Source: a virus
Taxonomy: Duplodnaviria > Heunggongvirae > Uroviricota > Caudoviricetes
Virus record (IMG/VR): IMGVR_UViG_3300042892_003674
Strand: one strand, 5' to 3'
DNA: 64,000 nt
Shown: piece by piece, positions 1 to 64,000 of the stretch
Layout of the letters: each line of letters begins with the position of its first letter
Position numbering within the stretch: the first letter of the stretch is position 1
Program-made: the position numbers and the translations under genes
The notes under the pieces: model-generated
Databases searched by the model: none
Told to the model about the DNA's origin: nothing
The model's input: only the letters and a program-made list of their open reading frames with translations

Positions 1-144
1 TATGTACCTAACTTAATAGTAAAAGATGGTGGTTATGTAAAGGGAACAAGTGGAGATGGTCAATTAATATTTAATGGTAGTAATGAAGCTTATATATCAT
101 CAGGTACAAATATTATTGGTATACTAGGTGCAAATAGTGCAGTT

Positions 145-3100
145 ATGGCTGCTTATAATGGTATTTTTATTACAGATAATACAGATACTATTACTACAAC
201 ATCAACAAGTGCAAATGCTATTATATTATCTTCAAATACGGTAGTGAATGATAGTTTAACTAATACCGTTGTTATTGGCGGACAGTTTTTAACGGTAGAT
301 AGTTCTGATACCGTTTATCTAGGTGGTACAGTAGATATAAATAATCAATATAAATTACCTTTATCAGATGGTATATCAGGACAAGTTATAAAAACAGATG
401 GTGCTGGAAATCTTAGTTGGTCTTCCGGAGTTGGAACACCAGTTATTACAGTAACTGCTGCCGCATTTACAGCACTTTCATCATTTTCATCATCTAGTAC
501 TTATAGAATAACAGGTGTTGATATAGATTTATATGGAGGAACAGAAATATACCTAACTACAAACTCACAAGGAGTATTAAATGAGGTTGGAGAAGGTAAA
601 TTCTATAATCCTAGGTATGATCAAACAGTTCATGGATATAAAATATGGGAGGGTACTTCATCATCTTATGCAACGGGTTCCACTGTTTATTGGGGTGGTA
701 GGGCATGGTCTAATAATAGTGGAACTAATACTTCACCTGCATTGACTATATTCTTCTTAAATCCAACAGAATGGACAGTTATTCCTTATACAAATGGTCT
801 TTATTATGATATTAGTTATGATAAAATTATGTATGATAGAGTTACTGATAAAATCATTTATAGAAATGAAAAAGGTACAAATATAGTAAGTACTAATAGT
901 GAGAATATTAGATATTGGGTAGATGATATTGGATTATATAATCCGATAAAAGTATTTCAATGGGGTAATTTATATAATCCACTTAATGCTAAGGGAATTG
1001 CTAGTCAAAATATAGTAAATTCTTATAATGAAAATATCAATTTTAGAGGTGTTTTACAAACCAATATAACAATGAATAACCTATCATCTCAATTTAATAT
1101 GAATACTGGTACAAGTTCAGTACAAGATAATTTAATATTGAATAATTATTCTTATGATAGACAATCAACATTATTAGGAACTGAGTATAATATGTCTTTT
1201 CAAAGTGGTGATACTATTACTATTGATGGTAATTTAGTGGTTCAAGGTACAACAACAACAATAAATAGTGAGAATTTGATAGTTAAAGATCCTATTATAG
1301 TATTAGCTGCAAGTCAATCAGGAACACCAACACTAGATTCAGGTTTATTTGTAGATAGAGGTATTGGTGCAACTCAAGCTTTTATTTGGGATGAGTCAAT
1401 GGATGAGTTCAAGTTTATTTCAACAACAAGTGGTGCAACAGTATCAGGTAATGTTAGTATAACAGATTATTCTAATGTGAGAACAGGAGTTTTAAAAGTT
1501 GGTACTGGTGATTTTGATTCGAATGATAGATTTGTAGTTTCTTCATATGGTGGAACAGTTTCTTTAATAGTTGATGAGTCTGGTAGTGTTTATAATAGAG
1601 GTAGAGCTGGAATTGTAACTAATACAGTATTTGGTTTAAGTGCATTAAGTTCTAATACAAGTGGCTATCAAAATACGGCAATTGGTGCAAGTGCATTACT
1701 TTCAAATACACTAGGATTTGAAAATACTTCAGTTGGTGCAAGTACATTACTTCTAAACACAACAGGTAGTAGAAATACTGCAGTTGGTGATTCGTCATTA
1801 AGATCAAATACAACTGGATTTTCCAATACAGCAATTGGTGTCGATTCATTATATTCTAATACAACAGGAGTTTCCAATACAGCACTTGGTGTATATTCAT
1901 TAGTTAATAACAAAACAGGAGGTTCTAATACAGCACTTGGATCAGATTCATTACGTTTTAATACAGGAGGTTCTTTTAACACGGCAGTTGGTTATAATTC
2001 ATTATATAATAATACAACTGGTGTTACTTTAGATGAATTTTCTTTTTCACCAGGTGCTGGATATATTGATGGATATTATAGTGGTGTTACATTGATATAC
2101 TCAACTGGTAGTAATAATTTTATGAATTCTCCAATAGTTAGTATAGAAATATTTAGTGGTGAAATAGTATCTGTTTCTACAGAATATATAGGTAGTGGAT
2201 TTTCTGATACTACAACAGTTTTTACAATTAATTCATATGGTATATATGCAACAGGTTCTGGGTTTGAGATAGGTATACTATCATTGTTAAGTGGTCTTAA
2301 TAATACTGCAGTTGGTTATACTTCATTATATTCAAATACAACGGGCTTAGCCAATGTGGCAGTTGGTTATAATTCATTATATTCAAATATATCTGGTAGT
2401 TTTAATAGTACACTTGGTTCAGGTGCATTATTTTCTAATACATTTGGTTCTAATAATACTGCACTTGGTAATTCATCATTATATTCAAATACAACTGGTT
2501 TTTCCAATACTGCACTTGGTGTCGTTGCATTACGTTTTAATACATCTGGTTCTTATAATACTGCACTCGGTTATCAATCATTATATTCAAATACAGGTGG
2601 TTTTTCCAATAATGCAATAGGTAATAGTGCATTATATTCAAATACAACTGGTATTTCCAATAATGCAATAGGTAATAGTGCATTATATTCAAATACAACT
2701 GGTTCTAGAAATATCGCATTTGGTGAAAGTTCATTACGTTCTAATACAACTGGTTCTTGGAATATTGCACTTGGTATGCAATCATTATATAATAATACAA
2801 CAGGTTATGAAAATACCGCACTTGGTTTTAATTCATTATTTTCAAATACAACTGGATGGGGTAATATTGCACTTGGTGTTGCATCATTATATTCAAATAC
2901 AACTGGAGATAGAAATACTGCACTTGGATATGTAGCAATGAGATATTATAGGGGATCATGGAGTGTTGGACTTGGAGGTTCCGCATTGTCAGTTGCCTCA
3001 ACTGGAATAAAAACACTATCTGCTACATTCTCATCAGGTACTGGTTATATACCGGGTACATACTCAAATGTTAGATTAGTATGGTCTGGTGATGGTACTT

Positions 3101-4068
3101 TTTGGCCAGCACCTAGTAATTCAACAAATGATTATCCTACTGCAGAAATAGTTGTTGGTGTAGGTGGTACAGTTAGTTCAGTAACATTAAAAAATAGAGG
3201 TGTTTTAATTCCAGATACTACAACTAGATTCACTGTACAAACAGGTACTCAGAGTTATCAATTAGGAACTGCATCAGGTAGTGGATTTTCAATAGGTATT
3301 GGTACTATTGCTACTGCAGATATGAATACTGCACTTGGATATGGGGCAATGTACAGACTTGGTGTAGGCTCTGATAATATTGGAATAGGTATGTGGGCAG
3401 GTACTTCATATGGAATGCCTGGAGGTTTCAACAATAATGCCTTAACAGGATCAGATCAATCTATATTCATAGGTAGATTTACATCTGCACTTAATAATGA
3501 TAGTGTGAATGAAATTGTTATTGGAAATGAAGCAGTGGGTAATGGTAATAATACAGTTACTTTAGGTAATGATAGTGTAACTAAAACAATTCTTAAAGGA
3601 AATGTAGCAGTAGGATTTACCGGTTCAGTTTCTCCAAATTGTGATTTAGAAATAAAAGGTAATCAAACATTTACTGTTCCTGATACTAATAGTAGAACCG
3701 CTGGTGATGTTGTTTATTTTGGTTCTGGTACAGGTTTAACACCAGGAGTAATATATTATTATAATGGAACAGCTTGGCAATTGGCAGATGCTTCAGTAGA
3801 AGCAAGTTCATCTGGATTATTAGCAATCGCTTTAGGAACAAATGTTTCTGATGGTATGTTATTAAGAGGATTTTCTAAATTTAGTGATGCTATATATACT
3901 GCAATGACCGCAGGTTCTGTACAATTTTTATCAGTAACAAGTGGTCAATTTGGAGAATCACAACCGGTTTCAAGTGGTGAGGTTGTTAGAGTAATTGGTT
4001 ATTGTGTTGATGATACAAATAACGTATTATATTTCTGTCCTGATACTACTTGGATAGAATTACTATAA
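145..4068 (+). CDS. Giant tail-fibre/adhesin-like structural protein with tandem 17-aa NTAxG repeats. The reading frame is open from position 1, so the gene may start before the window.
   Basis: 1307-aa ORF with no in-frame stop between nt 1 and 144. Residues ~495-935 are ~25 degenerate repeats of the form SL(Y/R)SNTTGxxNTA(L/I)Gxx, resembling YadA-head/Hep_Hag-type adhesin repeats. It is Gly/Thr/Asn-rich with no clear enzymatic motifs. Confidence 0.85.
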   Translation: MAAYNGIFITDNTDTITTTSTSANAIILSSNTVVNDSLTNTVVIGGQFLTVDSSDTVYLGGTVDINNQYKLPLSDGISGQVIKTDGAGNLSWSSGVGTPVITVTAAAFTALSSFSSSSTYRITGVDIDLYGGTEIYLTTNSQGVLNEVGEGKFYNPRYDQTVHGYKIWEGTSSSYATGSTVYWGGRAWSNNSGTNTSPALTIFFLNPTEWTVIPYTNGLYYDISYDKIMYDRVTDKIIYRNEKGTNIVSTNSENIRYWVDDIGLYNPIKVFQWGNLYNPLNAKGIASQNIVNSYNENINFRGVLQTNITMNNLSSQFNMNTGTSSVQDNLILNNYSYDRQSTLLGTEYNMSFQSGDTITIDGNLVVQGTTTTINSENLIVKDPIIVLAASQSGTPTLDSGLFVDRGIGATQAFIWDESMDEFKFISTTSGATVSGNVSITDYSNVRTGVLKVGTGDFDSNDRFVVSSYGGTVSLIVDESGSVYNRGRAGIVTNTVFGLSALSSNTSGYQNTAIGASALLSNTLGFENTSVGASTLLLNTTGSRNTAVGDSSLRSNTTGFSNTAIGVDSLYSNTTGVSNTALGVYSLVNNKTGGSNTALGSDSLRFNTGGSFNTAVGYNSLYNNTTGVTLDEFSFSPGAGYIDGYYSGVTLIYSTGSNNFMNSPIVSIEIFSGEIVSVSTEYIGSGFSDTTTVFTINSYGIYATGSGFEIGILSLLSGLNNTAVGYTSLYSNTTGLANVAVGYNSLYSNISGSFNSTLGSGALFSNTFGSNNTALGNSSLYSNTTGFSNTALGVVALRFNTSGSYNTALGYQSLYSNTGGFSNNAIGNSALYSNTTGISNNAIGNSALYSNTTGSRNIAFGESSLRSNTTGSWNIALGMQSLYNNTTGYENTALGFNSLFSNTTGWGNIALGVASLYSNTTGDRNTALGYVAMRYYRGSWSVGLGGSALSVASTGIKTLSATFSSGTGYIPGTYSNVRLVWSGDGTFWPAPSNSTNDYPTAEIVVGVGGTVSSVTLKNRGVLIPDTTTRFTVQTGTQSYQLGTASGSGFSIGIGTIATADMNTALGYGAMYRLGVGSDNIGIGMWAGTSYGMPGGFNNNALTGSDQSIFIGRFTSALNNDSVNEIVIGNEAVGNGNNTVTLGNDSVTKTILKGNVAVGFTGSVSPNCDLEIKGNQTFTVPDTNSRTAGDVVYFGSGTGLTPGVIYYYNGTAWQLADASVEASSSGLLAIALGTNVSDGMLLRGFSKFSDAIYTAMTAGSVQFLSVTSGQFGESQPVSSGEVVRVIGYCVDDTNNVLYFCPDTTWIELL
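1627..2950 (+). repeat. Tandem ~51-nt (17-codon) repeat array inside the first CDS, interrupted at ~2040-2290.
   Basis: Recurring nucleotide blocks such as ttatattcaaatacaactgg...aatactgcacttggt. The array causes spurious antisense ORFs at 1652..1982 and 2354..3016. Confidence 0.8.
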
Positions 4069-4070
4069 CA

Positions 4071-4106
4071 GAAAAGACTTTGAGAAATCAAAGTCTTTTC
4101 TTTATT
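4071..4106. terminator. Bidirectional intrinsic terminator between convergent genes.
   Basis: Stem aaaagacttt / aaagtctttt with loop gagaaatc, flanked by an A-run and a T-run. Confidence 0.6.
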
Positions 4107-4897
4107 ATATAATCATATACTGTTTCAATTACCAGCTCATTCTCTTTAGTTTTTTTACTATCTGATAAAAAGTGTGTATATCCTAATATACTTGCTGCAT
4201 CATCAATATTATTTATTGATGAGAAATCAGTAATCAACTTAACATTGTAGTTAAAATAATTACATAAATTAGTAATATAAAATTGTTCAAAAATTAAAGA
4301 TGTTATCTCATATTCCATATTGTAATTATCAATATATTCAATGTATTTTAATGCTTCACTCCACCAAATATCTAATATATCTAATCTATTAAATCCAATT
4401 ATACCACAATTATAAGACTCTTTAAAATTCCAATTTATATATTTTGAATCAAGTCTAAAGTTATTTATAAGATTAATGTAGGGACGTATATGACCTAATC
4501 CTACATCTTTCATAATTTCACTTTGCTGAAAACAAGCATCACTGTTTAGTAAATCTATTGGTGGTTTCTTTGACCAAATTACGTCATTATCTATATGAAT
4601 AAATGGTTCCTTCTGTATCTTACAGGCATATATTTTACCAATGGCCCAATGTTTAGAATCAATATTACTAAGAGCAGTTTCTAATTCAATAGATACTGAT
4701 GTAAATGGTAGTTTATACTTATCAATTAAAAGCTCTTTTCCCTTAATATCTGTTACCAATTCAACCTTAGAAAAATAATTTTTACTCATTTCTAATGAAA
4801 TTGATAAACATTTTATGAATATTTCCTCTCTATTAAATCCAAGTAAAAAGTCATCCATTGGTTTTGTCCAAAGTGAATATATTGCCTTATCTATCAT
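4088..4897 (-). CDS. Hypothetical protein.
   Basis: 269-aa ORF whose TAA lies inside the terminator hairpin. Contains a HIDNDV (DxD-like) motif, but no firm family assignment is possible. Confidence 0.7.
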   Translation of the reverse strand: MIDKAIYSLWTKPMDDFLLGFNREEIFIKCLSISLEMSKNYFSKVELVTDIKGKELLIDKYKLPFTSVSIELETALSNIDSKHWAIGKIYACKIQKEPFIHIDNDVIWSKKPPIDLLNSDACFQQSEIMKDVGLGHIRPYINLINNFRLDSKYINWNFKESYNCGIIGFNRLDILDIWWSEALKYIEYIDNYNMEYEITSLIFEQFYITNLCNYFNYNVKLITDFSSINNIDDAASILGYTHFLSDSKKTKENELVIETVYDYIIKKRL

Positions 4898-4928
4898 TTA
4901 ATTTATATTAAATAACTTAAATAAGTTG

Positions 4929-5014
4929 AAGAGAGCAAGGGAATCGAACCCTACCCAGTTTCCCGGGCGTCTCGCTTAGCAGGCGGACCCTATCACCATC
5001 AAGGTTTACTCTCC
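4929..5014 (-). tRNA. tRNA-Ser(GCU), class II with a long variable arm. The anticodon stem has one mismatch.
   Basis: Acceptor GGAGAGU/GCUCUCU, T-arm GGGTTCGATTCCC, variable stem CCCGG-GAAA-CTGGG, anticodon loop CTGCTAA, length 86 nt. Confidence 0.6.
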
Positions 5015-5020
5015 ATATTG

Positions 5021-5106
5021 CAGTGAACAAGGGAATCGAACCCTATGCGATTCAACGCACGTGCTGCTTTCCAGGCAGACCCAATCACCATCAAGGTTTA
5101 CTCACT
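5021..5106 (-). tRNA. tRNA-Ser(GGA), class II.
   Basis: Anticodon stem CTGC/GCAG with loop CTGGAAA, T-arm GGGTTCGATTCCC, D-arm identical to the previous tRNA, 86 nt. Confidence 0.7.
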
Positions 5107-5112
5107 ATGTTG

Positions 5113-5199
5113 CGGAGAAAACAGGGCTCGAACCTGCACACCAGTTTCCCGATACCGGTTTTCAAGACCGGGGCGATACCAATTACGCTTTACTTCTCC
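5113..5199 (-). tRNA. tRNA-Ser(UGA), class II.
   Basis: Acceptor GGAGAAG/TTTCTCC, anticodon stem CCGGT/ACCGG with loop CTTGAAA, T-arm CAGGTTCGAGCCCTG, 87 nt. Confidence 0.75.
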
Positions 5200-5210
5200 A
5201 AGTAATTTAG

Positions 5211-5294
5211 AAGAGAGTGTGGGACTCGAACCCACAAAGGTACTACCCTTTACTAGTTTTCAAAACTAGGCCTTCATCCAGCCAGTTACTCTCC
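5211..5294 (-). tRNA. tRNA-Ser(UGA), second copy, class II.
   Basis: Acceptor GGAGAGT/ACTCTCT, anticodon stem CTAGT/ACTAG with loop TTTGAAA, variable stem AAAGG-GTAGTA-CCTTT, T-arm TGGGTTCGAGTCCCA, 84 nt. Confidence 0.75.
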
Positions 5295-5303
5295 ATATAT
5301 TTG

Positions 5304-5375
5304 TGATTCCAGAGGGAATCGAACCCCCACCTGATCGTTCGTAGCGACCTATCCTATCCGTTAAACGATGGAACC
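5304..5375 (-). tRNA. tRNA-Arg(ACG).
   Basis: Acceptor GGTTCCA/TGGAATC, anticodon stem GGTCG/CGATC with loop CTACGAA, T-arm GGGGGTTCGATTCCCTC, 72 nt. Confidence 0.8.
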
Positions 5376-5379
5376 AATT

Positions 5380-5416
5380 AAAAACAAAAAACCCACAAAC
5401 TTTGAGGTTTGTGGGT
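5380..5416 (-). terminator. Intrinsic terminator, candidate attenuator hairpin, directly upstream of tRNA-Arg.
   Basis: On the minus strand: ACCCACAAAC-CUCAAAG-UUUGUGGGU followed by UUUUUUGUUUUU. It sits 19 nt after the stop of leader ORF A and ends 2-3 nt before the 5' end of the tRNA. Confidence 0.6.
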
Positions 5417-5436
5417 ATACTAATTTTTTATATCAA

Positions 5437-5514
5437 TTATGAATACAACAGAACCTCCCTCAAATTACTTGAGCGACTAGACGAACTTGACGATGTTGTG
5501 ATAATTGTTTTCAT
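5437..5514 (-). CDS. Candidate Ser-rich leader peptide A, 25 aa: MKTIITTSSSSSSRSSNLREVLLYS.
   Basis: ATG lies 6 nt after the TTTTAATATATAAATAAT motif. Nine Ser codons (TCG, TCA, AGT, TCT) plus CGC, matching the anticodons of the five tRNAs immediately downstream: Ser GCU/GGA/UGA x2 and Arg ACG. The ORF is below the 60-aa cutoff of the ORF track. Confidence 0.45.
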   Translation of the reverse strand: MKTIITTSSSSSSRSSNLREVLLYS

Positions 5515-5535
5515 ATTATTTATATATTAAAATTT
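5515..5535 (-). promoter_or_regulatory. Conserved TTTTAATATATA upstream motif, candidate phage promoter for leader A and tRNA block 1.
   Basis: Minus strand reads GAATAAAATTTTAATATATAAATAATATG. The same motif recurs upstream of more than 12 start codons in this window. Confidence 0.45.
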
Positions 5536-5558
5536 TATTCTTTGTTTTTATTTATTTG

Positions 5559-5689
5559 ATAGAAAGGTGGGACTCGAACCCACAACCACGGCTTTAACAG
5601 AGCGAAGTAACTTATTTCATTGCTACTAATTTCTTAGAGAAAGACTGACTAAGTATGATTACGTGCTCTACCAATTGAGCTACTTTCTA
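5559..5689 (-). tRNA. tRNA-like gene with a ~57-nt structured insertion between the D-arm and the anticodon stem. It may be an intron-containing tRNA-Asn(GUU) or a tRNA pseudogene.
   Basis: Perfect acceptor UAGAAAG/CUUUCUA, canonical D-arm GCTC-AATTGGTA-GAGC, T-arm GTGGGTTCGAGTCCCAC, anticodon-like loop CTGTTAA (GUU) with a 4/5-bp stem. Total length is 131 nt against an expected ~75. The inserted segment can fold as GUAA...UUAC enclosing CTTAG...CTAAG. Confidence 0.45.
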
Positions 5690-5693
5690 TTTG

Positions 5694-5764
5694 CACGTCG
5701 ACTAGGACTCGAACCTAGAACATTGGTTTTGGAGACCAAGATGATGCCATTTCACTATCGACGT
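5694..5764 (-). tRNA. tRNA-Trp(CCA).
   Basis: Acceptor ACGTCGA/TCGACGT, D-arm GTGA-AATGGCA-TCAT, anticodon stem TTGGT/ACCAA with loop CTCCAAA, T-arm CTAGGTTCGAGTCCTAG, 71 nt. Confidence 0.8.
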
Positions 5765-5771
5765 GTTTTGG

Positions 5772-5844
5772 GTTGACAGACGGGACTTGAACCCGCAATC
5801 CCTTGGTTCACAACCAAGTGCTTTAACCATTAAGCTACCATCAA
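5772..5844 (-). tRNA. tRNA-His(GUG), with no encoded G-1.
   Basis: D-arm GCTT-AATGGTTA-AAGC, anticodon stem CTTGG/CCAAG with loop TTGTGAA, T-arm GCGGGTTCAAGTCCCGT, 73 nt. Confidence 0.7.
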
Positions 5845-5846
5845 AG

Positions 5847-5921
5847 TGACCCCGGTGGGGATCGAACCCACGACCCCTCGATTAAAAGTCGAGTGCTCTA
5901 AACCAGCTGAGCTACGAAGTC
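5847..5921 (-). tRNA. tRNA-Lys(UUU).
   Basis: D-arm GCTC-AGCTGGTTTA-GAGC, anticodon stem CTCGA/TCGAG with loop CTTTTAA, T-arm GTGGGTTCGATCCCCAC, 75 nt. Confidence 0.85.
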
Positions 5922-5930
5922 ATTATTTTG

Positions 5931-6002
5931 TGCGGACTGACGGAATCGAACCGACCTCTTAGGGACTTCACTCCTACGCTAAACCGTCTCAGCTAAATCC
6001 GC
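5931..6002 (-). tRNA. tRNA, probably Phe(GAA). The structure is irregular: A-C at positions 31-39, G32/G37, and a U-U in the T-stem.
   Basis: Acceptor GCGGATT/AGTCCGC, anticodon arm TAGG-A-GTGAAGT-C-CCTA, T-arm GTCGGTTCGATTCCGTC, 72 nt. Confidence 0.5.
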
Positions 6003-6008
6003 AATTTG

Positions 6009-6081
6009 GGTGAAAGACGGGGATCGAACCCGCGACAACTTGAACCACAATCAAGCACTCTACCACTGAGCTACAATCACC
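6009..6081 (-). tRNA. tRNA-His(GUG) with an encoded G-1 pairing C73.
   Basis: Extra 5' G before acceptor GTGATTG/CTTTCAC (two U-U pairs), D-arm GCTC-AGTGGTA-GAGT, anticodon stem CTTGA/TCAAG with loop TTGTGGT, T-arm GCGGGTTCGATCCCCGT. Confidence 0.7.
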
Positions 6082-6088
6082 ATGTTTG

Positions 6089-6161
6089 TGGACCCTCAGG
6101 GAATCGAGCCCTGTCCTTTGGATTTTCAGTCCAACGTACGCACCAGCTATACGAAAGGTCC
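6089..6161 (-). tRNA. tRNA-Phe(GAA).
   Basis: Acceptor GGACCTT/AGGGTCC, anticodon stem TTGGA/TCCAA with loop CTGAAAA, T-arm CAGGGCTCGATTCCCTG, 73 nt. Confidence 0.75.
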
Positions 6162-6171
6162 ATTATATTTG

Positions 6172-6245
6172 CACAAGCCAAGGGAGTCGAACCCTTTCCA
6201 TCCGAGGTTTTGGAGACCTGGTGCATACCATTATGCTGACCTGTA
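6172..6245 (-). tRNA. tRNA with a CCA anticodon (Trp-like, second copy). The D-arm and the 26-27 junction are irregular.
   Basis: Acceptor ACAGGTC/GGCTTGT, D-stem GCAT/ATGC, anticodon stem (C)AGGT/ACCT(C) with loop CTCCAAA, T-arm AAGGGTTCGACTCCCTT. Confidence 0.5.
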
Positions 6246-6250
6246 TTTTG

Positions 6251-6323
6251 TGATCCCGGTGGGACTCGAACCCACAACCTTCTGATTAAAAGTCAGAAGC
6301 TCCACCAATTGAGCTACGAAATC
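6251..6323 (-). tRNA. tRNA-Lys(UUU), second copy.
   Basis: Acceptor GATTTCG/CGGGATC, D-arm GCTC-AATTGGTG-GAGC, anticodon stem TCTGA/TCAGA with loop CTTTTAA, T-arm GTGGGTTCGAGTCCCAC, 73 nt. Confidence 0.85.
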
Positions 6324-6329
6324 ATTTTG

Positions 6330-6402
6330 TTCCCCCGCCGGGAGTCGAACCCGGCCCCATAAGTTAAAAGCCTATTGCCTACCGCCAGTTTGCTACGAGG
6401 GA
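6330..6402 (-). tRNA. tRNA with a UUU-type anticodon loop (third Lys-like). The D-arm is poor.
   Basis: Acceptor TCCCTCG/CGGGGGA, anticodon stem ATAGG/CTTAT with loop CTTTTAA, T-arm CCGGGTTCGACTCCCGG, 73 nt. Confidence 0.55.
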
Positions 6403-6404
6403 TT

Positions 6405-6445
6405 ATAAAATAAAAAAACCCAAACTTAATTTTAAGTTCGGGTTT
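6405..6445 (-). terminator. Intrinsic terminator, candidate attenuator hairpin, immediately upstream of tRNA block 2.
   Basis: On the minus strand: CCCGAACUU-AAAAUU-AAGUUUGGG, perfect only as RNA thanks to a G-U pair, followed by UUUUUUUAUUUUAU that ends 3 nt before the 5' end of the tRNA at 6402. Confidence 0.6.
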
Positions 6446-6474
6446 ACGTTTATGCTTTATTCTCTTTTATGACA

Positions 6475-6585
6475 TTATCCTACAATAACATCTTCTTTTG
6501 AGAACGACATACTCATACATCCGAACTTGTGGCTAAACCACTTGAACGACTTACTAAAGCTTGTATGTTTGAAATTTGTTCTCAT
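6475..6585 (-). CDS. Candidate F/K/H/W-rich leader peptide B, 36 aa: MRTNFKHTSFSKSFKWFSHKFGCMSMSFSKEDVIVG.
   Basis: ATG lies 6 nt after TTTTAATATATATAAC. Composition is 6 Phe, 5 Lys, 2 His, 1 Trp and 7 Ser in 36 codons, matching the Lys/Phe/His/Trp tRNAs downstream. Codons AAG-UUC-GG are complementary to the 5' arm of the terminator. Confidence 0.5.
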   Translation of the reverse strand: MRTNFKHTSFSKSFKWFSHKFGCMSMSFSKEDVIVG

Positions 6586-6606
6586 TGTTATATATATTAA
6601 AAGTTT
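6586..6606 (-). promoter_or_regulatory. Conserved TTTTAATATATA upstream motif, candidate promoter for leader B and tRNA block 2.
   Basis: Minus strand reads AATAAACTTTTAATATATATAACAATG. Paralogous to the 5515..5535 copy. Confidence 0.45.
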
Positions 6607-6675
6607 ATTCTCTCTTTTTGTTTTTTTGTTATTTTTATAGTACAAAAGTAATAAAAGTTTACTTATCTACCTAAT

Positions 6676-6912
6676 TTATTTTAATTTATTTTTAATTTTA
6701 GTTGTAATCTTCTCTAAACTTGATTTAGAATTTGTTTTTTGTTTTGGAAATCTGCCATGATTTCCCATACTATCATAGTCAGCACATTCATATGCTGAAG
6801 GTGATGGTAGTCCACTATAGTGACAAAATTCATCCTCACTAAGTATTTCCTCTTTTTTATCTTCTTGTTTCATATTTAAAACTTCTTCTTTATTTATATT
6901 ACAAAGATACAA
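6676..6912 (-). CDS. Hypothetical small protein.
   Basis: 78-aa ORF in a co-oriented gene block. Confidence 0.5.
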   Translation of the reverse strand: MYLCNINKEEVLNMKQEDKKEEILSEDEFCHYSGLPSPSAYECADYDSMGNHGRFPKQKTNSKSSLEKITTKIKNKLK

Positions 6913-6920
6913 CTATATTT

Positions 6921-7199
6921 TTATAAACCAAGAATTTCTTCAAGTTTTCTATCTCTATACTCTTCTAAAGTTATAAAATCCCTAGCATAATACTGACCAA
7001 GTTTGTTTTTTCTTTCATCATAAACATCATATATAGGACAAATACCATAGTCACCTAAAAGTTTGACTTCGGTATATACACCATAATAAGTTTCATTCAC
7101 AACTAATTCTTTGTTTCTTGTATAGGAAATGTCTGGCTCTGCTATACAAAATATTTTTAAAATCATATTAAAGTCTTTTAATGTCAGGTAAAGTTTCAC
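6921..7199 (-). CDS. Hypothetical small protein.
   Basis: 92-aa ORF. Confidence 0.5.
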   Translation of the reverse strand: MKLYLTLKDFNMILKIFCIAEPDISYTRNKELVVNETYYGVYTEVKLLGDYGICPIYDVYDERKNKLGQYYARDFITLEEYRDRKLEEILGL

Positions 7200-7434
7200 T
7201 TGAATTAAGCATGTTACGAATAACTACTTTTTTTAACGGTGTTAGTTTTTTGTTTTTTAAAGCCTCTTCCACAATAAGGTGGTATGATAAACCCGATATA
7301 CTGTGACTTTTAAAGTTAGTTGACTCTTTTTTAACGAGTTCATCATAATTTGCACTTGGCATAGATTCTTTAAATAATTGACGATGTATATCGAGAATTA
7401 TCTTTTCCTCTTTACTAATTTTGGTCATTTCCAT
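7168..7434 (-). CDS. Hypothetical small protein.
   Basis: 88-aa ORF; its 3' end overlaps the next ORF by 32 nt. Confidence 0.45.
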   Translation of the reverse strand: MEMTKISKEEKIILDIHRQLFKESMPSANYDELVKKESTNFKSHSISGLSYHLIVEEALKNKKLTPLKKVVIRNMLNSSETLPDIKRL

Positions 7435-7481
7435 AATTGTATTTTGTGTTTTTTATATATAAAAGAAAAAAACTGTTAAAA

Positions 7482-7685
7482 ATGCCCGCCCGCTCAAAAC
7501 AGCAATTAAAGTACATTTTTGCGATGCGTCGTAAATATAAAAACAAAAAAAGTGCTCCTAAACATATGAAGTGGGTATTTAACAAAGATTGGACCCACGA
7601 TGTCAATGTAAGTGGGTTACCAACCAAAGTTAAAAGCTTTCAAACTTATGTAAGTGAGAACTACGATGCTACTACTAAAAAGTAG
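7482..7685 (+). CDS. Candidate small Lys/Arg-rich basic protein, possibly nucleic-acid binding.
   Basis: 67 aa from ATG 7482: MPARSKQQLKYIFAMRRKYKNKKSAPKHMKW... It begins with an unusually GC-rich stretch, gcccgcccgc. It sits in an otherwise non-coding gap. The competing antisense ORF 7415..7627 is hydrophobic junk. Confidence 0.3.
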   Translation: MPARSKQQLKYIFAMRRKYKNKKSAPKHMKWVFNKDWTHDVNVSGLPTKVKSFQTYVSENYDATTKK

Positions 7686-8914
7686 TTTTTCTTACCTCTC
7701 TGAACTATAATAAATTTGTTATTTATTAAATCACCATCAGTTACGATGTATATTTCTTCTCTTTTTATTTTATTTACTGCAACAGAGTTTTCTTTTAAAG
7801 CTCGTCTTGCTTCATTATTAGATTTTAAGAAGCCAGTTTTAAATAGAATGTCGGTCATTGATATACCATTCACAATCTCTTCCATTGGAACATTTGCCAT
7901 TGGTAATCCACTAAATATATCTAAAATAGTTTCATTATCAAGTGAATTTAAGTTACCATTGTTAAATAGAATGTTTGAAGCTTCTACTGCTTTGTTAAAC
8001 TCTTCTTCACCATGTACCATTATAGTCAATTCTTTGGCTAATGTTTTTTGTAATAAAAACAAATGTCTAGCTTTATTGTGTTCTTCTATTAAACCATCAA
8101 TAGTTTCTTTATCTAAAAATGTAAAGATTTTAATAAATCTTTCTGCATCTGCATCATCTGTGTTTAACCAAAATTGGAAAAACTTGTAAACAGATGTTTT
8201 ATCTTTATCTAACCATATATTCCCACCTTCTGACTTACCAAATTTTGTACCATCTGCTTTTGTTAAAAGTGGACAAGTCATAGCAAATGCTTCTCTACCT
8301 GGGAACATCTTGTGTATCAATTCTGTACCTGTTGTTATGTTACCCCATTGATCAGAACCACCCATTTGTAATAAACAGTTATGTTCTTTATTAAGGTGTA
8401 AGAAATCGTATCCTTGAATCAACTGGTATGTAAATTCAGTGAAAGACATACCTTCACCTTCGATACGGTTTTTTACAGATTGTTTTGATAACATGTAATT
8501 TACGGTAATTCTTTTACCGATGTCTCTTACAAAGTCTATGAAACTAAACTTTGACATCCAATCGTAGTTGTTTAGAACTGGTGTATCACCTAAAAATCTT
8601 GTTAAAGTATTTCTGATACCTTCGACGTTTTTATTAAGTGTTTCTTCATCTAAAAGATTTCTTTCAGATGATTTCCCAGATGGGTCACCGATCATACCAG
8701 TAGCACCACCGACAACTGCGATTGGATTATGTCCAAAGTTCTTCATATGTTTTAAAAGAATGATTGGAACTAAACTACCAATATGTAGAGAATCTGACGT
8801 TGGATCAAATCCAATATAAGCGGTGGTGGCTTCTTTTAAAAGTTGAGCCTCCGTTCCGGGTATAATATCATGTACTAACCCACGCCATTTTAATTCTTCT
8901 ACTATATTTTTCAT
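7661..8914 (-). CDS. tyrS: Tyrosyl-tRNA synthetase, bacterial type.
   Basis: GFDPTSDSLHIGSLVPI (HIGH-type motif), KFGKS (KMSKS), C-terminal S4-like domain, 417 aa. Confidence 0.9.
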   Translation of the reverse strand: MKNIVEELKWRGLVHDIIPGTEAQLLKEATTAYIGFDPTSDSLHIGSLVPIILLKHMKNFGHNPIAVVGGATGMIGDPSGKSSERNLLDEETLNKNVEGIRNTLTRFLGDTPVLNNYDWMSKFSFIDFVRDIGKRITVNYMLSKQSVKNRIEGEGMSFTEFTYQLIQGYDFLHLNKEHNCLLQMGGSDQWGNITTGTELIHKMFPGREAFAMTCPLLTKADGTKFGKSEGGNIWLDKDKTSVYKFFQFWLNTDDADAERFIKIFTFLDKETIDGLIEEHNKARHLFLLQKTLAKELTIMVHGEEEFNKAVEASNILFNNGNLNSLDNETILDIFSGLPMANVPMEEIVNGISMTDILFKTGFLKSNNEARRALKENSVAVNKIKREEIYIVTDGDLINNKFIIVQRGKKNYFLVVAS

Positions 8915-9318
8915 TATGCTAATACTTCTTTAATAACTTCTGATACAACTTTTCTGTCCACTTGTAAAGTAGCAAACTCTTTCATAATTCCACCAACATT
9001 GGTAATCCCTGATGCTACAAGTGCACTAACTTTTACAACAACATCTTCTCTTGTCATAGCAGCTGGAAGTAAAGCTTCAACCATTTCTAATTGAGTTTTA
9101 GATTCCGTGTCACCAGAAGTTGCAATAACTTCTTTAAGAGATTTCGCAGTTTTATTAAGAATTTTAATTACTTCTGCATCAGAAAGACAATCTACTCCTG
9201 TATTTTTTTCAATAGTTTGGATCTCTCCTTTCACTACAGAAAGTAAGTTTTTTGCTACGACATTTTTCTCTTTGAAAGCAGTCATGTAGTCTTTGCTAAT
9301 TTGTTCTTTTAAATTCAT
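8914..9318 (-). CDS. GatB/YqeY domain protein.
   Basis: 134 aa with a typical YqeY architecture. Its stop overlaps the tyrS start by 1 nt. Confidence 0.75.
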   Translation of the reverse strand: MNLKEQISKDYMTAFKEKNVVAKNLLSVVKGEIQTIEKNTGVDCLSDAEVIKILNKTAKSLKEVIATSGDTESKTQLEMVEALLPAAMTREDVVVKVSALVASGITNVGGIMKEFATLQVDRKVVSEVIKEVLA

Positions 9319-9557
9319 AATATTTTGTTTTTAATAATTTCTAAAAAAATACACTTTTATTTTCATATTTTATATTTAATATCGAGGTAGTTCACTGTTT
9401 TTATTAAAAGTGTATAAGAAAACGTATTTCACAGCTAATTACTACCATAAACACTAACTATAACTATGTGACCAAAACTTATTCTCTAACAGGTCAGTTG
9501 TAGTAGCTCATTATTTATTGTACAAATATACGGTAAAGTTTCAATTTAAAAAAATAT

Positions 9558-9574
9558 ATTTTAATATATAGTTT
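9558..9574 (+). promoter_or_regulatory. Upstream motif TTTTAATATATAGTTTATG, an exact 17-mer shared with the sequence upstream of 38240(-) and 46641(+).
   Basis: Ends at the ATG of ORF 9575. Confidence 0.5.
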
Positions 9575-11248
9575 ATGAAATACTTAAAATTATATGAAGG
9601 GTTTGAATCTGATAGAGTTAGTGCAATACTTTCATTTCTAAATAAAAAGATAAAGAATGAGTATAACACTCAAGATTTTTTAAAAATATTAAAAAAACTT
9701 GCAGATAAATTTGATTTCCCTCTAAGTACTTTAAGTGATAAAGAAATACAATACTTACCAGTAAATAAAGCGTTGTCTGTTGGTAAAGGTGAAGAAGCAA
9801 TGAATCCATCTGGTACTTACTGTATTAAGTATTGGTTTTCATTGGAAAAAGGATATTTATGTAGTACTGGAACTGGAAATAAGACTATGGATTATAATAA
9901 GTATAATTCTTATGGTTCTTATAGAATGTCAAATGAAGAAGGATTAGATCAATCTCACTTAGCTTACTTAGCTAGAGAATATAAAATAGGTGGTATTATT
10001 ACTCCAGCTAGATTAGGAGATTTAACAACTGGTGATAAAGTAGTAATGGTTTGTGGTGATGATTTTAATGGAGATCCTGCTTATTTAACTTTTGGAGAAA
10101 TATATGGTGATAATAGAAGAAATGGTGATGATGTTGAATATTACTTTTATCAAAATGATCATGAGGGTACTGATCCTGGTTCAACTAGAAATAATATCGT
10201 ATTACCAGATAGATATAATCTTTATGCGGGTAATGCTGCTTATCAATATTCTTGGTCATTAGGAAGTGCAGAAGATCCATCAGATGATCATTGTATGATG
10301 CATAAAGTAATACTAGATGATAAACCTCTAAGGTTTAGAGACGAAGATTTAGATAAGATGAATAAGACAGAAGAATCTGTTTGGGATTTTAATTTACCAT
10401 TAGATGGAACAACTTTGGAAGAATGGAATGGTAGAAAGACTCAAATTTTTAATAGAGTGAGTAAGGAAGCAAATTTTGCAATTGTTCTTTTTCTTGATGA
10501 TATAATAATTAAAAATGTTGATGATACTAAATCTGATATTATGAAAAGAAGAAAGTCACTTAAAAAGGGTGCATTGGCTTTAAAGAAACCAGAAGATATT
10601 AGAAAAGAAAATGTTGAGAGGTATCTAACTACTTTATTTACAAAATTAGGAATAGAAAAAGATAAACAAGAATTTAAAAATCTCAACTCGGTTGTTCTAT
10701 CATCAATTATTGGAGATTATTTTATAATTGCTCTTTATAATAGTAGTGCTTATATTGATAGATTATCAGACTTTATTACATTTTTGTATAGACTAATGTC
10801 AGAAAGTGATAACTCATATAATTTTGAAAAAACTTATGATTTATTTAAAACTATTAAGAAAAGACGTTTAAAACAAACTACTGCTTACTTTAATGGTATT
10901 AAAACTATTAAAGATACTGATAATCAAAATGCAGAAAGGATGTCTGATATAATTGACAGAATAACTAATATAGGTCAAATTTTATCAAATTCAATTAAAA
11001 ATAGAGATATAGAAACTATTGAAGATCTTAAATCAGTACAAGTTAGATTAGCATCATTATATGAATTAGTACAAGATGATATTTTTATACTTTCTAGAAA
11101 TACTAAAAATATTCTTATAAACTTAGATGGTGATACTTCAGCATTAAAACTAATTATGAGTAGATTAAGATATAGTGAAGAAGAGTATAATAGTGATGTT
11201 AAAAGATTAGATAAACTTGAAAAAGTATTTAAAGATCTTTTAAGATAG
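9575..11248 (+). CDS. Hypothetical protein; member of the N-terminal MKYLK..F.E signature family.
   Basis: 557 aa; N-terminus MKYLKLYEGFESDR. Confidence 0.8.
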   Translation: MKYLKLYEGFESDRVSAILSFLNKKIKNEYNTQDFLKILKKLADKFDFPLSTLSDKEIQYLPVNKALSVGKGEEAMNPSGTYCIKYWFSLEKGYLCSTGTGNKTMDYNKYNSYGSYRMSNEEGLDQSHLAYLAREYKIGGIITPARLGDLTTGDKVVMVCGDDFNGDPAYLTFGEIYGDNRRNGDDVEYYFYQNDHEGTDPGSTRNNIVLPDRYNLYAGNAAYQYSWSLGSAEDPSDDHCMMHKVILDDKPLRFRDEDLDKMNKTEESVWDFNLPLDGTTLEEWNGRKTQIFNRVSKEANFAIVLFLDDIIIKNVDDTKSDIMKRRKSLKKGALALKKPEDIRKENVERYLTTLFTKLGIEKDKQEFKNLNSVVLSSIIGDYFIIALYNSSAYIDRLSDFITFLYRLMSESDNSYNFEKTYDLFKTIKKRRLKQTTAYFNGIKTIKDTDNQNAERMSDIIDRITNIGQILSNSIKNRDIETIEDLKSVQVRLASLYELVQDDIFILSRNTKNILINLDGDTSALKLIMSRLRYSEEEYNSDVKRLDKLEKVFKDLLR

Positions 11249-11593
11249 TAAATATAGATCATGTTGTCTTGCTTCTAACTCTGTCAAAAGATAAACACAT
11301 TCTCTTCTTAGATCCTTTAATTTTAAAAAGTCTGCGGTATTTTTAGTTTTATTTAATTGTGAATTAAGATTATCAATTTCAATTGTTATTAAATTCTTCA
11401 TTAAATTCATTTCCTTACTAACCTCTTCTTTTAAATCAAGTGCTAATGATTTAAAATATGGATTTGCCATGATAACACCTTTATAATTATTAGAACTAAA
11501 GTTCTTCATAAGTCTTTTGAGTGTATCAATGGCTTGTTCCTCTGTTGTTGATAGATGTAGCTTATCGAGATATTCTAATAAGGTCAATTTCAT
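11240..11593 (-). CDS. Hypothetical coiled-coil protein.
   Basis: 117 aa. Confidence 0.6.
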   Translation of the reverse strand: MKLTLLEYLDKLHLSTTEEQAIDTLKRLMKNFSSNNYKGVIMANPYFKSLALDLKEEVSKEMNLMKNLITIEIDNLNSQLNKTKNTADFLKLKDLRRECVYLLTELEARQHDLYLLS

Positions 11594-11596
11594 ACA

Positions 11597-12028
11597 TTAT
11601 ATATTTCTTTGCATCTCTCTGGTAAGGTCTCTTTCTTTGATAGTTTCACGCTTATCCCAAGTTTTCTTACCTTTAGCAACTGCTATTTTAATTTTAATTC
11701 TATTATTCTTAACAAACATACCAAGTGGAATTGCGGTTATACCTTTGTCTTCCAATTTTCGTTTAATTCGAGTAATTTCTTTTTTATTTAAAAGAAGTTT
11801 TTTATCACGATTTTCTTCGTGTTTATCTAAAGTATGTGCAGACTTATATGCAGCAACTTTTAGATTTTTTATCCAAACTTCATTATCTTTTATATAAATG
11901 AAGGCATCAACCATGGTAACATTACCCATTCTAACGGACTTTACCTCACTTCCAACCAGTATAATACCACAGTCAAATTCTTCTATAAAAGTATATTCGT
12001 AACGGGCTCTTCTATTTAATGCTATCAT
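11597..12028 (-). CDS. smpB: SsrA-binding protein SmpB.
   Basis: Strong SmpB signature, including RRARYEYTFIEEFDCGIILVGSEVKS and IAVAKGKKTWDKRETIKERD. Confidence 0.9.
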   Translation of the reverse strand: MIALNRRARYEYTFIEEFDCGIILVGSEVKSVRMGNVTMVDAFIYIKDNEVWIKNLKVAAYKSAHTLDKHEENRDKKLLLNKKEITRIKRKLEDKGITAIPLGMFVKNNRIKIKIAVAKGKKTWDKRETIKERDLTREMQRNI

Positions 12029-12587
12029 ATTTTATAGTTTTGTGAGAAGATGATTCTCTGTTCTTAATAACTTGTATTACTTTATTATCACTTTGTTGAC
12101 TTATAACCACTACCAAATCTGAATAATATAAAGGTGTCGAACCACCCATAAAAGCATCAATCATATTATTATCTCTATTTAGGCCATTAGATTGTAGTGG
12201 ACAAGTAAGTATCAGTTTAATATCATTTATATCCTTACCATTTCTACTATCTCTTAAACAATCTCTTATATCGTAGATAGTATTTTTTATTATACCTGCT
12301 CGGTTTATATCTTCATTAGTAAATTTTCTTTGTTCAATATAAGAATTTCTTATATCATTTATATCTAATAATAGGTAATCGATTTTCTCTTCTTCATTTA
12401 AAACTTGATCAATTTTCATATCTCTAAGAATTGACTTCACAGAAAAAGATGAACTTAGATCTATTTTCTTGGTTCCCCCAAGATTAGAAATAATTTCATC
12501 TTTAATTCTTTCATCTGAAAATCGATAACCAATTAAGGTTGTCTCTGTTTTACTTATTAGATCATATAAATAATCTATATTTTCCAT
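12012..12587 (-). CDS. Hypothetical protein.
   Basis: 191 aa. Confidence 0.65.
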   Translation of the reverse strand: MENIDYLYDLISKTETTLIGYRFSDERIKDEIISNLGGTKKIDLSSSFSVKSILRDMKIDQVLNEEEKIDYLLLDINDIRNSYIEQRKFTNEDINRAGIIKNTIYDIRDCLRDSRNGKDINDIKLILTCPLQSNGLNRDNNMIDAFMGGSTPLYYSDLVVVISQQSDNKVIQVIKNRESSSHKTIKYDSIK

Positions 12588-12907
12588 TAGTTTAAGTATT
12601 GCTCAACAAGTTCAGACAATTTTTCTTTAGTTGTCATACCAACACTTCTATCTACAATTTCTCCGTCTTTATAAACCAAGATTGTAGGAATGTTTCTGAT
12701 ACCTAACTCAGCAACTTTTTCACCATTTGGTGTTGCATCTAATTTACCAACTGATACTCTTCCTTGGAAATCAACTGAAAATTGATCTACAATTGGTGCA
12801 ATTTGACGACATGGTCCACACCAAGTTGCCCATATATCAACTAAAACAACTCCTTCTTGTGTAAACTCATTATAGTTACTTTCTGATAATTCTGTTATAA
12901 ATCCCAT
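12587..12907 (-). CDS. trxA: Thioredoxin.
   Basis: WCGPC active site, 106 aa. Confidence 0.9.
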   Translation of the reverse strand: MGFITELSESNYNEFTQEGVVLVDIWATWCGPCRQIAPIVDQFSVDFQGRVSVGKLDATPNGEKVAELGIRNIPTILVYKDGEIVDRSVGMTTKEKLSELVEQYLN

Positions 12908-12961
12908 AATTTTTATTTAGTTTTTATTTATATTATATTTTACTGAAAAGTTTTAAATTGG

Positions 12962-14182
12962 TTAGTGTTCACTGTCCTTTATTTTAGATAATACCGCTTG
13001 AACCCTTGTATTATGTACCTCATCAACAATTTCTTTTCTTACTGAAAGTTCATAAAGTAAAGCGGTTGTATCATCAATCTCTTGTCCTGGTTCAATAGTA
13101 TGTTTTTCTAATACTGAAAAAGCAATTGTTGGATCTTCTTTATATAGTTCCAATAATGATTTTAATATTGTAACTTGTTCAGTTAGTTTATAACCTCTTA
13201 GATTAAGAATTGTCTTTGGTAAAAACTTAATTGTTTTTGAAAGTAATTTCATATCTTCTAAATCAACACCACCATCTACATAATCTTCATTTATAAATAA
13301 AGGTCTCAATTGATTCCATATATCCACCAATTCCGGTTTCATATAAATGTTTCTTAGATAAAATAAGAAATCGTCACCTTTATGAATTGCAAGTAGATTA
13401 TTATCTAATAATACCTCTTTTTTAGTTTTTAAAGTCCATAGATTTACATCTTTGTCATATGTCGTTTTGACGTGTGTCATACAATCTAAATCTTGTTCTA
13501 TTGTAAAATAGTTTTCAAGTATCTTATGATTGTTAAACATATTAAAATATCTATCTTGAAATCTAACTTTATAAACATCTTGAAGTTGACGAGATAAGAC
13601 CCCTTGAATAATCTCTAATTCAAATAAGTCTAAATCAACTTTTAGTTCTTCTGATTTCTTTACAATTCTAATTGCCGTATGACACGGTGTTTTCAAATTA
13701 GTTATCTGTAATTTACCTTTATTTAAGAACTTCTCAAATTCTGGTGTCCAATAAAACTTATCTTCTTCAATTGAATAACCAATTGCGGTACAATTTATAT
13801 CAAATGATTTGATAATGATTTCTGGATTATGAGTATTTGATTTATAACTAACGTAGTTGAATATACCTTCTGTAGTTGATTCACAAATAGAATAATAGTT
13901 TTTGGCTCTATCAATAAATCTTAGTCCAGAATAATCATCATACCAGACATTTTCTTCATCTTCTTTAAATGAATAAAGGTATTCTCTTCTATCTTCGTTA
14001 TAGTTTTCTAAGAGTCCATCAAACAAAAAAACATCAATATCATTGATGATTGCTTTTGTTCCAGAAACCTCTTCCCAGATAAGATTTGAAATAGAACCTC
14101 CTGCAATAAATCCTCTTTTAGGTAATCCCCATTGTGATTTTATTTTATCAAGAGCTCTTTTTGCTAACTGTTCAACGTTCAT
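12962..14182 (-). CDS. Putative Pol-beta-superfamily nucleotidyltransferase. Possibilities include a CCA-adding or tRNA-repair enzyme or a cGAS/CD-NTase-like enzyme; this is unresolved.
   Basis: 406 aa; N-terminal GGS...(22 aa)...DIDVF (GS-DxD-like) motif. Confidence 0.7.
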   Translation of the reverse strand: MNVEQLAKRALDKIKSQWGLPKRGFIAGGSISNLIWEEVSGTKAIINDIDVFLFDGLLENYNEDRREYLYSFKEDEENVWYDDYSGLRFIDRAKNYYSICESTTEGIFNYVSYKSNTHNPEIIIKSFDINCTAIGYSIEEDKFYWTPEFEKFLNKGKLQITNLKTPCHTAIRIVKKSEELKVDLDLFELEIIQGVLSRQLQDVYKVRFQDRYFNMFNNHKILENYFTIEQDLDCMTHVKTTYDKDVNLWTLKTKKEVLLDNNLLAIHKGDDFLFYLRNIYMKPELVDIWNQLRPLFINEDYVDGGVDLEDMKLLSKTIKFLPKTILNLRGYKLTEQVTILKSLLELYKEDPTIAFSVLEKHTIEPGQEIDDTTALLYELSVRKEIVDEVHNTRVQAVLSKIKDSEH

Positions 14183-14322
14183 TACTTTTGTTTTTTAATA
14201 TTTAAAACTTTTGCTACGTGGTCATTTATTACTCTAACAGTAGTATCAGAAGAAGTCGGATTTACATCATTCACTTCTTCTGATTGTTCTTCTGTTGTTT
14301 TTATTTCTTTGTCTTTATTCAT
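14182..14322 (-). CDS. Micro-ORF, 46 aa and acidic, with TAATG stop/start coupling. Possible anti-sigma or regulator.
   Basis: MNKDKEIKTTEEQSEEVNDVNPTSSDTTVRVINDHVAKVLNIKKQK. Its ATG immediately follows the sigma gene stop, and its TAA overlaps the ATG of the next gene. Confidence 0.35.
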   Translation of the reverse strand: MNKDKEIKTTEEQSEEVNDVNPTSSDTTVRVINDHVAKVLNIKKQK

Positions 14323-14925
14323 TTAGTCTAAATACATTTCATCTATTTGTTCAAACTCTTTCCTAGATTGTTCCATCAAAATCTGACGACCATTTCTAAT
14401 TTGAGATTTTATTGTAGATAGATTCTTTCCTAAAGTATCTGCAATGTCTTTGTATTGCATTCTTTCTATCTCTCTCATTATAATAACTGTCTTATACGGC
14501 TCTTTTAACTCGTCGATATGTTTTTTCATTACATCTGCTTTTTGTGTGAAAACATCATAGATAGCTTCATTACTTTCAGTTTCTTGTATGAAATCTTTTA
14601 AAGTAGTTCCTTCATCATCAAACTCAATGTCTAATGATATGTTTCTATTTTCTAGTTTTTTATCTTGTAAAGATAAGTTTTTTGCGATTGTGAATAACCA
14701 CGTTGAGAATTGTGATTTTTCTTTTTGATACATTTCTATTTTTTCCAGAGCTATCATAAATGAGTCTGTCGAAATATCTTCTGCTTTTTGTACATCATTA
14801 CAAATTCTTGATGTAAAGTAGATTAGTTTTGGGTAATACTTTTGGTAAAGTGTTGCGAAGTCTTTACCTGTTCTTTCTTTAAAAATTTTCTCTTGTTCAG
14901 AGAATGGGGTTTTGCTTAATTCCAT
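14323..14925 (-). CDS. Sigma-70 family (ECF-like) RNA polymerase sigma factor.
   Basis: Region 2 (STWLFTIAKNLSLQDKK) and region 4 HTH (YKDIADTLGKNLSTIKSQIRNGRQIL), 200 aa. Confidence 0.85.
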   Translation of the reverse strand: MELSKTPFSEQEKIFKERTGKDFATLYQKYYPKLIYFTSRICNDVQKAEDISTDSFMIALEKIEMYQKEKSQFSTWLFTIAKNLSLQDKKLENRNISLDIEFDDEGTTLKDFIQETESNEAIYDVFTQKADVMKKHIDELKEPYKTVIIMREIERMQYKDIADTLGKNLSTIKSQIRNGRQILMEQSRKEFEQIDEMYLD

Positions 14926-14927
14926 AG

Positions 14928-14994
14928 ATTGCTTTTGATTTTTCTTTTTGACATGCTGTCAATTGCTTTTGATTGATTTCTTTTGATTGATTTT
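14928..14994 (-). promoter_or_regulatory. Regulatory region upstream of the sigma gene: palindrome TTGACAtgcTGTCAA flanked by nested direct repeats.
   Basis: ATTGCTTTTGATT appears twice (14928-14940 and 14962-14974), CTTTTGATTGATTTT appears twice (14966-14980 and 14980-14994), and the palindrome lies at 14948-14962. Confidence 0.45.
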
Positions 14995-15035
14995 GTGCTT
15001 GTAATTATTCTAATTGCCGTAATATTATTATATGA

Positions 15036-15053
15036 TATATATATTAAAAGTTG
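15036..15053 (-). promoter_or_regulatory. Conserved TTTTAATATATATA motif ~110 nt upstream of the sigma factor gene.
   Basis: Minus strand reads CTTTTAATATATATATCAT. Confidence 0.4.
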
Positions 15054-15457
15054 TCGGGTTCCTTGAGAATCTCTTTTATTTTTATATCTCTAATATACGA
15101 TTTACTTTCAAATAATTTTTCAATACGTTCATTCAATTCATTAGAATTAAATATAAGTTTACTAAACCTTTCTGCAGTAAATCCTTTACTTACAAGGTAT
15201 TCAAAACACATAGGTGCTAGTTCTTCTTCTGGTAGTAAATAGGATCTACCACCATGTAAGTCTAACTCATTCTCAAAAGTTCCAAACACAAGATAATAAA
15301 AATCTTCATCTTTATTGAAATCTTCCCAAAATGATACTATTTCACTATATAATGTATCTCCACAATGACCGTCGTCGTCATAATAATCACTGCCATCAAA
15401 TTCATCTAATGGTCCTAACCGACTGAGCATAAACCCTCTAATTTCTTTTAATGTCAT
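15044..15457 (-). CDS. Hypothetical acidic protein.
   Basis: 137 aa. Confidence 0.6.
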   Translation of the reverse strand: MTLKEIRGFMLSRLGPLDEFDGSDYYDDDGHCGDTLYSEIVSFWEDFNKDEDFYYLVFGTFENELDLHGGRSYLLPEEELAPMCFEYLVSKGFTAERFSKLIFNSNELNERIEKLFESKSYIRDIKIKEILKEPDNF

Positions 15458-15459
15458 AT

Positions 15460-15828
15460 TTATTTAAGTATTTGCTCGATTTTATCATTTCTTTTAGTTG
15501 CTAAATCATCTTCAATCCATTCAATATTACCCGATAACATCCAAGTATTATCAACCATATCCGAAATCTTCTTTCTAATATTATCATCATTGAATTTAGA
15601 TTGACTTGCAACCATTGATATAACTTTTACTTTTGATCTTAGTGAAGTTTTTTCTAACTCACCTAATTCAAATTGAACATCAAATGACTTACCATCACAA
15701 GTATAATGGTTTGACCAAATACCTCTTTTAATAAATTTTATTTTTTTACTTTGATCTTTACCTATGAAGTAAAGACAAGTAGAACCCATACCTAGTATGA
15801 GTCCTATAAATATCCCTAACCAAATCAT
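15460..15828 (-). CDS. Hypothetical membrane protein with an N-terminal transmembrane helix.
   Basis: MIWLGIFIGLILGMGSTCLYFIG; 122 aa. Confidence 0.6.
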   Translation of the reverse strand: MIWLGIFIGLILGMGSTCLYFIGKDQSKKIKFIKRGIWSNHYTCDGKSFDVQFELGELEKTSLRSKVKVISMVASQSKFNDDNIRKKISDMVDNTWMLSGNIEWIEDDLATKRNDKIEQILK

Positions 15829-15829
15829 A

Positions 15830-16423
15830 TTATTTTGTTTTACGTTTTCTTCTTAATGCAATCTTGGCTTCTTTAAAAACTGAAAGTAATTCATCACTAA
15901 CTGGATTAGTCACATATTTTCTTTGAGAATAATCATAGTATCTATGAGAACTACAATCTCTAAAATTATGAATAGTTAAAATTGCTTTCATCCACTCTAA
16001 ATCAGTAGATAAATTTAAAAGATATCCTTTGTGATCAATAATGTATTTTTTGAAATTATCAATCTCAAATTTTACATTATTTAATCCGTGTAAAGTATTT
16101 GCTCTTCTTTTCACATCTTTCTCTAATGTAGGATACATACTTACTATTGTTAGTACTGCATTATCCATTGGGTCTAATTGATCTAATAAAGATTTTAATT
16201 GAAGATCTCTCTCATTACTAACTTTAGTTTGATCTACTCTTGCTTTATAATCAACAAGTGTACCAGACTCACTAACTTCAAAAATTTGATAAGTCATTCT
16301 TGCAGCATAACTGTTTTCAAAATCTTGTCTTGAAATTATTCTTTTTATATTATTTAAAAAGGTTGTTTCGGATCTATAGACAGAATCACCTAATACAAAT
16401 ATTTTATTTCTCTTCTTCGCCAT
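15830..16423 (-). CDS. Hypothetical protein.
   Basis: 197 aa. Confidence 0.65.
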   Translation of the reverse strand: MAKKRNKIFVLGDSVYRSETTFLNNIKRIISRQDFENSYAARMTYQIFEVSESGTLVDYKARVDQTKVSNERDLQLKSLLDQLDPMDNAVLTIVSMYPTLEKDVKRRANTLHGLNNVKFEIDNFKKYIIDHKGYLLNLSTDLEWMKAILTIHNFRDCSSHRYYDYSQRKYVTNPVSDELLSVFKEAKIALRRKRKTK

Positions 16424-16712
16424 TTAATATATTTTTTAATCTATTTTCTCTTAATTCTTTAACAATAAAACTTTTATCCTTATTAAACTCGTAGTAGTAA
16501 CGAAATTTATAAGCATTTAAAATAGTATGTAGTTGGTCTTTATTTGCCTTATGAAGGTTCTTAATAATACCCTCTTCGACATTTTTGAAAGTAGCTGCTT
16601 CTATATTAGAAGAAAAATTCTTGGCTCTAATTGCAAAGTCTTGTAAATCTAATATGTCTTTTTGAAGATTCTCTAATCTTTCAATAATTACTTCTGATAT
16701 ATCTCCTTTCAT
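16404..16712 (-). CDS. Hypothetical protein.
   Basis: 102 aa. Confidence 0.55.
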   Translation of the reverse strand: MKGDISEVIIERLENLQKDILDLQDFAIRAKNFSSNIEAATFKNVEEGIIKNLHKANKDQLHTILNAYKFRYYYEFNKDKSFIVKELRENRLKNILNGEEEK

Positions 16713-18547
16713 TATGATAATAAGTTTTCTAATTCTTCTACTGTTAAGATTACAACTCCAAGAGAGATAGCTTTCGTTTCTTTACTTGAGCCCGAACCTT
16801 TTGATTTCATTACTAAGTATGTTGTAGTTTTGGATACAGAACCAGCAACTTTACCACCACGTGATTCAATTACTTCTTCTAAATCTTTTCTACGAACACC
16901 AGTAAATACAAATGATTTACCTTCTAAATCTGTGCCAACTTTTACTGTTTCTACTTTCTCTACAATTTTTACAGGAAGATTTCCTACAAATGTAAAGAAA
17001 TTATCGTAATTATCCACAAAAACTTTTGCAGAAATTTCAGCAAATCCTTCAATCTCCATAACTTGGTCAACTGTAGGTTTAGTTGTAAAGTGTTCTAATA
17101 AAGCTAACTTCTTACTACCTAATCCTTTGAACAAGCCTGTGGCGTGTTGAAGTTTAGATAGTTGAACATCAGTAACCGATTTTTGAATTGAGTTATAAAC
17201 AATCTGAGCTTTTCTTTTACCAAATCTGTCAATCTTCTCTAATTGATCTGTAGTAACATTTAAAATGTCTTCGATAGTTTTATAACCAGCATCCCATAAT
17301 TGAGTGATGATACCTTCTGACACATTGTCTGCTTCTAAGATTTCAAAGAACGCAATATTTTGTCTTATCTTTTGATCGTCAGTCTCAGTCAAAGTAACTA
17401 ACTCAATACCATTTTCATTCCATTCGATTTCAGTACCGTCAACAACTGGCATAACAAAGTCAACAGTTTCTAATACTTCAACAATCAATGGAATAACCAT
17501 ACCACTTCTCTTAACTACAACTTTCGCACCAATTCCTAAACCCATATCTTTTACGAATTTAGCATTGTTACCAGTTACGTTAGAAACAGTAACACCGTCT
17601 AATTTAATTGGAGTAATATGTAAAACAGGTTTTAAGAGTCCGTGTTTAGAGATATTCCAAGAAATACCTAATACTGTCGCCTCTGCTTTTTGTTCAAAGG
17701 AGTCGTGTTTAAATGCTCTTGCGTAACAAGGATTGTTAGAAGAAGTCTCACGACCTAGACTATTTTGTAAGTTAAGATCATTTACTTCAAGAATTATACC
17801 ATCGATTTCATAATCAGTAGACCATCTTTTGAATAACTCTACTAAAAAGTCTTCTGTAATATCTTTGGCGATAAATAAATGATAGTTTACTTTAACTTCT
17901 TGACCAGTGTTTAATATATCCAATATGTCTGACTTAGTTCTAAAGTTAAATCCTTCATTTGGTATAGCACCATATTTAATAAATTGTAAATCTTTTAGGG
18001 GTTCAGTTACCTCTTTTGAGTTAAGTAAGCCAGCAACTAAGTTTCTTGGATTGGCAAACTCTGTTGAATATTTATCAATAAAAACTTGTTTAGGCATGAT
18101 AACCTCACCGTAAGTATATGTGAATGGATCACTTTTTAAAGATAAGTGATTTTTTATTAGTTTGTAGTGTTCATCTGACTTCTGGCCGAACTCACCATCG
18201 CCTCTAGTCCAGGTATTTGTATTGATTTCGTCATGACATAAAGAAAGTCCATCATATTTTGGAGTACATACAATTTCGGTATTCGGATTGATACCTTTTA
18301 ATCTTAACCATGTGTGTATGTCTTCAATGGTTTTAATTTTATTCATAGAAGCCATATCGATAGGTAATCTTGACTTTCTTGTTTCATCAAGAACTTCAAT
18401 TCCTACTTTTGAAAAAATTTCATTTTCTGGATCATATGAATATAATAATTCAAGTAATGAATCATACTCTTTATCAGACATAATTTCATTACCAGTTCTA
18501 TAAGCGATATTTGCTTCTTCTAATTTTGTTACTATTCTATCTATCAT
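16712..18547 (-). CDS. ligA: NAD-dependent DNA ligase (LigA).
   Basis: KYDG adenylation motif without the Arg seen in ATP ligases, OB and HhH regions, and a C-terminal BRCT (KSFVFTGVRRKDLEEVIESRGGKV); 611 aa. Confidence 0.85.
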   Translation of the reverse strand: MIDRIVTKLEEANIAYRTGNEIMSDKEYDSLLELLYSYDPENEIFSKVGIEVLDETRKSRLPIDMASMNKIKTIEDIHTWLRLKGINPNTEIVCTPKYDGLSLCHDEINTNTWTRGDGEFGQKSDEHYKLIKNHLSLKSDPFTYTYGEVIMPKQVFIDKYSTEFANPRNLVAGLLNSKEVTEPLKDLQFIKYGAIPNEGFNFRTKSDILDILNTGQEVKVNYHLFIAKDITEDFLVELFKRWSTDYEIDGIILEVNDLNLQNSLGRETSSNNPCYARAFKHDSFEQKAEATVLGISWNISKHGLLKPVLHITPIKLDGVTVSNVTGNNAKFVKDMGLGIGAKVVVKRSGMVIPLIVEVLETVDFVMPVVDGTEIEWNENGIELVTLTETDDQKIRQNIAFFEILEADNVSEGIITQLWDAGYKTIEDILNVTTDQLEKIDRFGKRKAQIVYNSIQKSVTDVQLSKLQHATGLFKGLGSKKLALLEHFTTKPTVDQVMEIEGFAEISAKVFVDNYDNFFTFVGNLPVKIVEKVETVKVGTDLEGKSFVFTGVRRKDLEEVIESRGGKVAGSVSKTTTYLVMKSKGSGSSKETKAISLGVVILTVEELENLLS

Positions 18548-18616
18548 AATTATTATATTTTTACAAATATACGAATTTTATTTTAAATAACAAATAAACC
18601 ATTAAAGAAAACTGAC

Positions 18617-18632
18617 AATTTAATATATACTA
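18617..18632 (+). promoter_or_regulatory. Upstream motif CAATTTAATATATACT.
   Basis: 20 nt before the ATG at 18652. Confidence 0.4.
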
Positions 18633-18651
18633 AAAAATCAAAAATCATAAA

Positions 18652-21600
18652 ATGGTTCAAAGTTCATTTCCAAAAGTAGCGGATCAAATAATAACGTATA
18701 ATAAAAATATTGTTGAAATTTTATCTAAGATCAATTCTTTAACGACAACAACAGATTCTTCTGTTACTCTTCAAGTATATGATGAGAATGGTGTATTGAG
18801 AAATTTTACATTACCTTCTTTTACATCATTAAAAGCAGATATTGATAGATTAAATAATAATATTAATTCGCTTTATAGTATTGATGCAGCAGGTGCTTTA
18901 ATTCAAACCTCAACACAAAATAAATACAAAAAGATTATTACAGTTGATTTGAATAGAGATCCTACTCCAATTGGAAGTTTGGGTACTTTAAGTACTTTTA
19001 AATCTTCTGCCAATTGGTTTTTCGATTCACTTATGGATCCTATGGTTTCTGTAGAACTTGACTTATCGGGTAAAATAGAAGATAATGTTAGAAAGTGTTT
19101 AATTAGACGATATATTGTAGATTTTGCAAAAAACGCTGATGGTTCTTTTACTACATTAGGACAATCTGCACTTAATAGTTATAATCAATTATTTAGATCG
19201 AATGCAAATATTATTATATCGGAATTTGAAAACTGGTATACTACTACTACTGGATTATTAAATCCAACTAATCCTAAGTATGATGAACAAATGTTTGATT
19301 TAGAACCTAACAACTTACTATATGATGGTCAATTTAGTGTTTTAAGAATACAAGAAGATAGATTGAATAGAAAACTTTGGTATGTTCTAGACACTTTAGA
19401 TTATTTAGTAGTTGATACAAATTCAACTAGAAAGCTATCTATTGGAGATGAGGTTATTATAAATTCAGAAAAAACATCAACAAGATATAAAATATTAGAA
19501 GTTTCTACTGCAGAATCTAATCCAAGAATTAGAGTGGAAAGAGTTGAGGGTATCGAACCAATTCCGGTTGGAATTGGAACTTTGAAGATCTATTCATCTG
19601 TTATCTATACTAAGAGGGTTAGAGTAAGTGTTGGTTATAATGAAAGAAATGTTCTTTTTGTTAAACCAGTAAATGCTGATAATAATCTAGTTGCAAAAAA
19701 ATGGAGTTTAGGTACTGGTTATTATACAAATGATTTGAGACTTACTTCTGATTCTAGTGCAAATGGATTATCAATGGAACAATTCTATATTGATTACGTT
19801 TATGATTATGGTGTTGTTCTACAAGATTTAGTTGCAAAGAAAACACCAAACTCATTGGCAGGGACACCTGGATCACCAGTACTTGCATTGGATAACTTTA
19901 AAGTAGTTCAAATAAATAAACACCTTACAGATACACCAGACTCTAACTTAGTTAAACAAAAACATAATTATCAATTGTCTTTGAAGTCAGAGATACAACA
20001 ATTACAAGAAGCTATTTTATCAAGAAATAAAGCAGCAAAATTTACTAAGTTTAAATCAGACTCTGCAAAAAAACAAGCGGATTTAGAAGTTGAAGAACTA
20101 ACAAATAAGAAAGATAGTAAAAGTAAATTACTTGCTTCTGTTACTCAAGAAGTTATTGACTTGTCTAAGGATCCAAAAAATAAAGTTGCACCTAAATTTA
20201 GTGTAAGAGGTTTCTGGACAATTCCAAGTGCAGTAGTTACTACTGGTACTAAACCTCAAGAAATTGTACAATTTAGAATACAATATAGATATACTAGTAA
20301 AGATGGTAGAGAAGCACCTGTAGATACATTTACAATTACAGATTCTCAAAGTAAGGCTTCTTTTTCTAACTGGACAGAATTTAAAACTGATGCAAGAAAG
20401 AGAGAGTATAACACTTCAACAGGTGAATATACTTGGGCTATTGAGGATGTTACTAGTGCAGATACTCCAAATATTAATCAAATAGATATTCCGATACAAT
20501 CTAATGAAAGAGTTGATATTAGAATTAAATCTATATCAGAAGTAGGATGGCCCGAGTCTGCGGTTGAATCGGACTGGTCTGAGATTATTACAATTGATTT
20601 CCCAGATGATCTAAATACGATTGCAAATGAAAATGATTTTATTTTAACAACTGCAACTAAAGAGGATTTAAAAATAAGTATGAATTCTGAGTTGTCTGCA
20701 AAAGGTTTAGATAATCACTTAGCAGATACAGTAACCGTAAATAATGTTACGTTCCATCATGATGCGAAAAAGATTTTATCTGGTTTCCAAGATGAGAATG
20801 GTGTTTCATTAGATTTGTATGTGTATATACAAAAGTTATCTGATAGAATTACATCATTAGAAGAGAAAATTACAAGAGCTAAAGGTGAACTACAAATTAT
20901 TATTCTTAGAAATAATCAAGAGTTTATAGTAAATAATGGTTCTGAGACAACATTTAATGTTGAATGTGAAGACTATTGTACTTTATTTAATGGTCAAGGT
21001 GCACCAACTGGTAGAGTTTATGAAAATAATATTTATGTTATTAAAGATTTTGTTATGAAAATTAAAAATAATGCAAAGGAATCATTACTAGGTTTACTAT
21101 CTAATAGAACTTATTTACAAAGTAGTTCTGTGTATAATACACAAGCACCTCAAAGTTTTTGGGTAAATAATCAAGACGAGTTATTGACAAATGATGTTAT
21201 TGAAACTAGTCAAACAAGAACACACTTAGATAATCAATTTGTTTGGCAAATGAATTATGATTCTATTACACAGAATACTGTGGCAAAATTATCTGAAAAT
21301 ATAGGTAATACATTTGATAATCCGACAGTAAATTCAAACTCTATAACAAATATACTTTCAACAAGTGATTATAATGTTGGTTATAATGAATCAAGTATTC
21401 TAAAATTTATTGGTAATAATAAATCCTTATTAGACCCTGCAAAATGGAATGATGTAACTGTATCAATTGCATCAACAACCAAATTCTTAACAACTATACA
21501 TCCAGTGGTTAAAAGTTTAGAGAATATACAAGAGAATAATAGTGATAAGGTTAAAACAGTAAATGTTGGTGATAAAAATTCTATTATAATTCCATTAAAT

Positions 21601-21858
21601 ATTTATTTTAAACTTAATTCATTAGATAATAGTCAAACTGGATTAAACTATCAATATATTGATCTTAATAATTCAACAAAAACGGTAAAACATGTTAAGA
21701 AAATTAAATTCTTCTTAGAAAATGAGGCAGAAAATAGACCATTTATATTTACATTAAAATTTAACTTAAATAGAAATAAAGTTATTGTAAGAAAATTCAA
21801 CTCAACTGGTGGTAGTCCAGCATATATAGATGATTGGTCAACATCAAGTAAAAAATAA
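18652..21858 (+). CDS. Large hypothetical virion-structural candidate.
   Basis: 1068 aa, Asn/Thr/Ser-rich, no enzymatic motifs. Confidence 0.85.
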   Translation: MVQSSFPKVADQIITYNKNIVEILSKINSLTTTTDSSVTLQVYDENGVLRNFTLPSFTSLKADIDRLNNNINSLYSIDAAGALIQTSTQNKYKKIITVDLNRDPTPIGSLGTLSTFKSSANWFFDSLMDPMVSVELDLSGKIEDNVRKCLIRRYIVDFAKNADGSFTTLGQSALNSYNQLFRSNANIIISEFENWYTTTTGLLNPTNPKYDEQMFDLEPNNLLYDGQFSVLRIQEDRLNRKLWYVLDTLDYLVVDTNSTRKLSIGDEVIINSEKTSTRYKILEVSTAESNPRIRVERVEGIEPIPVGIGTLKIYSSVIYTKRVRVSVGYNERNVLFVKPVNADNNLVAKKWSLGTGYYTNDLRLTSDSSANGLSMEQFYIDYVYDYGVVLQDLVAKKTPNSLAGTPGSPVLALDNFKVVQINKHLTDTPDSNLVKQKHNYQLSLKSEIQQLQEAILSRNKAAKFTKFKSDSAKKQADLEVEELTNKKDSKSKLLASVTQEVIDLSKDPKNKVAPKFSVRGFWTIPSAVVTTGTKPQEIVQFRIQYRYTSKDGREAPVDTFTITDSQSKASFSNWTEFKTDARKREYNTSTGEYTWAIEDVTSADTPNINQIDIPIQSNERVDIRIKSISEVGWPESAVESDWSEIITIDFPDDLNTIANENDFILTTATKEDLKISMNSELSAKGLDNHLADTVTVNNVTFHHDAKKILSGFQDENGVSLDLYVYIQKLSDRITSLEEKITRAKGELQIIILRNNQEFIVNNGSETTFNVECEDYCTLFNGQGAPTGRVYENNIYVIKDFVMKIKNNAKESLLGLLSNRTYLQSSSVYNTQAPQSFWVNNQDELLTNDVIETSQTRTHLDNQFVWQMNYDSITQNTVAKLSENIGNTFDNPTVNSNSITNILSTSDYNVGYNESSILKFIGNNKSLLDPAKWNDVTVSIASTTKFLTTIHPVVKSLENIQENNSDKVKTVNVGDKNSIIIPLNIYFKLNSLDNSQTGLNYQYIDLNNSTKTVKHVKKIKFFLENEAENRPFIFTLKFNLNRNKVIVRKFNSTGGSPAYIDDWSTSSKK

Positions 21859-21867
21859 TAGTTTAAA

Positions 21868-24800
21868 TTGAAAAGTTTTGGTTTATTAAGAACAAATGTT
21901 GGATTGACAACAAATATTAAGGTTATGGTTGATACTAGTTATAAACTAAGTTTAGATAGTATTGAATCTGATCCTAACTTATCTTTTGATAAATTTAAGA
22001 AGGTTAGTTTTACTAAAGATAACTACTATGATGAGTTGATACCATACTTTTACAAAACTTTACCGGCAGATACTGCATTTTCAATTAAGTATGAAAATGA
22101 TGTTGATACAATGTCAAATGATTTTAAAAATCAATATGATGAATTGTATAGTTATGGAGCTCGTAATATAGTTAATAATAAAAACTATACTGAAGAGTAT
22201 GAATATTTTGCACCTTTATACATTACTAAAAATCATTTACCTAAAAACTTTATTATTTTTAGAGTTGATGGTTCTGGTATAGGGACTACAGATAGAAATA
22301 ACTTTAATACGGAAATAATTAAAAAATTAAAGACAGTTAAATTATTTGATTTAAGTAAGCAAAGTGTATTGGGTGAGTGGTTAGGAAAGAATTTTATAGA
22401 TAATAAATATTTCCCAGATTCTCCATTGGATATAGATTTTAGAAATTTGGAATTTTGTAGATGGAATGGTATAGATTATCAGAATGGTGGATATACATAT
22501 AAATCTTTATTTATTGATGATATATTAGACGAGGAAAAAGAAATATTTGAACTTGAGAAGTTTATATTTGACTCTTATAAAAATAACAAAGTTGTTTTTC
22601 CTAATATATTAAACTTCTCGTTTTTATTCGATGATAAACCATCAACACCCGAAATTAAAAGAAAATGGTCTATAAATAGATATTATGGATTTTACTTAAA
22701 TGATTTAGAATTGATTAAAACGGTTTCACCTTATTTATCAGTACCTTTACGTAGTGATATTATTGTTACTCAAAATAGTAGTAATACTGGAATATCAAAT
22801 ATAATTTACTCACCAAGTAATGACAATCCATTTCTTCAAGAATGGTCAAGTAAAAAACCATTTTATGTAGAATATAATGGAAATTATTATAAAGTAGAAC
22901 AATTTACTGAAACTATTTCAAATCAATTAGTTAAAATTAATAATCCATTAAGTAATACCGAAAGTAGAATGTCAAAAGATTTGGGATTTAGTTCATCAAA
23001 ATATAATCCAAATGCGAGTGTTATAAAAAAATCAGTTACGACAAATACTAAATCCGCAGTAGAGGATTTTACAGATGTTATTGTTACAAAATATAAAATA
23101 ATAACTGACTTAAATTTAACTGGCTTAACTGCATCTAGTTTTAACCAAAATTATGCAGAGATTGATACTACTAATAAACTAATTACTAGTGATGGTAGTA
23201 CAATAAAAGACCTTCAAATAAATGGTTTTGATGATGCCGATGTTTGGATAATTGAAATCGATGGTATATATCATAACTTAGTTAAGATAGATAATTATAT
23301 AATGCTTAGTACAGATTATTCTTTTATTTTTAACCAAAATGACTTCATATATAAAGTTGGAGGTGAATCTACAAAAGTTAGTACGGTAGTTGATTTCAAT
23401 AATGAACCTAAGAAGTTTTCAATTTATAAATTAAATTTCTCTGATATAAAAGATTTTGATACAAGAATTGTTGATACTGATTATTCAAAATATGAATATG
23501 AGGAGTCTACAAATATTACTTCTACTGATGAGACAAAAATGTATTTAGAAGATATAAGAAGTTTAACTGACCCTATAAATTTAGATGATTTTAGTTATCA
23601 AAATAGAATAGTTAATATACCAACATCTTCCGAATATACTGCTAATTATGAGACATTTAAAATAGATGGTAATGATTTATCTGAAATATGGAGAAAAAAT
23701 CCGGTTTATTGTAAATGGGGATTTCATAAATCACTTTCTGCAAATGATTTACCATACTCATTAAATAACTCTTTAATTTTTGAGGACTTTAATAGAACGG
23801 CCAATATTTATGAACCATTTCCAATAAGATCTGAAAGAAATTTAGATTATTTTTATACAATAAACTCGGCATCATCTTCTTATGTTTATCATAGTTTACA
23901 TGTGCAAAATTTAGATAGTAATAATAATATAGATACTACATTTAAGTTTGAATTAAATAAGTATTTAAACTTTACATATTCTTATTTTGATAGTGTTACT
24001 TCAACAACACAGTCAACAACATCATATCCATATGACTATTTTACATATCTATTTAGTAAATCTAGTAAATTATTTAATGGTAAAATTAAAGAGAATTCTA
24101 ATAAATATTCGTATTTTAATGTAGGTGATGAGTCAGTACCAAATCATACTTTATTTAGAGGTATAAAATTTGATATTTATGAAGTTGATAGTATCAAGAT
24201 CAATACAAATAATCAAATTGATAAAATCAATATAAAATCATCTAATTTATTTGATGATTATAAATTTTCGGTTTTACTATCTGACAATAACTCTACACCA
24301 ATATTTGATACTAGTGATACTAGTAAAGTAATTGGTCTTACCGCTTCAGATAGTAAACTTATTTGGAATGTTATTGATGAATGGAAAATGGATAAACAAT
24401 ATGTATATGGTGGAACAGGTTGGGCAAATGCAATAAAAGTTTTACATGATGATATTCTATACTTTAGAAATTCTTCAAGTACTACTAATAATCCAATATT
24501 TGCAACATATGGTATTACAATACCGTCTGCGCCTTACACACAAAGATGGAGTTATAACAATGATAGAAATAGTGTTTTTTGGTCACCATTAGTAATGGGA
24601 TATAGTTCTGCAATAAGTGGTGCAAGTCCATCAGTTGTATATAATTCGGGAGAATATTATTATTGTGCATCGGAATCCAATACTATTGATTTTTGGAACC
24701 CAGCAAAATCTATTACAACCGGTTATACAACTGCATCAATAGTTATCTATAAAAATAATTATTATACATCATTAGTTGATAATAATTACTTCAAACCAAC

Positions 24801-26067
24801 TATGAATACTTGGACTATGTCTTCGGGTACTCCATCAAAATGGGAATTAGTAGAGTCTTGGAATTCAACTAAACAATACTATTATGATGGTACATTTTCT
24901 GGTAATGTTGTTTATAATAATAATATTTATAAATTATCTTGGGTATCTGCAAGTGCTAGTATTTTTGTATTACCTGGTATCAATCCAATACAATCAAACT
25001 ATTGGGTAGAAAGAAGGGATAGATCATTTAATTCAGTTGCGGGTACAAATTCAATAATTAGATTAAATAATAGATATAATATTTTAGTTGGTGGTGGACA
25101 ATCTACTCCTTCTAATCTTAATAATGGTATTGTTATTTACATCAATAAGAAGTGGAAGAATGTATTAGTAAATATAAACATAAGTGATGGTACAACACCA
25201 AATATATCTAATTCAAATAGAGATAGTTTATATAATGATATAAATCAAAAGCTAACTGCTGCAAATTTTACAAATGCAATAAATGATATTACTAATAAAT
25301 ATGGATTTAGTAACTATCTATCATATATTATTATTGATGAAAATAATAATATTAAAAGATACAGTTATTCACCGATTGATGGTGGTAGTATAAAAGATTT
25401 ACCATATATACTAAAGTGTGAAGAGCCAGATAAATTAGATGTTAAAGTGAATTCATTATTTAAAAGAGCGGTTGAACTTCCAAATACACTAAATCCAATT
25501 AAAAAATTGGATGCGGGAAGAATAGTGGATATAACAGAATTAAATTATTATAATAATATTCCAGTTGCTGCTAATATTATTGAAAATCAATATCCACCTA
25601 AAGTTTTTGAGAACTATCATGGTAATAAAAATATTATCTCAAACGAAATACATAGATTTAGTGGTTATTATAGTCCTGTCTTTTATGATATTCAATTATT
25701 TGAAAGAGATTCTAATGGAATACCATCGGGTGGTAATTATAAATTTGATACTTTATTAAATAATTTTGGTTTAATGAGAGAAAGAAAGATCAGAAAAATC
25801 AACAGAAAAGGAAACATATTAAGATTGGGTAACATAAATGATGAAAAGTCAATATATCCAATGTTAGATGAGTTTGGATATTCTATTTATGACTTTTTTA
25901 TATTCTCATCAACTTGGGATTTAAAGTATTATTTAGAAACCGTTTCTAATAGTAAAAATAAAGATTATTTACAAAAATATACTGCGGATGAAAATGTAAT
26001 AAATACATTTGATATTACGACACCAATTGTAATACCATCTTTTATAGGAAAAACACAAGATAATTAA
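21868..26067 (+). CDS. Large hypothetical virion-structural candidate.
   Basis: 1399 aa; Asn/Tyr/Ser-rich. Confidence 0.85.
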   Translation: MKSFGLLRTNVGLTTNIKVMVDTSYKLSLDSIESDPNLSFDKFKKVSFTKDNYYDELIPYFYKTLPADTAFSIKYENDVDTMSNDFKNQYDELYSYGARNIVNNKNYTEEYEYFAPLYITKNHLPKNFIIFRVDGSGIGTTDRNNFNTEIIKKLKTVKLFDLSKQSVLGEWLGKNFIDNKYFPDSPLDIDFRNLEFCRWNGIDYQNGGYTYKSLFIDDILDEEKEIFELEKFIFDSYKNNKVVFPNILNFSFLFDDKPSTPEIKRKWSINRYYGFYLNDLELIKTVSPYLSVPLRSDIIVTQNSSNTGISNIIYSPSNDNPFLQEWSSKKPFYVEYNGNYYKVEQFTETISNQLVKINNPLSNTESRMSKDLGFSSSKYNPNASVIKKSVTTNTKSAVEDFTDVIVTKYKIITDLNLTGLTASSFNQNYAEIDTTNKLITSDGSTIKDLQINGFDDADVWIIEIDGIYHNLVKIDNYIMLSTDYSFIFNQNDFIYKVGGESTKVSTVVDFNNEPKKFSIYKLNFSDIKDFDTRIVDTDYSKYEYEESTNITSTDETKMYLEDIRSLTDPINLDDFSYQNRIVNIPTSSEYTANYETFKIDGNDLSEIWRKNPVYCKWGFHKSLSANDLPYSLNNSLIFEDFNRTANIYEPFPIRSERNLDYFYTINSASSSYVYHSLHVQNLDSNNNIDTTFKFELNKYLNFTYSYFDSVTSTTQSTTSYPYDYFTYLFSKSSKLFNGKIKENSNKYSYFNVGDESVPNHTLFRGIKFDIYEVDSIKINTNNQIDKINIKSSNLFDDYKFSVLLSDNNSTPIFDTSDTSKVIGLTASDSKLIWNVIDEWKMDKQYVYGGTGWANAIKVLHDDILYFRNSSSTTNNPIFATYGITIPSAPYTQRWSYNNDRNSVFWSPLVMGYSSAISGASPSVVYNSGEYYYCASESNTIDFWNPAKSITTGYTTASIVIYKNNYYTSLVDNNYFKPTMNTWTMSSGTPSKWELVESWNSTKQYYYDGTFSGNVVYNNNIYKLSWVSASASIFVLPGINPIQSNYWVERRDRSFNSVAGTNSIIRLNNRYNILVGGGQSTPSNLNNGIVIYINKKWKNVLVNINISDGTTPNISNSNRDSLYNDINQKLTAANFTNAINDITNKYGFSNYLSYIIIDENNNIKRYSYSPIDGGSIKDLPYILKCEEPDKLDVKVNSLFKRAVELPNTLNPIKKLDAGRIVDITELNYYNNIPVAANIIENQYPPKVFENYHGNKNIISNEIHRFSGYYSPVFYDIQLFERDSNGIPSGGNYKFDTLLNNFGLMRERKIRKINRKGNILRLGNINDEKSIYPMLDEFGYSIYDFFIFSSTWDLKYYLETVSNSKNKDYLQKYTADENVINTFDITTPIVIPSFIGKTQDN

Positions 26068-26069
26068 AA

Positions 26070-26768
26070 ATGAGAAGAAGTTATATATCACCTGAATATC
26101 AGAATAGGGCAGTTTATGGAACATTAAATATGGTTGAGGAGAGTACTTTCTTTGGTGCTAAAATGCTTGAGGTAGAAGACTCTATAATAATAGATAATCA
26201 AGATATTATATATTATCAAAGAACTAATGGAGAGCAGTTAGATGTTTCTGTTGAAACATCATTAGACTCGTATGTTTATTCACCAGGTGGTAATAATGGA
26301 GATAAGTTTAAAAATCATACCTTAGTCATTGATACTACACAACCAAAATTTCAACTAGATAATAATACTAGATGGATACTAACTATTGATCTAAAAACAA
26401 TACTTACTAATTATTTATTTGCAACACTTAAAAAGTATAGAACTTTTGAAGGTGTTAAGAATGATATGACAATGTTTAATGATGTGAACGTTGCAGTGAC
26501 TAGTTATGTACGTTCAAATGTTTTAGATAGATATAAGTATAAAAGTGTGGAACTTTATGTAAGATACCAAGATTTAAGAAATCAGAACTTACTTAGATAT
26601 AATAATACGTGGTCAACTAATATAATAGATCCTACTTATAAACTAATTAAGATACAAACTGAAACAGAGTTTGATCAATCTTCAATTAAAATAATGTTTA
26701 ATCAAGAAAAACCAAGTTCTTCTTATAAATTTGACTATTACTTTAACATTTTATTTGAAAAAATATAA
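26070..26768 (+). CDS. Hypothetical protein.
   Basis: 232 aa, tightly packed after the previous CDS. Confidence 0.7.
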   Translation: MRRSYISPEYQNRAVYGTLNMVEESTFFGAKMLEVEDSIIIDNQDIIYYQRTNGEQLDVSVETSLDSYVYSPGGNNGDKFKNHTLVIDTTQPKFQLDNNTRWILTIDLKTILTNYLFATLKKYRTFEGVKNDMTMFNDVNVAVTSYVRSNVLDRYKYKSVELYVRYQDLRNQNLLRYNNTWSTNIIDPTYKLIKIQTETEFDQSSIKIMFNQEKPSSSYKFDYYFNILFEKI

Positions 26769-26784
26769 ACCTTATCATTTAATT

Positions 26785-26800
26785 ACTTATAATATATAGT
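26785..26800 (+). promoter_or_regulatory. Upstream motif ACTTATAATATATAGT.
   Basis: Ends at the ATG at 26801. Confidence 0.4.
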
Positions 26801-27166
26801 ATGAATAACGAAGAATTAAATGAAATTTTGGCAAACTTTTTAAAGATGTTTAAGAATAGACCTTATCATCTAGCAAAATATCTAATTGAAAATTCTGCTC
26901 TAAATAAACCATTCTTAAATAAAATAATAAAAAGTGCGAAGTTAAATAATCCTAAAACCCAGGATGTTTATTTAACTAGTATTTCTGAAATGGATGATTT
27001 TTATAGTTCCATTTTAGATCCGGTAAAAATAGGTAATAAAACTTTAGAAGAAGTTACTAAAGAGATAAATGATAAAATGGATGAGCTTATCAAAAACGAA
27101 AAGTTTGAAGAAGCTGCAAAGCTAAGAGATTATATGTTAAAAAAATCTATAAAAAGAATTAAATAA
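26801..27166 (+). CDS. Hypothetical protein with a UVR-like motif.
   Basis: 121 aa; the C-terminal EEAAKLRDYMLKK resembles the UvrB/UvrC UVR domain. Confidence 0.6.
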   Translation: MNNEELNEILANFLKMFKNRPYHLAKYLIENSALNKPFLNKIIKSAKLNNPKTQDVYLTSISEMDDFYSSILDPVKIGNKTLEEVTKEINDKMDELIKNEKFEEAAKLRDYMLKKSIKRIK

Positions 27167-27217
27167 TTTAAAACTTTTTAATAATTCACACTAAAACTTA
27201 AACACTAAAAAAATTAT

Positions 27218-28306
27218 ATGACAAACGAAATTTTAAACCCAGAAGTAGGAAACCCAAACTTTGAACTTTTATTTGAAGAAAAAAGTTACAGAAAGGGTAA
27301 GAATATGAGTGATAAAGACTTAGATGCTCTTTATAGCTCTATTAAATTAGAAATACCACAAGTAGGTAATGTGGTTAGATCTAGTTACCAAGGTATTATG
27401 GCAAATCAGTTTGTATTTAGCGTTGACGGATTCAAAGATGATGTTAGAGTTGAAGACAAACCAAATGAGGCAAAGTACCTTAAAAATTGCAACACTGGAG
27501 ATGAGGTTGATGTTTTAATTACCGAGATAAATCACGGTCAATATTTCATCAAAGGAAGTATAGCTTCTTTATATGAGTCAAGAGCTCACGAAAACCTTAA
27601 ATCTTTAGAGGAAGGAGAATCAGTAACTGCTTATGTAAGATCACTTAACCCAGCAGGTTACGATGTTGAAATCACAAATGGAGGAGTAACTCTTCCAGGA
27701 TTTATGCCAAATACCTTAGCTGGTATCAACAAACTTTACGACCCAACTTCAATCGTTGGTGATACGTTTCAAGTAATGATTGAGTCTTTCTCAGAACATG
27801 AAGGAACTTATATCGTAAGTCGTAGAAAGTATCTACAAACATTGATTCCAGAAGAAATTGGTAATCTTGAGTTTAACACCTTATATGGTGGTAGAGTAAC
27901 TGGAACAACACCGTTTGGTATCTTTGTTGAGTTCAACGAGTGCTTAACTGGTATGATTCACAAAGCTAACGTGACTGAGGAGTGGCAAAACAGAATCTCC
28001 GAAATTAAACCAGGACAAGAGATTGAGTTCTATATTAAAGAAATCATCAAGGAGAAAATTATCCTTACTCAAGTCTTGAGAGAAACACTTTGGGATAACA
28101 TCAAAAACGGTCAAGTTATTGATGGTAGAGTGAAAGATGTTAAACAATTTGGAACTTTAGTAATCTTAGATGATGAAACAGTTGGACTAATACACACTTC
28201 AGAAATGGAGAAATTAGGCAAAAAGTTTGTATCTGGACAAGACATCAAAGTAAAAGTTCTTTCTGTAGATCGTCAAAGTCGTAAGATTTTCTTAACGATT
28301 GGATAA
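27218..28306 (+). CDS. Ribosomal protein S1-like multi-S1-domain RNA-binding protein.
   Basis: 362 aa with about 4-5 consecutive S1/OB-like modules, for example GDEVDVLITEI...G, GESVTAYVRSLNPAGYDVEI, GRVTGTTPFGIFVEF and GQVIDGRVKDVKQFGTLVIL...GQDIKVKVLSVDRQSRKIFLT. Confidence 0.7.
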   Translation: MTNEILNPEVGNPNFELLFEEKSYRKGKNMSDKDLDALYSSIKLEIPQVGNVVRSSYQGIMANQFVFSVDGFKDDVRVEDKPNEAKYLKNCNTGDEVDVLITEINHGQYFIKGSIASLYESRAHENLKSLEEGESVTAYVRSLNPAGYDVEITNGGVTLPGFMPNTLAGINKLYDPTSIVGDTFQVMIESFSEHEGTYIVSRRKYLQTLIPEEIGNLEFNTLYGGRVTGTTPFGIFVEFNECLTGMIHKANVTEEWQNRISEIKPGQEIEFYIKEIIKEKIILTQVLRETLWDNIKNGQVIDGRVKDVKQFGTLVILDDETVGLIHTSEMEKLGKKFVSGQDIKVKVLSVDRQSRKIFLTIG

Positions 28307-28345
28307 TTTAAAAACGACCCATTTTTAAATGAAAGAACAAAATGA

Positions 28346-28372
28346 ACCCTAGAGAAATCTAGGGTTTTTTTA
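28346..28372 (+). terminator. Intrinsic terminator.
   Basis: aaCCCTAGAgaaaTCTAGGGttttttt. Confidence 0.7.
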
Positions 28373-28386
28373 TTTAATATATAATC
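28371..28386 (+). promoter_or_regulatory. Upstream motif TATTTAATATATAATC directly after the terminator.
   Basis: 22 nt before the ATG at 28409. Confidence 0.45.
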
Positions 28387-28408
28387 TATTAAAAAATAAC
28401 TTATTAAG

Positions 28409-28819
28409 ATGATAATTAAAAAATTTGAAAACTTTAGAGGTGGTTTTAGACCAAGAGTAACAGATTTAGGTCCAATTCAAAAAAGAGTTGAAATTAGAAT
28501 TGATCTTGAAAAGGTAGAACATGCGGCTATTCAACAATATAGACATGGTTTTAATAAAGAAAGTGGTAAGATTGATGATGATGATATTAGAGGATTGGTA
28601 GAGTCTGCAATTGAGGAAATAACAATCGCTCTAATGCAAGATCAATTTGATATTATGGATGAATATGGTAATCCAAATAGATTTGTTATTAGAGATAAGA
28701 TAACAAAACTAAATATAGTTTGTGTACTAACACCTGGTGCAAATGAGTTTACACTAACTGTAATAACAGTAATGACAAAGGATGATTTTAAAACTGACAC
28801 ATGGGTTGTAGAAGTATAA
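28409..28819 (+). CDS. Hypothetical protein; N-terminal signature family.
   Basis: 136 aa; MIIKKFENFRG. Confidence 0.7.
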   Translation: MIIKKFENFRGGFRPRVTDLGPIQKRVEIRIDLEKVEHAAIQQYRHGFNKESGKIDDDDIRGLVESAIEEITIALMQDQFDIMDEYGNPNRFVIRDKITKLNIVCVLTPGANEFTLTVITVMTKDDFKTDTWVVEV

Positions 28820-28825
28820 AAATAA

Positions 28826-28852
28826 AAAAAAGCTATCAAATGATAGCTTTTT
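28826..28852. terminator. Bidirectional intrinsic terminator between convergent genes.
   Basis: aaaaAGCTATcaaatgATAGCTtttt with a flanking A-run and T-run. Confidence 0.6.
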
Positions 28853-29041
28853 CTTTTTAGTATATATTCCAATTTTTTATATGTATAACTCCATTTGAAT
28901 CTATTGTAGAACCTTTATCCTCAATCTCTTCTTCAAAGAAATCGGGTTTAAGAACATCATCAATTGTTTTATCTGATAACTCTATGTCTGCTACAAATGC
29001 TTCAAAAAGTTTTAAATACTTCACTTATTATATATTATTTT

Positions 29042-30226
29042 TTAATCCCAATCATCATCTTGCCACTCTTCATCATCATCATTTTCACTCCATATTATAC
29101 CCCTTGATCCAGGAAAACTTCTATTACTAATTTTACCAGTTGTTGGATCCCAATTATTCATATTATCAACTGATGGATATTGATCAAATTCACCAGGATT
29201 TATATGTGCAATAAATGTATCACTATAATTCATTTGTAAGTATCCTTTTGCATTACCATACTCAATAAATACATTTCTATCAGAATCTTTACTAGTATAA
29301 ATGGTGTCCATTACTTGTCTACCATCATCTAATGTCCAAAGAAGTGCTCTACCAATAATTTTATTATCAAAGTTTTCTGATTTTAACATAAGTAATTTAA
29401 CGGTTTGTGGATTTTTAATATAAATTTCTAACCAATTAAGATTCCCAACTGCTTGACAAGATCCACCTAATGTACCTTGATGTGGAAACTCATAGTTTCT
29501 TCTATGATACCAGAATCCTAAATCATCACCTTCAACTATCTCAAATCGAGAGAATACATCGTTCATAATTGATAAGACTGCTCTAAACTCATTTACAAAT
29601 GTTTCTATCGCTGCAGCGGTTGGATTGAAGTTATAAGCAGTCAATAGAAGTCTAACTGCTCTACCAATTCTTATTTCTTGCCTACTTTTAGTAAATACTA
29701 TCTTTTGTTTATCATCAACAATAGTTCTTAGTTTTTCTCTATTGTAAACACCTTCACCTGTTGGAAACTTAACATAACACCAAGTTTTACCAGTTTTTTC
29801 TGAAGTTACCTCACTAATTACTTCGCCAATAAGATTATTATTTGGATGAAATACTTCTTCTGTTGTAGGAGTAAACCCAAGTCTTGCAAAGATAGCACCA
29901 TTAGTTTTAACATTATTAGTCAACCAACCACCTCTACGACCAATGTAATTTACATATTCTCTTGTATCTTCAAGTATTTGCTGTGCAACTCTATCAGGAG
30001 TAAATGTCAATATGTTATCATTATCAATTTTTATATCAAAGAAATTAGAAACAACATCTAAGTCTTGATTTTCTATCTCTAATAATTTTTGGGCAATTTC
30101 ATTCTCGGGTATTTTTGTAAGTGCCTTTTTAAACTTATTAGAGTAAATAACATTAGACTCTAATAAAAGTTGTTCTAATATAAGTTTCTCTACAATAAAA
30201 TCTCCATACTTAGTTAAATTTCTCAT
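29042..30226 (-). CDS. Hypothetical protein with a strongly acidic C-terminal tail.
   Basis: 394 aa, ending ENDDDEEWQDDDWD; N-terminus MRNLTKYGDFIVEKL. Confidence 0.8.
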   Translation of the reverse strand: MRNLTKYGDFIVEKLILEQLLLESNVIYSNKFKKALTKIPENEIAQKLLEIENQDLDVVSNFFDIKIDNDNILTFTPDRVAQQILEDTREYVNYIGRRGGWLTNNVKTNGAIFARLGFTPTTEEVFHPNNNLIGEVISEVTSEKTGKTWCYVKFPTGEGVYNREKLRTIVDDKQKIVFTKSRQEIRIGRAVRLLLTAYNFNPTAAAIETFVNEFRAVLSIMNDVFSRFEIVEGDDLGFWYHRRNYEFPHQGTLGGSCQAVGNLNWLEIYIKNPQTVKLLMLKSENFDNKIIGRALLWTLDDGRQVMDTIYTSKDSDRNVFIEYGNAKGYLQMNYSDTFIAHINPGEFDQYPSVDNMNNWDPTTGKISNRSFPGSRGIIWSENDDDEEWQDDDWD

Positions 30227-30973
30227 TTAATATGTTAATATTTTTAAAACAACATCTTCAACAAATTCTTTCATATCTGTTGGATCAATTGTTGCAATCG
30301 TGTCTTTTGATGAATGACAATTAAATAACATTGAGTAATCTAAATATGTATCATCGTCCCATTTGACATTTGTTTTACCTTCTAAAACAGGAGGTAATGG
30401 ATTTATTACTACTGAATCAATTCCATTTCTTCTAAATGTTACTGAATCATTGAAAGGTGTTCTAACTATTGGGCAATCAAAAAGTGTTTTAATATGATTT
30501 GTTAAAGGTCCGGGATAATCTCCAATAAAAAAGTGTTTACCACCTTTACCACTTAATTCTAAGTTAAGTACCCACTCTATATCACCAAACTTACCTTCGT
30601 TTATTAGTTCTGATGCTCTATTAGAGCCTACACCACCAACTTCTTCACCATCTAATAGAATTACATTCATTGTTGGTAAGAGCTTCTTAATCATTATCGC
30701 ATTTATTACTGAAGCACTATTATCATTAGCATTATCTATATTAGGATTATTTACATCATGATGTGCAACAACCATTCTATTTGATGTTCCTTGTAGAATA
30801 AGATTATATCCTGTTACTTCAGCAGTATAGAATTTATCTAATTCATATTTAATACCTTCTGAATCTAAAAGTTCCATTAGAAATTGAACTCTTGGAGGTG
30901 GTGTCTGTGAATTATTATCATAGATAGTTCCTTCATTTCTTACTTTACAGAAGTCGTATATTTTGTTGTACAT
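30227..30973 (-). CDS. Putative M20/M28-like zinc peptidase-fold protein.
   Basis: 248 aa; AHHD...DNAS...DGEE metal-ligand-like pattern, weak. Confidence 0.6.
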   Translation of the reverse strand: MYNKIYDFCKVRNEGTIYDNNSQTPPPRVQFLMELLDSEGIKYELDKFYTAEVTGYNLILQGTSNRMVVAHHDVNNPNIDNANDNSASVINAIMIKKLLPTMNVILLDGEEVGGVGSNRASELINEGKFGDIEWVLNLELSGKGGKHFFIGDYPGPLTNHIKTLFDCPIVRTPFNDSVTFRRNGIDSVVINPLPPVLEGKTNVKWDDDTYLDYSMLFNCHSSKDTIATIDPTDMKEFVEDVVLKILTY

Positions 30974-30976
30974 GAT

Positions 30977-30993
30977 TGTATATATTAAAATTT
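30977..30993 (-). promoter_or_regulatory. Upstream motif TTTTAATATATACAATC immediately before the ATG at 30973.
   Basis: Minus strand reads AAATTTTAATATATACAATCATG. Confidence 0.45.
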
Positions 30994-31000
30994 ATAAATA

Positions 31001-31029
31001 AAAACACCCCTATTATAAATAGAGGTGTA
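31001..31029 (-). terminator. Intrinsic terminator downstream of the flotillin gene, on the minus strand.
   Basis: Minus strand reads ACACCTCTAtttataaTAGGGGTGT (8/9 bp) followed by TTTTTATTTAT. Confidence 0.5.
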
Positions 31030-31049
31030 ATTTTCTTAAAAAGGTTTTA

Positions 31050-32945
31050 TTATTTTTTTCCTTTTTTGTCTTCTGTTACTACTTCGGTAGGAATTTCAAT
31101 AGTTTCGTTTTCAAGATTTTTAAAGCCTTTACCCATCATATTCATGATTTGAACTCCAAGTAATCCATCTAATGAACCATTTCCACCTTGACCTCCACCA
31201 TTGATAAGTAAGTCTGGCATAATTTTGACATTACCTTTACCGATTTCTTCTGTTACTTTATAGGTAGTGAAGTTATCTTGACCCATTGCATCAACAGCCA
31301 ATCTATAAGATTCTGCAGTTGATTTACCCACTGCTAAGATAGCATTAGCATCTGCGTCTCCAATAAGAGTTTTACTTGTAGCTTGTGCTTTAGCATTTAA
31401 TGTTGTGGCTTCTGCGTTAGCTTCTGCGGCAATTTTTACTGAACGAGCTTTACCAGTTGCATCTTTAACTGCGGAGTCTGCTAATCTCTCAGAGATTTGA
31501 ACACCTTGGTCTGCTTTTACTAACTCACCTTGCATATCTGCAATAGCAGTTTCTTTTTCAAGAGTTTGTCTTTGAACTTGAGCTTTTTTCTGTGTCTCGT
31601 AAGTCACTTGTTGCTCTTCTGCAATCTTACGATCAGTAAGAGTTTTCATCAAAGACTCTGGTGGAGTAATATCTCCAATCAATGTATCTACTGCGTGAAC
31701 GTTATATTCTTCAAGTACTGCAGAGATCGCTTGTTTAGCAGCATCTTGTCTTGATTGACGAGTCGATAAGAAAGCAATAACATCTGAATCTTGTGCAGAG
31801 TTACGGAAGTAGTTACCAATTGTTGGCTCTAATACTTGTGATACAAGTGCTTGTGTAGAACCGAAACGTGCAATTACTTTTGGTGCTTCAGCCATTGGAA
31901 TGTGAATGATTTGAGAAACATCTAAGTTAAATGGGAAACCATCTTTAGAACGTACCGTAATCGTGCTCAATCCTTTGTCTAAGTTGTGAGACTCTGTTCT
32001 AGCATTTGCCCAGTTAAGAACTAAGTTAGTAGTTGGAACAATCTCAATACGATTAGTATATTTATTTATAGCATACTTACCAGGTCCATAAGGCTCTGCC
32101 CAAACACCCTTTTGTCCTTTGCTAACTAAGTTACCGTGTTTAAATCCGGCACCAGTTACGTCAACACCTTCAGCACCAACATAAGATATAACAACACCAC
32201 AATTACCAATTGGAATTTCAGTCATTTGAACTTCTTCAACTTGAACTGCCCATGGGTTTAAGTTATAAGAACCTGCTTGGATAACTTGAGTTTGTAAACC
32301 TCTATTACCACCTGCTAATAAGAATGCATCAAAGTCTTGGAAGTTATTATGTCCTGTTACTTGTTCACCTGCAATTTGACCAGCACTAAGTGGCTCACCG
32401 TCTAATGTAGTAACAATACCTACCATGTTTTCTTGTACACTTACTTGTTTAACTGCAGATACTTCAAATAAGAATGTATTGATTTTATAGCTACCGTTAG
32501 TAATATAAGCGGACTGACGACCTTTTTGACCACCATTTTGAAGGAACGCTGTAGCATCTTGATAGTTATCACAATCAACTCTACGTCCTAAGATACGTCC
32601 TGTTTGTGGAACTTTACCATCTTTAGAAGAAACTAATCCAATATGACCCTCTGGAATAACTATAAATCCTTGCATATCAACAGAGTACTGCCAAGGCCAC
32701 ATCCACCAGTGTAAACCAGTTTCTAACATTTTTGCTTGTAAACCTGCTTCTCCGTTTACTGCGATGATTCTATCACCACTTAATTGTTTATTATCTCCGA
32801 AAAGAACGAATTTTTTCGTTACTAAACCAATCTTGTTCTCAGGAACAATAACTAGTCCAAAAAATACTCTAAAGATAAATTTGTACATAAGTACTGCTAC
32901 TACTAAGAGCATCCAAGGCCAATAGGCCAAAATTTGTGTTACCAT
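31050..32945 (-). CDS. Flotillin / SPFH (band-7) domain membrane protein.
   Basis: 631 aa; N-terminal transmembrane helix, SPFH core, Ala/Glu/Lys-rich coiled-coil tail. Confidence 0.8.
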   Translation of the reverse strand: MVTQILAYWPWMLLVVAVLMYKFIFRVFFGLVIVPENKIGLVTKKFVLFGDNKQLSGDRIIAVNGEAGLQAKMLETGLHWWMWPWQYSVDMQGFIVIPEGHIGLVSSKDGKVPQTGRILGRRVDCDNYQDATAFLQNGGQKGRQSAYITNGSYKINTFLFEVSAVKQVSVQENMVGIVTTLDGEPLSAGQIAGEQVTGHNNFQDFDAFLLAGGNRGLQTQVIQAGSYNLNPWAVQVEEVQMTEIPIGNCGVVISYVGAEGVDVTGAGFKHGNLVSKGQKGVWAEPYGPGKYAINKYTNRIEIVPTTNLVLNWANARTESHNLDKGLSTITVRSKDGFPFNLDVSQIIHIPMAEAPKVIARFGSTQALVSQVLEPTIGNYFRNSAQDSDVIAFLSTRQSRQDAAKQAISAVLEEYNVHAVDTLIGDITPPESLMKTLTDRKIAEEQQVTYETQKKAQVQRQTLEKETAIADMQGELVKADQGVQISERLADSAVKDATGKARSVKIAAEANAEATTLNAKAQATSKTLIGDADANAILAVGKSTAESYRLAVDAMGQDNFTTYKVTEEIGKGNVKIMPDLLINGGGQGGNGSLDGLLGVQIMNMMGKGFKNLENETIEIPTEVVTEDKKGKK

Positions 32946-32987
32946 AATTTAATTGTTTTTAATTGTTTTTAATTCTATTGCTAATTT

Positions 32988-33716
32988 CTAATTTGTTTCG
33001 ATTAAATCTAATATATCTTTTAAAGACATATTTAAAAGATCTTCATAATCATCTGTCTTTACTTCTGTTTTTTTAGATACTTGTTGAATACCCCAGTCTA
33101 AGATCTTCAACCCATGTCTATTAGGATCTAAAATGGATTTTGACACAATTCTCAATAGTTCCAAGTTTTTATCTTTAACTAAATCAATCTTTCTTGTTTC
33201 ATTAGTTGTTATTAAACCTGTTTCTTCATCAAATAGTAATTGGTTTAAAGCTAATTCTCTCGCTTCAGCAGTTGTTAGTTTTCTAAAACACCAACCATTG
33301 AGTTTTAGTTTTCTTTTTACTCCTTGAAACTTAATAACGTAGTCTATATAAGGTGTCAATATAACACCACTATAAGAAGTCCTAGGTGTTACTTTACGAG
33401 TAATCTCTTCAACACGATACATACCATCTTTTACTAAAGTCTTATACCTATCTTGTATACAAACAATTATATCACCTTTTGAAACATCTTCACCTTTTAA
33501 TAGTTCAAATCTATTATAGAAGTTTGTTGGTAATGGTATATCAATCTCTGGAAGAGGTTTACCATCCGTTGTAGTAAAGTTTTTTACAGAGTAACCGCCG
33601 AAATCTTTAAGTCGAACACTTTTATAAGTAGAACCTGGACTATTATTCATAGAAACTACTTCATATGAATGACCCTTTACTAGTTTTGTACTACCTTTTT
33701 TACATATTACTATCAT
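32988..33716 (-). CDS. Hypothetical protein.
   Basis: 242 aa. Confidence 0.7.
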   Translation of the reverse strand: MIVICKKGSTKLVKGHSYEVVSMNNSPGSTYKSVRLKDFGGYSVKNFTTTDGKPLPEIDIPLPTNFYNRFELLKGEDVSKGDIIVCIQDRYKTLVKDGMYRVEEITRKVTPRTSYSGVILTPYIDYVIKFQGVKRKLKLNGWCFRKLTTAEARELALNQLLFDEETGLITTNETRKIDLVKDKNLELLRIVSKSILDPNRHGLKILDWGIQQVSKKTEVKTDDYEDLLNMSLKDILDLIETN

Positions 33717-34132
33717 TAGTCTAAAATTGTATTAGTTGGATCAGACATTTTACCTGATTTATTTTTTTGTGTAATTTTTATTGCAGAAGATGGATTATCT
33801 TTTAATCCGTTTTGCATCCATTCTTTGAATTCTAAATTCTCAAGGTAGTCTTGTGCGGTTGGAATGAATCTCATTCCAAAATCTTCTAATATATGTTGTT
33901 CACATATATCTTTTACAGATACAATTTTATCATCTGAGTTTGTAATTGTGTATCCGAATATAGGTATCATAACCTCATGTATCCAAAAGCCATGGTGTGT
34001 TAAAGCTCTATGTCTATTATCGGATAAATAAGCTTTAGAACAATCCATTTTTATATGTATTGTTAAGTAGTCTTCTGGTTGTCCACCAAATCTACGTGCC
34101 GAAGATACTGAATGTATGTGTGCGTTTGCCAT
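33716..34132 (-). CDS. Hypothetical protein.
   Basis: 138 aa. Confidence 0.65.
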   Translation of the reverse strand: MANAHIHSVSSARRFGGQPEDYLTIHIKMDCSKAYLSDNRHRALTHHGFWIHEVMIPIFGYTITNSDDKIVSVKDICEQHILEDFGMRFIPTAQDYLENLEFKEWMQNGLKDNPSSAIKITQKNKSGKMSDPTNTILD

Positions 34133-34579
34133 TTAATATTCTATTTTTTCTAATGTTTCGTGTAATTGTTCATCTGATAACTTATTAAGTACAAAAGTAA
34201 GTAATTGTTCTGAGTTACCAAAATTTGTTTGAATAGATTGTTTAATAAAATCTAAATAATCTTCTCTTGTACCTATTCCTAACTTTAACATATTGGCCTC
34301 TCTTTGCCATTGTGTACCACCATTGATTTCAAAGTCAGTGATATAATCTCCAGAAAATGATAAATTATATTTTATTTTATCATGTACTTCCTTAGTTGAT
34401 ATACCTGTTGGTATATCAAACTCAACAGGTACATAAGGCCTTTGACAAATTCTATCAACTATATCTTTAGAATCTCTTAAACCTAGGTCACAAAGTTCTT
34501 TTATGTTTTTAACAAATTGTAACTTATTATTACAATCATTTACTAACTTTATTTTTATTACATTCTTCATTATACACAA
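34133..34579 (-). CDS. Protein with a ribosomal L7/L12 C-terminal-domain-like N-terminus.
   Basis: 148 aa. KLQFVKNIKELCDLGLRDSKDIVD resembles [23 protein letters not shown] of the L7/L12 CTD. Confidence 0.55.
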   Translation of the reverse strand: MCIMKNVIKIKLVNDCNNKLQFVKNIKELCDLGLRDSKDIVDRICQRPYVPVEFDIPTGISTKEVHDKIKYNLSFSGDYITDFEINGGTQWQREANMLKLGIGTREDYLDFIKQSIQTNFGNSEQLLTFVLNKLSDEQLHETLEKIEY

Positions 34580-35217
34580 AGTATTAAACTTTCTTTATAT
34601 AAATATTCATCAATGACTTTTTGATCAATTTGATTTACTTGTTTTACCAAACTTGGTAATTTTGTAGGTTGTAAACCAATGTTTCCTACTACTTCACCAT
34701 TATTATAATTATTTATAATATAGTCGGCCATTTGATTTTTCTGAAGAGGATCCATTTCAGTTTTCATTCTATCTCTAATGTTTAGTAGACCTTCATTAGT
34801 TTGATAACGAGCTCTTTTTAATCTATCTCCCTCTGGTGAGAATACGGTAATACTTAAATCAACTTTTCTATCCCACTCTCTTTCAAATAAAAGTGATGAA
34901 TGGAATATTGTATAGATTGCACCTTTTTGTTCATATCTATCACAGAACTTGTTATAAGCATTAAAAAGATCATCTTCAACAATATCGAGAACTTTATCAA
35001 AAGTGGATTTCTTTAATCTACGAAGATCTAATTGATGATTTACAAATAGGTCTGAACCTATTTCTTTTCTCACTTCACTTAATAGTTCATGATTATGATT
35101 TAATATAAACTTTAAAATAAGGTCTCCATCAAAAACAGGTATGCCTATTCTCTTGAATACCTCAACAGTTGTTTTTTTTCCTGAGTATCTACTACCTGAT
35201 AATCCTAATCTAATCAT
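34570..35217 (-). CDS. P-loop kinase, dephospho-CoA kinase (CoaE)-like.
   Basis: 215 aa; N-terminal IGLSGSRYSGKKT Walker A followed by the DGD of CoaE-type kinases. Confidence 0.6.
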   Translation of the reverse strand: MIRLGLSGSRYSGKKTTVEVFKRIGIPVFDGDLILKFILNHNHELLSEVRKEIGSDLFVNHQLDLRRLKKSTFDKVLDIVEDDLFNAYNKFCDRYEQKGAIYTIFHSSLLFEREWDRKVDLSITVFSPEGDRLKRARYQTNEGLLNIRDRMKTEMDPLQKNQMADYIINNYNNGEVVGNIGLQPTKLPSLVKQVNQIDQKVIDEYLYKESLILCV

Positions 35218-35321
35218 ATTTCGTTTTTATATTTTGAAATACAAATATACAACTATTTTTTAGCAAAACAAAACTAAACTAATAAATTTTTATCAATATA
35301 AATAACTAAAACAATTAAGAT

Positions 35322-36431
35322 ATGATAATAAATTTAAAGAGTCAAACAGACCTTTCTGGGTTTTATGTAGTTTATGAAGGTTCAACAAACCTAGAAAAAC
35401 CAGGATGGTATGGAATAACACACTTGATGGAACATTTGGTTTGTAAATCATTTGACCATTTACAAGAAGACTTTGATAGAGATGGTATTGATTGGAATGC
35501 TTATACCTCATCAAATGAAATTGTATTCTATTTAACTGGACTAGACGAAAAAGTAAATAAATATAAAAATCAATTTGTTGATTTACTAACTTCTTTTAAA
35601 GTTACTAAAGAAGAGTTTGAGAATGAAAGAAAAATTGTTCTTGAAGAGTATATGGACTGTTTCAATGACCAATCACAATCACATATGTTAAATCTTTCTA
35701 GAAAGCTATTTAATGATTATGATCCAATTGGATTGAAAAAGGATTTAGAGAACCTGAAATTTATGGATTGTCTTAACTTCTTTGAGTTACAATATGCAAA
35801 ACCAACTAAAATTATCAATGTATCTAAAAACAAAGATTATAAAAATAAAGCTGTTGAGTTTCAAGAAAGAAAAATTGTAACTAATTTGAGTTTTGGTAAT
35901 CACGATACAGATTTAGAATTAAACAATGATTTTAAAGATAAAACCTCTATAGTAATCCTTTCACCAGTAATTGAAGAAGATTTTGCTTATGTACACTTTA
36001 TCAATGCGATGTTGTCGTTAGGATTAAAATCTCCACTATATCAAGAAATTAGAGAGAAAAAAGGATTAGTTTATTTTGTTCATTGTTATCAGTCAAGAGT
36101 AAACGATAAAGGATTAAATTCTATCTCAACATTGACTTCAAATAAGAATTTTAATGAGGTTGTAGAAGCAGTTAAAAAAGTAATTACGAATCCGGATAAG
36201 TTTCTAACTAAAGAAAGATTTAACCTTATTAAAGATTATTATGGTGTTAGAAAACAAAAAGATGAAATCAATAGATATGCGTCAGTAAATCAATGGATTA
36301 ACCCAGAAGGTTGGTCAGTGTATGATATATTAGAAGATGTTACTTTGAAAAAGATTAAAGAAGTTTATACTAAGTATTATGACTTTGATAAGTTCTACAT
36401 TTCTTCTGATAAGAAAGAATTTAAGAAATAA
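35322..36431 (+). CDS. M16 (insulinase/pitrilysin)-family peptidase-like protein.
   Basis: 369 aa; inverted zinc motif HLMEHL (HxxEH) near the N-terminus. Confidence 0.7.
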   Translation: MIINLKSQTDLSGFYVVYEGSTNLEKPGWYGITHLMEHLVCKSFDHLQEDFDRDGIDWNAYTSSNEIVFYLTGLDEKVNKYKNQFVDLLTSFKVTKEEFENERKIVLEEYMDCFNDQSQSHMLNLSRKLFNDYDPIGLKKDLENLKFMDCLNFFELQYAKPTKIINVSKNKDYKNKAVEFQERKIVTNLSFGNHDTDLELNNDFKDKTSIVILSPVIEEDFAYVHFINAMLSLGLKSPLYQEIREKKGLVYFVHCYQSRVNDKGLNSISTLTSNKNFNEVVEAVKKVITNPDKFLTKERFNLIKDYYGVRKQKDEINRYASVNQWINPEGWSVYDILEDVTLKKIKEVYTKYYDFDKFYISSDKKEFKK

Positions 36432-36435
36432 TTTT

Positions 36436-36466
36436 AAACCCACTTAAAAAAGTGGGTTTTTTGTTA
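36436..36466 (+). terminator. Intrinsic terminator.
   Basis: aaaCCCACTTaaaaAAGTGGGttttttg. Confidence 0.75.
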
Positions 36467-36470
36467 TTTA

Positions 36471-36490
36471 TTTTTAATATATAATAAAAA
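36471..36490 (+). promoter_or_regulatory. Upstream motif TTTTTAATATATAATAAAAA directly after the terminator.
   Basis: 14 nt before the ATG at 36504. Confidence 0.45.
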
Positions 36491-36503
36491 ATTATTATTT
36501 GTA

Positions 36504-37241
36504 ATGAGATACATTAAAAAATTCAATGAGAGCTTCTTAGACAGATTAGAAGCTGCTGTTAAAGGTAAATCTGATAAGGGTAAACTTATTGGAGAAATGT
36601 TAAAAAAACAAAATATTACAGAACAGGGATTTGCTTATACATTCAGATATATGGGTGGGGATCTTACTGATGAAACAAAAAGTCATCCAATTTCATACTT
36701 GGTAAATTATAAACCAAATGAAGGTAAATTAAAAGTTGAAGGTGGTAAAGTTTTACTAACTGATGAAATGTTTAATGATAAAAAAGTTGTAAATGTTATT
36801 CCAATGTTGGATAAAGAAATTGCGGCAGAAGGAAAGACAGAATTAGAAGAACATGGTCGTATTTGGTCAAGTGCGGTAATTAAATTTGATTATAAGTTTG
36901 ACTTAGCTGCAGAGAATCCAACTCTAACATTCTCAAACGCTTTACTTTTTGATATAGAAAAAGGAACTTGGGTAAAAAATGAAGATATAAAAATAGATAC
37001 GGTTGAAATACTTGATGGTGAAGTAAATCCAGAAACTGAAAAAGCACTTGCTGACTCATTAGCAGGTACTGTTTGGAATCAAGAATTGGTTACTACTTAT
37101 AAAACATTTATTGATGAATGTAATAAAAGAAAAGATATTGTAGATATTATTTCAAAACATCATTCGGGTGTTGAAAAACCAGAGACAACACAAGAACCAG
37201 CAGTTGCAGAAAGTGTCATTACAAAATTTAATAGATTTTAA
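36504..37241 (+). CDS. Hypothetical protein; N-terminal signature family.
   Basis: 245 aa; MRYIKKFNESFLDRLE. Confidence 0.8.
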   Translation: MRYIKKFNESFLDRLEAAVKGKSDKGKLIGEMLKKQNITEQGFAYTFRYMGGDLTDETKSHPISYLVNYKPNEGKLKVEGGKVLLTDEMFNDKKVVNVIPMLDKEIAAEGKTELEEHGRIWSSAVIKFDYKFDLAAENPTLTFSNALLFDIEKGTWVKNEDIKIDTVEILDGEVNPETEKALADSLAGTVWNQELVTTYKTFIDECNKRKDIVDIISKHHSGVEKPETTQEPAVAESVITKFNRF

Positions 37242-37242
37242 T

Positions 37243-37272
37243 AAAAAAACCACTCATTTGAGTGGTTTTTCT
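37243..37272. terminator. Bidirectional intrinsic terminator between convergent genes.
   Basis: aaaaaaACCACTCatttGAGTGGTttttc. Confidence 0.7.
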
Positions 37273-37273
37273 T

Positions 37274-37831
37274 TTAGTAATTTTCTTTTACCCAGTCAAC
37301 TAATTTTAGTAAGTTTTCTGTATTGTTTGGATATCTGTCTAACATAGACTCTAAGAATTTTAATCTTCCATCTTTATAAGCATCACCATATGCTTTATAC
37401 TCATTAAAAATTCCATTTTCCCATTCTAATAATTGGTCGAAATCTCTTTCAACAATATTCATATCATAGTGATTAAATGATTCTGAAAGGTTTGTAGTAG
37501 CTTCATGATTTTTAGTATCTAAAATCATTTGTCTAATTTCTTTATTATCTTTACTATCTTTATCTTGACAACATTCTATAAAGAAGTCTGCAGATCTTTC
37601 TTCATTATCAGTTTTCATTGGATCATAAATACAATCATGAAAAAGTGCAGTAATTAGTAATTTTTCATATTCTTTTTGAGAGTATTTAGATTTTCCCTCA
37701 TTGATTTGTTCAATTAAATCATTTAAGTGATTTAATGTGTGATAAGAACGATGTGACTCATTCCACATAGCTAGTAGTGTAGTAACATCACATTTAATAT
37801 TCCATTCGTTTAATAGTTCTTGTAAATCCAT
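37274..37831 (-). CDS. HD-domain phosphohydrolase.
   Basis: 185 aa; H...HD motif (YHTLNHLND ... ALFHDCIYDP). Confidence 0.7.
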   Translation of the reverse strand: MDLQELLNEWNIKCDVTTLLAMWNESHRSYHTLNHLNDLIEQINEGKSKYSQKEYEKLLITALFHDCIYDPMKTDNEERSADFFIECCQDKDSKDNKEIRQMILDTKNHEATTNLSESFNHYDMNIVERDFDQLLEWENGIFNEYKAYGDAYKDGRLKFLESMLDRYPNNTENLLKLVDWVKENY

Positions 37832-37835
37832 TTAT

Positions 37836-38240
37836 TTAATTATTTTTATAAAAATCGACTTTATATCGATTTGCAATTTCTTCAGCTTTATTTAAGAAAG
37901 GTTCCGTTACATAAAATACCCATTTAAAACCAGGATACTGTTGATTTATGTCAATTACTGACATATAACTACCAAATATTTCCTTACCATCTACATCTTC
38001 TTTTTTACCAATTAAATCACCATTAGTGTCAACAAACTTTGGAATACTTGCAAATCCTTGTTTGTACATTAGATCATCCATTTCTTTACGAATTTTATCT
38101 CTTGTTTGCCAACTAGTTTTTATGAAATCAACTACTACACTTGGATAGATAGTTTTTTCTTCACCTCTACTATTATTAAATGTTATTGGTGATACAATGA
38201 AATCATCATCTAAACTCTCATTAAATTTTCTTATACGCAT
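37836..38240 (-). CDS. Hypothetical protein; N-terminal signature family.
   Basis: 134 aa; MRIRKFNESLDDDF. Confidence 0.7.
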   Translation of the reverse strand: MRIRKFNESLDDDFIVSPITFNNSRGEEKTIYPSVVVDFIKTSWQTRDKIRKEMDDLMYKQGFASIPKFVDTNGDLIGKKEDVDGKEIFGSYMSVIDINQQYPGFKWVFYVTEPFLNKAEEIANRYKVDFYKNN

Positions 38241-38258
38241 AAACTATATATTAAATAT
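38241..38258 (-). promoter_or_regulatory. Upstream motif TTTAATATATAGTTTATG, the exact 17-mer.
   Basis: Minus strand reads ATATTTAATATATAGTTT followed by the ATG at 38240. Confidence 0.5.
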
Positions 38259-38479
38259 TCTTTTTATACTTTCTTTACGAGAATATTTTATTCCTAATTT
38301 CTTATATGAATTCATCATATTAGTCATATGAGTATAAACATTTATACTACCCGTTCTTCTTGGTTTTAATAAGTACACTTTTTATTATCTTTTTTCTTTT
38401 AGCTGGTCTCATTAAAAAATTTATAGTTGACTGAAAGTTTTTCATAACATCATTATAAGTAGTTGCCCCTCTATCCATA

Positions 38480-38734
38480 CTATTTTTTTAAAATTTCATC
38501 AATTTTAGCTTCCCTTTTGGCCGCTTTTTCTCTTAATAAACGAGCATCTCTTTCTTGTTCGGTTTCTTCTCTTTTTTCAGACTTATCTGCTTTATAGGAT
38601 AAAAGATCACTAAACAGACTATTATAGTACGTGTTACCATATTTATCTACTTTCATATAACTACCTAAATCGTAGTATTTATCTTTTACACTATATGATT
38701 TTCTAAAATCATCAAAATAATTTTTATCGTTCAT
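38480..38734 (-). CDS. Hypothetical small protein.
   Basis: 84 aa; Lys/Glu-rich C-terminus. Confidence 0.5.
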   Translation of the reverse strand: MNDKNYFDDFRKSYSVKDKYYDLGSYMKVDKYGNTYYNSLFSDLLSYKADKSEKREETEQERDARLLREKAAKREAKIDEILKK

Positions 38735-38751
38735 TATATTTATTTATTTAT

Positions 38752-39471
38752 TTATTTGTTTATTTGATTAAAAATATATTGCATTCCTTTTGTGGCAACT
38801 TTTTTCACGTGATGGAAATAAGGTAATTTGTAGTCTGGTATATCATACATAATCATATCTATATTAGATGGTTCAATATAATATACAGGTACTTTCACAT
38901 CTGTTAGAAATGGAATTTCATTTGCAGGTGAAACTTGTAATGAAGTTCCCACTATTATACAATAGTCACATTGTTCTGCTGCTTTTATTGCAGAGTTTAT
39001 ATAGTCTTGATTTAACATTTCTCCAAACCAAACGATATGAGGTCTTAATTGAGAGCCTTTATCACATTTATCTCCGATATTTACATCTTCTGTCCAATCA
39101 TAGATCAATCTTGGATCTAATGTTGAACGTACTTTAGTTAGTTCACCGTGTAAGTGTATTATGTTGGTAGATCCTGCTCTTTCGTGTAAGTCGTCGACAT
39201 TCTGTGTAACTACGGTTACATCAAATTCATTTTCTAATTCTGCAATAAGTCTATGTGCTAAGTTTGGTTTTACTTCTTTTAATTGAGCTCTACGCTCATT
39301 ATAGAATTTTAATACTAATTCTTTATCTTTTCGCCATGCATCAATAGTGGCAACATCTTCAATCTTGAAGTTATTCCACAAACTTTCCTTAGAATCTCTA
39401 AATGTCTCAATTCCACTTTCTTTAGAAACACCTGCACCAGAGAATACTAATATTTTTCTTTTATTATTCAT
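38752..39471 (-). CDS. Sir2-family NAD-dependent protein deacylase (CobB-like sirtuin).
   Basis: 239 aa; GAGVSKESGIETFRD, HLHGEL, PHIVWFGE, VGTSLQVSPA. Confidence 0.85.
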   Translation of the reverse strand: MNNKRKILVFSGAGVSKESGIETFRDSKESLWNNFKIEDVATIDAWRKDKELVLKFYNERRAQLKEVKPNLAHRLIAELENEFDVTVVTQNVDDLHERAGSTNIIHLHGELTKVRSTLDPRLIYDWTEDVNIGDKCDKGSQLRPHIVWFGEMLNQDYINSAIKAAEQCDYCIIVGTSLQVSPANEIPFLTDVKVPVYYIEPSNIDMIMYDIPDYKLPYFHHVKKVATKGMQYIFNQINK

Positions 39472-39517
39472 ATTTAATTATACTTAAAAGGATAAAATTA
39501 GTTTAGATACTATTAAT

Positions 39518-39533
39518 AAATTTATATATAGAT
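39518..39533 (+). promoter_or_regulatory. Upstream motif AAATTTATATATAGAT.
   Basis: 18 nt before the ATG at 39551. Confidence 0.35.
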
Positions 39534-39550
39534 AAAAACTAAACCGTTTA

Positions 39551-42500
39551 ATGAGTTCAACAAATTTAGTGAAAAAAAATCTATTCACCAAACCTTATTT
39601 AATAACCTTAGATGAATTAAATCAAATTGGTCAAGATATTAATTTAGTAGGATATGATCCACAATTAAATCTAACAAGTGATGATACCAATGTTGTTTTA
39701 AGATATGGTATACCTTGTAGTCCTAAACTTTTAAATTGGGTTGAACCTTATCAAATTGCAGGTATTGATTATACCTTATTTTATACAGAGGTTAATTCTG
39801 GATTTAGTATAGGAGATAGAGTATTTATAATAAATGGTACTTATGATAGTAATTTACTAATAACAAGTGATAAGTATAAAAAAGGTCATGACGGTTATAA
39901 AGTATTATTTGTAGATAAATGTCAGGTTGTATTAGACATAGAGTTTAATGGTATTTTGCCTAGTAATGAGACAACAGAACCTAGTGATGATTTAGATAAT
40001 TTAATTAAGGTTTACTATGTTAAAGATCAGAATGATTTTATTCATGTAAATAGACAGATTACAACTCGTGGAGATAACTTTGACTATAGATTTAATAGGA
40101 ATCAAAATAATATAATATTTTCTGAAAAACAAAGTTATGATCCAACTGGACCTTGGGGTGAGTCTTTAGGTTTATTAAATGGACCTGGATTTTTTATTAA
40201 AAATGGAACAGCAAGTTGGATAAATATAAGCAATGACTTTATGGTCGGTTCATATTCTATTGCGACTGCAAGTGATGCAAGTAATAAAATAGTTATATTA
40301 AATAATAGTTTTGAATTTCAAGGTTATGCATTTCAGGAAAATTTAGTTTATAGTTATGAAACAATTGGTACATTTTCTGGTTGGCAGGTAAATGTAAAAC
40401 ATGAAAATAAAAATGTTCCTCTAATATCTAAATCTAACTTTAGAAATGGTACTTTTAATGGAAATTGGAATGGTGGTATTTATGGTAGTAATGATAAAAG
40501 AATTACTTGGGGTTCTACCTCATCTATTTGGAACTCAGGTACTTTATTAAATACTATTTGGGAAAAGGGTATAATGGAGTCTAAACAAAGTCAACCACAA
40601 AGTTTTATTGCAGAATTTGATAGTATTGTAGGTACTTTTGGATCACCATACCAAAGATCAACTAATCCAGATAATGATGGATATGGTTATAACTTTGTTA
40701 TAAATTCAGAGATAAGAAATGCAATTATCAATAATGCAAATGTTAGTAATTCAGTATTAGGTACATCATCTATAACATATTCAATTGTAGAAGAACATCT
40801 AAGAGGAACACTGACATCACAATTTATTCAGGATAATTTTAGTGATACACTTATAAATAAGGCTTACTTTGAAAGTTGTGGTATTCAAAATGCTAATATA
40901 CAAAACTCAGTTGTAAAAAATTCAAGAGTTGAGAATAGTAGGTTTTATAATGTTAAGTCTATAAATACACAATATAAAAAGTCTTTATTTAAAAACTCTA
41001 ATTATATTAGTGATAATAAAATAAAAATATTACATTTTGAGGAAACAGATTTTAGTCAAAATGGTACAATACCAACACATAGAATTTATAAGTTCTATGT
41101 GAATAAAAGAAGTTATGAGAAATTTAAGTTTAAAGATTCCTTTTATATAAATGGATTAAAAATAAATAATGGTAGTAATTCATTACTTAACTTCTTTGAT
41201 AAAAAGTTTAAAATTGGTCCATATATTGATTATGTTGATCAATTTGATACTGCTAATCAAAAATGGTATAAAAGAGGATTTGAATATAATTGTTCAATTT
41301 CAACATCTAAGGAAAATGAATATCTATCTGATGTTGATATTGCTTTTACAAATTCAAATATTACAACTAACGAAGATCCATTTGGTTATTCAATTGATAT
41401 TTTTGTTTCTATAAATGATATTCAAGGTATTGCACAAACAGTTTATTCATATTCTGATATTATTGATTATTCAGAGGCATATATTTTAAATTCTGATTTT
41501 GAAAGTGGTGTTTTTGAGAATTCTAATTGGAATAGTGGTAATCACTTCAATTTTAGTAGTGATGTAAATATAACGTATAGTAAATCTAATAACCCTTTTT
41601 GGTATCTTGGTAATAGTGGAGATATTTCAAATAATGGTGGTTATTATGATATGTCATTAATTAGTGGAACATCATCTTTAAATGTTACTACACTTTACTC
41701 ATATAATCCTAATACTGGTAATAAATATCCTGAATTAGAAGAAGATTACTTGGCAATAAATGAAGTAGTATTTTTAAATGCAGTAGACTATGATACTAGA
41801 GGAAAGGTAGTAAGTATTACATTCTCTGGTACTGGTTCAAACTATTTAGGTGCTAGTAATTTATCTACTGTATATACTGGTTCTGGAACAGGACTAACTG
41901 TTGATATTACGGCAAGTCTTATTGGTTCAGTAACAGGCTTCAGTATAATATATGAAGGCTCTGGATTCCCAGATCCAAATTTGAACACTTATAGTACCTC
42001 TACTAACTCTACAGGAACTGGACTACAATTCAATATGGTTGGTGGTAATACCGCTTCTATATCTATTGAAAGTGCTGGATTAGGTTATACGGTAGGTGCA
42101 ACAGTATCTATGTTAAGAGGTGGTTTTGGTTATGATAATGATATTATTATGATTACTTCTGTAAATAATGGTGCTGTTTTATCAGTAAACGTTAATTATC
42201 CAGGTTTAGGTTATTCAGAAGGTGATATATTGACAATTCTTCAACCATTATCAAATAACAATGCAACTTTTTCGGTAACTGGAATAACTGGTTCACTGAC
42301 TAGATTACCAGATCAGTATAAAATAGTTAAAGATCTACCACAGGGTAATTATCAACTACAAGAAATTATTGCAACTGGTTCAACTAGTGTTTTACCTAAT
42401 TTATTACCAAATGGTAAATTTAGTTCATATGATGCAAATAATAGATATGGATATCTACATAAGACTAAATTCTATAGATCAAAAATAGTATCAGGTATAT

Positions 42501-44929
42501 TCAAAAAAGCTTATTTTAATACATCTTTAATTAAAAATGAATTATATGATGTTAGTGATAGAGATTTTAATAATATTGAAAAGATAAAAAATTTACTTAT
42601 AGTAGACTCGATATTTTCAGGTAATTCAAATATACTATCTAAGGCAACTTATATGAATTCATTTTTTGTTAATAACTCTGATATATGGGAAAATGGTATT
42701 TTATATAACTCTATCTGGAATGGTATGACATTTACTAATGGGTTAGTTAAATCATCAACTTGGTTAGACGGTATATTTAGTAACGGTCTATTCTATACTT
42801 CAAATAGTTTTGATGATGCTGATCAAAAAGCTTATAATCAAAATAATATAAATTCATTTTATAAGAGTGGTATCACTAAAAATGGTCTATTTAATAATAG
42901 ATTATCTTGGCAAAAAGGTACTTTCTTAAATGGTGAGTTCTATAAAAGTGATTGGGAAGATGGTCAGTTTAATGGAGGTAAATTTTATTACTCAAAATTC
43001 TATGGTGGTTTTATAAATGGTGGTATAATAGGAGATAAATCAATAGCTACTACTTATACTAAAGTTTATAGTGGTACTATAAATTATACAACTGTTGAGA
43101 ATGCCGAAGTTAGTGCTCAACCTACTAATAATATTACTAATGCAAGTACTAGTATTCAATGGAATAATGGTATATTTAATGGTGGTATTTTTAGTACATT
43201 TGATAGTTCTAATATCGCTACTTGGTCTGGTGGTATATTTAATGGTGGTGATTTCACAGGAACTGCAAAATGGTTAAATGGTATATTTAATGGTGGTAAA
43301 TTTACATCGATATATAACTCAAATATACTTAATTTATATGATGTAACAGATATTAGAAGCAACTATTCTTGGGAGTATGGTGTTTTTAACGGTGGTGAGT
43401 TTGGAACAGGAACTATAACAAATTCTAGTTGGTTTGATGGAGAGTTTAATGGAGGTTATTTTAAAGGTAAAGTTTGGAATAATGGAGTATTTACATTTGG
43501 TGAGTTTTCTGGAAGTGGTAAAACACAATCTGGTTATTATGCAACGGGCGGTACTGAATCAGGTAGTGCACAACAATTTGTATCATCTTTTGGTACTGTT
43601 ATAAATCCTAACACATATGGTATTTGGAAAGATGGTTTTGTAACAGATACCAAGGATAGATATATCAATAGAAGAATGTTTAGTGATTTAAAAAGAGTTA
43701 GTGATACGGATAAAATTATAAAATCTGCTTTAATAAGAGATGTGATTTGGATGAATGGAACATTCAGTCATCCAAGTGGAACTATACAAAACTCTGTTTG
43801 GTTAGATGGTACATTTGAAAATGGTACATTTAAGTCAAGTTCATTTAATCCATATGTAACTAGAAATATATTTTCACAACCTTTGGCTGCTAAAACTTTT
43901 AGTATTAGTGATACTTGTATTTGGAAAAATGGTAATCTTGTAGATAGTGATTTTTATATATCAAATTGGGAGAATGGTAACTTTATATCAGGAAATGGAT
44001 ATGGTATGATTTGGAAAAATGGTATCGTAAGTTATATGAATGCTTATAATATTTTCTGGGAGAATGGTCTTTGGAGAAATGGTAACTGGTATGGATCTAA
44101 CTTCAATCTAAATACAGATGGTAGTATAACTAATGATTTTGCAAGACAGATTCTATTTAGAGGTATGAATTGGGGAGGTACATCATCTTCTCATGTTTGG
44201 AATGTTTTCTATAATGAATTATTATCAGATGTCAATAGTAGTATAGAGTCACCTGCAAATAATGTGGCTTGGTCACCTGATCCTAATGCAGTTATTGATA
44301 ACACACCACCAGTTTGGTTAGGTAGTTCTACATTTGGTACACCACTGGCACCAACAAATCCAATAACTATAGTATATTTTGATACTGGTTTAAATACTGA
44401 TAGAGTAGATACCGATATTTCAATAAAAACTTTATTGACAAGTAATATAAGTAATTTAACTGCTCTTGCAGAATGGCAAATTAGTACAGATAATATAAAT
44501 TGGAGTTTTTATTCTTTAGTAACTACAACTGATAATTTATATACGTTTACTCCTCCTGGTGATAGTTATTTTAGAATTAAGGATGGTTTGTTAAATTCTA
44601 ATGTTTTAAAACATACACAAGTATCTGCAACATATGTATTAAATATGTCTAATCAACCAGCAGAACCTAATAATCCTTATGTTGTGGGTAGTGTAATAGT
44701 TAATGTAGCACCAGTAACACTAATCTTAGATGTATTTGGTGGTGTTTCTAGTGGTAATACTAGTAAAGGTGAAATTCAAATAAACTCGGTATCTATTCAT
44801 ACTACAGCAACAGCACCACAATATCAACATATATACTATTCAGTAGTAATAAATACAACCGGTACACATATGATAACTCTTATTGGTACATTTGCTGGTA
44901 ATTCAGGTAACTACGTTAGAATAGACTAA
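39551..44929 (+). CDS. Giant structural (tail-fibre-like) protein with W/F-NGG repeats.
   Basis: 1792 aa with many repeats of the form (W)xNG(I/V/L)FNGGxF(T/S), for example GIFNGGIFSTF, GGIFNGGDFTG, NGIFNGGKFTS, YGVFNGGEFGT, DGEFNGGYFKG. Confidence 0.9.
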   Translation: MSSTNLVKKNLFTKPYLITLDELNQIGQDINLVGYDPQLNLTSDDTNVVLRYGIPCSPKLLNWVEPYQIAGIDYTLFYTEVNSGFSIGDRVFIINGTYDSNLLITSDKYKKGHDGYKVLFVDKCQVVLDIEFNGILPSNETTEPSDDLDNLIKVYYVKDQNDFIHVNRQITTRGDNFDYRFNRNQNNIIFSEKQSYDPTGPWGESLGLLNGPGFFIKNGTASWINISNDFMVGSYSIATASDASNKIVILNNSFEFQGYAFQENLVYSYETIGTFSGWQVNVKHENKNVPLISKSNFRNGTFNGNWNGGIYGSNDKRITWGSTSSIWNSGTLLNTIWEKGIMESKQSQPQSFIAEFDSIVGTFGSPYQRSTNPDNDGYGYNFVINSEIRNAIINNANVSNSVLGTSSITYSIVEEHLRGTLTSQFIQDNFSDTLINKAYFESCGIQNANIQNSVVKNSRVENSRFYNVKSINTQYKKSLFKNSNYISDNKIKILHFEETDFSQNGTIPTHRIYKFYVNKRSYEKFKFKDSFYINGLKINNGSNSLLNFFDKKFKIGPYIDYVDQFDTANQKWYKRGFEYNCSISTSKENEYLSDVDIAFTNSNITTNEDPFGYSIDIFVSINDIQGIAQTVYSYSDIIDYSEAYILNSDFESGVFENSNWNSGNHFNFSSDVNITYSKSNNPFWYLGNSGDISNNGGYYDMSLISGTSSLNVTTLYSYNPNTGNKYPELEEDYLAINEVVFLNAVDYDTRGKVVSITFSGTGSNYLGASNLSTVYTGSGTGLTVDITASLIGSVTGFSIIYEGSGFPDPNLNTYSTSTNSTGTGLQFNMVGGNTASISIESAGLGYTVGATVSMLRGGFGYDNDIIMITSVNNGAVLSVNVNYPGLGYSEGDILTILQPLSNNNATFSVTGITGSLTRLPDQYKIVKDLPQGNYQLQEIIATGSTSVLPNLLPNGKFSSYDANNRYGYLHKTKFYRSKIVSGIFKKAYFNTSLIKNELYDVSDRDFNNIEKIKNLLIVDSIFSGNSNILSKATYMNSFFVNNSDIWENGILYNSIWNGMTFTNGLVKSSTWLDGIFSNGLFYTSNSFDDADQKAYNQNNINSFYKSGITKNGLFNNRLSWQKGTFLNGEFYKSDWEDGQFNGGKFYYSKFYGGFINGGIIGDKSIATTYTKVYSGTINYTTVENAEVSAQPTNNITNASTSIQWNNGIFNGGIFSTFDSSNIATWSGGIFNGGDFTGTAKWLNGIFNGGKFTSIYNSNILNLYDVTDIRSNYSWEYGVFNGGEFGTGTITNSSWFDGEFNGGYFKGKVWNNGVFTFGEFSGSGKTQSGYYATGGTESGSAQQFVSSFGTVINPNTYGIWKDGFVTDTKDRYINRRMFSDLKRVSDTDKIIKSALIRDVIWMNGTFSHPSGTIQNSVWLDGTFENGTFKSSSFNPYVTRNIFSQPLAAKTFSISDTCIWKNGNLVDSDFYISNWENGNFISGNGYGMIWKNGIVSYMNAYNIFWENGLWRNGNWYGSNFNLNTDGSITNDFARQILFRGMNWGGTSSSHVWNVFYNELLSDVNSSIESPANNVAWSPDPNAVIDNTPPVWLGSSTFGTPLAPTNPITIVYFDTGLNTDRVDTDISIKTLLTSNISNLTALAEWQISTDNINWSFYSLVTTTDNLYTFTPPGDSYFRIKDGLLNSNVLKHTQVSATYVLNMSNQPAEPNNPYVVGSVIVNVAPVTLILDVFGGVSSGNTSKGEIQINSVSIHTTATAPQYQHIYYSVVINTTGTHMITLIGTFAGNSGNYVRID

Positions 44930-44951
44930 AAAATATAATAAATAATATAAT

Positions 44952-46601
44952 ATGACACCAATAATATTAGAATGGTCAAACGCATTTGACGTAGATAATA
45001 ATATAACCGGATATGAGTTATCGTATAAAACAACTGGATCTTGGATATCCTTACCATTTATAACATCCTCACAAACAAGTGGGAGTTATAGTTTCACACC
45101 AACACAACAAGTTACTCATTCATTTAGAATAAGAGTTCGTGATTCATTTTCTGCTGTTAGTTCATATAAATATTTTAATTATGTAATTAGTGCAGAATAT
45201 CAAATATCAAGTGTTTATTATAATAATACTTTCGATGAAAATAATGACGTACGTGATACATGTCAGATTGTATCAGATCCAACAAATACTTACACAGATA
45301 TTTATCTTAGTAGTGCACCACCTGCTGTTGGAGTTATTGTTTATACAGATCAACAACAAACAAACGATTATTTTGGACATAATGAATATTGGATAATTAA
45401 ATCACCATCTGGATTACACTATTCATGTTGGATAGATGATTTTGGCGTTATCCAGGCGGTATATTTATGTGGTGCAAATAGTGCACAGATTTCGGCAAAT
45501 GCACCAAACTGGTTAGGTCGTTTGGCTGCATCACAAACCTGTGGATTAGCACTTACTGGTACTGTATATTGGGATTCACAGTATTCTTTTGCGGTTGGTA
45601 CAATATTATATACAGATCCATTATTCACGACACCATTAAACGGTCAATCAAGATTCTTTCGTATGGAATATACTAATTCACTTGGGTTGACTTTAACAAA
45701 GATTGTAAAAGTTGGTAATCTAACAAACCCATCGGTTATAGTTTCTATGGATAATGTATCTACTGTGTGTTCTGCACTTTTTATGGCATATAGAACTACA
45801 GGAACGAATTTCAATACTAGTTTGGGTAACTCAATCGATGGAACTTCTTTATGTCAATTATCCCCAAATACAAAATGTTATATAAGGGTAGCAGATCCAA
45901 GTATTATTAGTACTGGTGATATAGTATACACTGTTAGTGGAACGAACGCGGGACCAACCTTTAGTGGAGGTAACCAATATTATAATATGTATATAGCTTT
46001 TGCTGCTAATGGACCAAATACTAATGCAATTTGTCAGGTTGATGATTATGGTGTAATAACAGTGCAAGGATACTGTAGTGGTAGTTCTGCTGGTTGTTGT
46101 TTATTACCCGGTACAAATATAACCTTATTTGATGGTTCTACTATTAGTATAGAAGATATAATTGGTGGTGAATCATTACTAACTTATAATATTGAAGAAT
46201 CAACTTTTGAAGAAGGCTTAGTTACCAATATATTTACTCCAATACATAATGATATTGTAAAACTTGTAATCGGAGATAATACAATAGATTGTACATCAAC
46301 ACATCCTTTCTGGTCAGTAAATAAGAAAGAATGGGTTTCTTTAAATCCTAAAGAAACTATGCTTACTATGAATATAAATATCGAACATTTAGAAATTGGT
46401 GATATTTTATTAAATGAGAGAAATGAAGAAGTTATATTAGATGATATTATACAAATAGATAGTGAAGATATAGTAACTTATGATATTTCAGTAGAACCAA
46501 ATCACACATATTATGCTAATAGTATATTAGTTCATAATAAAACTGATGAAAATGGGAATGACATAATATTTAACCCTATTAATAATTTTACTAACCCTTA
46601 A
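44952..46601 (+). CDS. FN3-like structural protein with a C-terminal Hint (intein-like/BIL) domain.
   Basis: 549 aa. N-terminal fibronectin-III-like fold (ILEWSNAFDVDNNITGYELSYKTTGSW). C-terminal Hint domain, described in the next feature. Confidence 0.9.
   Translation: MTPIILEWSNAFDVDNNITGYELSYKTTGSWISLPFITSSQTSGSYSFTPTQQVTHSFRIRVRDSFSAVSSYKYFNYVISAEYQISSVYYNNTFDENNDVRDTCQIVSDPTNTYTDIYLSSAPPAVGVIVYTDQQQTNDYFGHNEYWIIKSPSGLHYSCWIDDFGVIQAVYLCGANSAQISANAPNWLGRLAASQTCGLALTGTVYWDSQYSFAVGTILYTDPLFTTPLNGQSRFFRMEYTNSLGLTLTKIVKVGNLTNPSVIVSMDNVSTVCSALFMAYRTTGTNFNTSLGNSIDGTSLCQLSPNTKCYIRVADPSIISTGDIVYTVSGTNAGPTFSGGNQYYNMYIAFAANGPNTNAICQVDDYGVITVQGYCSGSSAGCCLLPGTNITLFDGSTISIEDIIGGESLLTYNIEESTFEEGLVTNIFTPIHNDIVKLVIGDNTIDCTSTHPFWSVNKKEWVSLNPKETMLTMNINIEHLEIGDILLNERNEEVILDDIIQIDSEDIVTYDISVEPNHTYYANSILVHNKTDENGNDIIFNPINNFTNP
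46098..46538 (+). other. Hint domain (mini-intein / bacterial intein-like, no endonuclease).
   Basis: Block A CLLPGTNITLFDGSTISIEDI, block B TSTHPFW (TxxH), C-terminal blocks VTYDISVEPNHTYYANSILVHN. The residue after HN is Lys, so canonical splicing is unlikely and only cleavage is expected. Confidence 0.75.
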
Positions 46602-46624
46602 TAACGTGGTTAGACAGTATGAAA

Positions 46625-46640
46625 ATTTAATATATAGTTT
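46625..46640 (+). promoter_or_regulatory. Upstream motif AATTTAATATATAGTTTATG, the exact 17-mer.
   Basis: Ends at the ATG at 46641. Confidence 0.5.
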
Positions 46641-49600
46641 ATGCCATTTATAGATACAAACTTAAATCAAACCTGGGTTGTTGTACAAACACCAAGTACA
46701 GGTATAACTAGAAACTCTACTGTAGGATTATACTATATAAATAGTGTAACAAATAATCAATCTGTACTAAATCAACCGGATTATACAACGGGATATACAT
46801 ATAGTCAGGGAAAAAACTATCAGATAATTACAGAAGCATCTCCAGTATCTTCAACAATAGATAGTTTGTATGTTAGATTTAGTGCACCGTTTAAAGATTC
46901 GGTTGCATCAGTTACTAGAACTTTAGCTACCTCTTCAAGTGTTGGTTTTTATACTTATGCAAGTCCTTTATCTACACTAAAGTCGAAATCAATAGTTAAA
47001 TATGGTGCCAATGAAACTTTTGCACAATCAATAATTACAAATTCTACATTAAATGAAATTGACTTTCTAATAAATGGTTATAGAGAGTTTAGTTATCTAG
47101 ATATACCAATTGATGATAGTACTCAACCAAATGGTTGGTATTTTAATTCTGGTTCATATAACTGGTCTTATAACACTAATAATATAGCACCAACATATTC
47201 AGTATTTGGATCTGGATTAGATGATATTATTACTAAAAACTTTATTGCAAAACCTATCGAGTACGATACATTTAGTTTAGAGTTAAAATATACATCTTCT
47301 GCATTTACTAATACAAGTGATGGAATGAGTATTTATATAGTTAGGACTGATTTATTAAAATCACCAGGTTCTTGGGGTCCTTCTATTGTAAGTCTTACAA
47401 ATTCAACAACATTTGCAACTAGTAGTTTGGTAGGTACAAATACAAATGGTTCTAAAAATTATTTAGTTATTACTGCATCTCAGAGTGCTAATTATATGGC
47501 GAATTTATCTAATATTTATATTGTTGGTGCTTATCATCCGGATAATAATAGATTGCAACTAACTAGTGATGGTAGTAATAGTTATTCTGGTACTACACCA
47601 ATAATGGTTGATCTACCTAGTGCAACATATTCACACACATTATTACAAAATGGAATACCTTATATACTATCATCTAGAATTGGTAATGGTTTATTTAGGG
47701 TTGGTATTTGGGAAAATGGTGTTTGGAATAGTGGTTGGAGAGATGATGAAGAATCTAGAGATTTTGATGATGTTGCATTTTCGGTTTTAACTGAGTCTGA
47801 TATCTCATGGAAGATTGAAATTAGAGGTTCTACATATTCAATTGGAAACTTTGCAACTGGGTCAGCAGTATCAATTGGTAATATTGTTGCGATAGATATA
47901 AATGATAATAGAAAACTTTTAAAAGATTTTTATAAAATAGAGAATTTAGGTATTGGTTATAATTACTCACCAACTGGAGAGACGCAATCTGCATATGGAT
48001 GGTTAAGAGTAAATCTAGATACTACTTTCCCTTACAGAAGAATTGAAAAAGATTCACAAAATCACAAGATAAAAGTAACTAAAAATATTTGGTTATCGGG
48101 TGGATTCTTCAATGGGTATTTCTCAGGTGTTTGGAATAATGGACTATTCAAAGGATTTCCACTTATTACAGAGATGTTCAATACACATTGGATTGATGGA
48201 TTCTTTAATGGAGGTCGCTTTAATTCTATCTATTCAGATGTTTATACATTTAGTGGATTAGAGCCTCGTCAAGCATGTAGCAATGGTTATATAAATCTTA
48301 CATTTTTGGATCAGTATACATCATTCTTACCGGGAGATTATATATTGATTACACTATCTAGTGGAGTTAGTAGTAGTTTTGGTGGAATTGCACAAGTTAT
48401 TGCAGTAGATCATCAGATTGATGCAAATGGTGATATAAGAGATGTTATTACGATTGATAAGATATTTAGTGGTAATATATTATACTCTTCTACAGGAACT
48501 ATTTTAGGATCTGTAATAAGATATACTGCAACTGGTCTAATACAAAACTTTAAATTCTATGATAATAATAGATCTAAAATAAAATCAATTGATAATCCAT
48601 TATCAACTGCGGTATTTAGCTTTAATTCTTGGATTGATGTAAATTATGATGATACAAGATCGGTTACTTTAGGTAGAGATTTTAGAATGTATGAACCGCT
48701 TACAAAAAAATCTATAAATAGAAATAACTTATATGGTTATCCAACTTATGACGTTTTGGGATCTTTATCACGTTTTAGAGATAGTAATACTTTAGATTAT
48801 AAGTTATATAAATTAGGTACTAAATATAAGGTATTTACAGACCTTGTTGGAAATGGTTCTGGATTTAACGAACCATTTAATGAGTTAGACTTTAGTAATT
48901 TTACAAATGCTGGTTGGACATATTCATATAGTAATGTAAATAATTTTACTTTAAAAAGAACAGAGAATATAATATCATTAAATAATACAACATCTACAGA
49001 TTTCTTAAACTCTGGGGTGACTGGTGATGAGTTATATATAACTGCAAGTAATACTGGATTGATATTAAATAATAGTAATGTAAATATTCTAAAATCTAGA
49101 TATTCAGTTATAGAATTTGATGTTATAACGTATAGTGTTACAAACTATAACTTTACATATAAAAATCCTGATATTTATTTAGGAAAAGGTATTGATAGTA
49201 CTGGTTTAACATTTAGTGAGTCAATTTTTGCGGGCCCACTTTCATCACTAAGTAATACTATAACAAGTAGTTATATACTATCAGGTCCTTCTGGTATAGA
49301 AGTAGATGATATTGTAGTTATGGTTGATTTATATGGTGATGTACCTGGTACAACAATTAATTTAAGAGCACCTAATGGTAGTATAATAAATCTTAAAAAG
49401 AATGGAAGTGGTTTGGGTGGAAGACTGGCAAAAACTAAATTTAGTTTAAGAGATGTTTATACTAAATTCAGTCTAATTACAACACCATACAGTTTAAATA
49501 ATACAACTATTTCTTATACTGATACGTATTTAATGGATAGAGAAATAAGTCAAGGTGATGCACCATATTTATCTGATGTTAATACATTATCAGCATTGAC

Positions 49601-51233
49601 AAGTTTAAATACATCCATTTATGGCACATGGACATTATACATTAAATATAATCCACTTGGTGTAGTTCCTTGTGATTTAACAAATTGGTCAATAACTATT
49701 CAATATAAAGACTTGGTTAGTATAGATACAGAACCAATTTCAACATTACCAATATTAAACTTTTCTAATCTTAATTATGATATTACTACACAATTATCTG
49801 GTTATGACAATGTACAAATTTACAAGAAAATGAATTATCTCCCAATACGAGAAAATGTCAACCATCTAAGAGTTAATAATACATTTAGATTGGACTCTAT
49901 TGAAGAATCTAGACCTACTAAGTGGGGTGGATTTGGAAAAAATCAACCAACTAAAAAGTACGAGTATTTCTATAATAAAACTGATATGATGTTAAGTATC
50001 AACGGTAATGGTGCAACAGGTGCAAGTACATCAATGGTTGTATTAGATAATCTTAACGTGTATGAAGTAGATATGATTCCATTCTTTAAATATTTTGATG
50101 AGTCAAATATTTATAAAGGAATACAAATTCCATATATTGGAGAAGCACCTAATATTGATTATCTAAATTCAGACTTTGTATTCATTGATAATATTACTGT
50201 TGGTGTTGATGCAATTGATGCAAATGGAAATAACTCACTCGGAGTAAATTGTCAGGTTGGTGTGGTGATTACTAATAGTGACACATTTACTGTTGTTCCA
50301 AACCCATCTATACTGGCAAGAAATAATACTGATGATGTTACATTAAATGCAACTACAACTGGAACATTAGCACTTGATCCTACGACAGTTAGTTGGTCAC
50401 TTGTATCTGGAAATCCAATAACAATTATTGCAAGTAATACTTTAACACCTACCATAACAGGGTTATCATCTGGTACTTATCAGCTTAGAGTTGCAGCAAC
50501 ATCTGTTTTACCAGGTTCGATATCACCTTCTGCACCATCACCTTCTGCACCATCATCAGGACCTCAAATACCAGTAACTTCGGAGGCATTTGTTACTATT
50601 GTTGTTGGTGTACCTGCGGTTAGTGGTCCTTCGATAACAATTACGAATCCTAATAAGAGTAAAGGTATTACATATAGTTTGGATGATCTAAACCTACAAT
50701 TCCCTGGTAAGAATTTAACTTATACTGAACTTATTTCCGGATATAGTAGTTCGGTGGGTATGGCGGCTAGTATTAAAATTACTTCACTAACAAATATTGG
50801 TAATTTAATTATTGATAATGGTTCATATACTAATTTAACAGTAAATAGTATTATTACAGTGGGTGATTTAATTTCAGGAAGAATGGCTTATTTTCCTTTT
50901 AGTAATCCAACATATACAACAGGAACGACAATACCAGAAACTACTGCAATTGGATCACATTATTCAACATCATTCTCATATGTAATTATTGATAGTGCTG
51001 GTAATATAAGTCCACAAACTGTTACATTTACATTATACTGTACTAAAGTTAATGCTTTGTCTGGACCTAGTCCAAGTCCTAGTTCATCTCCTAGTCCTAG
51101 CTCATCTCCACCTTCTTCTGGTGAACCATCAAATGCATCGGGAGATCAAGATGAAATACCATCACCAGCATCTGATGGTGGTCCTAGTGATGATGGAGGT
51201 GATGGATATGATTATGATCCTTATGGTGGTTAA
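46641..51233 (+). CDS. Giant structural protein with FNGG-type repeats and a Pro/Ser-rich C-terminal linker.
   Basis: 1530 aa; WLSGGFFNGYFSGVWNNGLFKGF, HWIDGFFNGGRFNS. The C-terminus contains SPSAPSPSAPSSGPQ and PSPSPSSSPSPSSSPPSSGEPS. Confidence 0.9.
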   Translation: MPFIDTNLNQTWVVVQTPSTGITRNSTVGLYYINSVTNNQSVLNQPDYTTGYTYSQGKNYQIITEASPVSSTIDSLYVRFSAPFKDSVASVTRTLATSSSVGFYTYASPLSTLKSKSIVKYGANETFAQSIITNSTLNEIDFLINGYREFSYLDIPIDDSTQPNGWYFNSGSYNWSYNTNNIAPTYSVFGSGLDDIITKNFIAKPIEYDTFSLELKYTSSAFTNTSDGMSIYIVRTDLLKSPGSWGPSIVSLTNSTTFATSSLVGTNTNGSKNYLVITASQSANYMANLSNIYIVGAYHPDNNRLQLTSDGSNSYSGTTPIMVDLPSATYSHTLLQNGIPYILSSRIGNGLFRVGIWENGVWNSGWRDDEESRDFDDVAFSVLTESDISWKIEIRGSTYSIGNFATGSAVSIGNIVAIDINDNRKLLKDFYKIENLGIGYNYSPTGETQSAYGWLRVNLDTTFPYRRIEKDSQNHKIKVTKNIWLSGGFFNGYFSGVWNNGLFKGFPLITEMFNTHWIDGFFNGGRFNSIYSDVYTFSGLEPRQACSNGYINLTFLDQYTSFLPGDYILITLSSGVSSSFGGIAQVIAVDHQIDANGDIRDVITIDKIFSGNILYSSTGTILGSVIRYTATGLIQNFKFYDNNRSKIKSIDNPLSTAVFSFNSWIDVNYDDTRSVTLGRDFRMYEPLTKKSINRNNLYGYPTYDVLGSLSRFRDSNTLDYKLYKLGTKYKVFTDLVGNGSGFNEPFNELDFSNFTNAGWTYSYSNVNNFTLKRTENIISLNNTTSTDFLNSGVTGDELYITASNTGLILNNSNVNILKSRYSVIEFDVITYSVTNYNFTYKNPDIYLGKGIDSTGLTFSESIFAGPLSSLSNTITSSYILSGPSGIEVDDIVVMVDLYGDVPGTTINLRAPNGSIINLKKNGSGLGGRLAKTKFSLRDVYTKFSLITTPYSLNNTTISYTDTYLMDREISQGDAPYLSDVNTLSALTSLNTSIYGTWTLYIKYNPLGVVPCDLTNWSITIQYKDLVSIDTEPISTLPILNFSNLNYDITTQLSGYDNVQIYKKMNYLPIRENVNHLRVNNTFRLDSIEESRPTKWGGFGKNQPTKKYEYFYNKTDMMLSINGNGATGASTSMVVLDNLNVYEVDMIPFFKYFDESNIYKGIQIPYIGEAPNIDYLNSDFVFIDNITVGVDAIDANGNNSLGVNCQVGVVITNSDTFTVVPNPSILARNNTDDVTLNATTTGTLALDPTTVSWSLVSGNPITIIASNTLTPTITGLSSGTYQLRVAATSVLPGSISPSAPSPSAPSSGPQIPVTSEAFVTIVVGVPAVSGPSITITNPNKSKGITYSLDDLNLQFPGKNLTYTELISGYSSSVGMAASIKITSLTNIGNLIIDNGSYTNLTVNSIITVGDLISGRMAYFPFSNPTYTTGTTIPETTAIGSHYSTSFSYVIIDSAGNISPQTVTFTLYCTKVNALSGPSPSPSSSPSPSSSPPSSGEPSNASGDQDEIPSPASDGGPSDDGGDGYDYDPYGG
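50523..50552 (+). repeat. Perfect 15-nt tandem duplication encoding SPSAP x2.
   Basis: tcaccttctgcacca x2. Confidence 0.8.
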
Positions 51234-51247
51234 AACTAAAATATAAT

Positions 51248-51772
51248 ATGAATTTAAAATACGGAAAAATAGATGTAGATGTAAAGTGGAAATCACCAAG
51301 TGTAGAGTCATTTTTTTCTTGGCGTGATGATTTTTTCAAAATACCCAATGCAGAAAAATTTGATGTTTACTTATTAGGAAGTTTTGCAAATAAATTAGTA
51401 GATAATACTGGTACACCCAGTGATATTGATATTATTTTAACAGGTCATCACAATATTTATGATATTGAAAATGTAATATATCAGGGTACAAAACTAGGAA
51501 TAGAAAAGTATAGTATATTTTTTGATATTCAGTGGCATAGTGAGATAGTATTTTATAATAATATGGAAGATATTCAAAAGAAGAAATCAAATCAAGTATA
51601 TATGCATGGTAATAAATGGATAGTAAATGATGAGGTAAAAAAAGATTATAAAAATTCCGTAAAAGTATGTGAAAGTTTATATAAACTTAATTGTTATTGG
51701 CCTAGTGTTAAACAAACAGAGAGAATTAAAAATGGATATGTTTATAAAGATCCATTTTTAATTAACTACTAG
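51248..51772 (+). CDS. Minimal nucleotidyltransferase-fold protein.
   Basis: 174 aa; GSFANKLVDNTGTPSDIDIIL (GS...DxD motif of the Pol-beta NTase superfamily). Confidence 0.65.
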   Translation: MNLKYGKIDVDVKWKSPSVESFFSWRDDFFKIPNAEKFDVYLLGSFANKLVDNTGTPSDIDIILTGHHNIYDIENVIYQGTKLGIEKYSIFFDIQWHSEIVFYNNMEDIQKKKSNQVYMHGNKWIVNDEVKKDYKNSVKVCESLYKLNCYWPSVKQTERIKNGYVYKDPFLINY

Positions 51773-52469
51773 TAATTAGTAAGTAACCTACTTTACCAGG
51801 TTCATTTTTAGAACAGTGACCCATTGCATCAATACGAGTCTCTTCACCAGTTAGTTTTATTTTAGAAAGTTTTTGTTTGCCTAAAATACGTTTTTCACCA
51901 TTACAAGTTTTACAAGGTGTTAAACCTACTTTACCTTTACCAAAACAAAAAGAACATTCTTGACCCATATATTGTCCAGTTCCCTCACAGAAGTCACATC
52001 CATCATCAGAGTCAAATATCTTTAAGATATTACCATCATTATCTTTAATGATGATTTTAGATGAAAGATCTTTACCAGTACCATCACAAGGTTTACAACG
52101 AACCCATCGTTCATATTCTAAAGTACCATCAAAAGTATGATCAACTTTAATATGAATGTTAAAAACCTCATTCTTTTTAAAATTTTCTAATTTATCTTTT
52201 GTATCATCATGTGAATAATCAAAATTTGTTTCAAATAATTCAAAGTATTCATTATAACAGTTTCCAAACTTACTTTTTTTATCATAGTCTTCTCTTTCCT
52301 CACCACACAAGACATCATAAGCTTCGGTCATCTCACCAAAGATAATAGCATCACCTCCTTTGTCAGGATGGTTCTCAAATGAGAGTTTATAATACGCTTT
52401 CTTAATTTCTTTTTCAGTTGATGTATTTGCTACACCAAGTAAAGAATAATAATTTTTATTTAAGTTCAT
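51762..52469 (-). CDS. DnaJ-like protein: J-domain plus CxxCxGxG zinc finger.
   Basis: 235 aa; N-terminal J-domain with HPD (YYKLSFENHPDKGGD); CKPCDGTG, CDFCEGTG, CSFCFGKG, CKTCNGE. Confidence 0.8.
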   Translation of the reverse strand: MNLNKNYYSLLGVANTSTEKEIKKAYYKLSFENHPDKGGDAIIFGEMTEAYDVLCGEEREDYDKKSKFGNCYNEYFELFETNFDYSHDDTKDKLENFKKNEVFNIHIKVDHTFDGTLEYERWVRCKPCDGTGKDLSSKIIIKDNDGNILKIFDSDDGCDFCEGTGQYMGQECSFCFGKGKVGLTPCKTCNGEKRILGKQKLSKIKLTGEETRIDAMGHCSKNEPGKVGYLLITSS

Positions 52470-52671
52470 GTGCTATTATTAGTTCTGATATTTTTTCTTC
52501 TATAATCAAATATTCATAGTTTAAGACAATATCAGAAACATCTTCTGAAAACTCATCTTCAATTATTAAACAATCTGTGTTCTCGATAAAAGAAATCAAT
52601 TTCTTCAATCCTTGGCTTTGATAAACCGTTAAAATCTTTTCCTTACTTAAATAGCGCTTGTTAAATCCCAT
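52456..52671 (-). CDS. Hypothetical small acidic protein.
   Basis: 71 aa. Confidence 0.45.
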   Translation of the reverse strand: MGFNKRYLSKEKILTVYQSQGLKKLISFIENTDCLIIEDEFSEDVSDIVLNYEYLIIEEKISELIIAHELK

Positions 52672-52801
52672 ATTTTTATTAATTTATTTATTTTTATTAC
52701 TCTTAAAAACTTTCTATATTCTATCCAATTCATTCCTGTAGGACCAGGTTGACCTTGTGGTCCTTGTGCACCAAATGTTATATTATTATTCATATATTAG
52801 T

Positions 52802-54499
52802 TTAGTTATCATATTCTACTTCTTCAATAGAAGAAAAAACTTCCTTATTTATCTTAATAATTCTATCAAACATTTCTTGGTTCAAAATTGCGTGATGAAC
52901 CACAAATATATTGATGTTATAATCATTTGCAAACGATTTAAGAAGCAATAATATAGAATCTATACCTTCGATGTCAATTGATGAAAAAACCTCGTCTAAG
53001 AACAATATGTTGATGTGTTTCTTAGTTCTGATTAGTTTCAAATAAGCAATTAAGATCGCTATATTTACTTTTTTAGACTCTCCAGTACTTAATGAATCAT
53101 GTTCAACAACAGAACCTAATGTTTTAATTTCAGAACTAAATGTCTCATCTAATTTTACATCAAATGGTAATCCCATTTTCTTAATATTTTCTGCAATAAA
53201 ATGATTTATTGGTTTAATAATACCTGCTATAATTGATTTCTTAGCACCATCTTCACTAAATACTCTAGTTAGTTCTTTATAGAATAATTCCTTCTCTTTA
53301 CAGATAGTTATATGTTCTTGACTAACATTTTTTTTAGAATCTAATTCACCAATAGTATTTTGAAATTCTTGTACATTTACTGATTCACCAGTTTCTTTTG
53401 ATTTCTTTGTATTAAGAGAATCAATTTGAGCCTTATAATTTCTAAGAAGGTAGTTTAAATCATTAAATGAATTTGTTGTACTATCTGCAATAGTTTTTAA
53501 CTTTATTTGTTTTGATTTAATTGATGTTATATTGTCATTTATTTCTGATAATACTGATTCAAAACTTTCTTTCTTTTCAACTAATGTTGTTCTAAGACTA
53601 ATAAAGTGATCTGAATTAAAATCTGTACTACAAGTAGGACATTTACCAGAATCATAAAGACTTATTTCTTTTTGAACATTTCTTACTTCATTTTGAGTTG
53701 TACTCAATTGTCTTTTTTCAACATCTAATTCATCAGTAAGTATTTTATCTTTTTCTTTAATCTTATCTACTTTTTCTTTAAGAAGTTTATAATCTTCTTT
53801 TTTAGAATTCATTTCCTCAGTAAGAGTTTCGATTTCTTGTTGTATATTCTCTTTAGCTTTTTCGATTGCTTTTTCGATTGATTTTTGAATTGATCCAATA
53901 GAATCCTCTAATGTTCTAATTTCAGAATCTAAAGAAGCCATTCTAAGTTTATTATTCTTATTTATATCTTTAAGAATACCATTTAAAATATTGATAACTT
54001 CAAGATTAAATAATTTATCTAAAAGTAATTGTTTCTCTTCATTTGTTAAAGATATAAAGTTTTTAAAGTCATTGATTGACATTGAGATAAATGATTTGAA
54101 TGTTTCTATATCTAAACCGATATACTTTTCAATTTTATCATCAATATTCGCTTTACCTGCTCTTTCATTTGGAATTCCATTTTCAACTAATTCTAATACT
54201 GATGGAGAAATACCTCTTTTGATTTCTACATCAGTTCCATTTGAAATAAATTTTATACGATTTAATAGTTCACCGTTTATACGGTTTGGCAACGAAGATA
54301 GTTTGTGCCATTTTTTTGCTTTCCCGGATTTTACTTTTCCGTAAATAGCATATTCAAAAGATTCAAGTAATGAAGATTTACCATTACCATTATTTCCTAC
54401 AAGAAGAACTAATTCTCCTTTTTCTGTGTTTAATTTTAATACTTGTTCATTATTTCCAAAGGATTTGTAGCCTCTGATTCCTATTTCACTAATTAGCAT
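52802..54499 (-). CDS. SbcC/Rad50-like SMC-family ATPase with a zinc hook.
   Basis: 565 aa; Walker A GNNGNGKSS, long coiled coil with a CPTC hook, C-terminal signature/Walker B region (SLSTGESKK ... ILFLDEVFSSID). Confidence 0.8.
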   Translation of the reverse strand: MLISEIGIRGYKSFGNNEQVLKLNTEKGELVLLVGNNGNGKSSLLESFEYAIYGKVKSGKAKKWHKLSSLPNRINGELLNRIKFISNGTDVEIKRGISPSVLELVENGIPNERAGKANIDDKIEKYIGLDIETFKSFISMSINDFKNFISLTNEEKQLLLDKLFNLEVINILNGILKDINKNNKLRMASLDSEIRTLEDSIGSIQKSIEKAIEKAKENIQQEIETLTEEMNSKKEDYKLLKEKVDKIKEKDKILTDELDVEKRQLSTTQNEVRNVQKEISLYDSGKCPTCSTDFNSDHFISLRTTLVEKKESFESVLSEINDNITSIKSKQIKLKTIADSTTNSFNDLNYLLRNYKAQIDSLNTKKSKETGESVNVQEFQNTIGELDSKKNVSQEHITICKEKELFYKELTRVFSEDGAKKSIIAGIIKPINHFIAENIKKMGLPFDVKLDETFSSEIKTLGSVVEHDSLSTGESKKVNIAILIAYLKLIRTKKHINILFLDEVFSSIDIEGIDSILLLLKSFANDYNINIFVVHHAILNQEMFDRIIKINKEVFSSIEEVEYDN

Positions 54500-54546
54500 T
54501 TAATATAATAATTTCTTATTTATATAGTAAATGTTATATAAGTTGA

Positions 54547-54831
54547 TTATTCTTCGTCAAAGAAACCAGAAAAATCCAGTTCGTCTAGTCTTCCTAAAAT
54601 TTCATCACAAGGAATAACTTTTTTCATTATATCTAAGACTAAGTTGTTATAACCTGACCATAATTCTACCTGACCTATAATTTGTTCTAAATCATCATCT
54701 ATTGTAAGTGTTACAAAATTATCTTTATAATAAAAAGTGGTGTCATAGTAGTTATCATCATAATTTAATGAAATAAGTACTAAAACACCATCTTCAAATT
54801 TTCCTAAATATTCAATTATATCAAAGGTCAT
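54547..54831 (-). CDS. Hypothetical small acidic protein.
   Basis: 94 aa. Confidence 0.5.
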   Translation of the reverse strand: MTFDIIEYLGKFEDGVLVLISLNYDDNYYDTTFYYKDNFVTLTIDDDLEQIIGQVELWSGYNNLVLDIMKKVIPCDEILGRLDELDFSGFFDEE

Positions 54832-55109
54832 TATCCTAATATAGTTTCAATTTTTTCTTCTCTTTCTTCTTGAGTTATATTTTTCAAGTAACCACCTTTA
54901 ATTAAAGTATTCATCATACTTTTTGCTCTACCTGGCATATTGTCTGTGACTGCATACATAATATCTTTATAGTAGTTATGTATATGTTGTCTTTCTTCTT
55001 CTGAGTTTAGAGTTGATACTTTATCAAGATCTAAATAGTAATCTTCTATATTCATAGTTTTATTATAATTTTTGACCAACAATAAATTCAATCTTTTTAA
55101 ATTTATCAT
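54831..55109 (-). CDS. Hypothetical small protein. The start is more likely the internal ATG near 55055, which removes the overlap with the next ORF.
   Basis: 92 aa as drawn. Confidence 0.45.
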   Translation of the reverse strand: MINLKRLNLLLVKNYNKTMNIEDYYLDLDKVSTLNSEEERQHIHNYYKDIMYAVTDNMPGRAKSMMNTLIKGGYLKNITQEEREEKIETILG

Positions 55110-55335
55110 CAGTATCGGTGAAAACGATTTGTATTTTATCTACATCAACAAATTCCTTTGCTTCTCCAGAAAACTCATTTACCATTACGTCTTTTTTATA
55201 GATAACATCAATTCCAGGTTCTTCACCTAAAAATCTACGCATATCCTCTTTAATTTGTGATATTTTCCAATCATCATTTACAAAGTCAATTTTTGAAATA
55301 TATTCTCTAATTGAAAATTCTTTAAGTGAACTCAT
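55063..55335 (-). CDS. Hypothetical small protein.
   Basis: 90 aa. Confidence 0.5.
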   Translation of the reverse strand: MSSLKEFSIREYISKIDFVNDDWKISQIKEDMRRFLGEEPGIDVIYKKDVMVNEFSGEAKEFVDVDKIQIVFTDTDDKFKKIEFIVGQKL

Positions 55336-55368
55336 ACTTATATTTTATTTTTTATATCTTATTTATTA

Positions 55369-55701
55369 CTAAAAGTTGGGTTTATCTAAGTAGTATGTAT
55401 TATGTTCAGTAATAAACTCAAAGTTGTCGTGTAAAGTTTGACAATATCCGTTAAATGAGTGAACGTCTTCTTGTGTTAGGTTGAACCATTCACCTCTAAC
55501 TCTTTTACTTCTAAATATTCTATGAAGACTAGATTCTATTTTAGTTCCCCATTTTGATGTAAATGAGTCAACCAGATAAAGATCGGCTGCATTTCCAGTC
55601 TTAAACTCTTTAAGACGTTTTTCAATCTTTCTTTTAGTGAAACCTATCTTATGTAGTTTTTCACCTTCTATATCCGCACAAATTAAATAAATGTTTGTCA
55701 T
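55369..55701 (-). CDS. T5orf172 (GIY-YIG-like) domain protein.
   Basis: 110 aa; IYLI...KIGFTKRKIEKRLKEF...RGEWF, matching the T5orf172/MUG113 pattern that ends in GEWF. Confidence 0.7.
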   Translation of the reverse strand: MTNIYLICADIEGEKLHKIGFTKRKIEKRLKEFKTGNAADLYLVDSFTSKWGTKIESSLHRIFRSKRVRGEWFNLTQEDVHSFNGYCQTLHDNFEFITEHNTYYLDKPNF

Positions 55702-55712
55702 AGAAGTATATA

Positions 55713-56117
55713 TTACTTCTTAACAACTCTCTTTTTTACTTTTTTTGGAGATTTAACTACAGGCTTTTTATAGATCTCAACTAAGGTATCACCATAATTT
55801 ATCTTTTCATAGTAATACTTAACAGATACAAAATTATGTCTTCTATCTATTTCTAACCGACCAGTTACTTTAATATTTCTTATATTTACTATATAAGGAC
55901 CATTTTTAAGTTTTTTATAGTTTTTTAGAATAGTATCACACACCTCTCTTCTTATAAGAGGTCTTGATTTATAATTGGAATAAACAACCATTGAGTCTGA
56001 TCCTCTAACCCTACTTATTGCTTCCATACCATCATAACCATAGTTATAGTATTCTACTCTTTGTTGTGAATAAACAAAAGTGGTTATAAATAGTAATAGT
56101 ATTTTAATTATTTTCAT
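55713..56117 (-). CDS. Secreted protein with a bacterial-type signal peptide and a basic C-terminal tail.
   Basis: 134 aa; MKIIKILLLFITTFVYSQQ signal peptide; C-terminus KKPVVKSPKKVKKRVVKK. Confidence 0.65.
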   Translation of the reverse strand: MKIIKILLLFITTFVYSQQRVEYYNYGYDGMEAISRVRGSDSMVVYSNYKSRPLIRREVCDTILKNYKKLKNGPYIVNIRNIKVTGRLEIDRRHNFVSVKYYYEKINYGDTLVEIYKKPVVKSPKKVKKRVVKK

Positions 56118-56296
56118 ATTAGACTAAAGTCATGCTCTTGTACATAAACTCCAGGACTAATATACATATTCTTTTCTGTAAGACCTAATAATCTTCTTAA
56201 TTTTTTTAAACGATTATGATGTCGAACACTCTTTTTTAATCTTTCATCATAGTTCAGATTTGTATATGGATCATTATGTGGTATATATCTACTCAT
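56114..56296 (-). CDS. Hypothetical small basic protein.
   Basis: 60 aa. Confidence 0.4.
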   Translation of the reverse strand: MSRYIPHNDPYTNLNYDERLKKSVRHHNRLKKLRRLLGLTEKNMYISPGVYVQEHDFSLI

Positions 56297-56618
56297 TTAC
56301 TTTAAATATATTATTGATTTTTCTTTTTCTTGTTTTGTGTTTTGTATCACCATATTGATAATCCATATAATGTAAAGTGCCTAATGGTGCAGACATTGGT
56401 TGAACTGATACTAAATCTAATCCTACAGTTCGTGCGGCTACTTTCATTGCGATTGGTAACATATTAGTAAAACTTGACGAAGTGCTTGTTGTAGTTTGTG
56501 ATTGAAGACCAGCGTATTGTGACATCCAGGTTGCTTTAGATCCAGTTAGGCCCATATTTCCAATAAGATTGTCCCATTTATCTTGAGTATCTTTTCTGGT
56601 ATTTTTTAAATTTTTCAT
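56289..56618 (-). CDS. Hypothetical protein.
   Basis: 109 aa. Confidence 0.55.
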   Translation of the reverse strand: MKNLKNTRKDTQDKWDNLIGNMGLTGSKATWMSQYAGLQSQTTTSTSSSFTNMLPIAMKVAARTVGLDLVSVQPMSAPLGTLHYMDYQYGDTKHKTRKRKINNIFKVNE

Positions 56619-56654
56619 AATAAAAATTTGTTTATTATAGAAAGATTTATTATT

Positions 56655-56942
56655 TTAGTTTAGAGTTTTGTATTCTTCTTTAAGAGCATCTTCTAAATGT
56701 GCTTCTTGTTCTTCATCTAATTGTTTATTAAACTCTTTTTTATACCAAGAGATTAGTTTATGTACAATGATTTCTTCTGCCTCACCATTACTGATTGCTT
56801 TATAATCACCTTCTTCAATCCATTCTTTTACCTCATCAGCAAGCATTTCAGAAACAGTCTCTTCTGTGAATTGTTCTTTAATCTTCACAACTGCATGATG
56901 TTTATCAAAAGTATTCTCGTTATATTTTTTTAAATATCTCAT
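56655..56942 (-). CDS. Hypothetical protein; N-terminal signature family.
   Basis: 95 aa; MRYLKKYNENTFDKHH. Confidence 0.6.
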   Translation of the reverse strand: MRYLKKYNENTFDKHHAVVKIKEQFTEETVSEMLADEVKEWIEEGDYKAISNGEAEEIIVHKLISWYKKEFNKQLDEEQEAHLEDALKEEYKTLN

Positions 56943-57367
56943 ATCTCATTATTATATTTTACATAAATGCTTATTCCCGAAATCTCTTCTATAGTATGTG
57001 ATTTTAATTCCTCTATTGTAAATGGAGTACTTTCATAATTAAGATCCCATACTAATATAATTTGTTCATCATCCAATCTATCTTCTAGATTATAAGGTCC
57101 AAAAGCAGGAACTAATTTATATTTTTTATTTAAAATCTCTATAAATGGAATTAAATGATCTTTAACATCAATCCATCTAATATTTTGATGATTATCTGTA
57201 TGAATCTCTATTGCTACACAACTATCCTCGTAAGTATATACAGAAAGTTTAATATTATCATCATCTAATAAGTAAGCTAAATACATTTCACTAACTTCTT
57301 TTAGTTCATTTATAAAGTCTTCAATATAAAGATTCTCAAATAATTTATAAAACTTCAAATATTTCAT
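56939..57367 (-). CDS. Hypothetical protein; N-terminal signature family.
   Basis: 142 aa; MKYLKFYKLFENLYIEDF. Confidence 0.65.
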   Translation of the reverse strand: MKYLKFYKLFENLYIEDFINELKEVSEMYLAYLLDDDNIKLSVYTYEDSCVAIEIHTDNHQNIRWIDVKDHLIPFIEILNKKYKLVPAFGPYNLEDRLDDEQIILVWDLNYESTPFTIEELKSHTIEEISGISIYVKYNNEI

Positions 57368-58320
57368 TACTTTAACTTAATATGTACATATAACCAAAAT
57401 GAGTGTGGTTTAACACTAATCAAAACTTTTTGACCCCATTTTTTAGTCATAACCCAAGAAGTGAAATTGTTTTTAATATTCAAAAGTTCACCTTCATCTA
57501 ATTTACCATTATCCCATTTACCAATACCATAGTATCCAAATGAAATTACTTTATCAGAAATTGTTGGTTTTGATTCTTTTTCAAAATATCCAGGTTTAAA
57601 ATCTTTCATATCAGTTTTAATCTTACCAAGAAGTAACATATCGGTATGTGATATATTTACAATTTCTTTTTTCAAAGAAGCTGCTGATTTAGATTCAATA
57701 GTTACTAACCATCTTACAACTGAAGGAGTTAGTTTGAATTGTCCAATTGGATTCAATTTATCATAAGTAACACCATATTCAAATGTTCCATCACATTTAA
57801 TACCAAAGTAAAGACCACATTCATTTTTACCATAATCAATCATATCTAAATATCTTGTCAATGATTTGAATCTACTAAAGACAGATTTAACATCTGTTGA
57901 AGATAACTCTGGATAATAATAAAATAATAAGAAGTGAGAAGGACATTTTTCAATATTTGAAGTTTTGTCTTTTTGACCTAATGCAGTCAATGATTTTAGA
58001 AATGAATTAAAGATTGATTTACCTGCAATTGTAATTTCTGCAGACTCATTAATTTCAGTTGAGACTAAAACCTCTGGATCTTTCTCCTCGATTCCATTTT
58101 GTAGATAAGTATCAATTTGTGATTTAATATCATCTTGTTCAGATTGTTCTAACATATTTATAGCATTAGACAGTCTTATAGTAGAAGGGATATCCCCTAA
58201 AAATCGATTTACTATGTTTTTAACATATTCATCATCATACAAAGACTCAACCCACTCTCCAAGTGAATTGAAGTCTTGTAATTCAGATTCTTTAATAAAC
58301 TCTAAATACTTTTTTATCAT
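57367..58320 (-). CDS. Hypothetical protein; N-terminal signature family.
   Basis: 317 aa; MIKKYLEFIKESELQDF. Confidence 0.75.
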   Translation of the reverse strand: MIKKYLEFIKESELQDFNSLGEWVESLYDDEYVKNIVNRFLGDIPSTIRLSNAINMLEQSEQDDIKSQIDTYLQNGIEEKDPEVLVSTEINESAEITIAGKSIFNSFLKSLTALGQKDKTSNIEKCPSHFLLFYYYPELSSTDVKSVFSRFKSLTRYLDMIDYGKNECGLYFGIKCDGTFEYGVTYDKLNPIGQFKLTPSVVRWLVTIESKSAASLKKEIVNISHTDMLLLGKIKTDMKDFKPGYFEKESKPTISDKVISFGYYGIGKWDNGKLDEGELLNIKNNFTSWVMTKKWGQKVLISVKPHSFWLYVHIKLK

Positions 58321-58323
58321 AGA

Positions 58324-58340
58324 GTATATATTAAAATTAT
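58324..58340 (-). promoter_or_regulatory. Upstream motif TTTTAATATATACTCT before the ATG at 58320.
   Basis: Minus strand reads ATAATTTTAATATATACTCTATG. Confidence 0.45.
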
Positions 58341-58348
58341 ATTTTACT

Positions 58349-61300
58349 TTATTTAATTTTTCTATTTACTAGTATACCTAAACCATGAGATTCTTTATAG
58401 TTATAAAATTCTAAATCATAGTTGTGTGATAATTCTTGACAAGCTCTTTTTACTTCAGGAAAAGATTCGGTATCATGAAAAATTGTAACTCTTGAATGTT
58501 GTACTGACCAGGCACCACATTCATATGTATGTTCAAAGTCATGAATTATATCAATATGTACTAATCCATAATTATCTGAGTTATCTTTAATAAAATCCTT
58601 ATAATCAGACTTTACTAATTCAATATTTTTATATGATTCTAAATAACTTTTAGTTTGTTCTAAATGAACATCTTTTATATTACTATGGATATCCCCAGTG
58701 AATGTATCCACTCCTATTACATTAGTAAAGTAGTTAGATATTGCAGAAGTTGAATATCCATATTCTACACCAAATTCTAAGGCATTAGTTGTATCAATAT
58801 CAAATCTTTCAATAATGTCTTTTAAAATAGTTGGTATATTACCCCAAGCAGAAGGACGTGGTTGTTCTGCCAATCTTGGAAAGTCTCTATTTTCGGGAAA
58901 AAACTCTATTTCATTATTACTTCTATATTGTGGAGTTTTACCAGATTCTATTATAGATATTACTTGTTTAGATGTAATTGATTTACTACACTCAAACTGT
59001 TTATCAGTTCCTTTATTTACTGGACACCAATTCCAGTCACCTGCATCTAGCCTATAAGTATTGAAACATCCATTACAGACGGATTCATTAAATATTCTAA
59101 TAACATTATCATCTAATGGTTCAGTAACAGGTTTACTAAACCCTGATATAATTACGGTCTTTTTATTTAAAGCCCAAGATAACCAACTAATACCGGAACT
59201 TATACCAATAAACATTTCACAGTTATATAAATATGTCATTAAAGTATCCATAGAATTATCTTTCATATAAAGTACTCCTTTTGGATTTACATTACCCATA
59301 TATCCACTTTCTTCAGAACTTACAATCACAACTTCATAACCTTTTAATTTATAGTGATCTACAATTTCTTGCCAACCGTTTGGATTATTCCAATACTTTG
59401 CTTGTGCAGTTGAATGTATTGCAATACAAATATATTTGGTATCCAATGGTGATTCTCTATTTATCACTTTAAGAAATGGTTTTATTGAACTTTCTTTCAA
59501 TCCTAAAATATCGGATGTTGTTGCTTGTAAAGGTATATTTTTAAAGTCCCTTGGATTTTTATAAATATTTATTTTATTATTATCATAAAACCATCCTATC
59601 ATATAATTACAATAAGTATTCTCATAATTTGCACCAGGATTTACAAAGTGTAACCTAGGATATTTTTCAGTCTCAAATAAAAAGTTCTTAAATGTACTAA
59701 GAATTACAACACAGTTATTTTTTTCTGCAAACTCATTTACATGTGGCATCCACGCTAATGTATCCCCTAAAGATGATGAATCTAAACTAACTCTAACAAT
59801 TTTATTATCTAAATCAAATTTGTTAATAGTTATCTCATTTGTTGATAAATTTTGAATTTCTATTCTCCAATTTACAAAATATTTTATAGAGCATCTAGTC
59901 CATTGATTTGGTGATATGGTACATTCATATAGCAAATTATCACTATTAGAATCTATAAACTTAATAAGGTATTTATAATCTGAATCACCAAGTACTTCTA
60001 CAAATGGTCCATCTAAATAATTTACTATTATTTTATCTTCTTTCTTATTGATAAAATCTATATTATCTAATATACCAGGTGTTTTAATATTTATAGATCC
60101 TGTCGCATCATCAATATTAAATATGTCTGAATCTACAGAAATACCTTTTTCTAAATCACTTCTATTAATTTTTATTAGTTTACATTTTTCATTTGCAGTA
60201 ATTACATATTTTTTACTATCTATTGATAGATTATAATTTTGCCCATTATTTTGCATAAAAACAATATAATAATTATTATCATTTTTTGCTATCATGCAAC
60301 CAGAACTGGAAATCCAACGAGTGTTTACTGCTATAGCATTTACTATATTATTTTGTCTTATTGTATCAATATCAATTAAATGATATTTAATATTATTCTC
60401 AATTATTGTGGATCCAATAACATTTTCTAATGTTACTGAACCAGGATATTTGAAATAGTTTCTTTTTGAATTTAGATCTTTTACAATAGTATTAAATAAA
60501 GAAATATTTACCGAAAAGAATCCTGTATTTACTGCTAATTTTTCATTATATGTATTCCATTTATAACTAACAAGATCGTTACTATCTAGTAGTAGTGAGT
60601 TATTCTCTAATGTATCATCATTTATTACATAATCATAATTTACAAAGTGAACCTTCTCAAATCCATTCAGTTCTGCTAATATACCGGCATTTTTTATTAG
60701 TTTAAGTGCTGCATAACTGTGATTAAAATCAAATGGTTTTGTAACATCAAAATCATTAAAACTCCAAAATGTAAATATTGTATCACTTGTATATTCTTTT
60801 GACTCTTTAAAAGTTATTGTTGGATTATCTCTATCAATTATAACATAGTCTGATAAACTACTTATATGTTGTGGTATATCTATATGAGAAGATATAATCG
60901 TGGTATATCCATTTCTTTTATTTGCAAGTACACATTTTTCTAATAAATCTAATTTTTCATCATCATCTGCGTGTGACATAACAATAACCACATCATCTTT
61001 GGTTATTTCAAATTTTGTATTCATATCTACTATTTCCTTTAGTGTATTGAATCCATCTTTACCAATTTTACTCCAATTAAAATTACTTTTAATTATTTCG
61101 GCATCTTTTAAGGCAGATTCTTTTTTGGTTTGATAGTTTTCATAACAATCAATTAAAACTCTCTGTAAATCATTATAATCAGGTTCTGCGTATAATCCAG
61201 GTGTATCACCAGCAAATCCCAAATCTTTACCTATATTCGCAGATAATTCTGTTCTTATAGCAACTGGATTTCCTAATCCTTGTGCAAATTCTAATTGAGC

Positions 61301-62176
61301 ACCCCAATTTGAGTATGTTGTAGGTGTTCCTGCGGCCATAGCTTCAATTAAAGGAATATTCCATCCTTCACTGCGTGCACAGGTAATTAAAACATTACCG
61401 GTTTTAATATAATTTACATACTCTTCATATTTTGGAAAGTGAAGAACCTTTATTCTATCATCATTAAAATTATAATGTTTTAATCTTTCTTCTGTTGATT
61501 CAAATCCATCCACCGAATAAGGATTATCTGCGCTTAATATAAGTTCGACATTATCATTATTAGGAAATGATTTTAAAAAGGTATCAATTATTTCAGGAAC
61601 TGCTTTTCTATAGTCCCATCTACCAAAAAACATAAATTTGAACTTATCATTATCACTTTCAATATGATCGAAGAATATAGAATTTACTCCTTCATTTACA
61701 ATAAAAACTTTATCTACAGGATAACCTTGTTTGATTATCATATCTTTGTGCCATTGTGTAACAACCCAAAGGTAGTCAAACTTTAGAAGCTGATTAAAAA
61801 ACCCTTGTTCTAGTTCTGTACTTTCCCAAACGGTGTAGGCTATTTTTATTTTTGCATCATAGTCTTCATAGAAATATCTATGGTGCATATCCATAAGTAC
61901 AATATCAACATCTTGTTTAAAATCTTGTTTATGTATCCAAGGTAGATTTGGAAATGAATATGATATAGGATAATCAGATTGTGTATTATCTGAATTGCTT
62001 AATGTGATCTTATCTAAAATTGAATAGTCAATTTCGTCTAATTTAGGATTAGAATCCCAAGTATAGTTTCTAACTCTTAGATCAACGTGTTTTGATAATT
62101 CTCTAAAAAAATTTCTTGCGTGTGAGGCAAAGCCAGTGTGTCCTAAATAGCAAGTATGTGCTCTAACTTTAATCAT
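58349..62176 (-). CDS. Giant multidomain glycosyltransferase / methyltransferase.
   Basis: 1275 aa. N-terminal GT4-like (GT-B) domain with EGWNIPLIEAMAAGTP (E-x7-E); a central GT-like region; a C-terminal class-I SAM-methyltransferase motif (ALEFGVEYGYST ... VIGVD). Confidence 0.8.
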   Translation of the reverse strand: MIKVRAHTCYLGHTGFASHARNFFRELSKHVDLRVRNYTWDSNPKLDEIDYSILDKITLSNSDNTQSDYPISYSFPNLPWIHKQDFKQDVDIVLMDMHHRYFYEDYDAKIKIAYTVWESTELEQGFFNQLLKFDYLWVVTQWHKDMIIKQGYPVDKVFIVNEGVNSIFFDHIESDNDKFKFMFFGRWDYRKAVPEIIDTFLKSFPNNDNVELILSADNPYSVDGFESTEERLKHYNFNDDRIKVLHFPKYEEYVNYIKTGNVLITCARSEGWNIPLIEAMAAGTPTTYSNWGAQLEFAQGLGNPVAIRTELSANIGKDLGFAGDTPGLYAEPDYNDLQRVLIDCYENYQTKKESALKDAEIIKSNFNWSKIGKDGFNTLKEIVDMNTKFEITKDDVVIVMSHADDDEKLDLLEKCVLANKRNGYTTIISSHIDIPQHISSLSDYVIIDRDNPTITFKESKEYTSDTIFTFWSFNDFDVTKPFDFNHSYAALKLIKNAGILAELNGFEKVHFVNYDYVINDDTLENNSLLLDSNDLVSYKWNTYNEKLAVNTGFFSVNISLFNTIVKDLNSKRNYFKYPGSVTLENVIGSTIIENNIKYHLIDIDTIRQNNIVNAIAVNTRWISSSGCMIAKNDNNYYIVFMQNNGQNYNLSIDSKKYVITANEKCKLIKINRSDLEKGISVDSDIFNIDDATGSINIKTPGILDNIDFINKKEDKIIVNYLDGPFVEVLGDSDYKYLIKFIDSNSDNLLYECTISPNQWTRCSIKYFVNWRIEIQNLSTNEITINKFDLDNKIVRVSLDSSSLGDTLAWMPHVNEFAEKNNCVVILSTFKNFLFETEKYPRLHFVNPGANYENTYCNYMIGWFYDNNKINIYKNPRDFKNIPLQATTSDILGLKESSIKPFLKVINRESPLDTKYICIAIHSTAQAKYWNNPNGWQEIVDHYKLKGYEVVIVSSEESGYMGNVNPKGVLYMKDNSMDTLMTYLYNCEMFIGISSGISWLSWALNKKTVIISGFSKPVTEPLDDNVIRIFNESVCNGCFNTYRLDAGDWNWCPVNKGTDKQFECSKSITSKQVISIIESGKTPQYRSNNEIEFFPENRDFPRLAEQPRPSAWGNIPTILKDIIERFDIDTTNALEFGVEYGYSTSAISNYFTNVIGVDTFTGDIHSNIKDVHLEQTKSYLESYKNIELVKSDYKDFIKDNSDNYGLVHIDIIHDFEHTYECGAWSVQHSRVTIFHDTESFPEVKRACQELSHNYDLEFYNYKESHGLGILVNRKIK

Positions 62177-62220
62177 TAAATTATTTTATTCTTTATATGT
62201 GAATATAATAGTTTGTTTAG

Positions 62221-62394
62221 TTAAATTATCTCTTTTGGGAAATATCCTGGACGTATTTCTTCGGTCGTACCATAATATTCTTCTATTAGATAAAGTTGAT
62301 TATAATTATCATAATATGTGATTTTTCTTCTATCTTGTATAATACCCTGAATTTCTACTTGATAGTCTTCGATTTCATAAGTTCCTTGTTTCAT
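62221..62394 (-). CDS. Hypothetical small protein. The internal ATG at 62394, placed directly after the upstream stop, is more plausible than the ORF-track start at 62469.
   Basis: MKQGTYEIEDYQVEIQGIIQDRRKITYYDNYNQLYLIEEYYGTTEEIRPGYFPKEII. Confidence 0.4.
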   Translation of the reverse strand: MKQGTYEIEDYQVEIQGIIQDRRKITYYDNYNQLYLIEEYYGTTEEIRPGYFPKEII

Positions 62395-62396
62395 AT

Positions 62397-64000
62397 TTAA
62401 TATCTTATTTTTACGTGAGCTAATATCCTCACTGATGTTGGTGCAGTTACCCAAACTGGTGTTACCCAAGTTATTTGTAAAAAGTCTCCGGTAGTAACTG
62501 CAAGAGGTGTACTTAAAACATAGTTATCTATTAAACCACTACCACTATTGGTTGTTACTGTATTTGAAATTACTCGTGATGTACCTTGTGTAACATTAAT
62601 CATGTTAAATGTACTAAATTCACCAGTACCTGCTAAACCTGATGGATATCTTAGAATTGACACCTCTGTTATAGATCCGGTGAATTGACTTATAGATTGT
62701 CTAAATACAAAATTGGTAACTGTTGCAGAAAGATCTGTTAAAGTTCCTATATAATAAATAACACCACCACTATTAGCAGGTGAAATTGGACCACTACCAA
62801 AACGATATATTACATCACCACTTGTACCTGATGTACCTGATGTACCTGAAGATCCTCCTGGGCCAACAGGACCAACGGGACCTTCAATTAAAGCATTTAT
62901 TGACCTAATATTAAAGTTTATACTTGCGAATGTAATAGTATTTGTTCCTATACCACCACCTCCAGACTGTCTTACCATCATTCTTACTGTATGAGAACTA
63001 AGTGCAGAAAGTGAGAAGATACCAGTTACTGATAATTCTCTAGGTGTTGTAGTAAATGAGGGAGTAGATATAGTAGTTAACATACCAACAACCGGATCTA
63101 CACCATCTATTGATACACCTATTTCAATACCATTACCGGTAGCTTCACCTTTGAAACAAGCTAGAGTGATTACAAATTGATAATAAATATCACTATCTTT
63201 CGAATCAATAGTTAGAGTATCAAGACCATCATATGTAACATCACTCGAGACTTCCCCATCAATAAGGTTGAATCCATTACTTATGGCAACCCAAGGTTTG
63301 GCACCAGAACCAGTACCAAGTGTGTTTGAGAAAGAAGATGCTGCATAAAGTTCCGCATAAACTAGTTCTGAACCAACTGGTAAAGGTTTTCCACTATAAT
63401 TCCAAGAGATTGTATAATTTTTACCGGCAGTTATTGTTCCTGCTCCTGCTAAATAAGAAACTGTAAATGTTGTAAACCATCCACCAAGAATACTTGAGAT
63501 TATTGATGTAATATCATATAATCCAATAATATTATTAGAACCTACTTCAACTAATTGTATAATTGCACTATTGCCATTAGCAACTATAGTTTCTATAGAA
63601 GATAACCAAGCTATATAGTCATCAGATACTCCTGTTAAAGAAGTTGATGAGATTACTATTGTAGTAATTGATCCAACTGAACTTGAATTAGTATTAAATT
63701 TAGTAACATTTGGATTACCAGTAGAACTAGTACTATTCAATAACCATCTTCCAGAGTTTGAACTATCATTACCTGCGATACCACTAGTACCACTTGAACC
63801 ACTTGAACCAGATCCTACAGAACTCCAAGTTGCTAAACCATTTGCATCAGAAACAAGAACTTTACCTGCACCTTGTGATCCATCTTCTAATCTAAAAGCA
63901 GATGATGTTGAATAAATATGTAGATTTGTAGATGGACCGGTTAAACCAATACCAACATCTCCTTTAAGAATTGTTTTAGTCGCTAAATCATTACCTAAAG
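62397..64000 (-). CDS. Structural protein with Gly/Ser/Thr collagen-like stretches. It is 5'-partial: the reading frame stays open to the window edge, and the ORF-track start is a TTG.
   Basis: The frame remains open upstream of 63740 (…SGSSGTSGIAGNDSSNSGRWL-LNSTSS…). Contains GPVGPVGPGGSSGTSGTSGTSG. Confidence 0.8.
   Translation of the reverse strand, partial: LGNDLATKTILKGDVGIGLTGPSTNLHIYSTSSAFRLEDGSQGAGKVLVSDANGLATWSSVGSGSSGSSGTSGIAGNDSSNSGRWLLNSTSSTGNPNVTKFNTNSSSVGSITTIVISSTSLTGVSDDYIAWLSSIETIVANGNSAIIQLVEVGSNNIIGLYDITSIISSILGGWFTTFTVSYLAGAGTITAGKNYTISWNYSGKPLPVGSELVYAELYAASSFSNTLGTGSGAKPWVAISNGFNLIDGEVSSDVTYDGLDTLTIDSKDSDIYYQFVITLACFKGEATGNGIEIGVSIDGVDPVVGMLTTISTPSFTTTPRELSVTGIFSLSALSSHTVRMMVRQSGGGGIGTNTITFASINFNIRSINALIEGPVGPVGPGGSSGTSGTSGTSGDVIYRFGSGPISPANSGGVIYYIGTLTDLSATVTNFVFRQSISQFTGSITEVSILRYPSGLAGTGEFSTFNMINVTQGTSRVISNTVTTNSGSGLIDNYVLSTPLAVTTGDFLQITWVTPVWVTAPTSVRILAHVKIRY
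62824..62850 (-). repeat. 9-nt tandem repeat x3 (gtacctgat) encoding (SGT)n.
   Basis: gtacctgat gtacctgat gtacctgaa. Confidence 0.7.

Follow-up and report, generated by a model that had tools for sequence, protein, structure and literature searches.

Two tandem tRNA gene units of a huge Bacteroidota phage, each preceded by a putative leader-peptide transcription attenuator

The DNA analysed here (the window) is a stretch of 64,000 nt from a virus, IMGVR_UViG_3300042892_003674, a huge phage of Bacteroidota. Its minus strand carries 15 tRNA-like genes between positions 4928 and 6402: 12 are solid, two are class II Ser genes of unusual form and one is a split tRNA-Asn. ARAGORN called 12 genes of this array with default settings; at the relaxed setting (-ps90) it returned exactly the 15 genes, with the same identities, given in a first-pass annotation of the locus: three Lys, two each of Trp, Phe and His, Asn, Arg-ACG, two Ser-UGA, Ser-GGA and Ser-GCU. 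With 11 of the 15 genes scoring at or above the gathering score of Rfam model RF00005 (30–71 bits), most members rate as good tRNAs, contrary to the mostly non-functional duplicates that the annotation had named as its own refutation. Its description of the duplicates as diverged agrees with pairwise identities of 61–82%. The spacers of 2–10 nt that it gave for the whole array occur inside blocks only (1–10 nt); a gap of 182 nt (5376–5557) divides the array, and the region upstream of the array (6403–6650) resembles this spacer. Both are structured regulatory regions. The array consists of two transcription units rather than one, each headed by a short ORF and a strong intrinsic terminator.

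The upstream unit (unit B) contains Lys, Trp, Phe, His and Asn genes. Three of its genes encode tRNA-Lys(UUU), all called by default ARAGORN, at 6329–6402 (Rfam score 43.3 bits), 6250–6323 (71.4 bits) and 5846–5921 (67.8 bits). The first tRNA-Trp(CCA) gene (6171–6244) was found by ARAGORN and is absent from the Rfam list at gathering score; the second (5693–5764) is a default call with 60.5 bits. The first tRNA-Phe(GAA) gene (6088–6161) is also a default call (57.1 bits), and the second (5930–6002; 47.0 bits) has an odd anticodon loop and one stem mismatch. As had been noted, only one of the two tRNA-His(GUG) genes has G-1: the first (6008–6081; 57.4 bits) consists of 6008–6080 and the G at 6081, and the second (5769–5844; 65.1 bits) has U at −1. 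The acceptor U-U pairs mentioned in the annotation are seen in the first His gene, whose acceptor stem has two. Several array members have imperfect stems.

The downstream unit (unit A) contains tRNA-Arg(ACG) (5303–5375; default ARAGORN, Rfam 49.1 bits) and four class II Ser genes: tRNA-Ser(UGA) 1 (5210–5292; weak acceptor stem, 30.3 bits), tRNA-Ser(UGA) 2 (5112–5199; 37.9 bits), tRNA-Ser(GGA) (5020–5108) and tRNA-Ser(GCU) (4928–5015). The last two were detected by ARAGORN with -ps90 and lie below the gathering score of the tRNA model. Their top match is the tRNA-Sec model, at 32.3 and 38.9 bits, respectively, which is also sub-threshold (gathering score 47). Both have a 6-bp anticodon stem with a bulged base. 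Homologues of Ser(GGA) are present in the related loci L001–L003, and those of Ser(GCU) in L001, L002 and L085.

The tRNA-Asn(GUU) gene of unit B (5558–5689) is interrupted by an insertion of 58 nt (5604–5661) between tRNA positions 28 and 29, which separates a 5′ part (5662–5689) from a 3′ part (5558–5603). Default ARAGORN made no call with the insertion and reported a clean tRNA without it. Excision of the insertion yields a perfect cloverleaf for the tRNA-Asn genes of the window and of loci L007 and L036, with compensatory changes in the anticodon stems (CGGCT/AGCCG vs CGCGG/CCGCG). The gene had been queried as ‘Asn?’; rather than a pseudogene in decay, it is a conserved interrupted gene whose cloverleaf is intact after excision. 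An archaeal/eukaryal-type tRNA intron was considered for the insertion; inspection of the junctions by eye (GAGCACG^UA...ACUUC^GCU) gave no obvious bulge-helix-bulge motif.

Upstream of the Lys, Trp, Phe, His and Asn genes lies leader ORF B (6475–6585, minus strand) of 36 codons (MRTNFKHTSFSKSFKWFSHKFGCMSMSFSKEDVIVG followed by the stop; MRTNFKHTSFSKSFKWFSHKFG...). Residues 4–21 are nearly all N, F, K, H, W or S. N, F, K, H or W is encoded by 13 of 18 codons. For cognate amino acids leader B ranks first among the 220 small ORFs of the window; in its core, 12 of 19 residues are cognate to the block (binomial P = 1e-6), and all of the F, K, H and W codons can be decoded by some tRNA of the block. 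A predicted intrinsic terminator (6404–6445, minus strand) begins 29 nt past the stop codon and stops 13 nt short of the first tRNA gene. It has a 13-bp hairpin AAACCCGAACTTA/TAAGTTTGGGTTT (6416–6445) followed by TTTTATTTT, with dG of −15.1 kcal/mol. A putative antiterminator segment, CAAGTTCGGA (6520–6529, minus strand; codons 19–22), is complementary to CCGAACTT in the 5′ arm of the terminator, with which it can form an 8-bp duplex of −11.9 kcal/mol; folds of truncated transcripts have it paired to this arm for ribosome A-site positions at codons 4–15. A GUGG...CCAC hairpin of leader B is not retained in relatives.

The Arg-ACG gene and the four Ser genes are preceded by leader ORF A (5437–5514, minus strand), 25 codons in length (MKTIITTSSSSSSRSSNLREVLLYS followed by the stop). 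Its run TCG TCA AGT TCG TCT AGT CGC TCA AGT consists of nine consecutive Ser/Arg codons, which correspond to all three Ser isoacceptors and to Arg-ACG. With 9/9 such codons in the best codon window, this leader also has rank 1 among the 220 small ORFs. Its predicted terminator (5376–5416, minus strand), a 10-bp hairpin ACCCACAAAC/GTTTGTGGGT (5391–5416) followed by TTTTTGTTTTT, has dG of −14.3 kcal/mol, begins 20 nt past the stop codon and ends 15 nt before tRNA-Arg. The putative antiterminator segment GGAGGTTCTGTTGT (5445–5458, minus strand; codons 19–24) can pair with ACAAACCTC, which comprises the end of the terminator 5′ arm and part of the loop, at about −10 to −12 kcal/mol. In the folds this duplex forms with the ribosome on codons 2–15 and is blocked from codon 16 to the stop. 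In both units the terminator sits just before the first tRNA gene with no room for a promoter between them. The only genes downstream of the leaders in the window are tRNA genes, and no modules of this type other than A and B were found in the window.

The octamer TAnnTTTG is the Bacteroidetes sigma-A −7 promoter consensus. Of 40 modules, 29 have it at a distance of 20–73 nt before the leader ATG (mean 1.5 and maximum 6 in shuffled sequences), and it probably serves as the leader promoter. Unit B has such a putative box, TACTTTTG (6643–6650, minus strand), 57 nt upstream of the leader start; a box of its own is absent from module A. Both leaders are preceded by the element TTTAATATATA, located 5 nt upstream of the ATG in unit B (6591–6601, minus strand) and 6 nt upstream in unit A (5521–5531, minus strand). 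Exact copies of TTTAATATATA were found 4–6 nt (or 20–25 nt) before the ATG of eight long genes of the window, always in gene orientation. The upstream consensus over 38 modules terminates in TTTTAATATATA, mostly 3–7 nt ahead of the ATG. In unit B, the TTTAATATATA element may signal the start of translation or act as a further promoter.

The design of ORF, terminator and tRNA genes is conserved. We found it in 71 distinct modules of viral and metagenome contigs, as well as in the 635-kb phage genome LR745206, whose modules have the same architecture and diverged sequences. It was seen in loci L001–L004, in about 40 distinct modules from IMG/VR and in 31 further leaders from metagenomes. Most of the related loci were gathered by a pattern that included the first four leader codons; the downstream tRNA content was not used for selection. 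Leader make-up varies with tRNA content (NIVCT, LR, QDP, YEIGA, QQ and others), and leader classes outside the search pattern (QQ, EYEEY, YEIGA, IG and LRLR) fit the rule too. For six families, the true pairing of leaders with blocks was the best of 720 permutations. In all 40 modules the leader contains every amino acid for which its block has a tRNA (mean 19.6 and maximum 27 under random pairing), as it does in 45 of the 46 modules from metagenomes. Cognate enrichment in individual modules has binomial P from 3e-3 to 4e-7. The match is frame-specific: 0.485 in frame, it drops to 0.121 and 0.105 when the frame is shifted (P about 3e-8). It extends to codons and anticodons: the block has a decoding tRNA for 189 of 209 cognate codons, Ser/Arg leaders have CGC or CGT where the block has Arg-ACG, and Leu/Arg leaders have AGA where it has Arg-UCU. 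Homologues of the leaders stay open frames, one of them with an in-frame insertion of 27 nt, and differ by 65 non-synonymous vs 17 synonymous codon changes. The distance from stop codon to terminator is 20–34 nt in 40 of 40 modules.

The leaders also carry, right after the regulatory codons, a copy of the 3′ arm of their own terminator that co-varies with the terminator. This putative antiterminator stretch is located at codons 17–30 and is complementary to the terminator 5′ arm (duplexes of −8 to −22 kcal/mol); 81% of the cognate codons lie upstream of it. The duplex energy summed over own pairs was −104.7, compared with −73.5 ± 7.2 for random pairs, and none of 20,000 random pairings was as good. 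By family, the true pairing of segment and terminator was in the top 3 of 720 for the Ser/Arg family; co-variation was weak in the Lys/His/Phe/Trp family (53 of 720). In nascent folds that include a ribosome footprint, the 5′ arm is sequestered with the ribosome at the regulatory codons and released after the ribosome passes; leader A shows this behaviour cleanly, leader B less so. The antiterminator is favoured in nascent folds without any ribosome. At equilibrium the terminator wins in every case, so an attenuation model hangs on kinetics during transcription. Long leaders, leader B among them, expose the antiterminator segment again with the ribosome at the stop codon; termination under replete conditions would therefore need a further assumption, be it timing, another ribosome or a long hairpin that fails to zip up with a ribosome bound. 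No clear or conserved upstream anti-antiterminator or pause hairpin was found.

On this computational evidence we consider it probable that each of the two tandem tRNA units is under the control of a ribosome-mediated (leader-peptide) transcription attenuator. The sequences show the anatomy and its conservation, and that the leaders co-vary in codons with tRNA identity and anticodon and in the pairing segment with the terminator arm; we infer that the leader ORFs are translated, that the terminators are functional and in which direction the switch responds. Transcription would begin upstream of the leader of 25 or 36 codons, the early codons of which are those read by the downstream tRNAs. With cognate aminoacyl-tRNAs plentiful, the ribosome would quickly cross the segment past the regulatory codons and leave it unable to pair; the hairpin and U-run terminator would then form, and transcription would end 6–34 nt before the first tRNA gene. 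If any of the cognate aminoacyl-tRNAs were scarce, the ribosome would stall on the regulatory codons and leave the downstream segment free to pair with the emerging 5′ arm of the terminator, so that the polymerase would read through into the tRNA genes. Phage tRNAs would in this way be supplied on demand and within self-set limits, with one switch per amino-acid group. Against the attenuation model stand the win of the terminator at equilibrium, the re-exposed segment of long leaders, the lack of a clear pause hairpin, the weak co-variation in the Lys/His/Phe/Trp family and the absent promoter box of module A, and also that more tRNA would not cure a shortage due to amino-acid starvation.

The first-pass annotation took the repertoire as biased towards codons frequent in AT-rich genes. 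Lys-UUU, Phe-GAA and Asn-GUU, together with the three Ser isoacceptors, do read common phage codons; Trp and His (1.3 and 1.2% of codons in phage genes) and Arg-ACG do not fit, as the CGU/CGC/CGA codons read by the latter make up 13% of Arg codons in phage genes and AGA 81%. The apparent bias arises because only two of several modular blocks lie in view: relatives have further blocks for Asn/Ile/Val/Cys/Thr, Leu/Arg-UCU, Gln/Asp/Pro, Tyr/Glu/Ile/Gly/Ala and Met. The leaders themselves prefer codons that are rare within the synonymous sets of phage genes (CGC 0%, TCG 3%, TTC 19%, AAG 19%). A plain codon-compensation array with some decaying copies, in which neither the short ORFs nor the hairpins play any part in regulation, could account for part of the repertoire, for the fast shifts of tRNA copy number and order among relatives and for the imperfect stems. 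It leaves unexplained not only Trp, His and Arg-ACG but also the frame- and codon-specific ORFs with cognate codons before the blocks (40/40 and 45/46) and the strong terminator right before promoterless tRNA genes, and we hold it to be improbable. The ORF with cognate codons and the terminator before each block, which the annotation had missed while its tRNA count, identities, divergence and G-1 stood, are the main feature of the locus.

Three other readings were weighed. The ORFs could yield small peptides with a function or be small genes in their own right with terminators of their own, the tRNAs being expressed by constitutive leakage through these; this would suit a start context shared with real phage genes and frames that are kept open even across the 27-nt insertion. 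The excess of non-synonymous differences shows, however, that the peptide is not conserved; the conserved property is the tRNA-matching codon content. This reading predicts neither the matched codons nor the co-variation with the terminator arm, and is very improbable. The switch might also work with inverted logic (translation-coupled read-through): a ribosome translating the leader efficiently would trail the polymerase and suppress the terminator, and stalling would cause termination, so that tRNAs would be made when their cognates are plentiful (positive feedback). Terminators can indeed be suppressed by nearby ribosomes (PMC4824070), and the simple footprint model leaves the antiterminator of long leaders unblocked with the ribosome at the stop. 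Yet the constant 20–34 nt between stop and hairpin is the range without suppression by a stop-codon ribosome, the one that classical attenuators use, and the co-varying copy of the terminator 3′ arm would be left without a reason; we give this logic little credence. Finally, an untranslated leader RNA could sense tRNA directly in a T-box-like manner, through uncharged tRNA or another factor, which would also suit the choice between terminator and antiterminator and its link to tRNA identity. It is extremely improbable given that the Rfam scan detected neither a T-box nor any further known RNA family even at E-values up to 10, that a single specifier cannot cover leaders with 4–8 cognate amino acids and that the signal is confined to one frame from a conserved ATG.

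We found no prior published description of leader-peptide control of tRNA genes, or of such control in a virus. A tentative and rather speculative extension is that huge phages of Bacteroidota have a codon-resolved, demand-driven tRNA supply in which the leaders also act as sensors for the loss of tRNAs in the course of infection. Each block would be switched on solely by ribosomes stalled because exactly its aminoacyl-tRNAs are missing, and the loss sensed could be due to host anticodon nucleases, other tRNA-targeting defences or phage-induced turnover of host tRNAs. The arrays would then be an inducible counter-defence rather than a constitutive supplement to codon usage. Such a system would be the first ribosome-mediated attenuation described for any virus, and also the first whose output is tRNA genes.

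Tight tRNA arrays as such are common to phage tRNA clusters (T4, T5, KVP40, mycobacteriophages and huge phages); relatives of this phage have homing-endonuclease genes inserted among their tRNA genes. The Mahaphage clade of huge phages has many tRNAs and synthetases (PMC7162821), and the words attenuator, leader and terminator do not occur in that paper. Neither ‘leader peptide’ nor ‘attenuator’ occurs in the jumbo- and huge-phage papers ranked highest in the literature search, and we found no published report of a phage tRNA cluster gated by leader peptides. T-box riboswitches likewise tie tRNA charging to a choice between terminator and antiterminator; they bind uncharged tRNA directly, using a specifier codon together with the T-box sequence and without translation, whereas the phage signal is a framed ORF. 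An Rfam scan of 4850–6500 had no T-box match at E-values up to 10, and its only matches in the spacer were sub-threshold ones to the Thr and His leader models (22–25 bits).

Leader peptides upstream of translation-apparatus genes are known from pheM-pheST and from hisS paralogues and leuS (PMC1262725, PMC2965389). As in the phage, the target there is a component of translation and not of biosynthesis; unlike the phage tRNA blocks, it is a protein-coding synthetase gene and one amino acid is sensed. The TyrRS gene of the window (7661–8914) has no such leader. The closest parallels in design are the classical attenuators of Proteobacteria (trpL, hisL, pheL, leuL, thrL and ilvL). Shared features are a short ORF with clustered regulatory codons, a terminator more than 20 nt past the stop, a segment after these codons that pairs with the terminator 5′ arm, biased use of synonymous codons and the simultaneous sensing of more than one amino acid (Thr and Ile by thrL; Ile, Leu and Val by ilvL). 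The biased choice of regulatory codons has been described (PMC1183508), and the phage modules fit the rule of more than 20 bp between stop and terminator (PMC4824070). The phage elements differ in having no sequence homology to these leaders (the Thr and His leader matches mentioned above) and no clear 1:2 pause or anti-antiterminator hairpin, in belonging to a Bacteroidota-type host without Shine-Dalgarno sites, and in being virus-encoded, with leaders that join up to about eight amino acids. They depart from the known family in their targets as well: the regulated genes there encode biosynthesis enzymes or aminoacyl-tRNA synthetases, whereas here they are tRNA genes, and the output belongs to the class of molecule that is sensed.

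The tRNA array on the minus strand (4928-6402) is real. ARAGORN at default settings predicts 12 tRNA genes between 5112 and 6402, the Rfam tRNA model accepts 11 genes of the array at its gathering score (30-71 bits), and ARAGORN at a relaxed threshold recovers exactly the 15 genes listed in the first-pass annotation. The spacers of 2-10 nt described there are a property of the blocks (1-10 nt within blocks) and not of the whole array, which is divided by a 182-nt spacer (5376-5557); a region resembling this spacer precedes the array (6403-6650). In the order of transcription, block B contains Lys, Lys, Trp, Phe, His, Phe, Lys, His, Trp and Asn genes (Lys x3, Trp x2, Phe x2, His x2 and Asn in total) and is followed by block A with Arg(ACG), Ser(UGA), Ser(UGA), Ser(GGA) and Ser(GCU). 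The divergence of duplicated genes noted at first reading was confirmed, with same-anticodon copies sharing 61-82% identity, as was the difference at position -1 of the His genes. One of them has G there (position 6081); the other, His2 (5769-5844, minus strand), has U and would therefore need post-transcriptional G addition or a G-1-independent HisRS. In the second Phe gene (5930-6002, minus strand), the anticodon loop is atypical, with G at 32 and 37, and the anticodon stem is mismatched at its base.

The two spacer regions have a common layout on the transcribed strand: the element TTTAATATATA, an ATG with a short ORF, a hairpin followed by a U-run and the first tRNA gene. The hairpins are perfect (-15.1 kcal/mol in B and -14.3 kcal/mol in A), and their U-runs cover 6404-6415 in B and 5376-5390 in A; the first tRNA begins 13-15 nt past the hairpin, which leaves no space for a promoter. 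Leader A (5437-5514, minus strand) encodes MKTIITTSSSSSSRSSNLREVLLYS upstream of the Arg and four Ser tRNA genes, while leader B (6475-6585, minus strand) encodes MRTNFKHTSFSKSFKWFSHKFGCMSMSFSKEDVIVG upstream of the block B tRNA genes. Each leader comes out on top when the window's 220 ATG-started ORFs of 20-60 aa (all six frames) are ranked by enrichment in the amino acids of its own block. A scan of the whole window found no further modules of the type 'short ORF plus terminator', and no leader module was found in the window for the gene of tyrosyl-tRNA synthetase (7661-8914, minus strand; phrog_9270, E = 7e-141; 41-57% identical to TyrRS of other phage records). This gene is situated 1.3 kb upstream of the array, and three small ORFs (6680-6873, 6923-7165 and 7170-7434, minus strand) are located between it and the putative leader B promoter.

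We propose that ribosome-mediated transcription attenuation controls the tRNA blocks. Shortage of any aminoacyl-tRNA served by the block would stall the ribosome in the leader; an antiterminator would then form, and the polymerase would continue into the tRNA genes. At adequate supply the ribosome would cover the antiterminator stretch (5445-5458 in leader A and 6520-6529 in leader B) and transcription would stop at the hairpin. The outcome would be negative feedback on phage tRNA output, with one switch per amino-acid group. The sequence data establish the anatomy, conservation and co-variation of the modules; we infer translation of the leaders, termination at the hairpins and the direction of the response.

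The element TTTAATATATA is conserved and located 5-6 nt 5' of both leader ATGs. It is also found, always oriented with the gene, 4-6 or 20-25 nt 5' of eight long phage genes (exact matches at 9560, 18619, 28373, 30989, 36473, 38255, 46626 and 58335, in addition to both leaders); thus, the leader ORFs begin in the same sequence context as real genes. The element may be either a phage promoter or a translation-start signal. Its location 4-6 nt upstream could mean leaderless transcripts starting from the ATG; this is uncertain, since a host-type TAnnTTTG box is located ~57 nt upstream in most modules. Module B has such a box, TACTTTTG, at 6643-6650; we take this type of sequence to be the Bacteroidetes-type -7 promoter box. 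Boxes were found upstream of 29 of 40 leaders versus 1.5 expected, which suggests that the leader-tRNA units are transcribed by the host RNA polymerase, an enzyme that recognises intrinsic terminators. Module A has no TAnnTTTG box and may be partly fed by read-through from block B.

A Shine-Dalgarno-like motif was found in none of the 41 long ORFs of the window, whose upstream regions are A-rich. One protein of the window (1068 aa) shares 75% and 68% identity with proteins of LR745206 and LR756502, uncultured phage genomes of 635 and 642 kb, respectively; with Prevotella Lak megaphages its identity is about 29%, and with phages of Tenacibaculum, Chryseobacterium, Flavobacterium and Sphingomonas it is 24-30%. 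Genomes >634 kb are members of the Mahaphage clade with predicted infection of Bacteroidetes (PMC7162821). Megablast searches for close phage relatives returned only short tRNA matches, and distant blastn matches of the array were mostly generic tRNA similarity, with LR745206 and LR756502 as exceptions. The cultured Tenacibaculum phage PTm1 (308 annotated features) has a distant homologue with 28% identity, and no tRNA features are present in the first 50 kb of its genome, with ORF-056 as the last CDS of the part covered. Further cultured relatives are pT24, MA9V-1/2 and MaF61. The window also encodes an NAD-dependent DNA ligase (16712-18547), an SbcC-like protein (52802-54499), a 1275-aa protein with a glycosyltransferase domain (58349-62176) and, on the plus strand, three very large ORFs with absent or marginal PHROG matches (21868-26067, 1399 aa; 39551-44929, 1792 aa; 46641-51233, 1530 aa).

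Four close IMG/VR relatives, with flanking proteins 89-92% identical, retain both leaders. Copy number and order of their tRNA arrays vary; their leaders have an in-frame 27-nt insertion and, within the Ser/Arg run, synonymous changes (TCG to TCT, TCT to TCA and CGC to CGT). Both modules are also present in LR745206, where leaders and terminators have diverged; LR745206 and the IMG/VR contigs originate from freshwater lakes. A search pattern composed of the upstream element and the first four codons (ATGARAACAA) matched 79 viral loci, about 40 of which have a short ORF followed, 59-98 nt on, by tRNA genes on the same strand. In these loci the leader peptide varies together with the downstream tRNAs: leader MKTTTININVITITNCVNNTT... 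precedes Asn, Ile, Val, Cys and Thr tRNAs, MKTTNLNINLTLNVLCLRQR... precedes Arg(UCU) and Leu x5, and MKTINVNIAQVQPQDQDP... precedes Gln, Asp and Pro. A survey of all tRNA blocks in the fetched loci, independent of the pattern, added leader classes MTTFTQQYQQQQ (Gln Gln), MTTVTTYYYEAYEE (Glu/Tyr), MKTTHKIEAIGYAYEAG (Tyr Glu Ile Gly Ala) and MNTTTLNTNLSLRSLLLR (Leu Arg Leu Arg). Blocks without leaders were located mostly 3' of inserted endonuclease genes. In metagenome contigs the ATGARAACAA-containing pattern detected at least 31 additional new leaders. A pattern-matched group (MKTRALKNFGHISETV...) with no downstream tRNAs was considered as a counter-example and dismissed as a chance match, because it comes from an unrelated, higher-GC phage and has no hairpin plus U-run. 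In one metagenome contig (L118, 3047-3128, minus strand) the promoter-plus-start pattern matches three times in tandem at 28-nt intervals, perhaps because the region where the leader starts was duplicated in tandem.

When six families were represented by one module each, the true assignment of leaders to blocks was the best of 720 permutations (per-module binomial P from 3e-3 to 4e-7). All amino acids of the block were present in the leader in 40 of 40 distinct, independently detected modules (mean 19.6 and maximum 27 in a random-pairing control) and in 45 of 46 metagenome modules among the matches listed. The match depends on the reading frame: 48.5% of residues 4-22 were cognate in frame, and shifting the frame lowered this share to 12.1% and 10.5% (P about 3e-8). 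It extends to codons: a block tRNA can decode 189 of 209 cognate codons, with CGC or CGT in Ser/Arg leaders whose block has Arg-ACG and AGA in Leu/Arg leaders whose block has Arg-UCU. Leaders are enriched for codons rare in phage genes, such as CGC (0% of Arg), TCG (3% of Ser), TTC (19% of Phe) and AAG (19% of Lys); biased choice of regulatory codons is known in classical attenuators (PMC1183508). Homologous leaders differ by 65 non-synonymous and 17 synonymous changes, counts in which purifying selection on the leader peptides is not seen; codon content is conserved rather than peptide sequence. On these sequence comparisons the leader can be read as a sensor, important for its codon content, rather than as a functional peptide.

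Every module tested has a terminator (-12 to -20 kcal/mol) 20-34 nt past the stop codon, never closer than 20 nt, and 6-34 nt ahead of the first tRNA. In classical amino-acid attenuators the terminator is >20 bp from the leader stop codon, and a ribosome at the stop is then non-suppressing (PMC4824070). A stretch within leader codons 17-30, right after the regulatory codons, is complementary to the 5' arm of the leader's own terminator; stretch and arm complement are CAAGTTCGG and CCGAACTT in leader B of the window, CTCTGAGGG and CCCTCAGA in L010, GACTAACTG and CAGTTAGTC in L022 (both related loci) and GATTCGA and TCGAATC in LR745206. Over ten families the own stretch/terminator pairs sum to -104.7 kcal/mol versus -73.5 +/- 7.2 for random pairs (0 of 20,000). 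In the Ser/Arg family, with position held constant, the true pairing is in the top 3 of 720; it ranks only 53 of 720 in the Lys/His/Phe/Trp family, because terminators of the latter share a CCGAAC core. The antiterminator stretch has 81% of cognate codons upstream of it. Equilibrium folding with a ribosome footprint gave the terminator at all ribosome positions, with no discrimination; therefore, we used folds of nascent transcripts truncated before the 3' arm. In these folds, a footprint on the regulatory codons lets the leader stretch sequester the 5' arm, and a ribosome moved onto the stretch sets the arm free. For leader A the arm stays free until the stop codon is reached, as in classical attenuators; in leader B and other long leaders, a ribosome that has arrived at the stop leaves the stretch exposed again, and in the modelled folds this is a weak point of the simple model.

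Phage tRNA genes are usually explained by codon-usage compensation or by escape from tRNA-targeting defences. A constitutive array compensating for codon usage fails to explain the presence of Trp, His and Arg-ACG genes, the leaders themselves and a terminator placed directly ahead of promoterless tRNAs. An inverted logic, with the terminator suppressed by the ribosome upon efficient translation, fits poorly with a distance that is constantly 20 nt or more and with an antiterminator that co-varies. The lack of conservation in leader peptides counts against a functional micropeptide, and the reading-frame specificity, together with the multi-amino-acid leaders and the absence of an Rfam hit, disfavours a T-box-like RNA sensor.

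Several members of the arrays are unusual by themselves. The tRNA-Asn(GUU) gene (5558-5689, minus strand) is interrupted by a 58-nt insertion (5604-5661) between positions 28 and 29; interrupted tRNA-Asn genes also occur in related loci L001 (14045), L002 (13913), L007 (4351, minus strand) and L036 (1104, minus strand). The insertions are structured, 55-58 nt in length and located in the anticodon stem, and in distant relatives a 55-nt insertion of different sequence occupies the same place. Removal of the insertion restores a perfect tRNA-Asn anticodon stem in each of three lineages, the stems differing in a compensatory manner (CGGCT/AGCCG versus CGCGG/CCGCG), and default ARAGORN then accepts the gene. 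For this reason we rejected the tRNA-Met(CAU) with a 51-nt intron and poor stems called by ARAGORN in intron mode. Within the insert there is a small hairpin closed by a GNRA loop. The length is insufficient for a group I intron, and inspection showed no obvious bulge-helix-bulge motif; the insert is a candidate non-canonical phage tRNA intron or extra arm. The class II genes Ser(GGA) (5020-5108) and Ser(GCU) (4928-5015), both on the minus strand, each contain a single bulged base in an anticodon stem of 6 bp and score higher with the tRNA-Sec model (32.3 and 38.9 bits, respectively; gathering score 47) than with the general tRNA model. Both are kept in relatives, with the bulge retained in LR745206 (locus L085, about 21710-21880). 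Further tRNA-like genes with insertions or degenerate T arms, missed by ARAGORN, are located in L004 (8187-8296) and L003 (8095-8183). Between tRNA genes of relatives there are homing-endonuclease-like ORFs (L001 12956-13968, L002 about 13013-13836, L003 8333-9109 and L004 7348-7765) of the HNH type or of a DUF559/Vsr-like type with a C-terminal ...KYGVSDNTIRKWI tail, whose ends touch or overlap the following tRNA-Phe; endonuclease ORFs are absent from the window's own array.

How phage tRNA genes are regulated, and why they are carried, is a long-standing question. If the proposed attenuation is true, the phage gauges aminoacyl-tRNA availability codon by codon, makes matching tRNAs in response and turns production off when supply is restored; classical attenuation would thus also cover RNA genes, viruses and a host phylum without Shine-Dalgarno sites. 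The modules are portable (~150 nt), the sensed amino acids can be predicted from the leader sequence, and >70 natural variants covering nearly all amino acids are possible charged-tRNA sensors. Short ORFs and hairpins in phage tRNA arrays should not be written off as noise in annotation.

The literature searched contained no account of tRNA genes under leader-peptide control, though an earlier report may exist; as far as we are aware, a leader-peptide attenuator has not been characterised in Bacteroidota. The working principle would be the same as in the trp, his, thr, ilv and phe leaders and in the pheST and hisS leaders, which control synthetase genes (PMC1262725, PMC2965389). Unlike all these systems, the one described here has tRNA genes as its output, is carried by a virus, uses broadly multivalent leaders and belongs to a different host phylum.

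Follow-up and report, generated by a model that had tools for sequence, protein, structure and literature searches.

The minus-strand segment that lies 5′ of a phage tRNA-Arg/tRNA-Ser operon most probably forms a ribosome-mediated (leader-peptide) transcription attenuator that controls the operon, a reading to which we assign a probability of roughly 75%. The window analyzed here is a 64,000-nt stretch of caudoviricete DNA (IMG/VR record IMGVR_UViG_3300042892_003674). An attenuator-like module had been proposed at this site in a preliminary description, and the proposal is supported by conservation of the unit in ~78 versions, by a reading frame that is kept throughout and by a terminator/antiterminator pair that covaries. 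The features are as follows.

5520..5530, minus strand: TTAATATATAA, a start-context or promoter-like motif 5 nt 5′ of the leader ATG, which recurs before long ORFs of the window
5437..5514, minus strand: leader ORF MKTIITTSSSSSSRSSNLREVLLYS plus TAA stop, read directly from the strand and conserved, with length changes that are all in frame, in ~78 distinct versions
5467..5493, minus strand: putative sensing run, codons 8-16, TCG TCA AGT TCG TCT AGT CGC TCA AGT (six Ser, Arg, two Ser), each codon having a cognate among the five downstream tRNAs
5456..5476, minus strand: P1 hairpin (UC.CUCAA / UUGAG.GA), which may cause pausing and is seen in both the MFE and the centroid fold (-7.2 kcal/mol)
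5448..5457, minus strand: predicted antiterminator 5′ strand GAGGUU-C-UGU, codons 20-23, from the fold of a transcript truncated before the terminator 3′ arm and from family covariation
5404..5412, minus strand: predicted antiterminator 3′ strand ACAAACCUC, overlapping 6 nt of the terminator 5′ arm and 3 nt of its loop
5391..5416, minus strand: predicted terminator hairpin ACCCACAAAC-CUCAAA-GUUUGUGGGU, from a terminator scan (-14.8 kcal/mol) and family covariation
5380..5390, minus strand: T-run TTTTTGTTTTT, from the strand read and the terminator scan, ending 4 nt before the first tRNA
5303..5375, minus strand: tRNA-Arg(ACG), default ARAGORN; Rfam tRNA, 49.1 bits
5210..5292, minus strand: tRNA-Ser(UGA), default ARAGORN; Rfam tRNA
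5112..5199, minus strand: second copy of tRNA-Ser(UGA), default ARAGORN; Rfam tRNA
5020..5102, minus strand: tRNA-Ser(GGA), non-canonical and low-scoring, ARAGORN only at relaxed -ps80; Rfam sub-threshold at 32.3 bits
4928..5014, minus strand: tRNA-Ser(GCU), non-canonical and low-scoring, ARAGORN only at relaxed -ps80; Rfam sub-threshold at 38.9 bits
6416..6600, minus strand: sister module B, with the same motif, leader MRTNFKHTSFSKSFKWFSHKFGCMSMSFSKEDVIVG (6585-6475) and terminator (6445-6416), from tRNA calls and the terminator scan

Direct reading of the minus strand placed the motif TTTTAATATATAAATAAT immediately 5′ of an ATG at 5514, which opens an ORF of 25 codons with its stop at 5439-5437 (ATG AAA ACA ATT ATC ACA ACA TCG TCA AGT TCG TCT AGT CGC TCA AGT AAT TTG AGG GAG GTT CTG TTG TAT TCA TAA). 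Nine of these codons specify Ser (TCG twice, TCA three times, TCT once and AGT three times), and one is CGC. The motif, the start, the length of the ORF and its Ser and Arg codons had all been described beforehand and were borne out, as was the claim that every codon class of the Ser run, together with the Arg codon, is read by a tRNA encoded downstream. Codons cognate to the five tRNAs make up 10 of the 24 that follow the initiator Met, compared with 9.2% expected from the long ORFs of the window (binomial P = 2.6e-5). No Shine-Dalgarno sequence was found 5′ of the leader ATG, and the long genes of the window also lack one. The motif TTAATATATAN followed by 3-5 nt and an ATG occurs in the window before five long ORFs (557, 1530, 317, 134, and 248 aa) as well as before both leader ORFs.

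The tRNA set given in the preliminary description, Arg(ACG), Ser(UGA) twice, Ser(GGA), and Ser(GCU), agrees with the ARAGORN calls, the last two at the relaxed threshold only. The Rfam matches of these two genes are to the tRNA-Sec model and are sub-threshold (32-39 bits). In the related contig L008, Ser(gga) and Ser(gct) genes 3′ of the same module are called by ARAGORN under default settings.

Between the leader ORF and tRNA-Arg lies a predicted intrinsic terminator, a 10-bp hairpin followed by a T-run (5416-5380). According to the terminator scan, the hairpin has arms ACCCACAAAC and GTTTGTGGGT, a CTCAAA loop (5416-5391) and the tail TTTTTGTTTTT. The hairpin and U-tract noticed earlier were thus recovered, with one correction: the stop codon and the hairpin are 20 nt apart rather than 19. 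The T-run ends 4 nt before tRNA-Arg. The remaining interval has no space for a separate promoter, so the tRNA genes must be reached by readthrough. In an alignment of 59 versions of the module, 91% of cells in the terminator helix pair and 8 of its 12 pairs show compensatory changes; the fold z-score of the region is -2.79.

Computed alternative folds of the minus strand gave mutually exclusive terminator and antiterminator helices, both of which covary across the family. In the antiterminator helix 85.9% of cells pair and 7 of 10 pairs are compensatory, a result equalled by none of 500 shuffles, whereas slid controls reached at most 52% (59 aligned versions). Matched changes between the antiterminator and the terminator arm include GTTCGA-TCGAAC, ATTCGA-TCGAAT, ATCCGA-TCGGAT, and CTTGTG-CACAA, and in relatives the pairing covers the whole terminator 5′ arm. 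Leaders pair better with their own terminator arm (-11.2 kcal/mol) than with the arms of other clades (-8.8 kcal/mol; P < 5e-5). The 5′ strand of the antiterminator ends 0-4 nt before the stop codon in most versions (range, 0-13 nt), and when ribosome occupancy was simulated by masking, a ribosome at Ser codons 10-13 led to the antiterminator while one at the stop codon left the terminator arm free. The copy in the window has a 9-bp antiterminator with a bulge, whose duplex energy of -9.7 kcal/mol is equalled or bettered by 16% of mononucleotide shuffles. Since it is weak when taken alone, the case rests on the family and not on this copy.

A different antiterminator had been suggested, in which leader segment UUUGAGG pairs with CCUCAAA of the terminator. 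The complementarity exists (5464-5458 with 5407-5401), but it is not the pairing that is kept across the family, where GAGGUU-C-UGU:ACAAACCUC covaries instead. Alone it is worth -5.8 kcal/mol, and it is limited to the clade of the window because the terminator loop differs elsewhere. Its UUGAG belongs to the conserved P1 hairpin, as the 3′ strand that pairs with the CGC-UCA codons; 86% of P1 cells pair among the 59 sequences, with a compensatory change in one pair. Fold analysis revealed no clear 1:2 protector helix that would compete with the antiterminator, as P1 abuts it and overlaps it by only 1-4 nt, and the fold of the untranslated leader gives the antiterminator. In the absence of such a helix the model predicts readthrough when the leader is wholly untranslated, unlike trp. 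Under the model, this default would also exempt from regulation any transcript that reads through from the tRNA operon upstream.

Pattern scans retrieved 18 IMG/VR and 93 metagenome stretches, which reduce to ~78 distinct versions of the Ser/Arg (S/R) module in huge-phage and metagenome contigs. An earlier pattern (ATGAAAAC...TGTATTCRTAA) had returned mostly chance matches, with 7 of 56 stretches being real. A pattern scan of 185,579 bacterial and archaeal species genomes found no S/R module; all 9 matches were due to chance and gave no clue to the host. In every version with available downstream sequence, the matched GGTTTTTT is separated by 4-16 nt, mostly 5-12 nt, from the start of a tRNA-Arg(acg) gene, behind which lies tRNA-Ser. 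The leader ATG is invariant across versions. Its offset to AGTCGCTC is 33, 36, 39, 45, or 63 nt, a multiple of three in 78 of 78 versions, and the search pattern itself set no reading frame. Ser runs differ in length by complete codons, and Ser codons of the TCN and AGY types replace one another. Some relatives have upstream TAnnTTTG-like motifs, which would be Bacteroidota-type promoters and are a possible lead to the host.

The combination of a leader ORF with a terminator is concentrated in front of tRNAs. A short ORF ends 5-60 nt upstream of all 113 unique terminators located ≤40 nt 5′ of a tRNA, compared with 45 of 82 terminators away from tRNAs, and the contrast is sharper for ORFs that begin M[KRT][TAN] (109 of 113 vs. 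10 of 82). Of 224 apparent array starts in related loci, only 115 combine a strong hairpin with a T-run; many of the others are artefacts, caused by tRNAs that ARAGORN missed or by inserted genes. Given this proportion, and given Lys mini-modules that lack T-runs, the notion that every tRNA array of these phages carries the module finds no support in that form.

Sister modules extend the correspondence between leader and tRNAs to other amino acids. Module B of the window is followed by tRNAs for Lys Lys Trp Phe His Phe Lys His Trp (6402-5693), and the sister leaders of related contigs spell out other tRNA sets (FKHW, N, IEAIGYAYEAG, PQIQDQDQP). In one of them, 22 of the first 23 codons are cognate to the 14-tRNA operon behind it; in another, ATA occurs precisely where the downstream set has tRNA-Ile(UAU). 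In all other module classes that were found, leader and downstream tRNAs likewise correspond: the cognate fraction averages 0.335 when leaders are scored against their own tRNAs and 0.104 when they are scored against those of other classes. Canonical GC-rich stems with a tail of 6-9 T are present in the S/R, FKHW, N, and other modules. Behind some Lys mini-leaders of relatives (MKTKLKYKR and similar) there are 11-12 bp hairpins without a T-run, and at least this module type may work differently.

Enterobacterial leader-peptide attenuators (thrL, hisL, leuL, pheL, trpL) likewise consist of a short ORF rich in regulatory codons, an intrinsic terminator and an overlapping antiterminator, and they share with the phage module a stop codon at which a terminating ribosome would mask the antiterminator. 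They differ in regulating biosynthetic enzymes, whereas the genes that the phage module would regulate are tRNAs, so that the molecule sensed would be the product itself. Furthermore, the phage-borne leaders can hold barcodes that mix codons for as many as eight amino acids, and the phage module has no evident competing 1:2 helix. The N-terminus of the phage leader, MKTIITT, resembles that of thrL, MKRISTTITTT. The Rfam families Thr_leader (RF00506; 24.7 bits vs. a gathering threshold of 55) and His_leader (RF00514; 21.7 bits vs. 49) both match over their full length, but at scores so far under threshold that we rejected membership in either. The pheM attenuator of E. coli pheST, which encodes phenylalanyl-tRNA synthetase, is chromosomal, has a single-amino-acid leader peptide and controls a synthetase gene. 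Like the proposed phage attenuator, pheM uses leader codons for an amino acid to govern part of the translation machinery devoted to that same amino acid, although its target is a synthetase rather than tRNA genes. The E. coli tRNA-Phe genes were considered as a precedent and discarded, as at pheV only a promoter, with no ORF or terminator, precedes the tRNA. Clusters of phage-encoded tRNAs also occur in T4-like and T5-like phages, Herelleviridae, and actinophages. At 40 tRNA-array starts of five such phages, cultured and unrelated, we found 0-1 terminator-like hairpins directly 5′ of a tRNA and no leader modules. A full-text literature search found no earlier account of phage tRNA genes that are preceded by an attenuator or a leader peptide.

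Three other explanations were weighed. Stalling on the leader could act after transcription, on the stability of the polycistronic tRNA precursor or on its processing by RNase P, E, or III, rather than on termination. The Lys mini-leaders, whose hairpins lack a T-run, fit such a role, and so does the need of tRNA precursors to be matured at sites only a few nucleotides from the hairpin. We nevertheless consider it unlikely, given the canonical GC-rich stems with 6-9 T in the S/R, FKHW, N, and other modules and a covarying antiterminator that specifically sequesters the 5′ arm of the terminator. An even less probable possibility is that nothing is sensed: the hairpin would be a leaky constitutive terminator or an element that sets dosage or guides processing, and the short ORF would be incidental or encode an unrelated micropeptide. 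This would accord with a terminator far stronger than the antiterminator (-14.8 vs. about -6 to -10 kcal/mol), with the individually non-significant antiterminator of the window copy and with the frequency of short ORFs in AT-rich DNA, seen at 45 of 82 terminators away from tRNAs. It does not account for leader composition that follows the downstream tRNA set in at least eight module classes, down to codon choice, for a frame kept in 78 of 78 versions, for covariation of the antiterminator with the terminator arm, or for an M[KR]T N-terminus and a start motif that are specific to pre-tRNA terminators.

T-box riboswitches resemble the proposed phage attenuator in that tRNA status determines the choice between terminator and antiterminator by codon-anticodon logic. 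Unlike it, they bind tRNA themselves, independently of translation and through one specifier codon, and their targets are synthetase, biosynthesis, or transporter genes. A T-box-like RNA sensor, in which leader codons would pair with the anticodons of (uncharged) tRNAs and thereby stabilize the antiterminator independently of translation, is also expected to show a codon-anticodon match between leader and tRNAs, and a terminator/antiterminator pair is present. We regard it as very improbable. An Rfam scan of 4800-6700, taken to E values of 10, gave no match to the T-box covariance model, and barcodes with as many as 22 consecutive cognate codons for eight amino acids are unlike a single specifier loop. 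The leader also has the traits of a gene: its ATG never varies, indels leave the frame intact, the stop codon falls where the antiterminator strand ends, and the start context is shared with genes.

For the attenuator, we infer that the leader is translated and that transcription and translation are coupled, as well as the direction in which the switch responds and its physiological trigger. Transcription would start at or just 5′ of the leader ATG, and a ribosome would be on the 25-codon leader as RNA polymerase nears the terminator. With ample Ser-tRNA and Arg-tRNA, the ribosome would pass the S6-R-S2 run, reach the TAA and cover codons 20-25, which contain the antiterminator 5′ strand; the terminator would then form and transcription would end 4 nt ahead of tRNA-Arg. 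Slow decoding of TCN, AGY, or CGY codons, as with a host tRNA pool that is inadequate in size, has been depleted or cleaved, or is uncharged, would stall the ribosome at codons ~8-14. The free antiterminator strand could then pair with the emerging 5′ arm of the terminator, and polymerase would proceed into the tRNA-Arg gene and the four tRNA-Ser genes. The capacity to decode Ser and Arg codons would thus turn off its own synthesis, a negative feedback that matches supply to demand. In related phages, other tRNA operons have this cassette in front of them, with another codon barcode.

On balance, we lean toward a broader reading, in which a clade of huge phages possesses a modular homeostat of tRNA supply: many tRNA operons would be gated by paralogous attenuators whose mid-leader barcode lists the codons of the tRNAs behind it, each operon being activated solely by ribosomes stalled at codons of its own. 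Such stalling would occur, for example, where the host pool is a misfit to phage codon usage, or where anticodon-nuclease defences have depleted or cleaved the tRNAs of the host. If correct, and as far as our literature search shows, these would be the first tRNA genes under ribosome-mediated attenuation and the first leaders to multiplex up to eight amino acids. Leader-peptide attenuation is known for tying amino-acid biosynthesis to levels of charged tRNA; here it would apparently provide direct feedback from decoding speed to tRNA synthesis. The cassette is compact (~135 nt) and re-programmable, and it is a possible engineering part that could report translation stress at specific codons. 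The barcodes also provide an independent, sequence-encoded read-out of tRNA identity, which helps with non-canonical phage tRNAs that are missed by tRNA finders. For the phages themselves, attenuation of this kind would explain how genomes with dozens of tRNAs avoid needless tRNA synthesis, and the question of why phages carry tRNAs would become directly testable, because each leader names the codons that are of concern to the phage.

The S/R module of the window comprises a Ser-rich leader ORF, a terminator, and genes for tRNA-Arg and tRNA-Ser. Its features are as follows:

5530-5520, minus strand: motif TTAATATATAA, by direct sequence read
ATG at 5514, TAA stop at 5439-5437, minus strand: leader ORF of 25 codons, MKTIITTSSSSSSRSSNLREVLLYS, by direct sequence read
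5416-5391, minus strand: terminator hairpin of 10 bp, ACCCACAAAC-CUCAAA-GUUUGUGGGU, by terminator scan
5390-5380, minus strand: T-run TTTTTGTTTTT, directly 3' of the hairpin
Starting at 5375, minus strand: tRNA-Arg(ACG), 4 nt past the T-run, by ARAGORN and Rfam
Next after tRNA-Arg(ACG), minus strand: two tRNA-Ser(UGA) genes, by ARAGORN and Rfam
5102-5020, minus strand: tRNA-Ser(GGA) with a long variable arm, by relaxed-threshold ARAGORN only; sub-threshold in Rfam
5014-4928, minus strand: tRNA-Ser(GCU) with a long variable arm, by relaxed-threshold ARAGORN only; sub-threshold in Rfam

The direct read and terminator scan confirmed the order of motif, ATG, ORF, hairpin, T-run and tRNAs given in the preliminary description, whose sole descriptive error was a 19-nt spacer between stop codon and hairpin; the spacer is 20 nt. 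The ATG lies 5 nt downstream of TTAATATATAA, and the hairpin has a computed energy of -14.8 kcal/mol. Since the T-run ends 4 nt from tRNA-Arg, leaving no space for a promoter of its own, the tRNAs can be expressed only via readthrough. The Arg(ACG) and both Ser(UGA) identities proposed earlier stood. In a related locus, L008, ARAGORN at default settings did call Ser(gga) and also Ser(gct) behind the copy of the S/R module there. Among the leader's codons are nine for Ser (TCG, TCA, TCT, AGT) and one CGC, all of them readable, as had been claimed, by one of the five downstream tRNAs; 10 of 24 codons are cognate vs. 9.2% expected from the window's long ORFs (P = 2.6e-5).

Genes for an SbcC-like protein and an NAD-dependent DNA ligase lie in the window, which derives from a large phage; its closest relatives in the databases are two records of uncultured phages, 634,780 and 642,428 bp long. 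The arrangement T[TA]AATATATAN, 3-5 nt, ATG recurs at five of the window's long ORFs, and no Shine-Dalgarno sequence was found before these five or before either leader ORF, that of the S/R module or that of module B, its sister upstream. Start-motif sites at long genes include 9561, 46627, 58334, 38254 and 30988, among others. As the motif is shared with long ORFs, both leader ORFs start exactly like real phage genes; T[TA]AATATATAN is probably a phage promoter yielding leaderless or near-leaderless mRNAs. A tyrosyl-tRNA synthetase is encoded just upstream of the tRNA modules (7661-8914, minus strand; Pfam tRNA-synt_1b, E = 7e-76).

A search with the pattern ATGARAAC-N(25-55)-AGTCGCTC-N(65-95)-GGTTTTTT, which imposes no reading frame, matched 18 IMG/VR stretches and 93 from metagenome contigs; the nine matches in bacterial and archaeal genomes (185,579 species, one genome each) were all due to chance. 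Once chance matches were dropped, ~78 distinct S/R modules were left, and their offsets from ATG to AGTCGCTC (33, 36, 39, 45 or 63 nt) were a multiple of three in 78/78 versions. In a 59-sequence alignment of the modules (A1), gaps in the ORF were whole codons and gaps in the spacer were of any length. The peptide takes the form MKT(I/T)(I/N)..TS(S/K)SSS(S)RSS(K/R)..E(V/I)(R/L)LYS, and wherever downstream sequence exists, a tRNA-Arg(acg) starts 4-16 nt (mostly 5-12) past the matched GGTTTTTT and is followed by tRNA-Ser. The S/R module is a conserved family, limited to phage and metagenome contigs.

When alternative folds of the minus-strand transcript were computed, as the preliminary description had proposed, P1, the terminator and an antiterminator were recovered in each of 13 S/R versions. 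P1 is a small hairpin within the leader ORF that pairs the Arg-Ser-Ser codons with codons ~17-19. The antiterminator, which appears once the 3' arm of the terminator is withheld, pairs leader codons ~19-25 with the entire terminator 5' arm, the stop codon and spacer forming its loop; its 5' strand ends 0-4 nt from the stop codon in most versions (range, 0-13 nt).

Pairing and covariation in alignment A1
Antiterminator: 85.9% of cells paired; both-side changes in 7/10 pairs; reached by 0/500 shuffles, slid controls at most 52%
Terminator: 91% of cells paired; both-side changes in 8/12 pairs; reached by 0/500 shuffles
P1: 86% of cells paired; both-side changes in 1/8 pairs; weak covariation

These counts support both competing helices, terminator and antiterminator. 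Concerted three-way changes were seen as well: GTT-CGA with TCGAAC and GTTTGA, ATT-CGA with TCGAAT and GATTTGA, ATC-CGA with TCGGAT and ATCTGA, and CTT-GTG with CACAA and TTTGTG. In a test that respects relatedness, leaders of 22 representatives paired with their own terminator arm at -11.2 kcal/mol vs. -8.8 kcal/mol with arms of other clades (P < 5e-5). The window's antiterminator, GAGGUU-C-UGU at 5457-5448 with ACAAACCUC at 5412-5404 (minus strand), is weak when taken alone (duplex, -9.7 kcal/mol; 16% of shuffles equal or beat it). The pairing UUUGAGG:CCUCAAA originally put forward as antiterminator exists and has a similar energy, but is clade-specific and competes with P1; with this correction, the attenuator interpretation is supported.

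A simulation in which ribosome positions were masked on nascent transcript nt 1-114 gave these outcomes:

Ribosome A site at Ser codons 10-13: antiterminator forms
Ribosome A site at codon 16: antiterminator masked in part
Ribosome at the stop codon: antiterminator 5' strand covered, terminator arm free
No ribosome: antiterminator forms, readthrough being the default

As modeled, these outcomes reproduce classical attenuation logic. Fast decoding of TCN, AGY and CGY codons would lead to termination, and slow decoding to readthrough and extra tRNA-Ser and tRNA-Arg, the net effect being a negative feedback on decoding capacity. Candidate triggers would be codon usage that does not fit the host's, or host tRNAs that are depleted or cleaved. 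Which polymerase acts and what triggers the response physiologically are, like leader translation and transcription-translation coupling, elements that we infer, and we put the probability of an attenuation mechanism at the S/R module at about 75%.

All fetched loci were scanned without bias for a hairpin and T-run at most 40 nt upstream of a tRNA. This yielded 113 unique pre-tRNA terminators; upstream of every one (113/113) a short ORF ends at a distance of 5-60 nt, and 109/113 of these ORFs begin M[KRT][TAN]. Where terminators lay away from tRNAs, the values were 45/82 and 10/82, respectively. Each leader fits its own tRNA set:

..HKHFSKS.KWFS..: Lys, His, Phe, Trp
MRTINLNMINVNNTLNT..: Asn, Asn
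..IEAIGYAYEAG.. (ATA codes Ile): Tyr, Glu, Ile(UAU), Gly, Ala
..PQIQDQDQP..: Gln, Pro, Asp (8 genes)
..VGGQQVAQAG..: Gln, Gly, Val, Ala
MRTINLNMNLNNTLNMVNTLCIR.. (22 of the first 23 codons cognate): 14 tRNAs, namely Asn, Arg(UCU), Ile, Leu, Thr, Cys, Met, Val

The mean cognate-codon fraction was 0.335 for a leader's own tRNA set vs. 0.104 for the sets of other classes. Because an M[KR]T(I/T)(I/N) N-terminus, the start motif and the terminator style are common to them, the modules appear to be paralogous cassettes with exchangeable barcodes, that is, mid-leader codons matching the tRNAs behind. Module B (6416-6600, minus strand) has the leader MRTNFKHTSFSKSFKWFSHKFGCMSMSFSKEDVIVG and a terminator at 6445-6416, ahead of nine tRNAs for Lys, Trp, Phe and His at 5693-6402. 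With homologues on ~25 IMG/VR contigs, it contains in its leader AAGTTCGG, a copy of the terminator 3' arm and hence likely an antiterminator strand. Of 224 apparent starts of tRNA arrays in the related loci, only 115 had a strong terminator; many of the remainder follow tRNAs missed by ARAGORN or inserted genes.

Between array tRNAs of L064, L072, L089 and L059 sit inserted protein-coding genes, known only from ORF ends that immediately precede tRNAs. They split the arrays and blur the definition of operon starts; we suspect that they are homing-endonuclease-like. L002 carries within its tRNA region a gene whose product resembles, judged by eye only, a TrpRS-like class I synthetase. Lys mini-leaders (MKTKLKYKR, MKTKRKYKR, MKSKLKYKR, METKRKR) occur at L001 4700-4760 and L002 6000-6050 (both minus strand) and in L060, L073 and L092. 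Behind each comes a hairpin of 11-12 bp that lacks a T-run, and next 3-4 tRNA-Lys genes. The codon-matching logic is the same, but the mechanism may be a different or Rho-like one.

A conserved tRNA-like gene at 5557-5692 (minus strand) has acceptor, D and T arms of canonical form, an anticodon arm that looks normal (loop CUGUUAA with anticodon GUU; some relatives have UUU or CUU) and a structured insertion of ~65-75 nt between the D and anticodon arms. When introns were permitted, ARAGORN instead called a tRNA-Met(CAU) here, with an intron of 51 nt. Element and insertion are conserved in ~35 related loci, where examined mostly next to the S/R leader on its upstream side, and the hairpin shows compensatory changes in 19/35 predicted pairs. 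The insertion may be a non-canonical intron, or the element may be a tRNA-like processing or regulatory one.

Functionally, the S/R module is probably of the same type as the thr, his, leu and pheA leader-peptide attenuators. Rfam gave weak full-length matches to Thr_leader (24.7 bits) and His_leader (21.7 bits), far below the gathering thresholds, and membership in these families was rejected, as was T-box identity. Five unrelated cultured phages with tRNA arrays had 0-1 terminator-like hairpins at 40 array starts, and E. coli pheV has none before its tRNA. Unlike every attenuator known to us, the S/R module would control tRNA genes, has sister modules with multi-amino-acid barcodes, lacks an evident competing 1:2 helix and is phage-borne. 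Such elements were undescribed in the full-text literature searched, whose coverage leaves out most subscription journals, so that an earlier description is possible. Novelty lies in the target, the logic and the modular barcode, the class of mechanism being a known one. What purpose phage tRNAs serve is a long-standing question that the S/R and sister modules open to direct testing.

Follow-up and report, generated by a model that had tools for sequence, protein, structure and literature searches.

In the stretch of viral DNA analysed here (the window, 64,000 nucleotides; IMG/VR record IMGVR_UViG_3300042892_003674, Caudoviricetes), two blocks of tRNA genes lie on the minus strand, each behind its own short leader. 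Why phages carry tRNA genes, and how the expression of these genes is controlled, is a long-standing question. The locus poses it in a concrete form: are the two leaders copies of one cassette, and do they gate the tRNA genes behind them? In both cassettes the elements follow in the same order, namely a promoter-type motif, a micro-ORF 5-6 nt on, a GC hairpin with a T-run, and the tRNAs 10-15 nt on, and in neither module is there space for a further promoter between terminator and tRNAs (Table 1). Leader A, rich in Phe, Lys, His and Trp codons, stands upstream of Lys, Trp, Phe and His tRNAs; leader B, with nine consecutive Ser/Arg codons, stands upstream of Arg(ACG) and four Ser tRNAs. We consider it probable that the leaders are ribosome-mediated (leader-peptide) transcription attenuators of the trp type that gate phage tRNA operons, although neither experimental nor transcriptomic data are available.

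Table 1. Features of the two leader-tRNA modules, in positions of the window.
Feature	Position	Strand	Details
-7 box TACTTTTG, upstream of module A	6643..6650	-	Read from the sequence
Promoter-type motif TTTAATATATA, module A	6591..6601	-	5 nt upstream of leader A ATG
Leader ORF A, MRTNFKHTSFSKSFKWFSHKFGCMSMSFSKEDVIVG and stop	6475..6585	-	36 codons; homologous leaders in 44 distinct sequences
Leader A regulatory codon run	6523..6573	-	Codons 5-21; 12/17 are Phe, Lys, His or Trp codons
Region 2 of A, CAAGTTCGGA	6520..6529	-	Predicted antiterminator 5' strand, complementary to terminator 5' arm CCGAACTT
Intrinsic terminator hairpin A	6416..6445	-	13 bp; then T-run 6415..6409
tRNA block A	5693..6402	-	Lys(UUU), Lys(UUU), Trp(CCA), Phe(GAA), His(GUG), Phe(GAA), Lys(UUU), His(GUG), Trp(CCA); ARAGORN
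tRNA-like gene between block A and module B	5558..5689	-	Anticodon-loop insert of ~51 nt; ARAGORN, introns allowed
Promoter-type motif TTTAATATATA, module B	5521..5531	-	6 nt upstream of leader B ATG
Leader ORF B, MKTIITTSSSSSSRSSNLREVLLYS and stop	5437..5514	-	25 codons; about 40 distinct homologues
Leader B regulatory run	5467..5493	-	Codons 8-16, TCG TCA AGT TCG TCT AGT CGC TCA AGT
Small hairpin CTCAA/TTGAG (regions 1:2) in leader B	5459..5473	-	
Region 2 of B, GGAGGTTCTGTT	5447..5458	-	Predicted antiterminator 5' strand; pairs with ACAAACCTC of terminator 5' arm and loop
Intrinsic terminator hairpin B	5391..5416	-	10 bp; then T-run 5390..5385
tRNA block B	4928..5375	-	Arg(ACG), Ser(UGA), Ser(UGA), Ser(GGA), Ser(GCU)

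The tRNA genes themselves are supported to different degrees. In block A, ARAGORN called all nine, and the Rfam tRNA model recognised eight of them at its gathering score, the Trp gene at 6171-6244 being an ARAGORN call only. In block B both programs found the first three genes, and the last two (5102..5020 and 5014..4928) emerged only when the ARAGORN threshold was relaxed. The gene with the anticodon-loop insert was called as Met(CAU) with an intron by ARAGORN, and its match to the Rfam tRNA model is partial and sub-threshold. Default ARAGORN and Rfam missed this gene and the two Ser tRNAs, for which relaxed or intron settings were needed.

The motif TTTAATATATA occurs in 11 exact copies in the window, most often at a distance of 4-6 or 20-25 nt from the ATG of the ordinary protein ORF that follows it. 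It is therefore a promoter-type motif of the whole genome rather than one peculiar to the leaders, and the micro-ORFs occupy the same position relative to it as real protein genes. Upstream of module A, TACTTTTG matches the consensus TAnnTTTG of the -7 promoter box of the Bacteroidota type. The related 635-kb phage LR745206 has the same box, with conserved flanks (aaattaggtagat...tatatttgta), in front of its modules M1, M6 and M7.

A preliminary description of this DNA had proposed that the two leaders are paralogous at the nucleotide level, a claim that would fall if their alignment were no better than expected for AT-rich sequence. Pairwise alignment of the minus strand bears out the likeness. 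The best local alignment pairs 6631..6540 (A) with 5561..5467 (B), with 75 matches, 14 mismatches and a few short gaps (84% identity over ungapped columns). Its score of 72 lies far above those of dinucleotide-preserving shuffles (n=1000; mean 21.5, sd 2.9, maximum 35) and of random same-length segments of the window (n=1945; maximum 36). All the strings that the description had quoted are present in the sequence, but cttgagcgacta lies at 5468-5479 and not at 5467-5478, an error of one position.

The core and strongest block of the match is TTTAATATATA itself. A likeness owed solely to this motif can nevertheless be ruled out, since A or B aligned with nine other motif-bearing contexts in the window scored 22-39. 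Taken alone, the part from ATG to tRNA scored 29 (shuffles 18.3±2.6; z 4.1; equalled in 3/1000), and the part upstream of the motif scored 31 (shuffles 22.0±3.6; z 2.5; equalled in 19/1000). The criterion for paralogy, a likeness greater than both chance and the shared promoter motif provide, is thus met, with a modest margin outside the motif. The common 12-mer AGTCG(T/C)TCAAGT falls in different reading frames of the two ORFs, so that the resemblance is one of nucleotides and not of peptides.

Cassettes A and B of the window most likely arose as copies of a single ancestral cassette and then diverged. The term "paralogous" needs a caveat: duplication cannot be cleanly separated from shared constraints, because what remains outside the phage-wide motif, the best-matching block, is modest. 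The leaders have in common the promoter, a near-leaderless start and, in nearly all of them, an M-[KRT]-T N terminus. Convergent constraints of this sort (promoter motif, near-leaderless start, A-rich first codons, type of terminator) might by themselves have produced the likeness without any duplication, in which case the cassettes would function as proposed and not be paralogous. We hold this to be unlikely. In its favour, the strongest common block also precedes at least nine unrelated genes, the likeness outside it is modest (the z values quoted above), and the common 12-mer is read in different frames. Convergence accounts poorly for a score of 72 versus 22-39 at other motif-bearing sites, for an M-[KRT]-T start combined with the same element order and spacing in nearly all leader types, and for the nearly identical promoter regions, ~40 nt long, of three LR745206 modules that lie 20-45 kb apart.

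Divergence of the leader codons to suit each tRNA block, under selection, had also been suggested, and this is strongly supported in the window, in LR745206 and across a wide set of modules. In the regulatory run of leader A, the share of Phe, Lys, His and Trp has a binomial p of 1.3e-7 (window proteome frequency 0.137); in that of leader B, 9/9 residues are Ser or Arg (p 5.6e-9), and by anticodon the block B tRNAs can read each codon of the run. Leader A also has seven Ser codons, though the Ser tRNAs belong to block B.

A search of other genomes for the cassette, which the preliminary description had advised, showed that it recurs. A phage database search returned only LR745206 and LR756502 as sharing more than isolated tRNAs with the window. 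In LR745206, eight leaders precede eight tRNA blocks, and the true pairing of leaders with blocks is the unique optimum among 40,320 permutations, each block being best matched by its own leader. A viral scan with TAATATATA-N3-9-ATGARAACWA plus neighbours yielded at least 16 leader-tRNA modules in at least 116 new loci, most of the scan loci being unrelated. Over 105 distinct modules from viral and metagenome contigs, the match of leader to own block is 0.425, versus 0.21±0.014 when permuted (z about 15), and the leader contains 99.6% of the tRNA identities of its block. The cassette family is larger than two, since relatives have no fewer than seven or eight composition types in each genome, and the trait conserved across modules is composition, not sequence. 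Where one block has been split in two in relatives, the leader has been split too, into one rich in Leu and Arg before Leu/Arg tRNAs and one rich in Asn, Val, Thr and Cys before Asn/Val/Cys/Thr tRNAs.

The RNA secondary structures were followed through the same families. Terminator A is paired in 97% of cells in 13 homologues, with compensatory changes in 10/12 pairs; terminator B is 98% paired in 11 homologues, as is the 1:2 hairpin of leader B at 94.5%, with two pairs altered on both sides. Region 2 of A and CCGAACTT form a predicted duplex of -11.9 kcal/mol, as good a duplex arising in 6/500 shuffles. Each of the nine modules tested (seven leader types) has an ORF segment complementary to the 5' arm of its terminator (p 0.008-0.13 per module); in eight modules this segment falls within codons 19-29, while the short Gln leader has it at codons 15-17. 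Among the 105 modules, 98% have an ORF/arm duplex of -8 kcal/mol or better, with a median start at codon 20. The type B antiterminator is 83% paired, with four compensatory pairs, while slid registers give 15-57%. The type A antiterminator core is 95% paired, and its covariation in the small alignment comes mainly from one lineage. An alignment-free comparison is larger, but without correction for phylogeny: the pairing energy between an ORF and the arm of its own terminator is -11.7 kcal/mol, as against -8.2±0.2 with permuted arms, and the five-class matrix is diagonal-dominant. By eye only, a possible third antiterminator segment (GTATTG with CAATAT) can be seen in type A, where the middle of the alignment is unreliable.

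We thus observe in these modules the anatomy of an attenuator, a match of codons to tRNAs, three helices that are conserved and covary, and a fitting geometry. The criteria for an attenuator (leader ORF, cognate codon cluster, intrinsic terminator, mutually exclusive antiterminator) are met computationally. Short ORFs do abound in AT-rich DNA, and consensus scans give many promoter-like sites, so that one might see in the micro-ORFs mere chance frames in AT-rich promoter regions and in the hairpins ordinary leaky terminators or insulators, with nothing regulated at all. That reading is scarcely tenable, being already contradicted by the single best permutation in 40,320, the z over the 105 modules, window binomials of about 1e-7 and 6e-9, and the covarying helices.

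How the alternative structures would be chosen was explored by folding with a ribosome mask. A ribosome whose A-site is on codons 2-16 allows the nascent RNA to fold into the antiterminator; in B, with the ribosome anywhere from codon 17 to the stop, the antiterminator cannot form. At equilibrium the full-length RNA always favours the terminator, and the switch therefore has to be kinetic, as in trp. The reverse logic, in which fast translation melts the terminator, fails for B, where 20 nt separate the stop codon from the hairpin and the terminator survives a ribosome placed at codons 17-26.

Under the attenuation model, transcription would start at the TTTAATATATA-type promoter and the micro-ORF would be translated almost upon emergence. 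When aminoacyl-tRNAs for the regulatory codons are scarce, the ribosome would stall in the run, at Phe, Lys, His and Trp codons in A and, in B, at Ser codons of all three isoacceptor groups and Arg CGC. Region 2 (around codons 19-23) would then be left free to pair with the terminator 5' arm, blocking the terminator, and RNA polymerase would continue into the tRNA genes for those same amino acids. With fast decoding, the ribosome would cover region 2 (B), or an upstream hairpin would recapture it (A), and the terminator would form 10-15 nt before the first tRNA, keeping the block off. The expected outcome is a negative feedback fitting phage tRNA supply to decoding demand.

Translation of the ORFs, conditional termination and the direction of the response are inferred. 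In leader A the ORF extends 15 codons beyond region 2, so the off state there depends on recapture by the upstream hairpin, a helix without covariation evidence. The physiological signal is uncertain, since extra tRNA would be no help if the ribosome stalled through amino-acid starvation. To our knowledge, transcription-translation coupling is poorly characterised in Bacteroidota, the presumed hosts.

A post-transcriptional variant should also be weighed, in which stalling on the same codons affects how the leader-tRNA precursor is processed or how stable it is (through RNase access to the 5' leader, for instance) and not termination. A related mini-leader before Lys tRNAs (MKTKLKYKR and stop) does not fit the same termination mechanism: in relatives it has a conserved hairpin right after the stop codon and no T-run. 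Precursors of tRNA, moreover, need cutting from the leader in any case. We nonetheless judge this variant improbable for the modules at hand: 5-9 T follow the hairpin, as in a canonical intrinsic terminator, in both modules of the window and in 7/8 of those in LR745206, and the ORF segment covaries specifically with the terminator 5' arm.

Direct sensing of tRNA by the leader RNA, without translation, would likewise place a terminator/antiterminator pair upstream of translation-related genes, as in T-box riboswitches. It is a very improbable account of these leaders, for the T-box covariance model found nothing in 5370-6670 even at E≤10, and the leaders, just 130-175 nt long, have no Stem I or specifier architecture. 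They carry many different codons each in one conserved frame, with an ATG 5-6 nt after the promoter motif, and it is their composition that is conserved, not their sequence. At gathering scores, an Rfam search of the window returned tRNAs alone and no other RNA family. In a permissive search, the Thr, His and Trp operon leaders are among the best non-tRNA matches to leader B, each below threshold (bits against gathering score: Thr_leader 24.7/55, His_leader 21.7/49, Trp_leader 15/41), so that it is not a member of these families; leader A has no match to any Rfam leader family.

Arrays of tRNA genes are a feature that this phage shares with other large phage genomes (T4, T5, mycobacteriophages, huge phages). 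Up to 67 tRNAs occur in huge phages of the Mahaphage clade (PMC7162821), and phage tRNAs have been proposed to serve in codon compensation and in evading host defences that target tRNAs (PMC10264068). In the full-text literature, no account was found of phage tRNA clusters controlled by a leader peptide or an attenuator; subscription journals were mostly outside the scope of this search, and absence is unproven. If the attenuation model is true, this would be, as far as the literature found goes, the first leader-peptide attenuation of tRNA genes, and it would carry the trp type over to targets of a new class (stable RNA genes), to viruses and, probably, to Bacteroidota hosts. Blocks of tRNA genes behind attenuators that read their own codons imply a demand-driven supply, not constitutive codon compensation. 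We lean, by a narrow balance, toward a broader proposal: that huge phages carry modular, codon-resolved sensors, each leader sampling the decoding speed of one codon set and switching on the matching tRNA operon only when decoding is slow. Such sensors would detect and repair host tRNA shortages, including those caused by anticodon-nuclease cleavage, and would act as both counter-defence and tRNA homeostat. At 130-180 nt the modules are short, and at least seven specificities exist; if confirmed, they could be put to use as natural sensors of translation capacity, each specific for its codons.

Among known systems, T-box riboswitches resemble the phage modules in sensing the state of tRNA by a choice between terminator and antiterminator and in controlling translation-related genes. 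They differ in binding uncharged tRNA directly, without translation, and in their conserved Stem I, specifier and T-box sequences, which are absent from the phage leaders. The pheST operon of E. coli, in which the leader peptide pheM with its Phe codons controls phenylalanyl-tRNA synthetase, is closer, in that a leader peptide controls a decoding component for the very amino acid whose codons are sensed. There, the target is a synthetase protein for one amino acid on a bacterial chromosome; in the phage modules it is a block of tRNA genes for 2-8 amino acids. The enterobacterial leaders trpL, hisL, thrL, leuL, pheL and ilvL are built along the same lines as the phage modules. In both, a short leader ORF holds a run of regulatory codons, an intrinsic terminator stands in front of the genes under control, and an antiterminator that excludes the terminator has its 5' strand directly after the regulatory codons. 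More than one amino acid is sensed by the multivalent thr and ilv leaders, and the same would be true of the phage leaders. The classical criterion for the target, enzymes of biosynthesis or aminoacyl-tRNA synthetases, is not met, the downstream genes being tRNAs only. Unlike the attenuators of biosynthetic operons, the phage leaders thus have an output that feeds back on the sensed quantity itself; they are also phage-encoded, come as a family with 7-8 or more leader types in one genome, and have an ORF that begins 5-6 nt after the promoter motif.

Every feature of modules A and B, the two cassettes in which a promoter motif, a micro-ORF and a terminator hairpin precede a tRNA block, lies on the minus strand. 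The first tRNA follows the T-run by 10-15 nt, so that a transcript must cross the terminator to reach the tRNAs. Module B starts 27 nt past a tRNA-like gene bearing an insert. Two block B tRNAs, Ser(GGA) and Ser(GCU), were found only with a relaxed ARAGORN threshold. Same-anticodon copies in block A (5693-6402) differ in sequence (three Lys(UUU), two each of Trp, Phe and His), and Ser(UGA) occurs twice in block B; this redundancy within an operon is unexplained.

Features of modules A and B
Feature	Position	Strand
Module A box TACTTTTG	6650..6643	minus
Module A motif TTTAATATATA	6601..6591	minus
Module A micro-ORF, MRTNFKHTSFSKSFKWFSHKFGCMSMSFSKEDVIVG*	6585..6475	minus
Module A GC hairpin, 13 bp, T-run after	6445..6416	minus
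Block A tRNAs, in order: Lys, Lys, Trp, Phe, His, Phe, Lys, His, Trp	from 6402 onward	minus
tRNA-like gene with ~51-nt insert	5689..5558	minus
Module B motif TTTAATATATA	5531..5521	minus
Module B micro-ORF, MKTIITTSSSSSSRSSNLREVLLYS*	5514..5437	minus
Module B hairpin, T-run after	5416..5391	minus
Block B tRNAs: Arg(ACG), Ser(UGA), Ser(UGA), Ser(GGA), Ser(GCU)	from 5375 onward	minus

The composition of each leader peptide mirrors its tRNA block. In leader A, Phe, Lys, His or Trp occupies 12 of the 17 codons from 5 to 21 (p 1.3e-7); Ser codons are also present there and remain unexplained. Codons 8-16 of leader B form an unbroken run of nine Ser/Arg codons (p 5.6e-9) that samples all isoacceptors of block B, with TCG and TCA read by UGA, TCT by GGA, AGT by GCU and CGC by ACG. 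The preliminary description had proposed that each leader is matched to its own tRNAs, and both runs bear this out, as do the relatives.

The window's gene content is phage-like, including a tyrosyl-tRNA synthetase (7661-8914, minus, just upstream of the tRNA clusters and in the same orientation; Pfam tRNA-synt_1b, E 7e-76), an NAD-dependent ligase and a protein with a Hint/intein-splicing domain (44952-46601, plus; domain at residues ~390-530). A DUF6734 protein gene (4088-4897, minus) lies directly downstream of block B. In a search of a phage collection, only LR745206.1 (634,780 bp) and LR756502.1 (642,428 bp) had more than isolated tRNAs in common with the window. From their lengths, we infer that these are the 634- and 642-kb genomes of the Mahaphage clade, among the four largest reported and with Bacteroidetes as predicted hosts (PMC7162821). 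In LR756502, a TrpRS-like ORF, judged by eye, lies between the Lys block and module B (locus L002, ~3660-4380, minus).

To avoid selection bias, the whole LR745206 genome was examined. The genome encodes 59 tRNAs, and a micro-ORF precedes each of eight blocks. A GC hairpin with a T-run follows seven of the eight micro-ORFs; the hairpin after the Lys mini-leader lacks the T-run. The leaders, with their blocks in brackets, are H/K/F/W-rich (His, Phe, His, Phe, Trp), MKTKLKYKR* (Lys x4), S/R-rich (Arg, Ser), Y/E-rich (Glu, Tyr), I/G/A-rich (Ile, Gly, CAU tRNA), N/L/M/T/V/I/R-rich (Asn, Arg, Leu, Val, Ile, Thr, Met), P/Q/D-rich (Pro, Asp) and Q-rich (Gln x3). This assignment is the unique best of 40,320 permutations, and for 8/8 blocks the best leader is its own. 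Cassettes are also present in viral and metagenome contigs, where pattern scans with an automatic module detector gave at least 108 distinct leader peptides. Across the 105 modules retained, the own leader-block match was 0.425, versus 0.21±0.014 when permuted, and leaders contained 99.6% of block tRNA identities. In relatives with a divided tRNA block the leader composition is divided alongside.

MKTKLKYKR*, a fourth kind of leader with Lys in 4/9 codons (LR745206 343136-343208, locus L001; also loci L002, L003, L009, L020 and L026), is intra-operonic: it follows a Trp tRNA, has no promoter motif, and directly precedes a sequence-variable hairpin and 3-4 Lys tRNAs. Its mechanism probably differs from that of the other leaders. 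Lys tRNAs of 82-89 nt (UUU/CUU anticodons) in L001 (3332-3597), L002 (4708-4977) and L003 (12587-12853) have a long, class-II-like variable arm, unusual for tRNA-Lys. In the window's tRNA-like gene the insert sits in the anticodon loop; ARAGORN calls Met(CAU) with introns allowed, and Asn(GUU) from the 3' part alone at a relaxed threshold. Insert-bearing genes also occur in LR745206 near 342979, 369053 and 388915. A conserved motif, roughly AGTAGYRAYTRARAG-N-GTTACTTCG, closes the insert and is found again within odd or truncated tRNA-like elements of the LR745206 tRNA clusters. The insert may be a small intron, or these genes may form a tRNA-like family without a D-arm.

In every module tested, the ORF segment just past the regulatory run (region 2, the 5' strand of the predicted antiterminator) is complementary to the terminator 5' arm: CAAGTTCGGA pairs with CCGAACTT in A (-11.9 kcal/mol) and GGAGGTTCTGTT with ACAAACCTC in B (-9.7 kcal/mol). 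For nine modules over seven leader types, individual p values were 0.008-0.13; eight of them carry the segment at codons 19-29, and the short Gln leader has it at codons 15-17. In 98% of the 105 modules the duplex reaches -8 kcal/mol or stronger (median start, codon 20). The type B antiterminator is 83% paired with four compensatory pairs, versus 15-57% in slid registers; the type A core is 95% paired, and terminators are 97-98% paired with many compensatory pairs. Region 2 and both arms change three-way, for example AAGTTCGG/CCGAACTT versus ATGTTCGG/CCGAACAT, and AACTTGG/CCAAGTT. Without alignment, the pairing energy between ORFs and the terminator arms of their own modules was -11.7 kcal/mol, versus -8.2±0.2 when permuted, and a five-class matrix was diagonal-dominant. 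By these tests, which were not phylogeny-corrected, the ORF segment covaries with the terminator.

Folding of both leaders was more stable than that of shuffled sequences (z -4.7 for A, -2.4 for B). With a ribosome mask whose A-site lies on codons 2-16, the nascent RNA is predicted to form the antiterminator. In B, a ribosome placed anywhere between codon 17 and the stop covers region 2, so that the terminator alone can form. In A, an upstream hairpin (CATACA/TGTATG) can recapture region 2 in the fold after ribosome passage. Slow cognate codons would thus hold the ribosome at codons 2-16, permitting the antiterminator and blocking the terminator, while a ribosome farther on would favor termination by masking region 2 (B) or by releasing it to the upstream hairpin (A). 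Codon-usage mismatch, host tRNA cleavage and starvation are candidate triggers. On evidence that is wholly computational, helices 1:2, 2:3 and 3:4 have trp-type geometry, and structurally the modules qualify as leader-peptide attenuators, yet with tRNA genes as targets.

The two leaders had also been described as paralogs, with cassette duplication and later codon divergence suggested. The strings quoted in support are present, one coordinate being off by one, and minus-strand alignment of 6631..6540 with 5561..5467 gives 75 matches, 14 mismatches and a score of 72. The window is AT-rich (GC ~29%). The alignment score exceeds chance (shuffles 21.5±2.9, maximum 35; random window segments, maximum 36). 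The core motif TTTAATATATA is not leader-specific: the window has 11 exact copies, and it precedes the ATG of many protein ORFs, typically by 4-6 nt and sometimes by 20-25 nt (for example at 9560, 18619, 28373, 36473 and 46626, plus; 30979, 38245 and 58325, minus). From the typical spacing, it is probably a phage-specific, phage-wide promoter yielding leaderless or near-leaderless mRNAs. However, A or B scores only 22-39 against nine other motif contexts, and similarity outside the motif is still above chance (z 4.1 in the transcribed part, 2.5 upstream of the motif). The reported similarity therefore stands, and the evidence for common descent beyond the promoter is genuine, if modest. A conserved ~40-nt region, aaattaggtagat...cttttatctatatttgta with TAnnTTTG, is located 50-60 nt ahead of the phage motif at 6625-6680 (minus) and upstream of LR745206 modules at 342380, 387700 and 406703, which suggests tandem host-type and phage-type promoters in some modules; it is absent from module B of the window.

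In Rfam searches the modules fell below the thresholds of the Thr, His and Trp leaders and gave no T-box signal. Full-text literature searches found no attenuators or leader peptides ahead of tRNA genes, in phages or elsewhere, and the huge-phage paper (PMC7162821) lists tRNAs without mentioning their regulation. Within the reach of those searches, the modules would be a variant of a known attenuation mechanism, new in regulating tRNA genes. Among known cases, they come closest in form to the multivalent thr and ilv leaders and closest in logic to the pheST attenuator.
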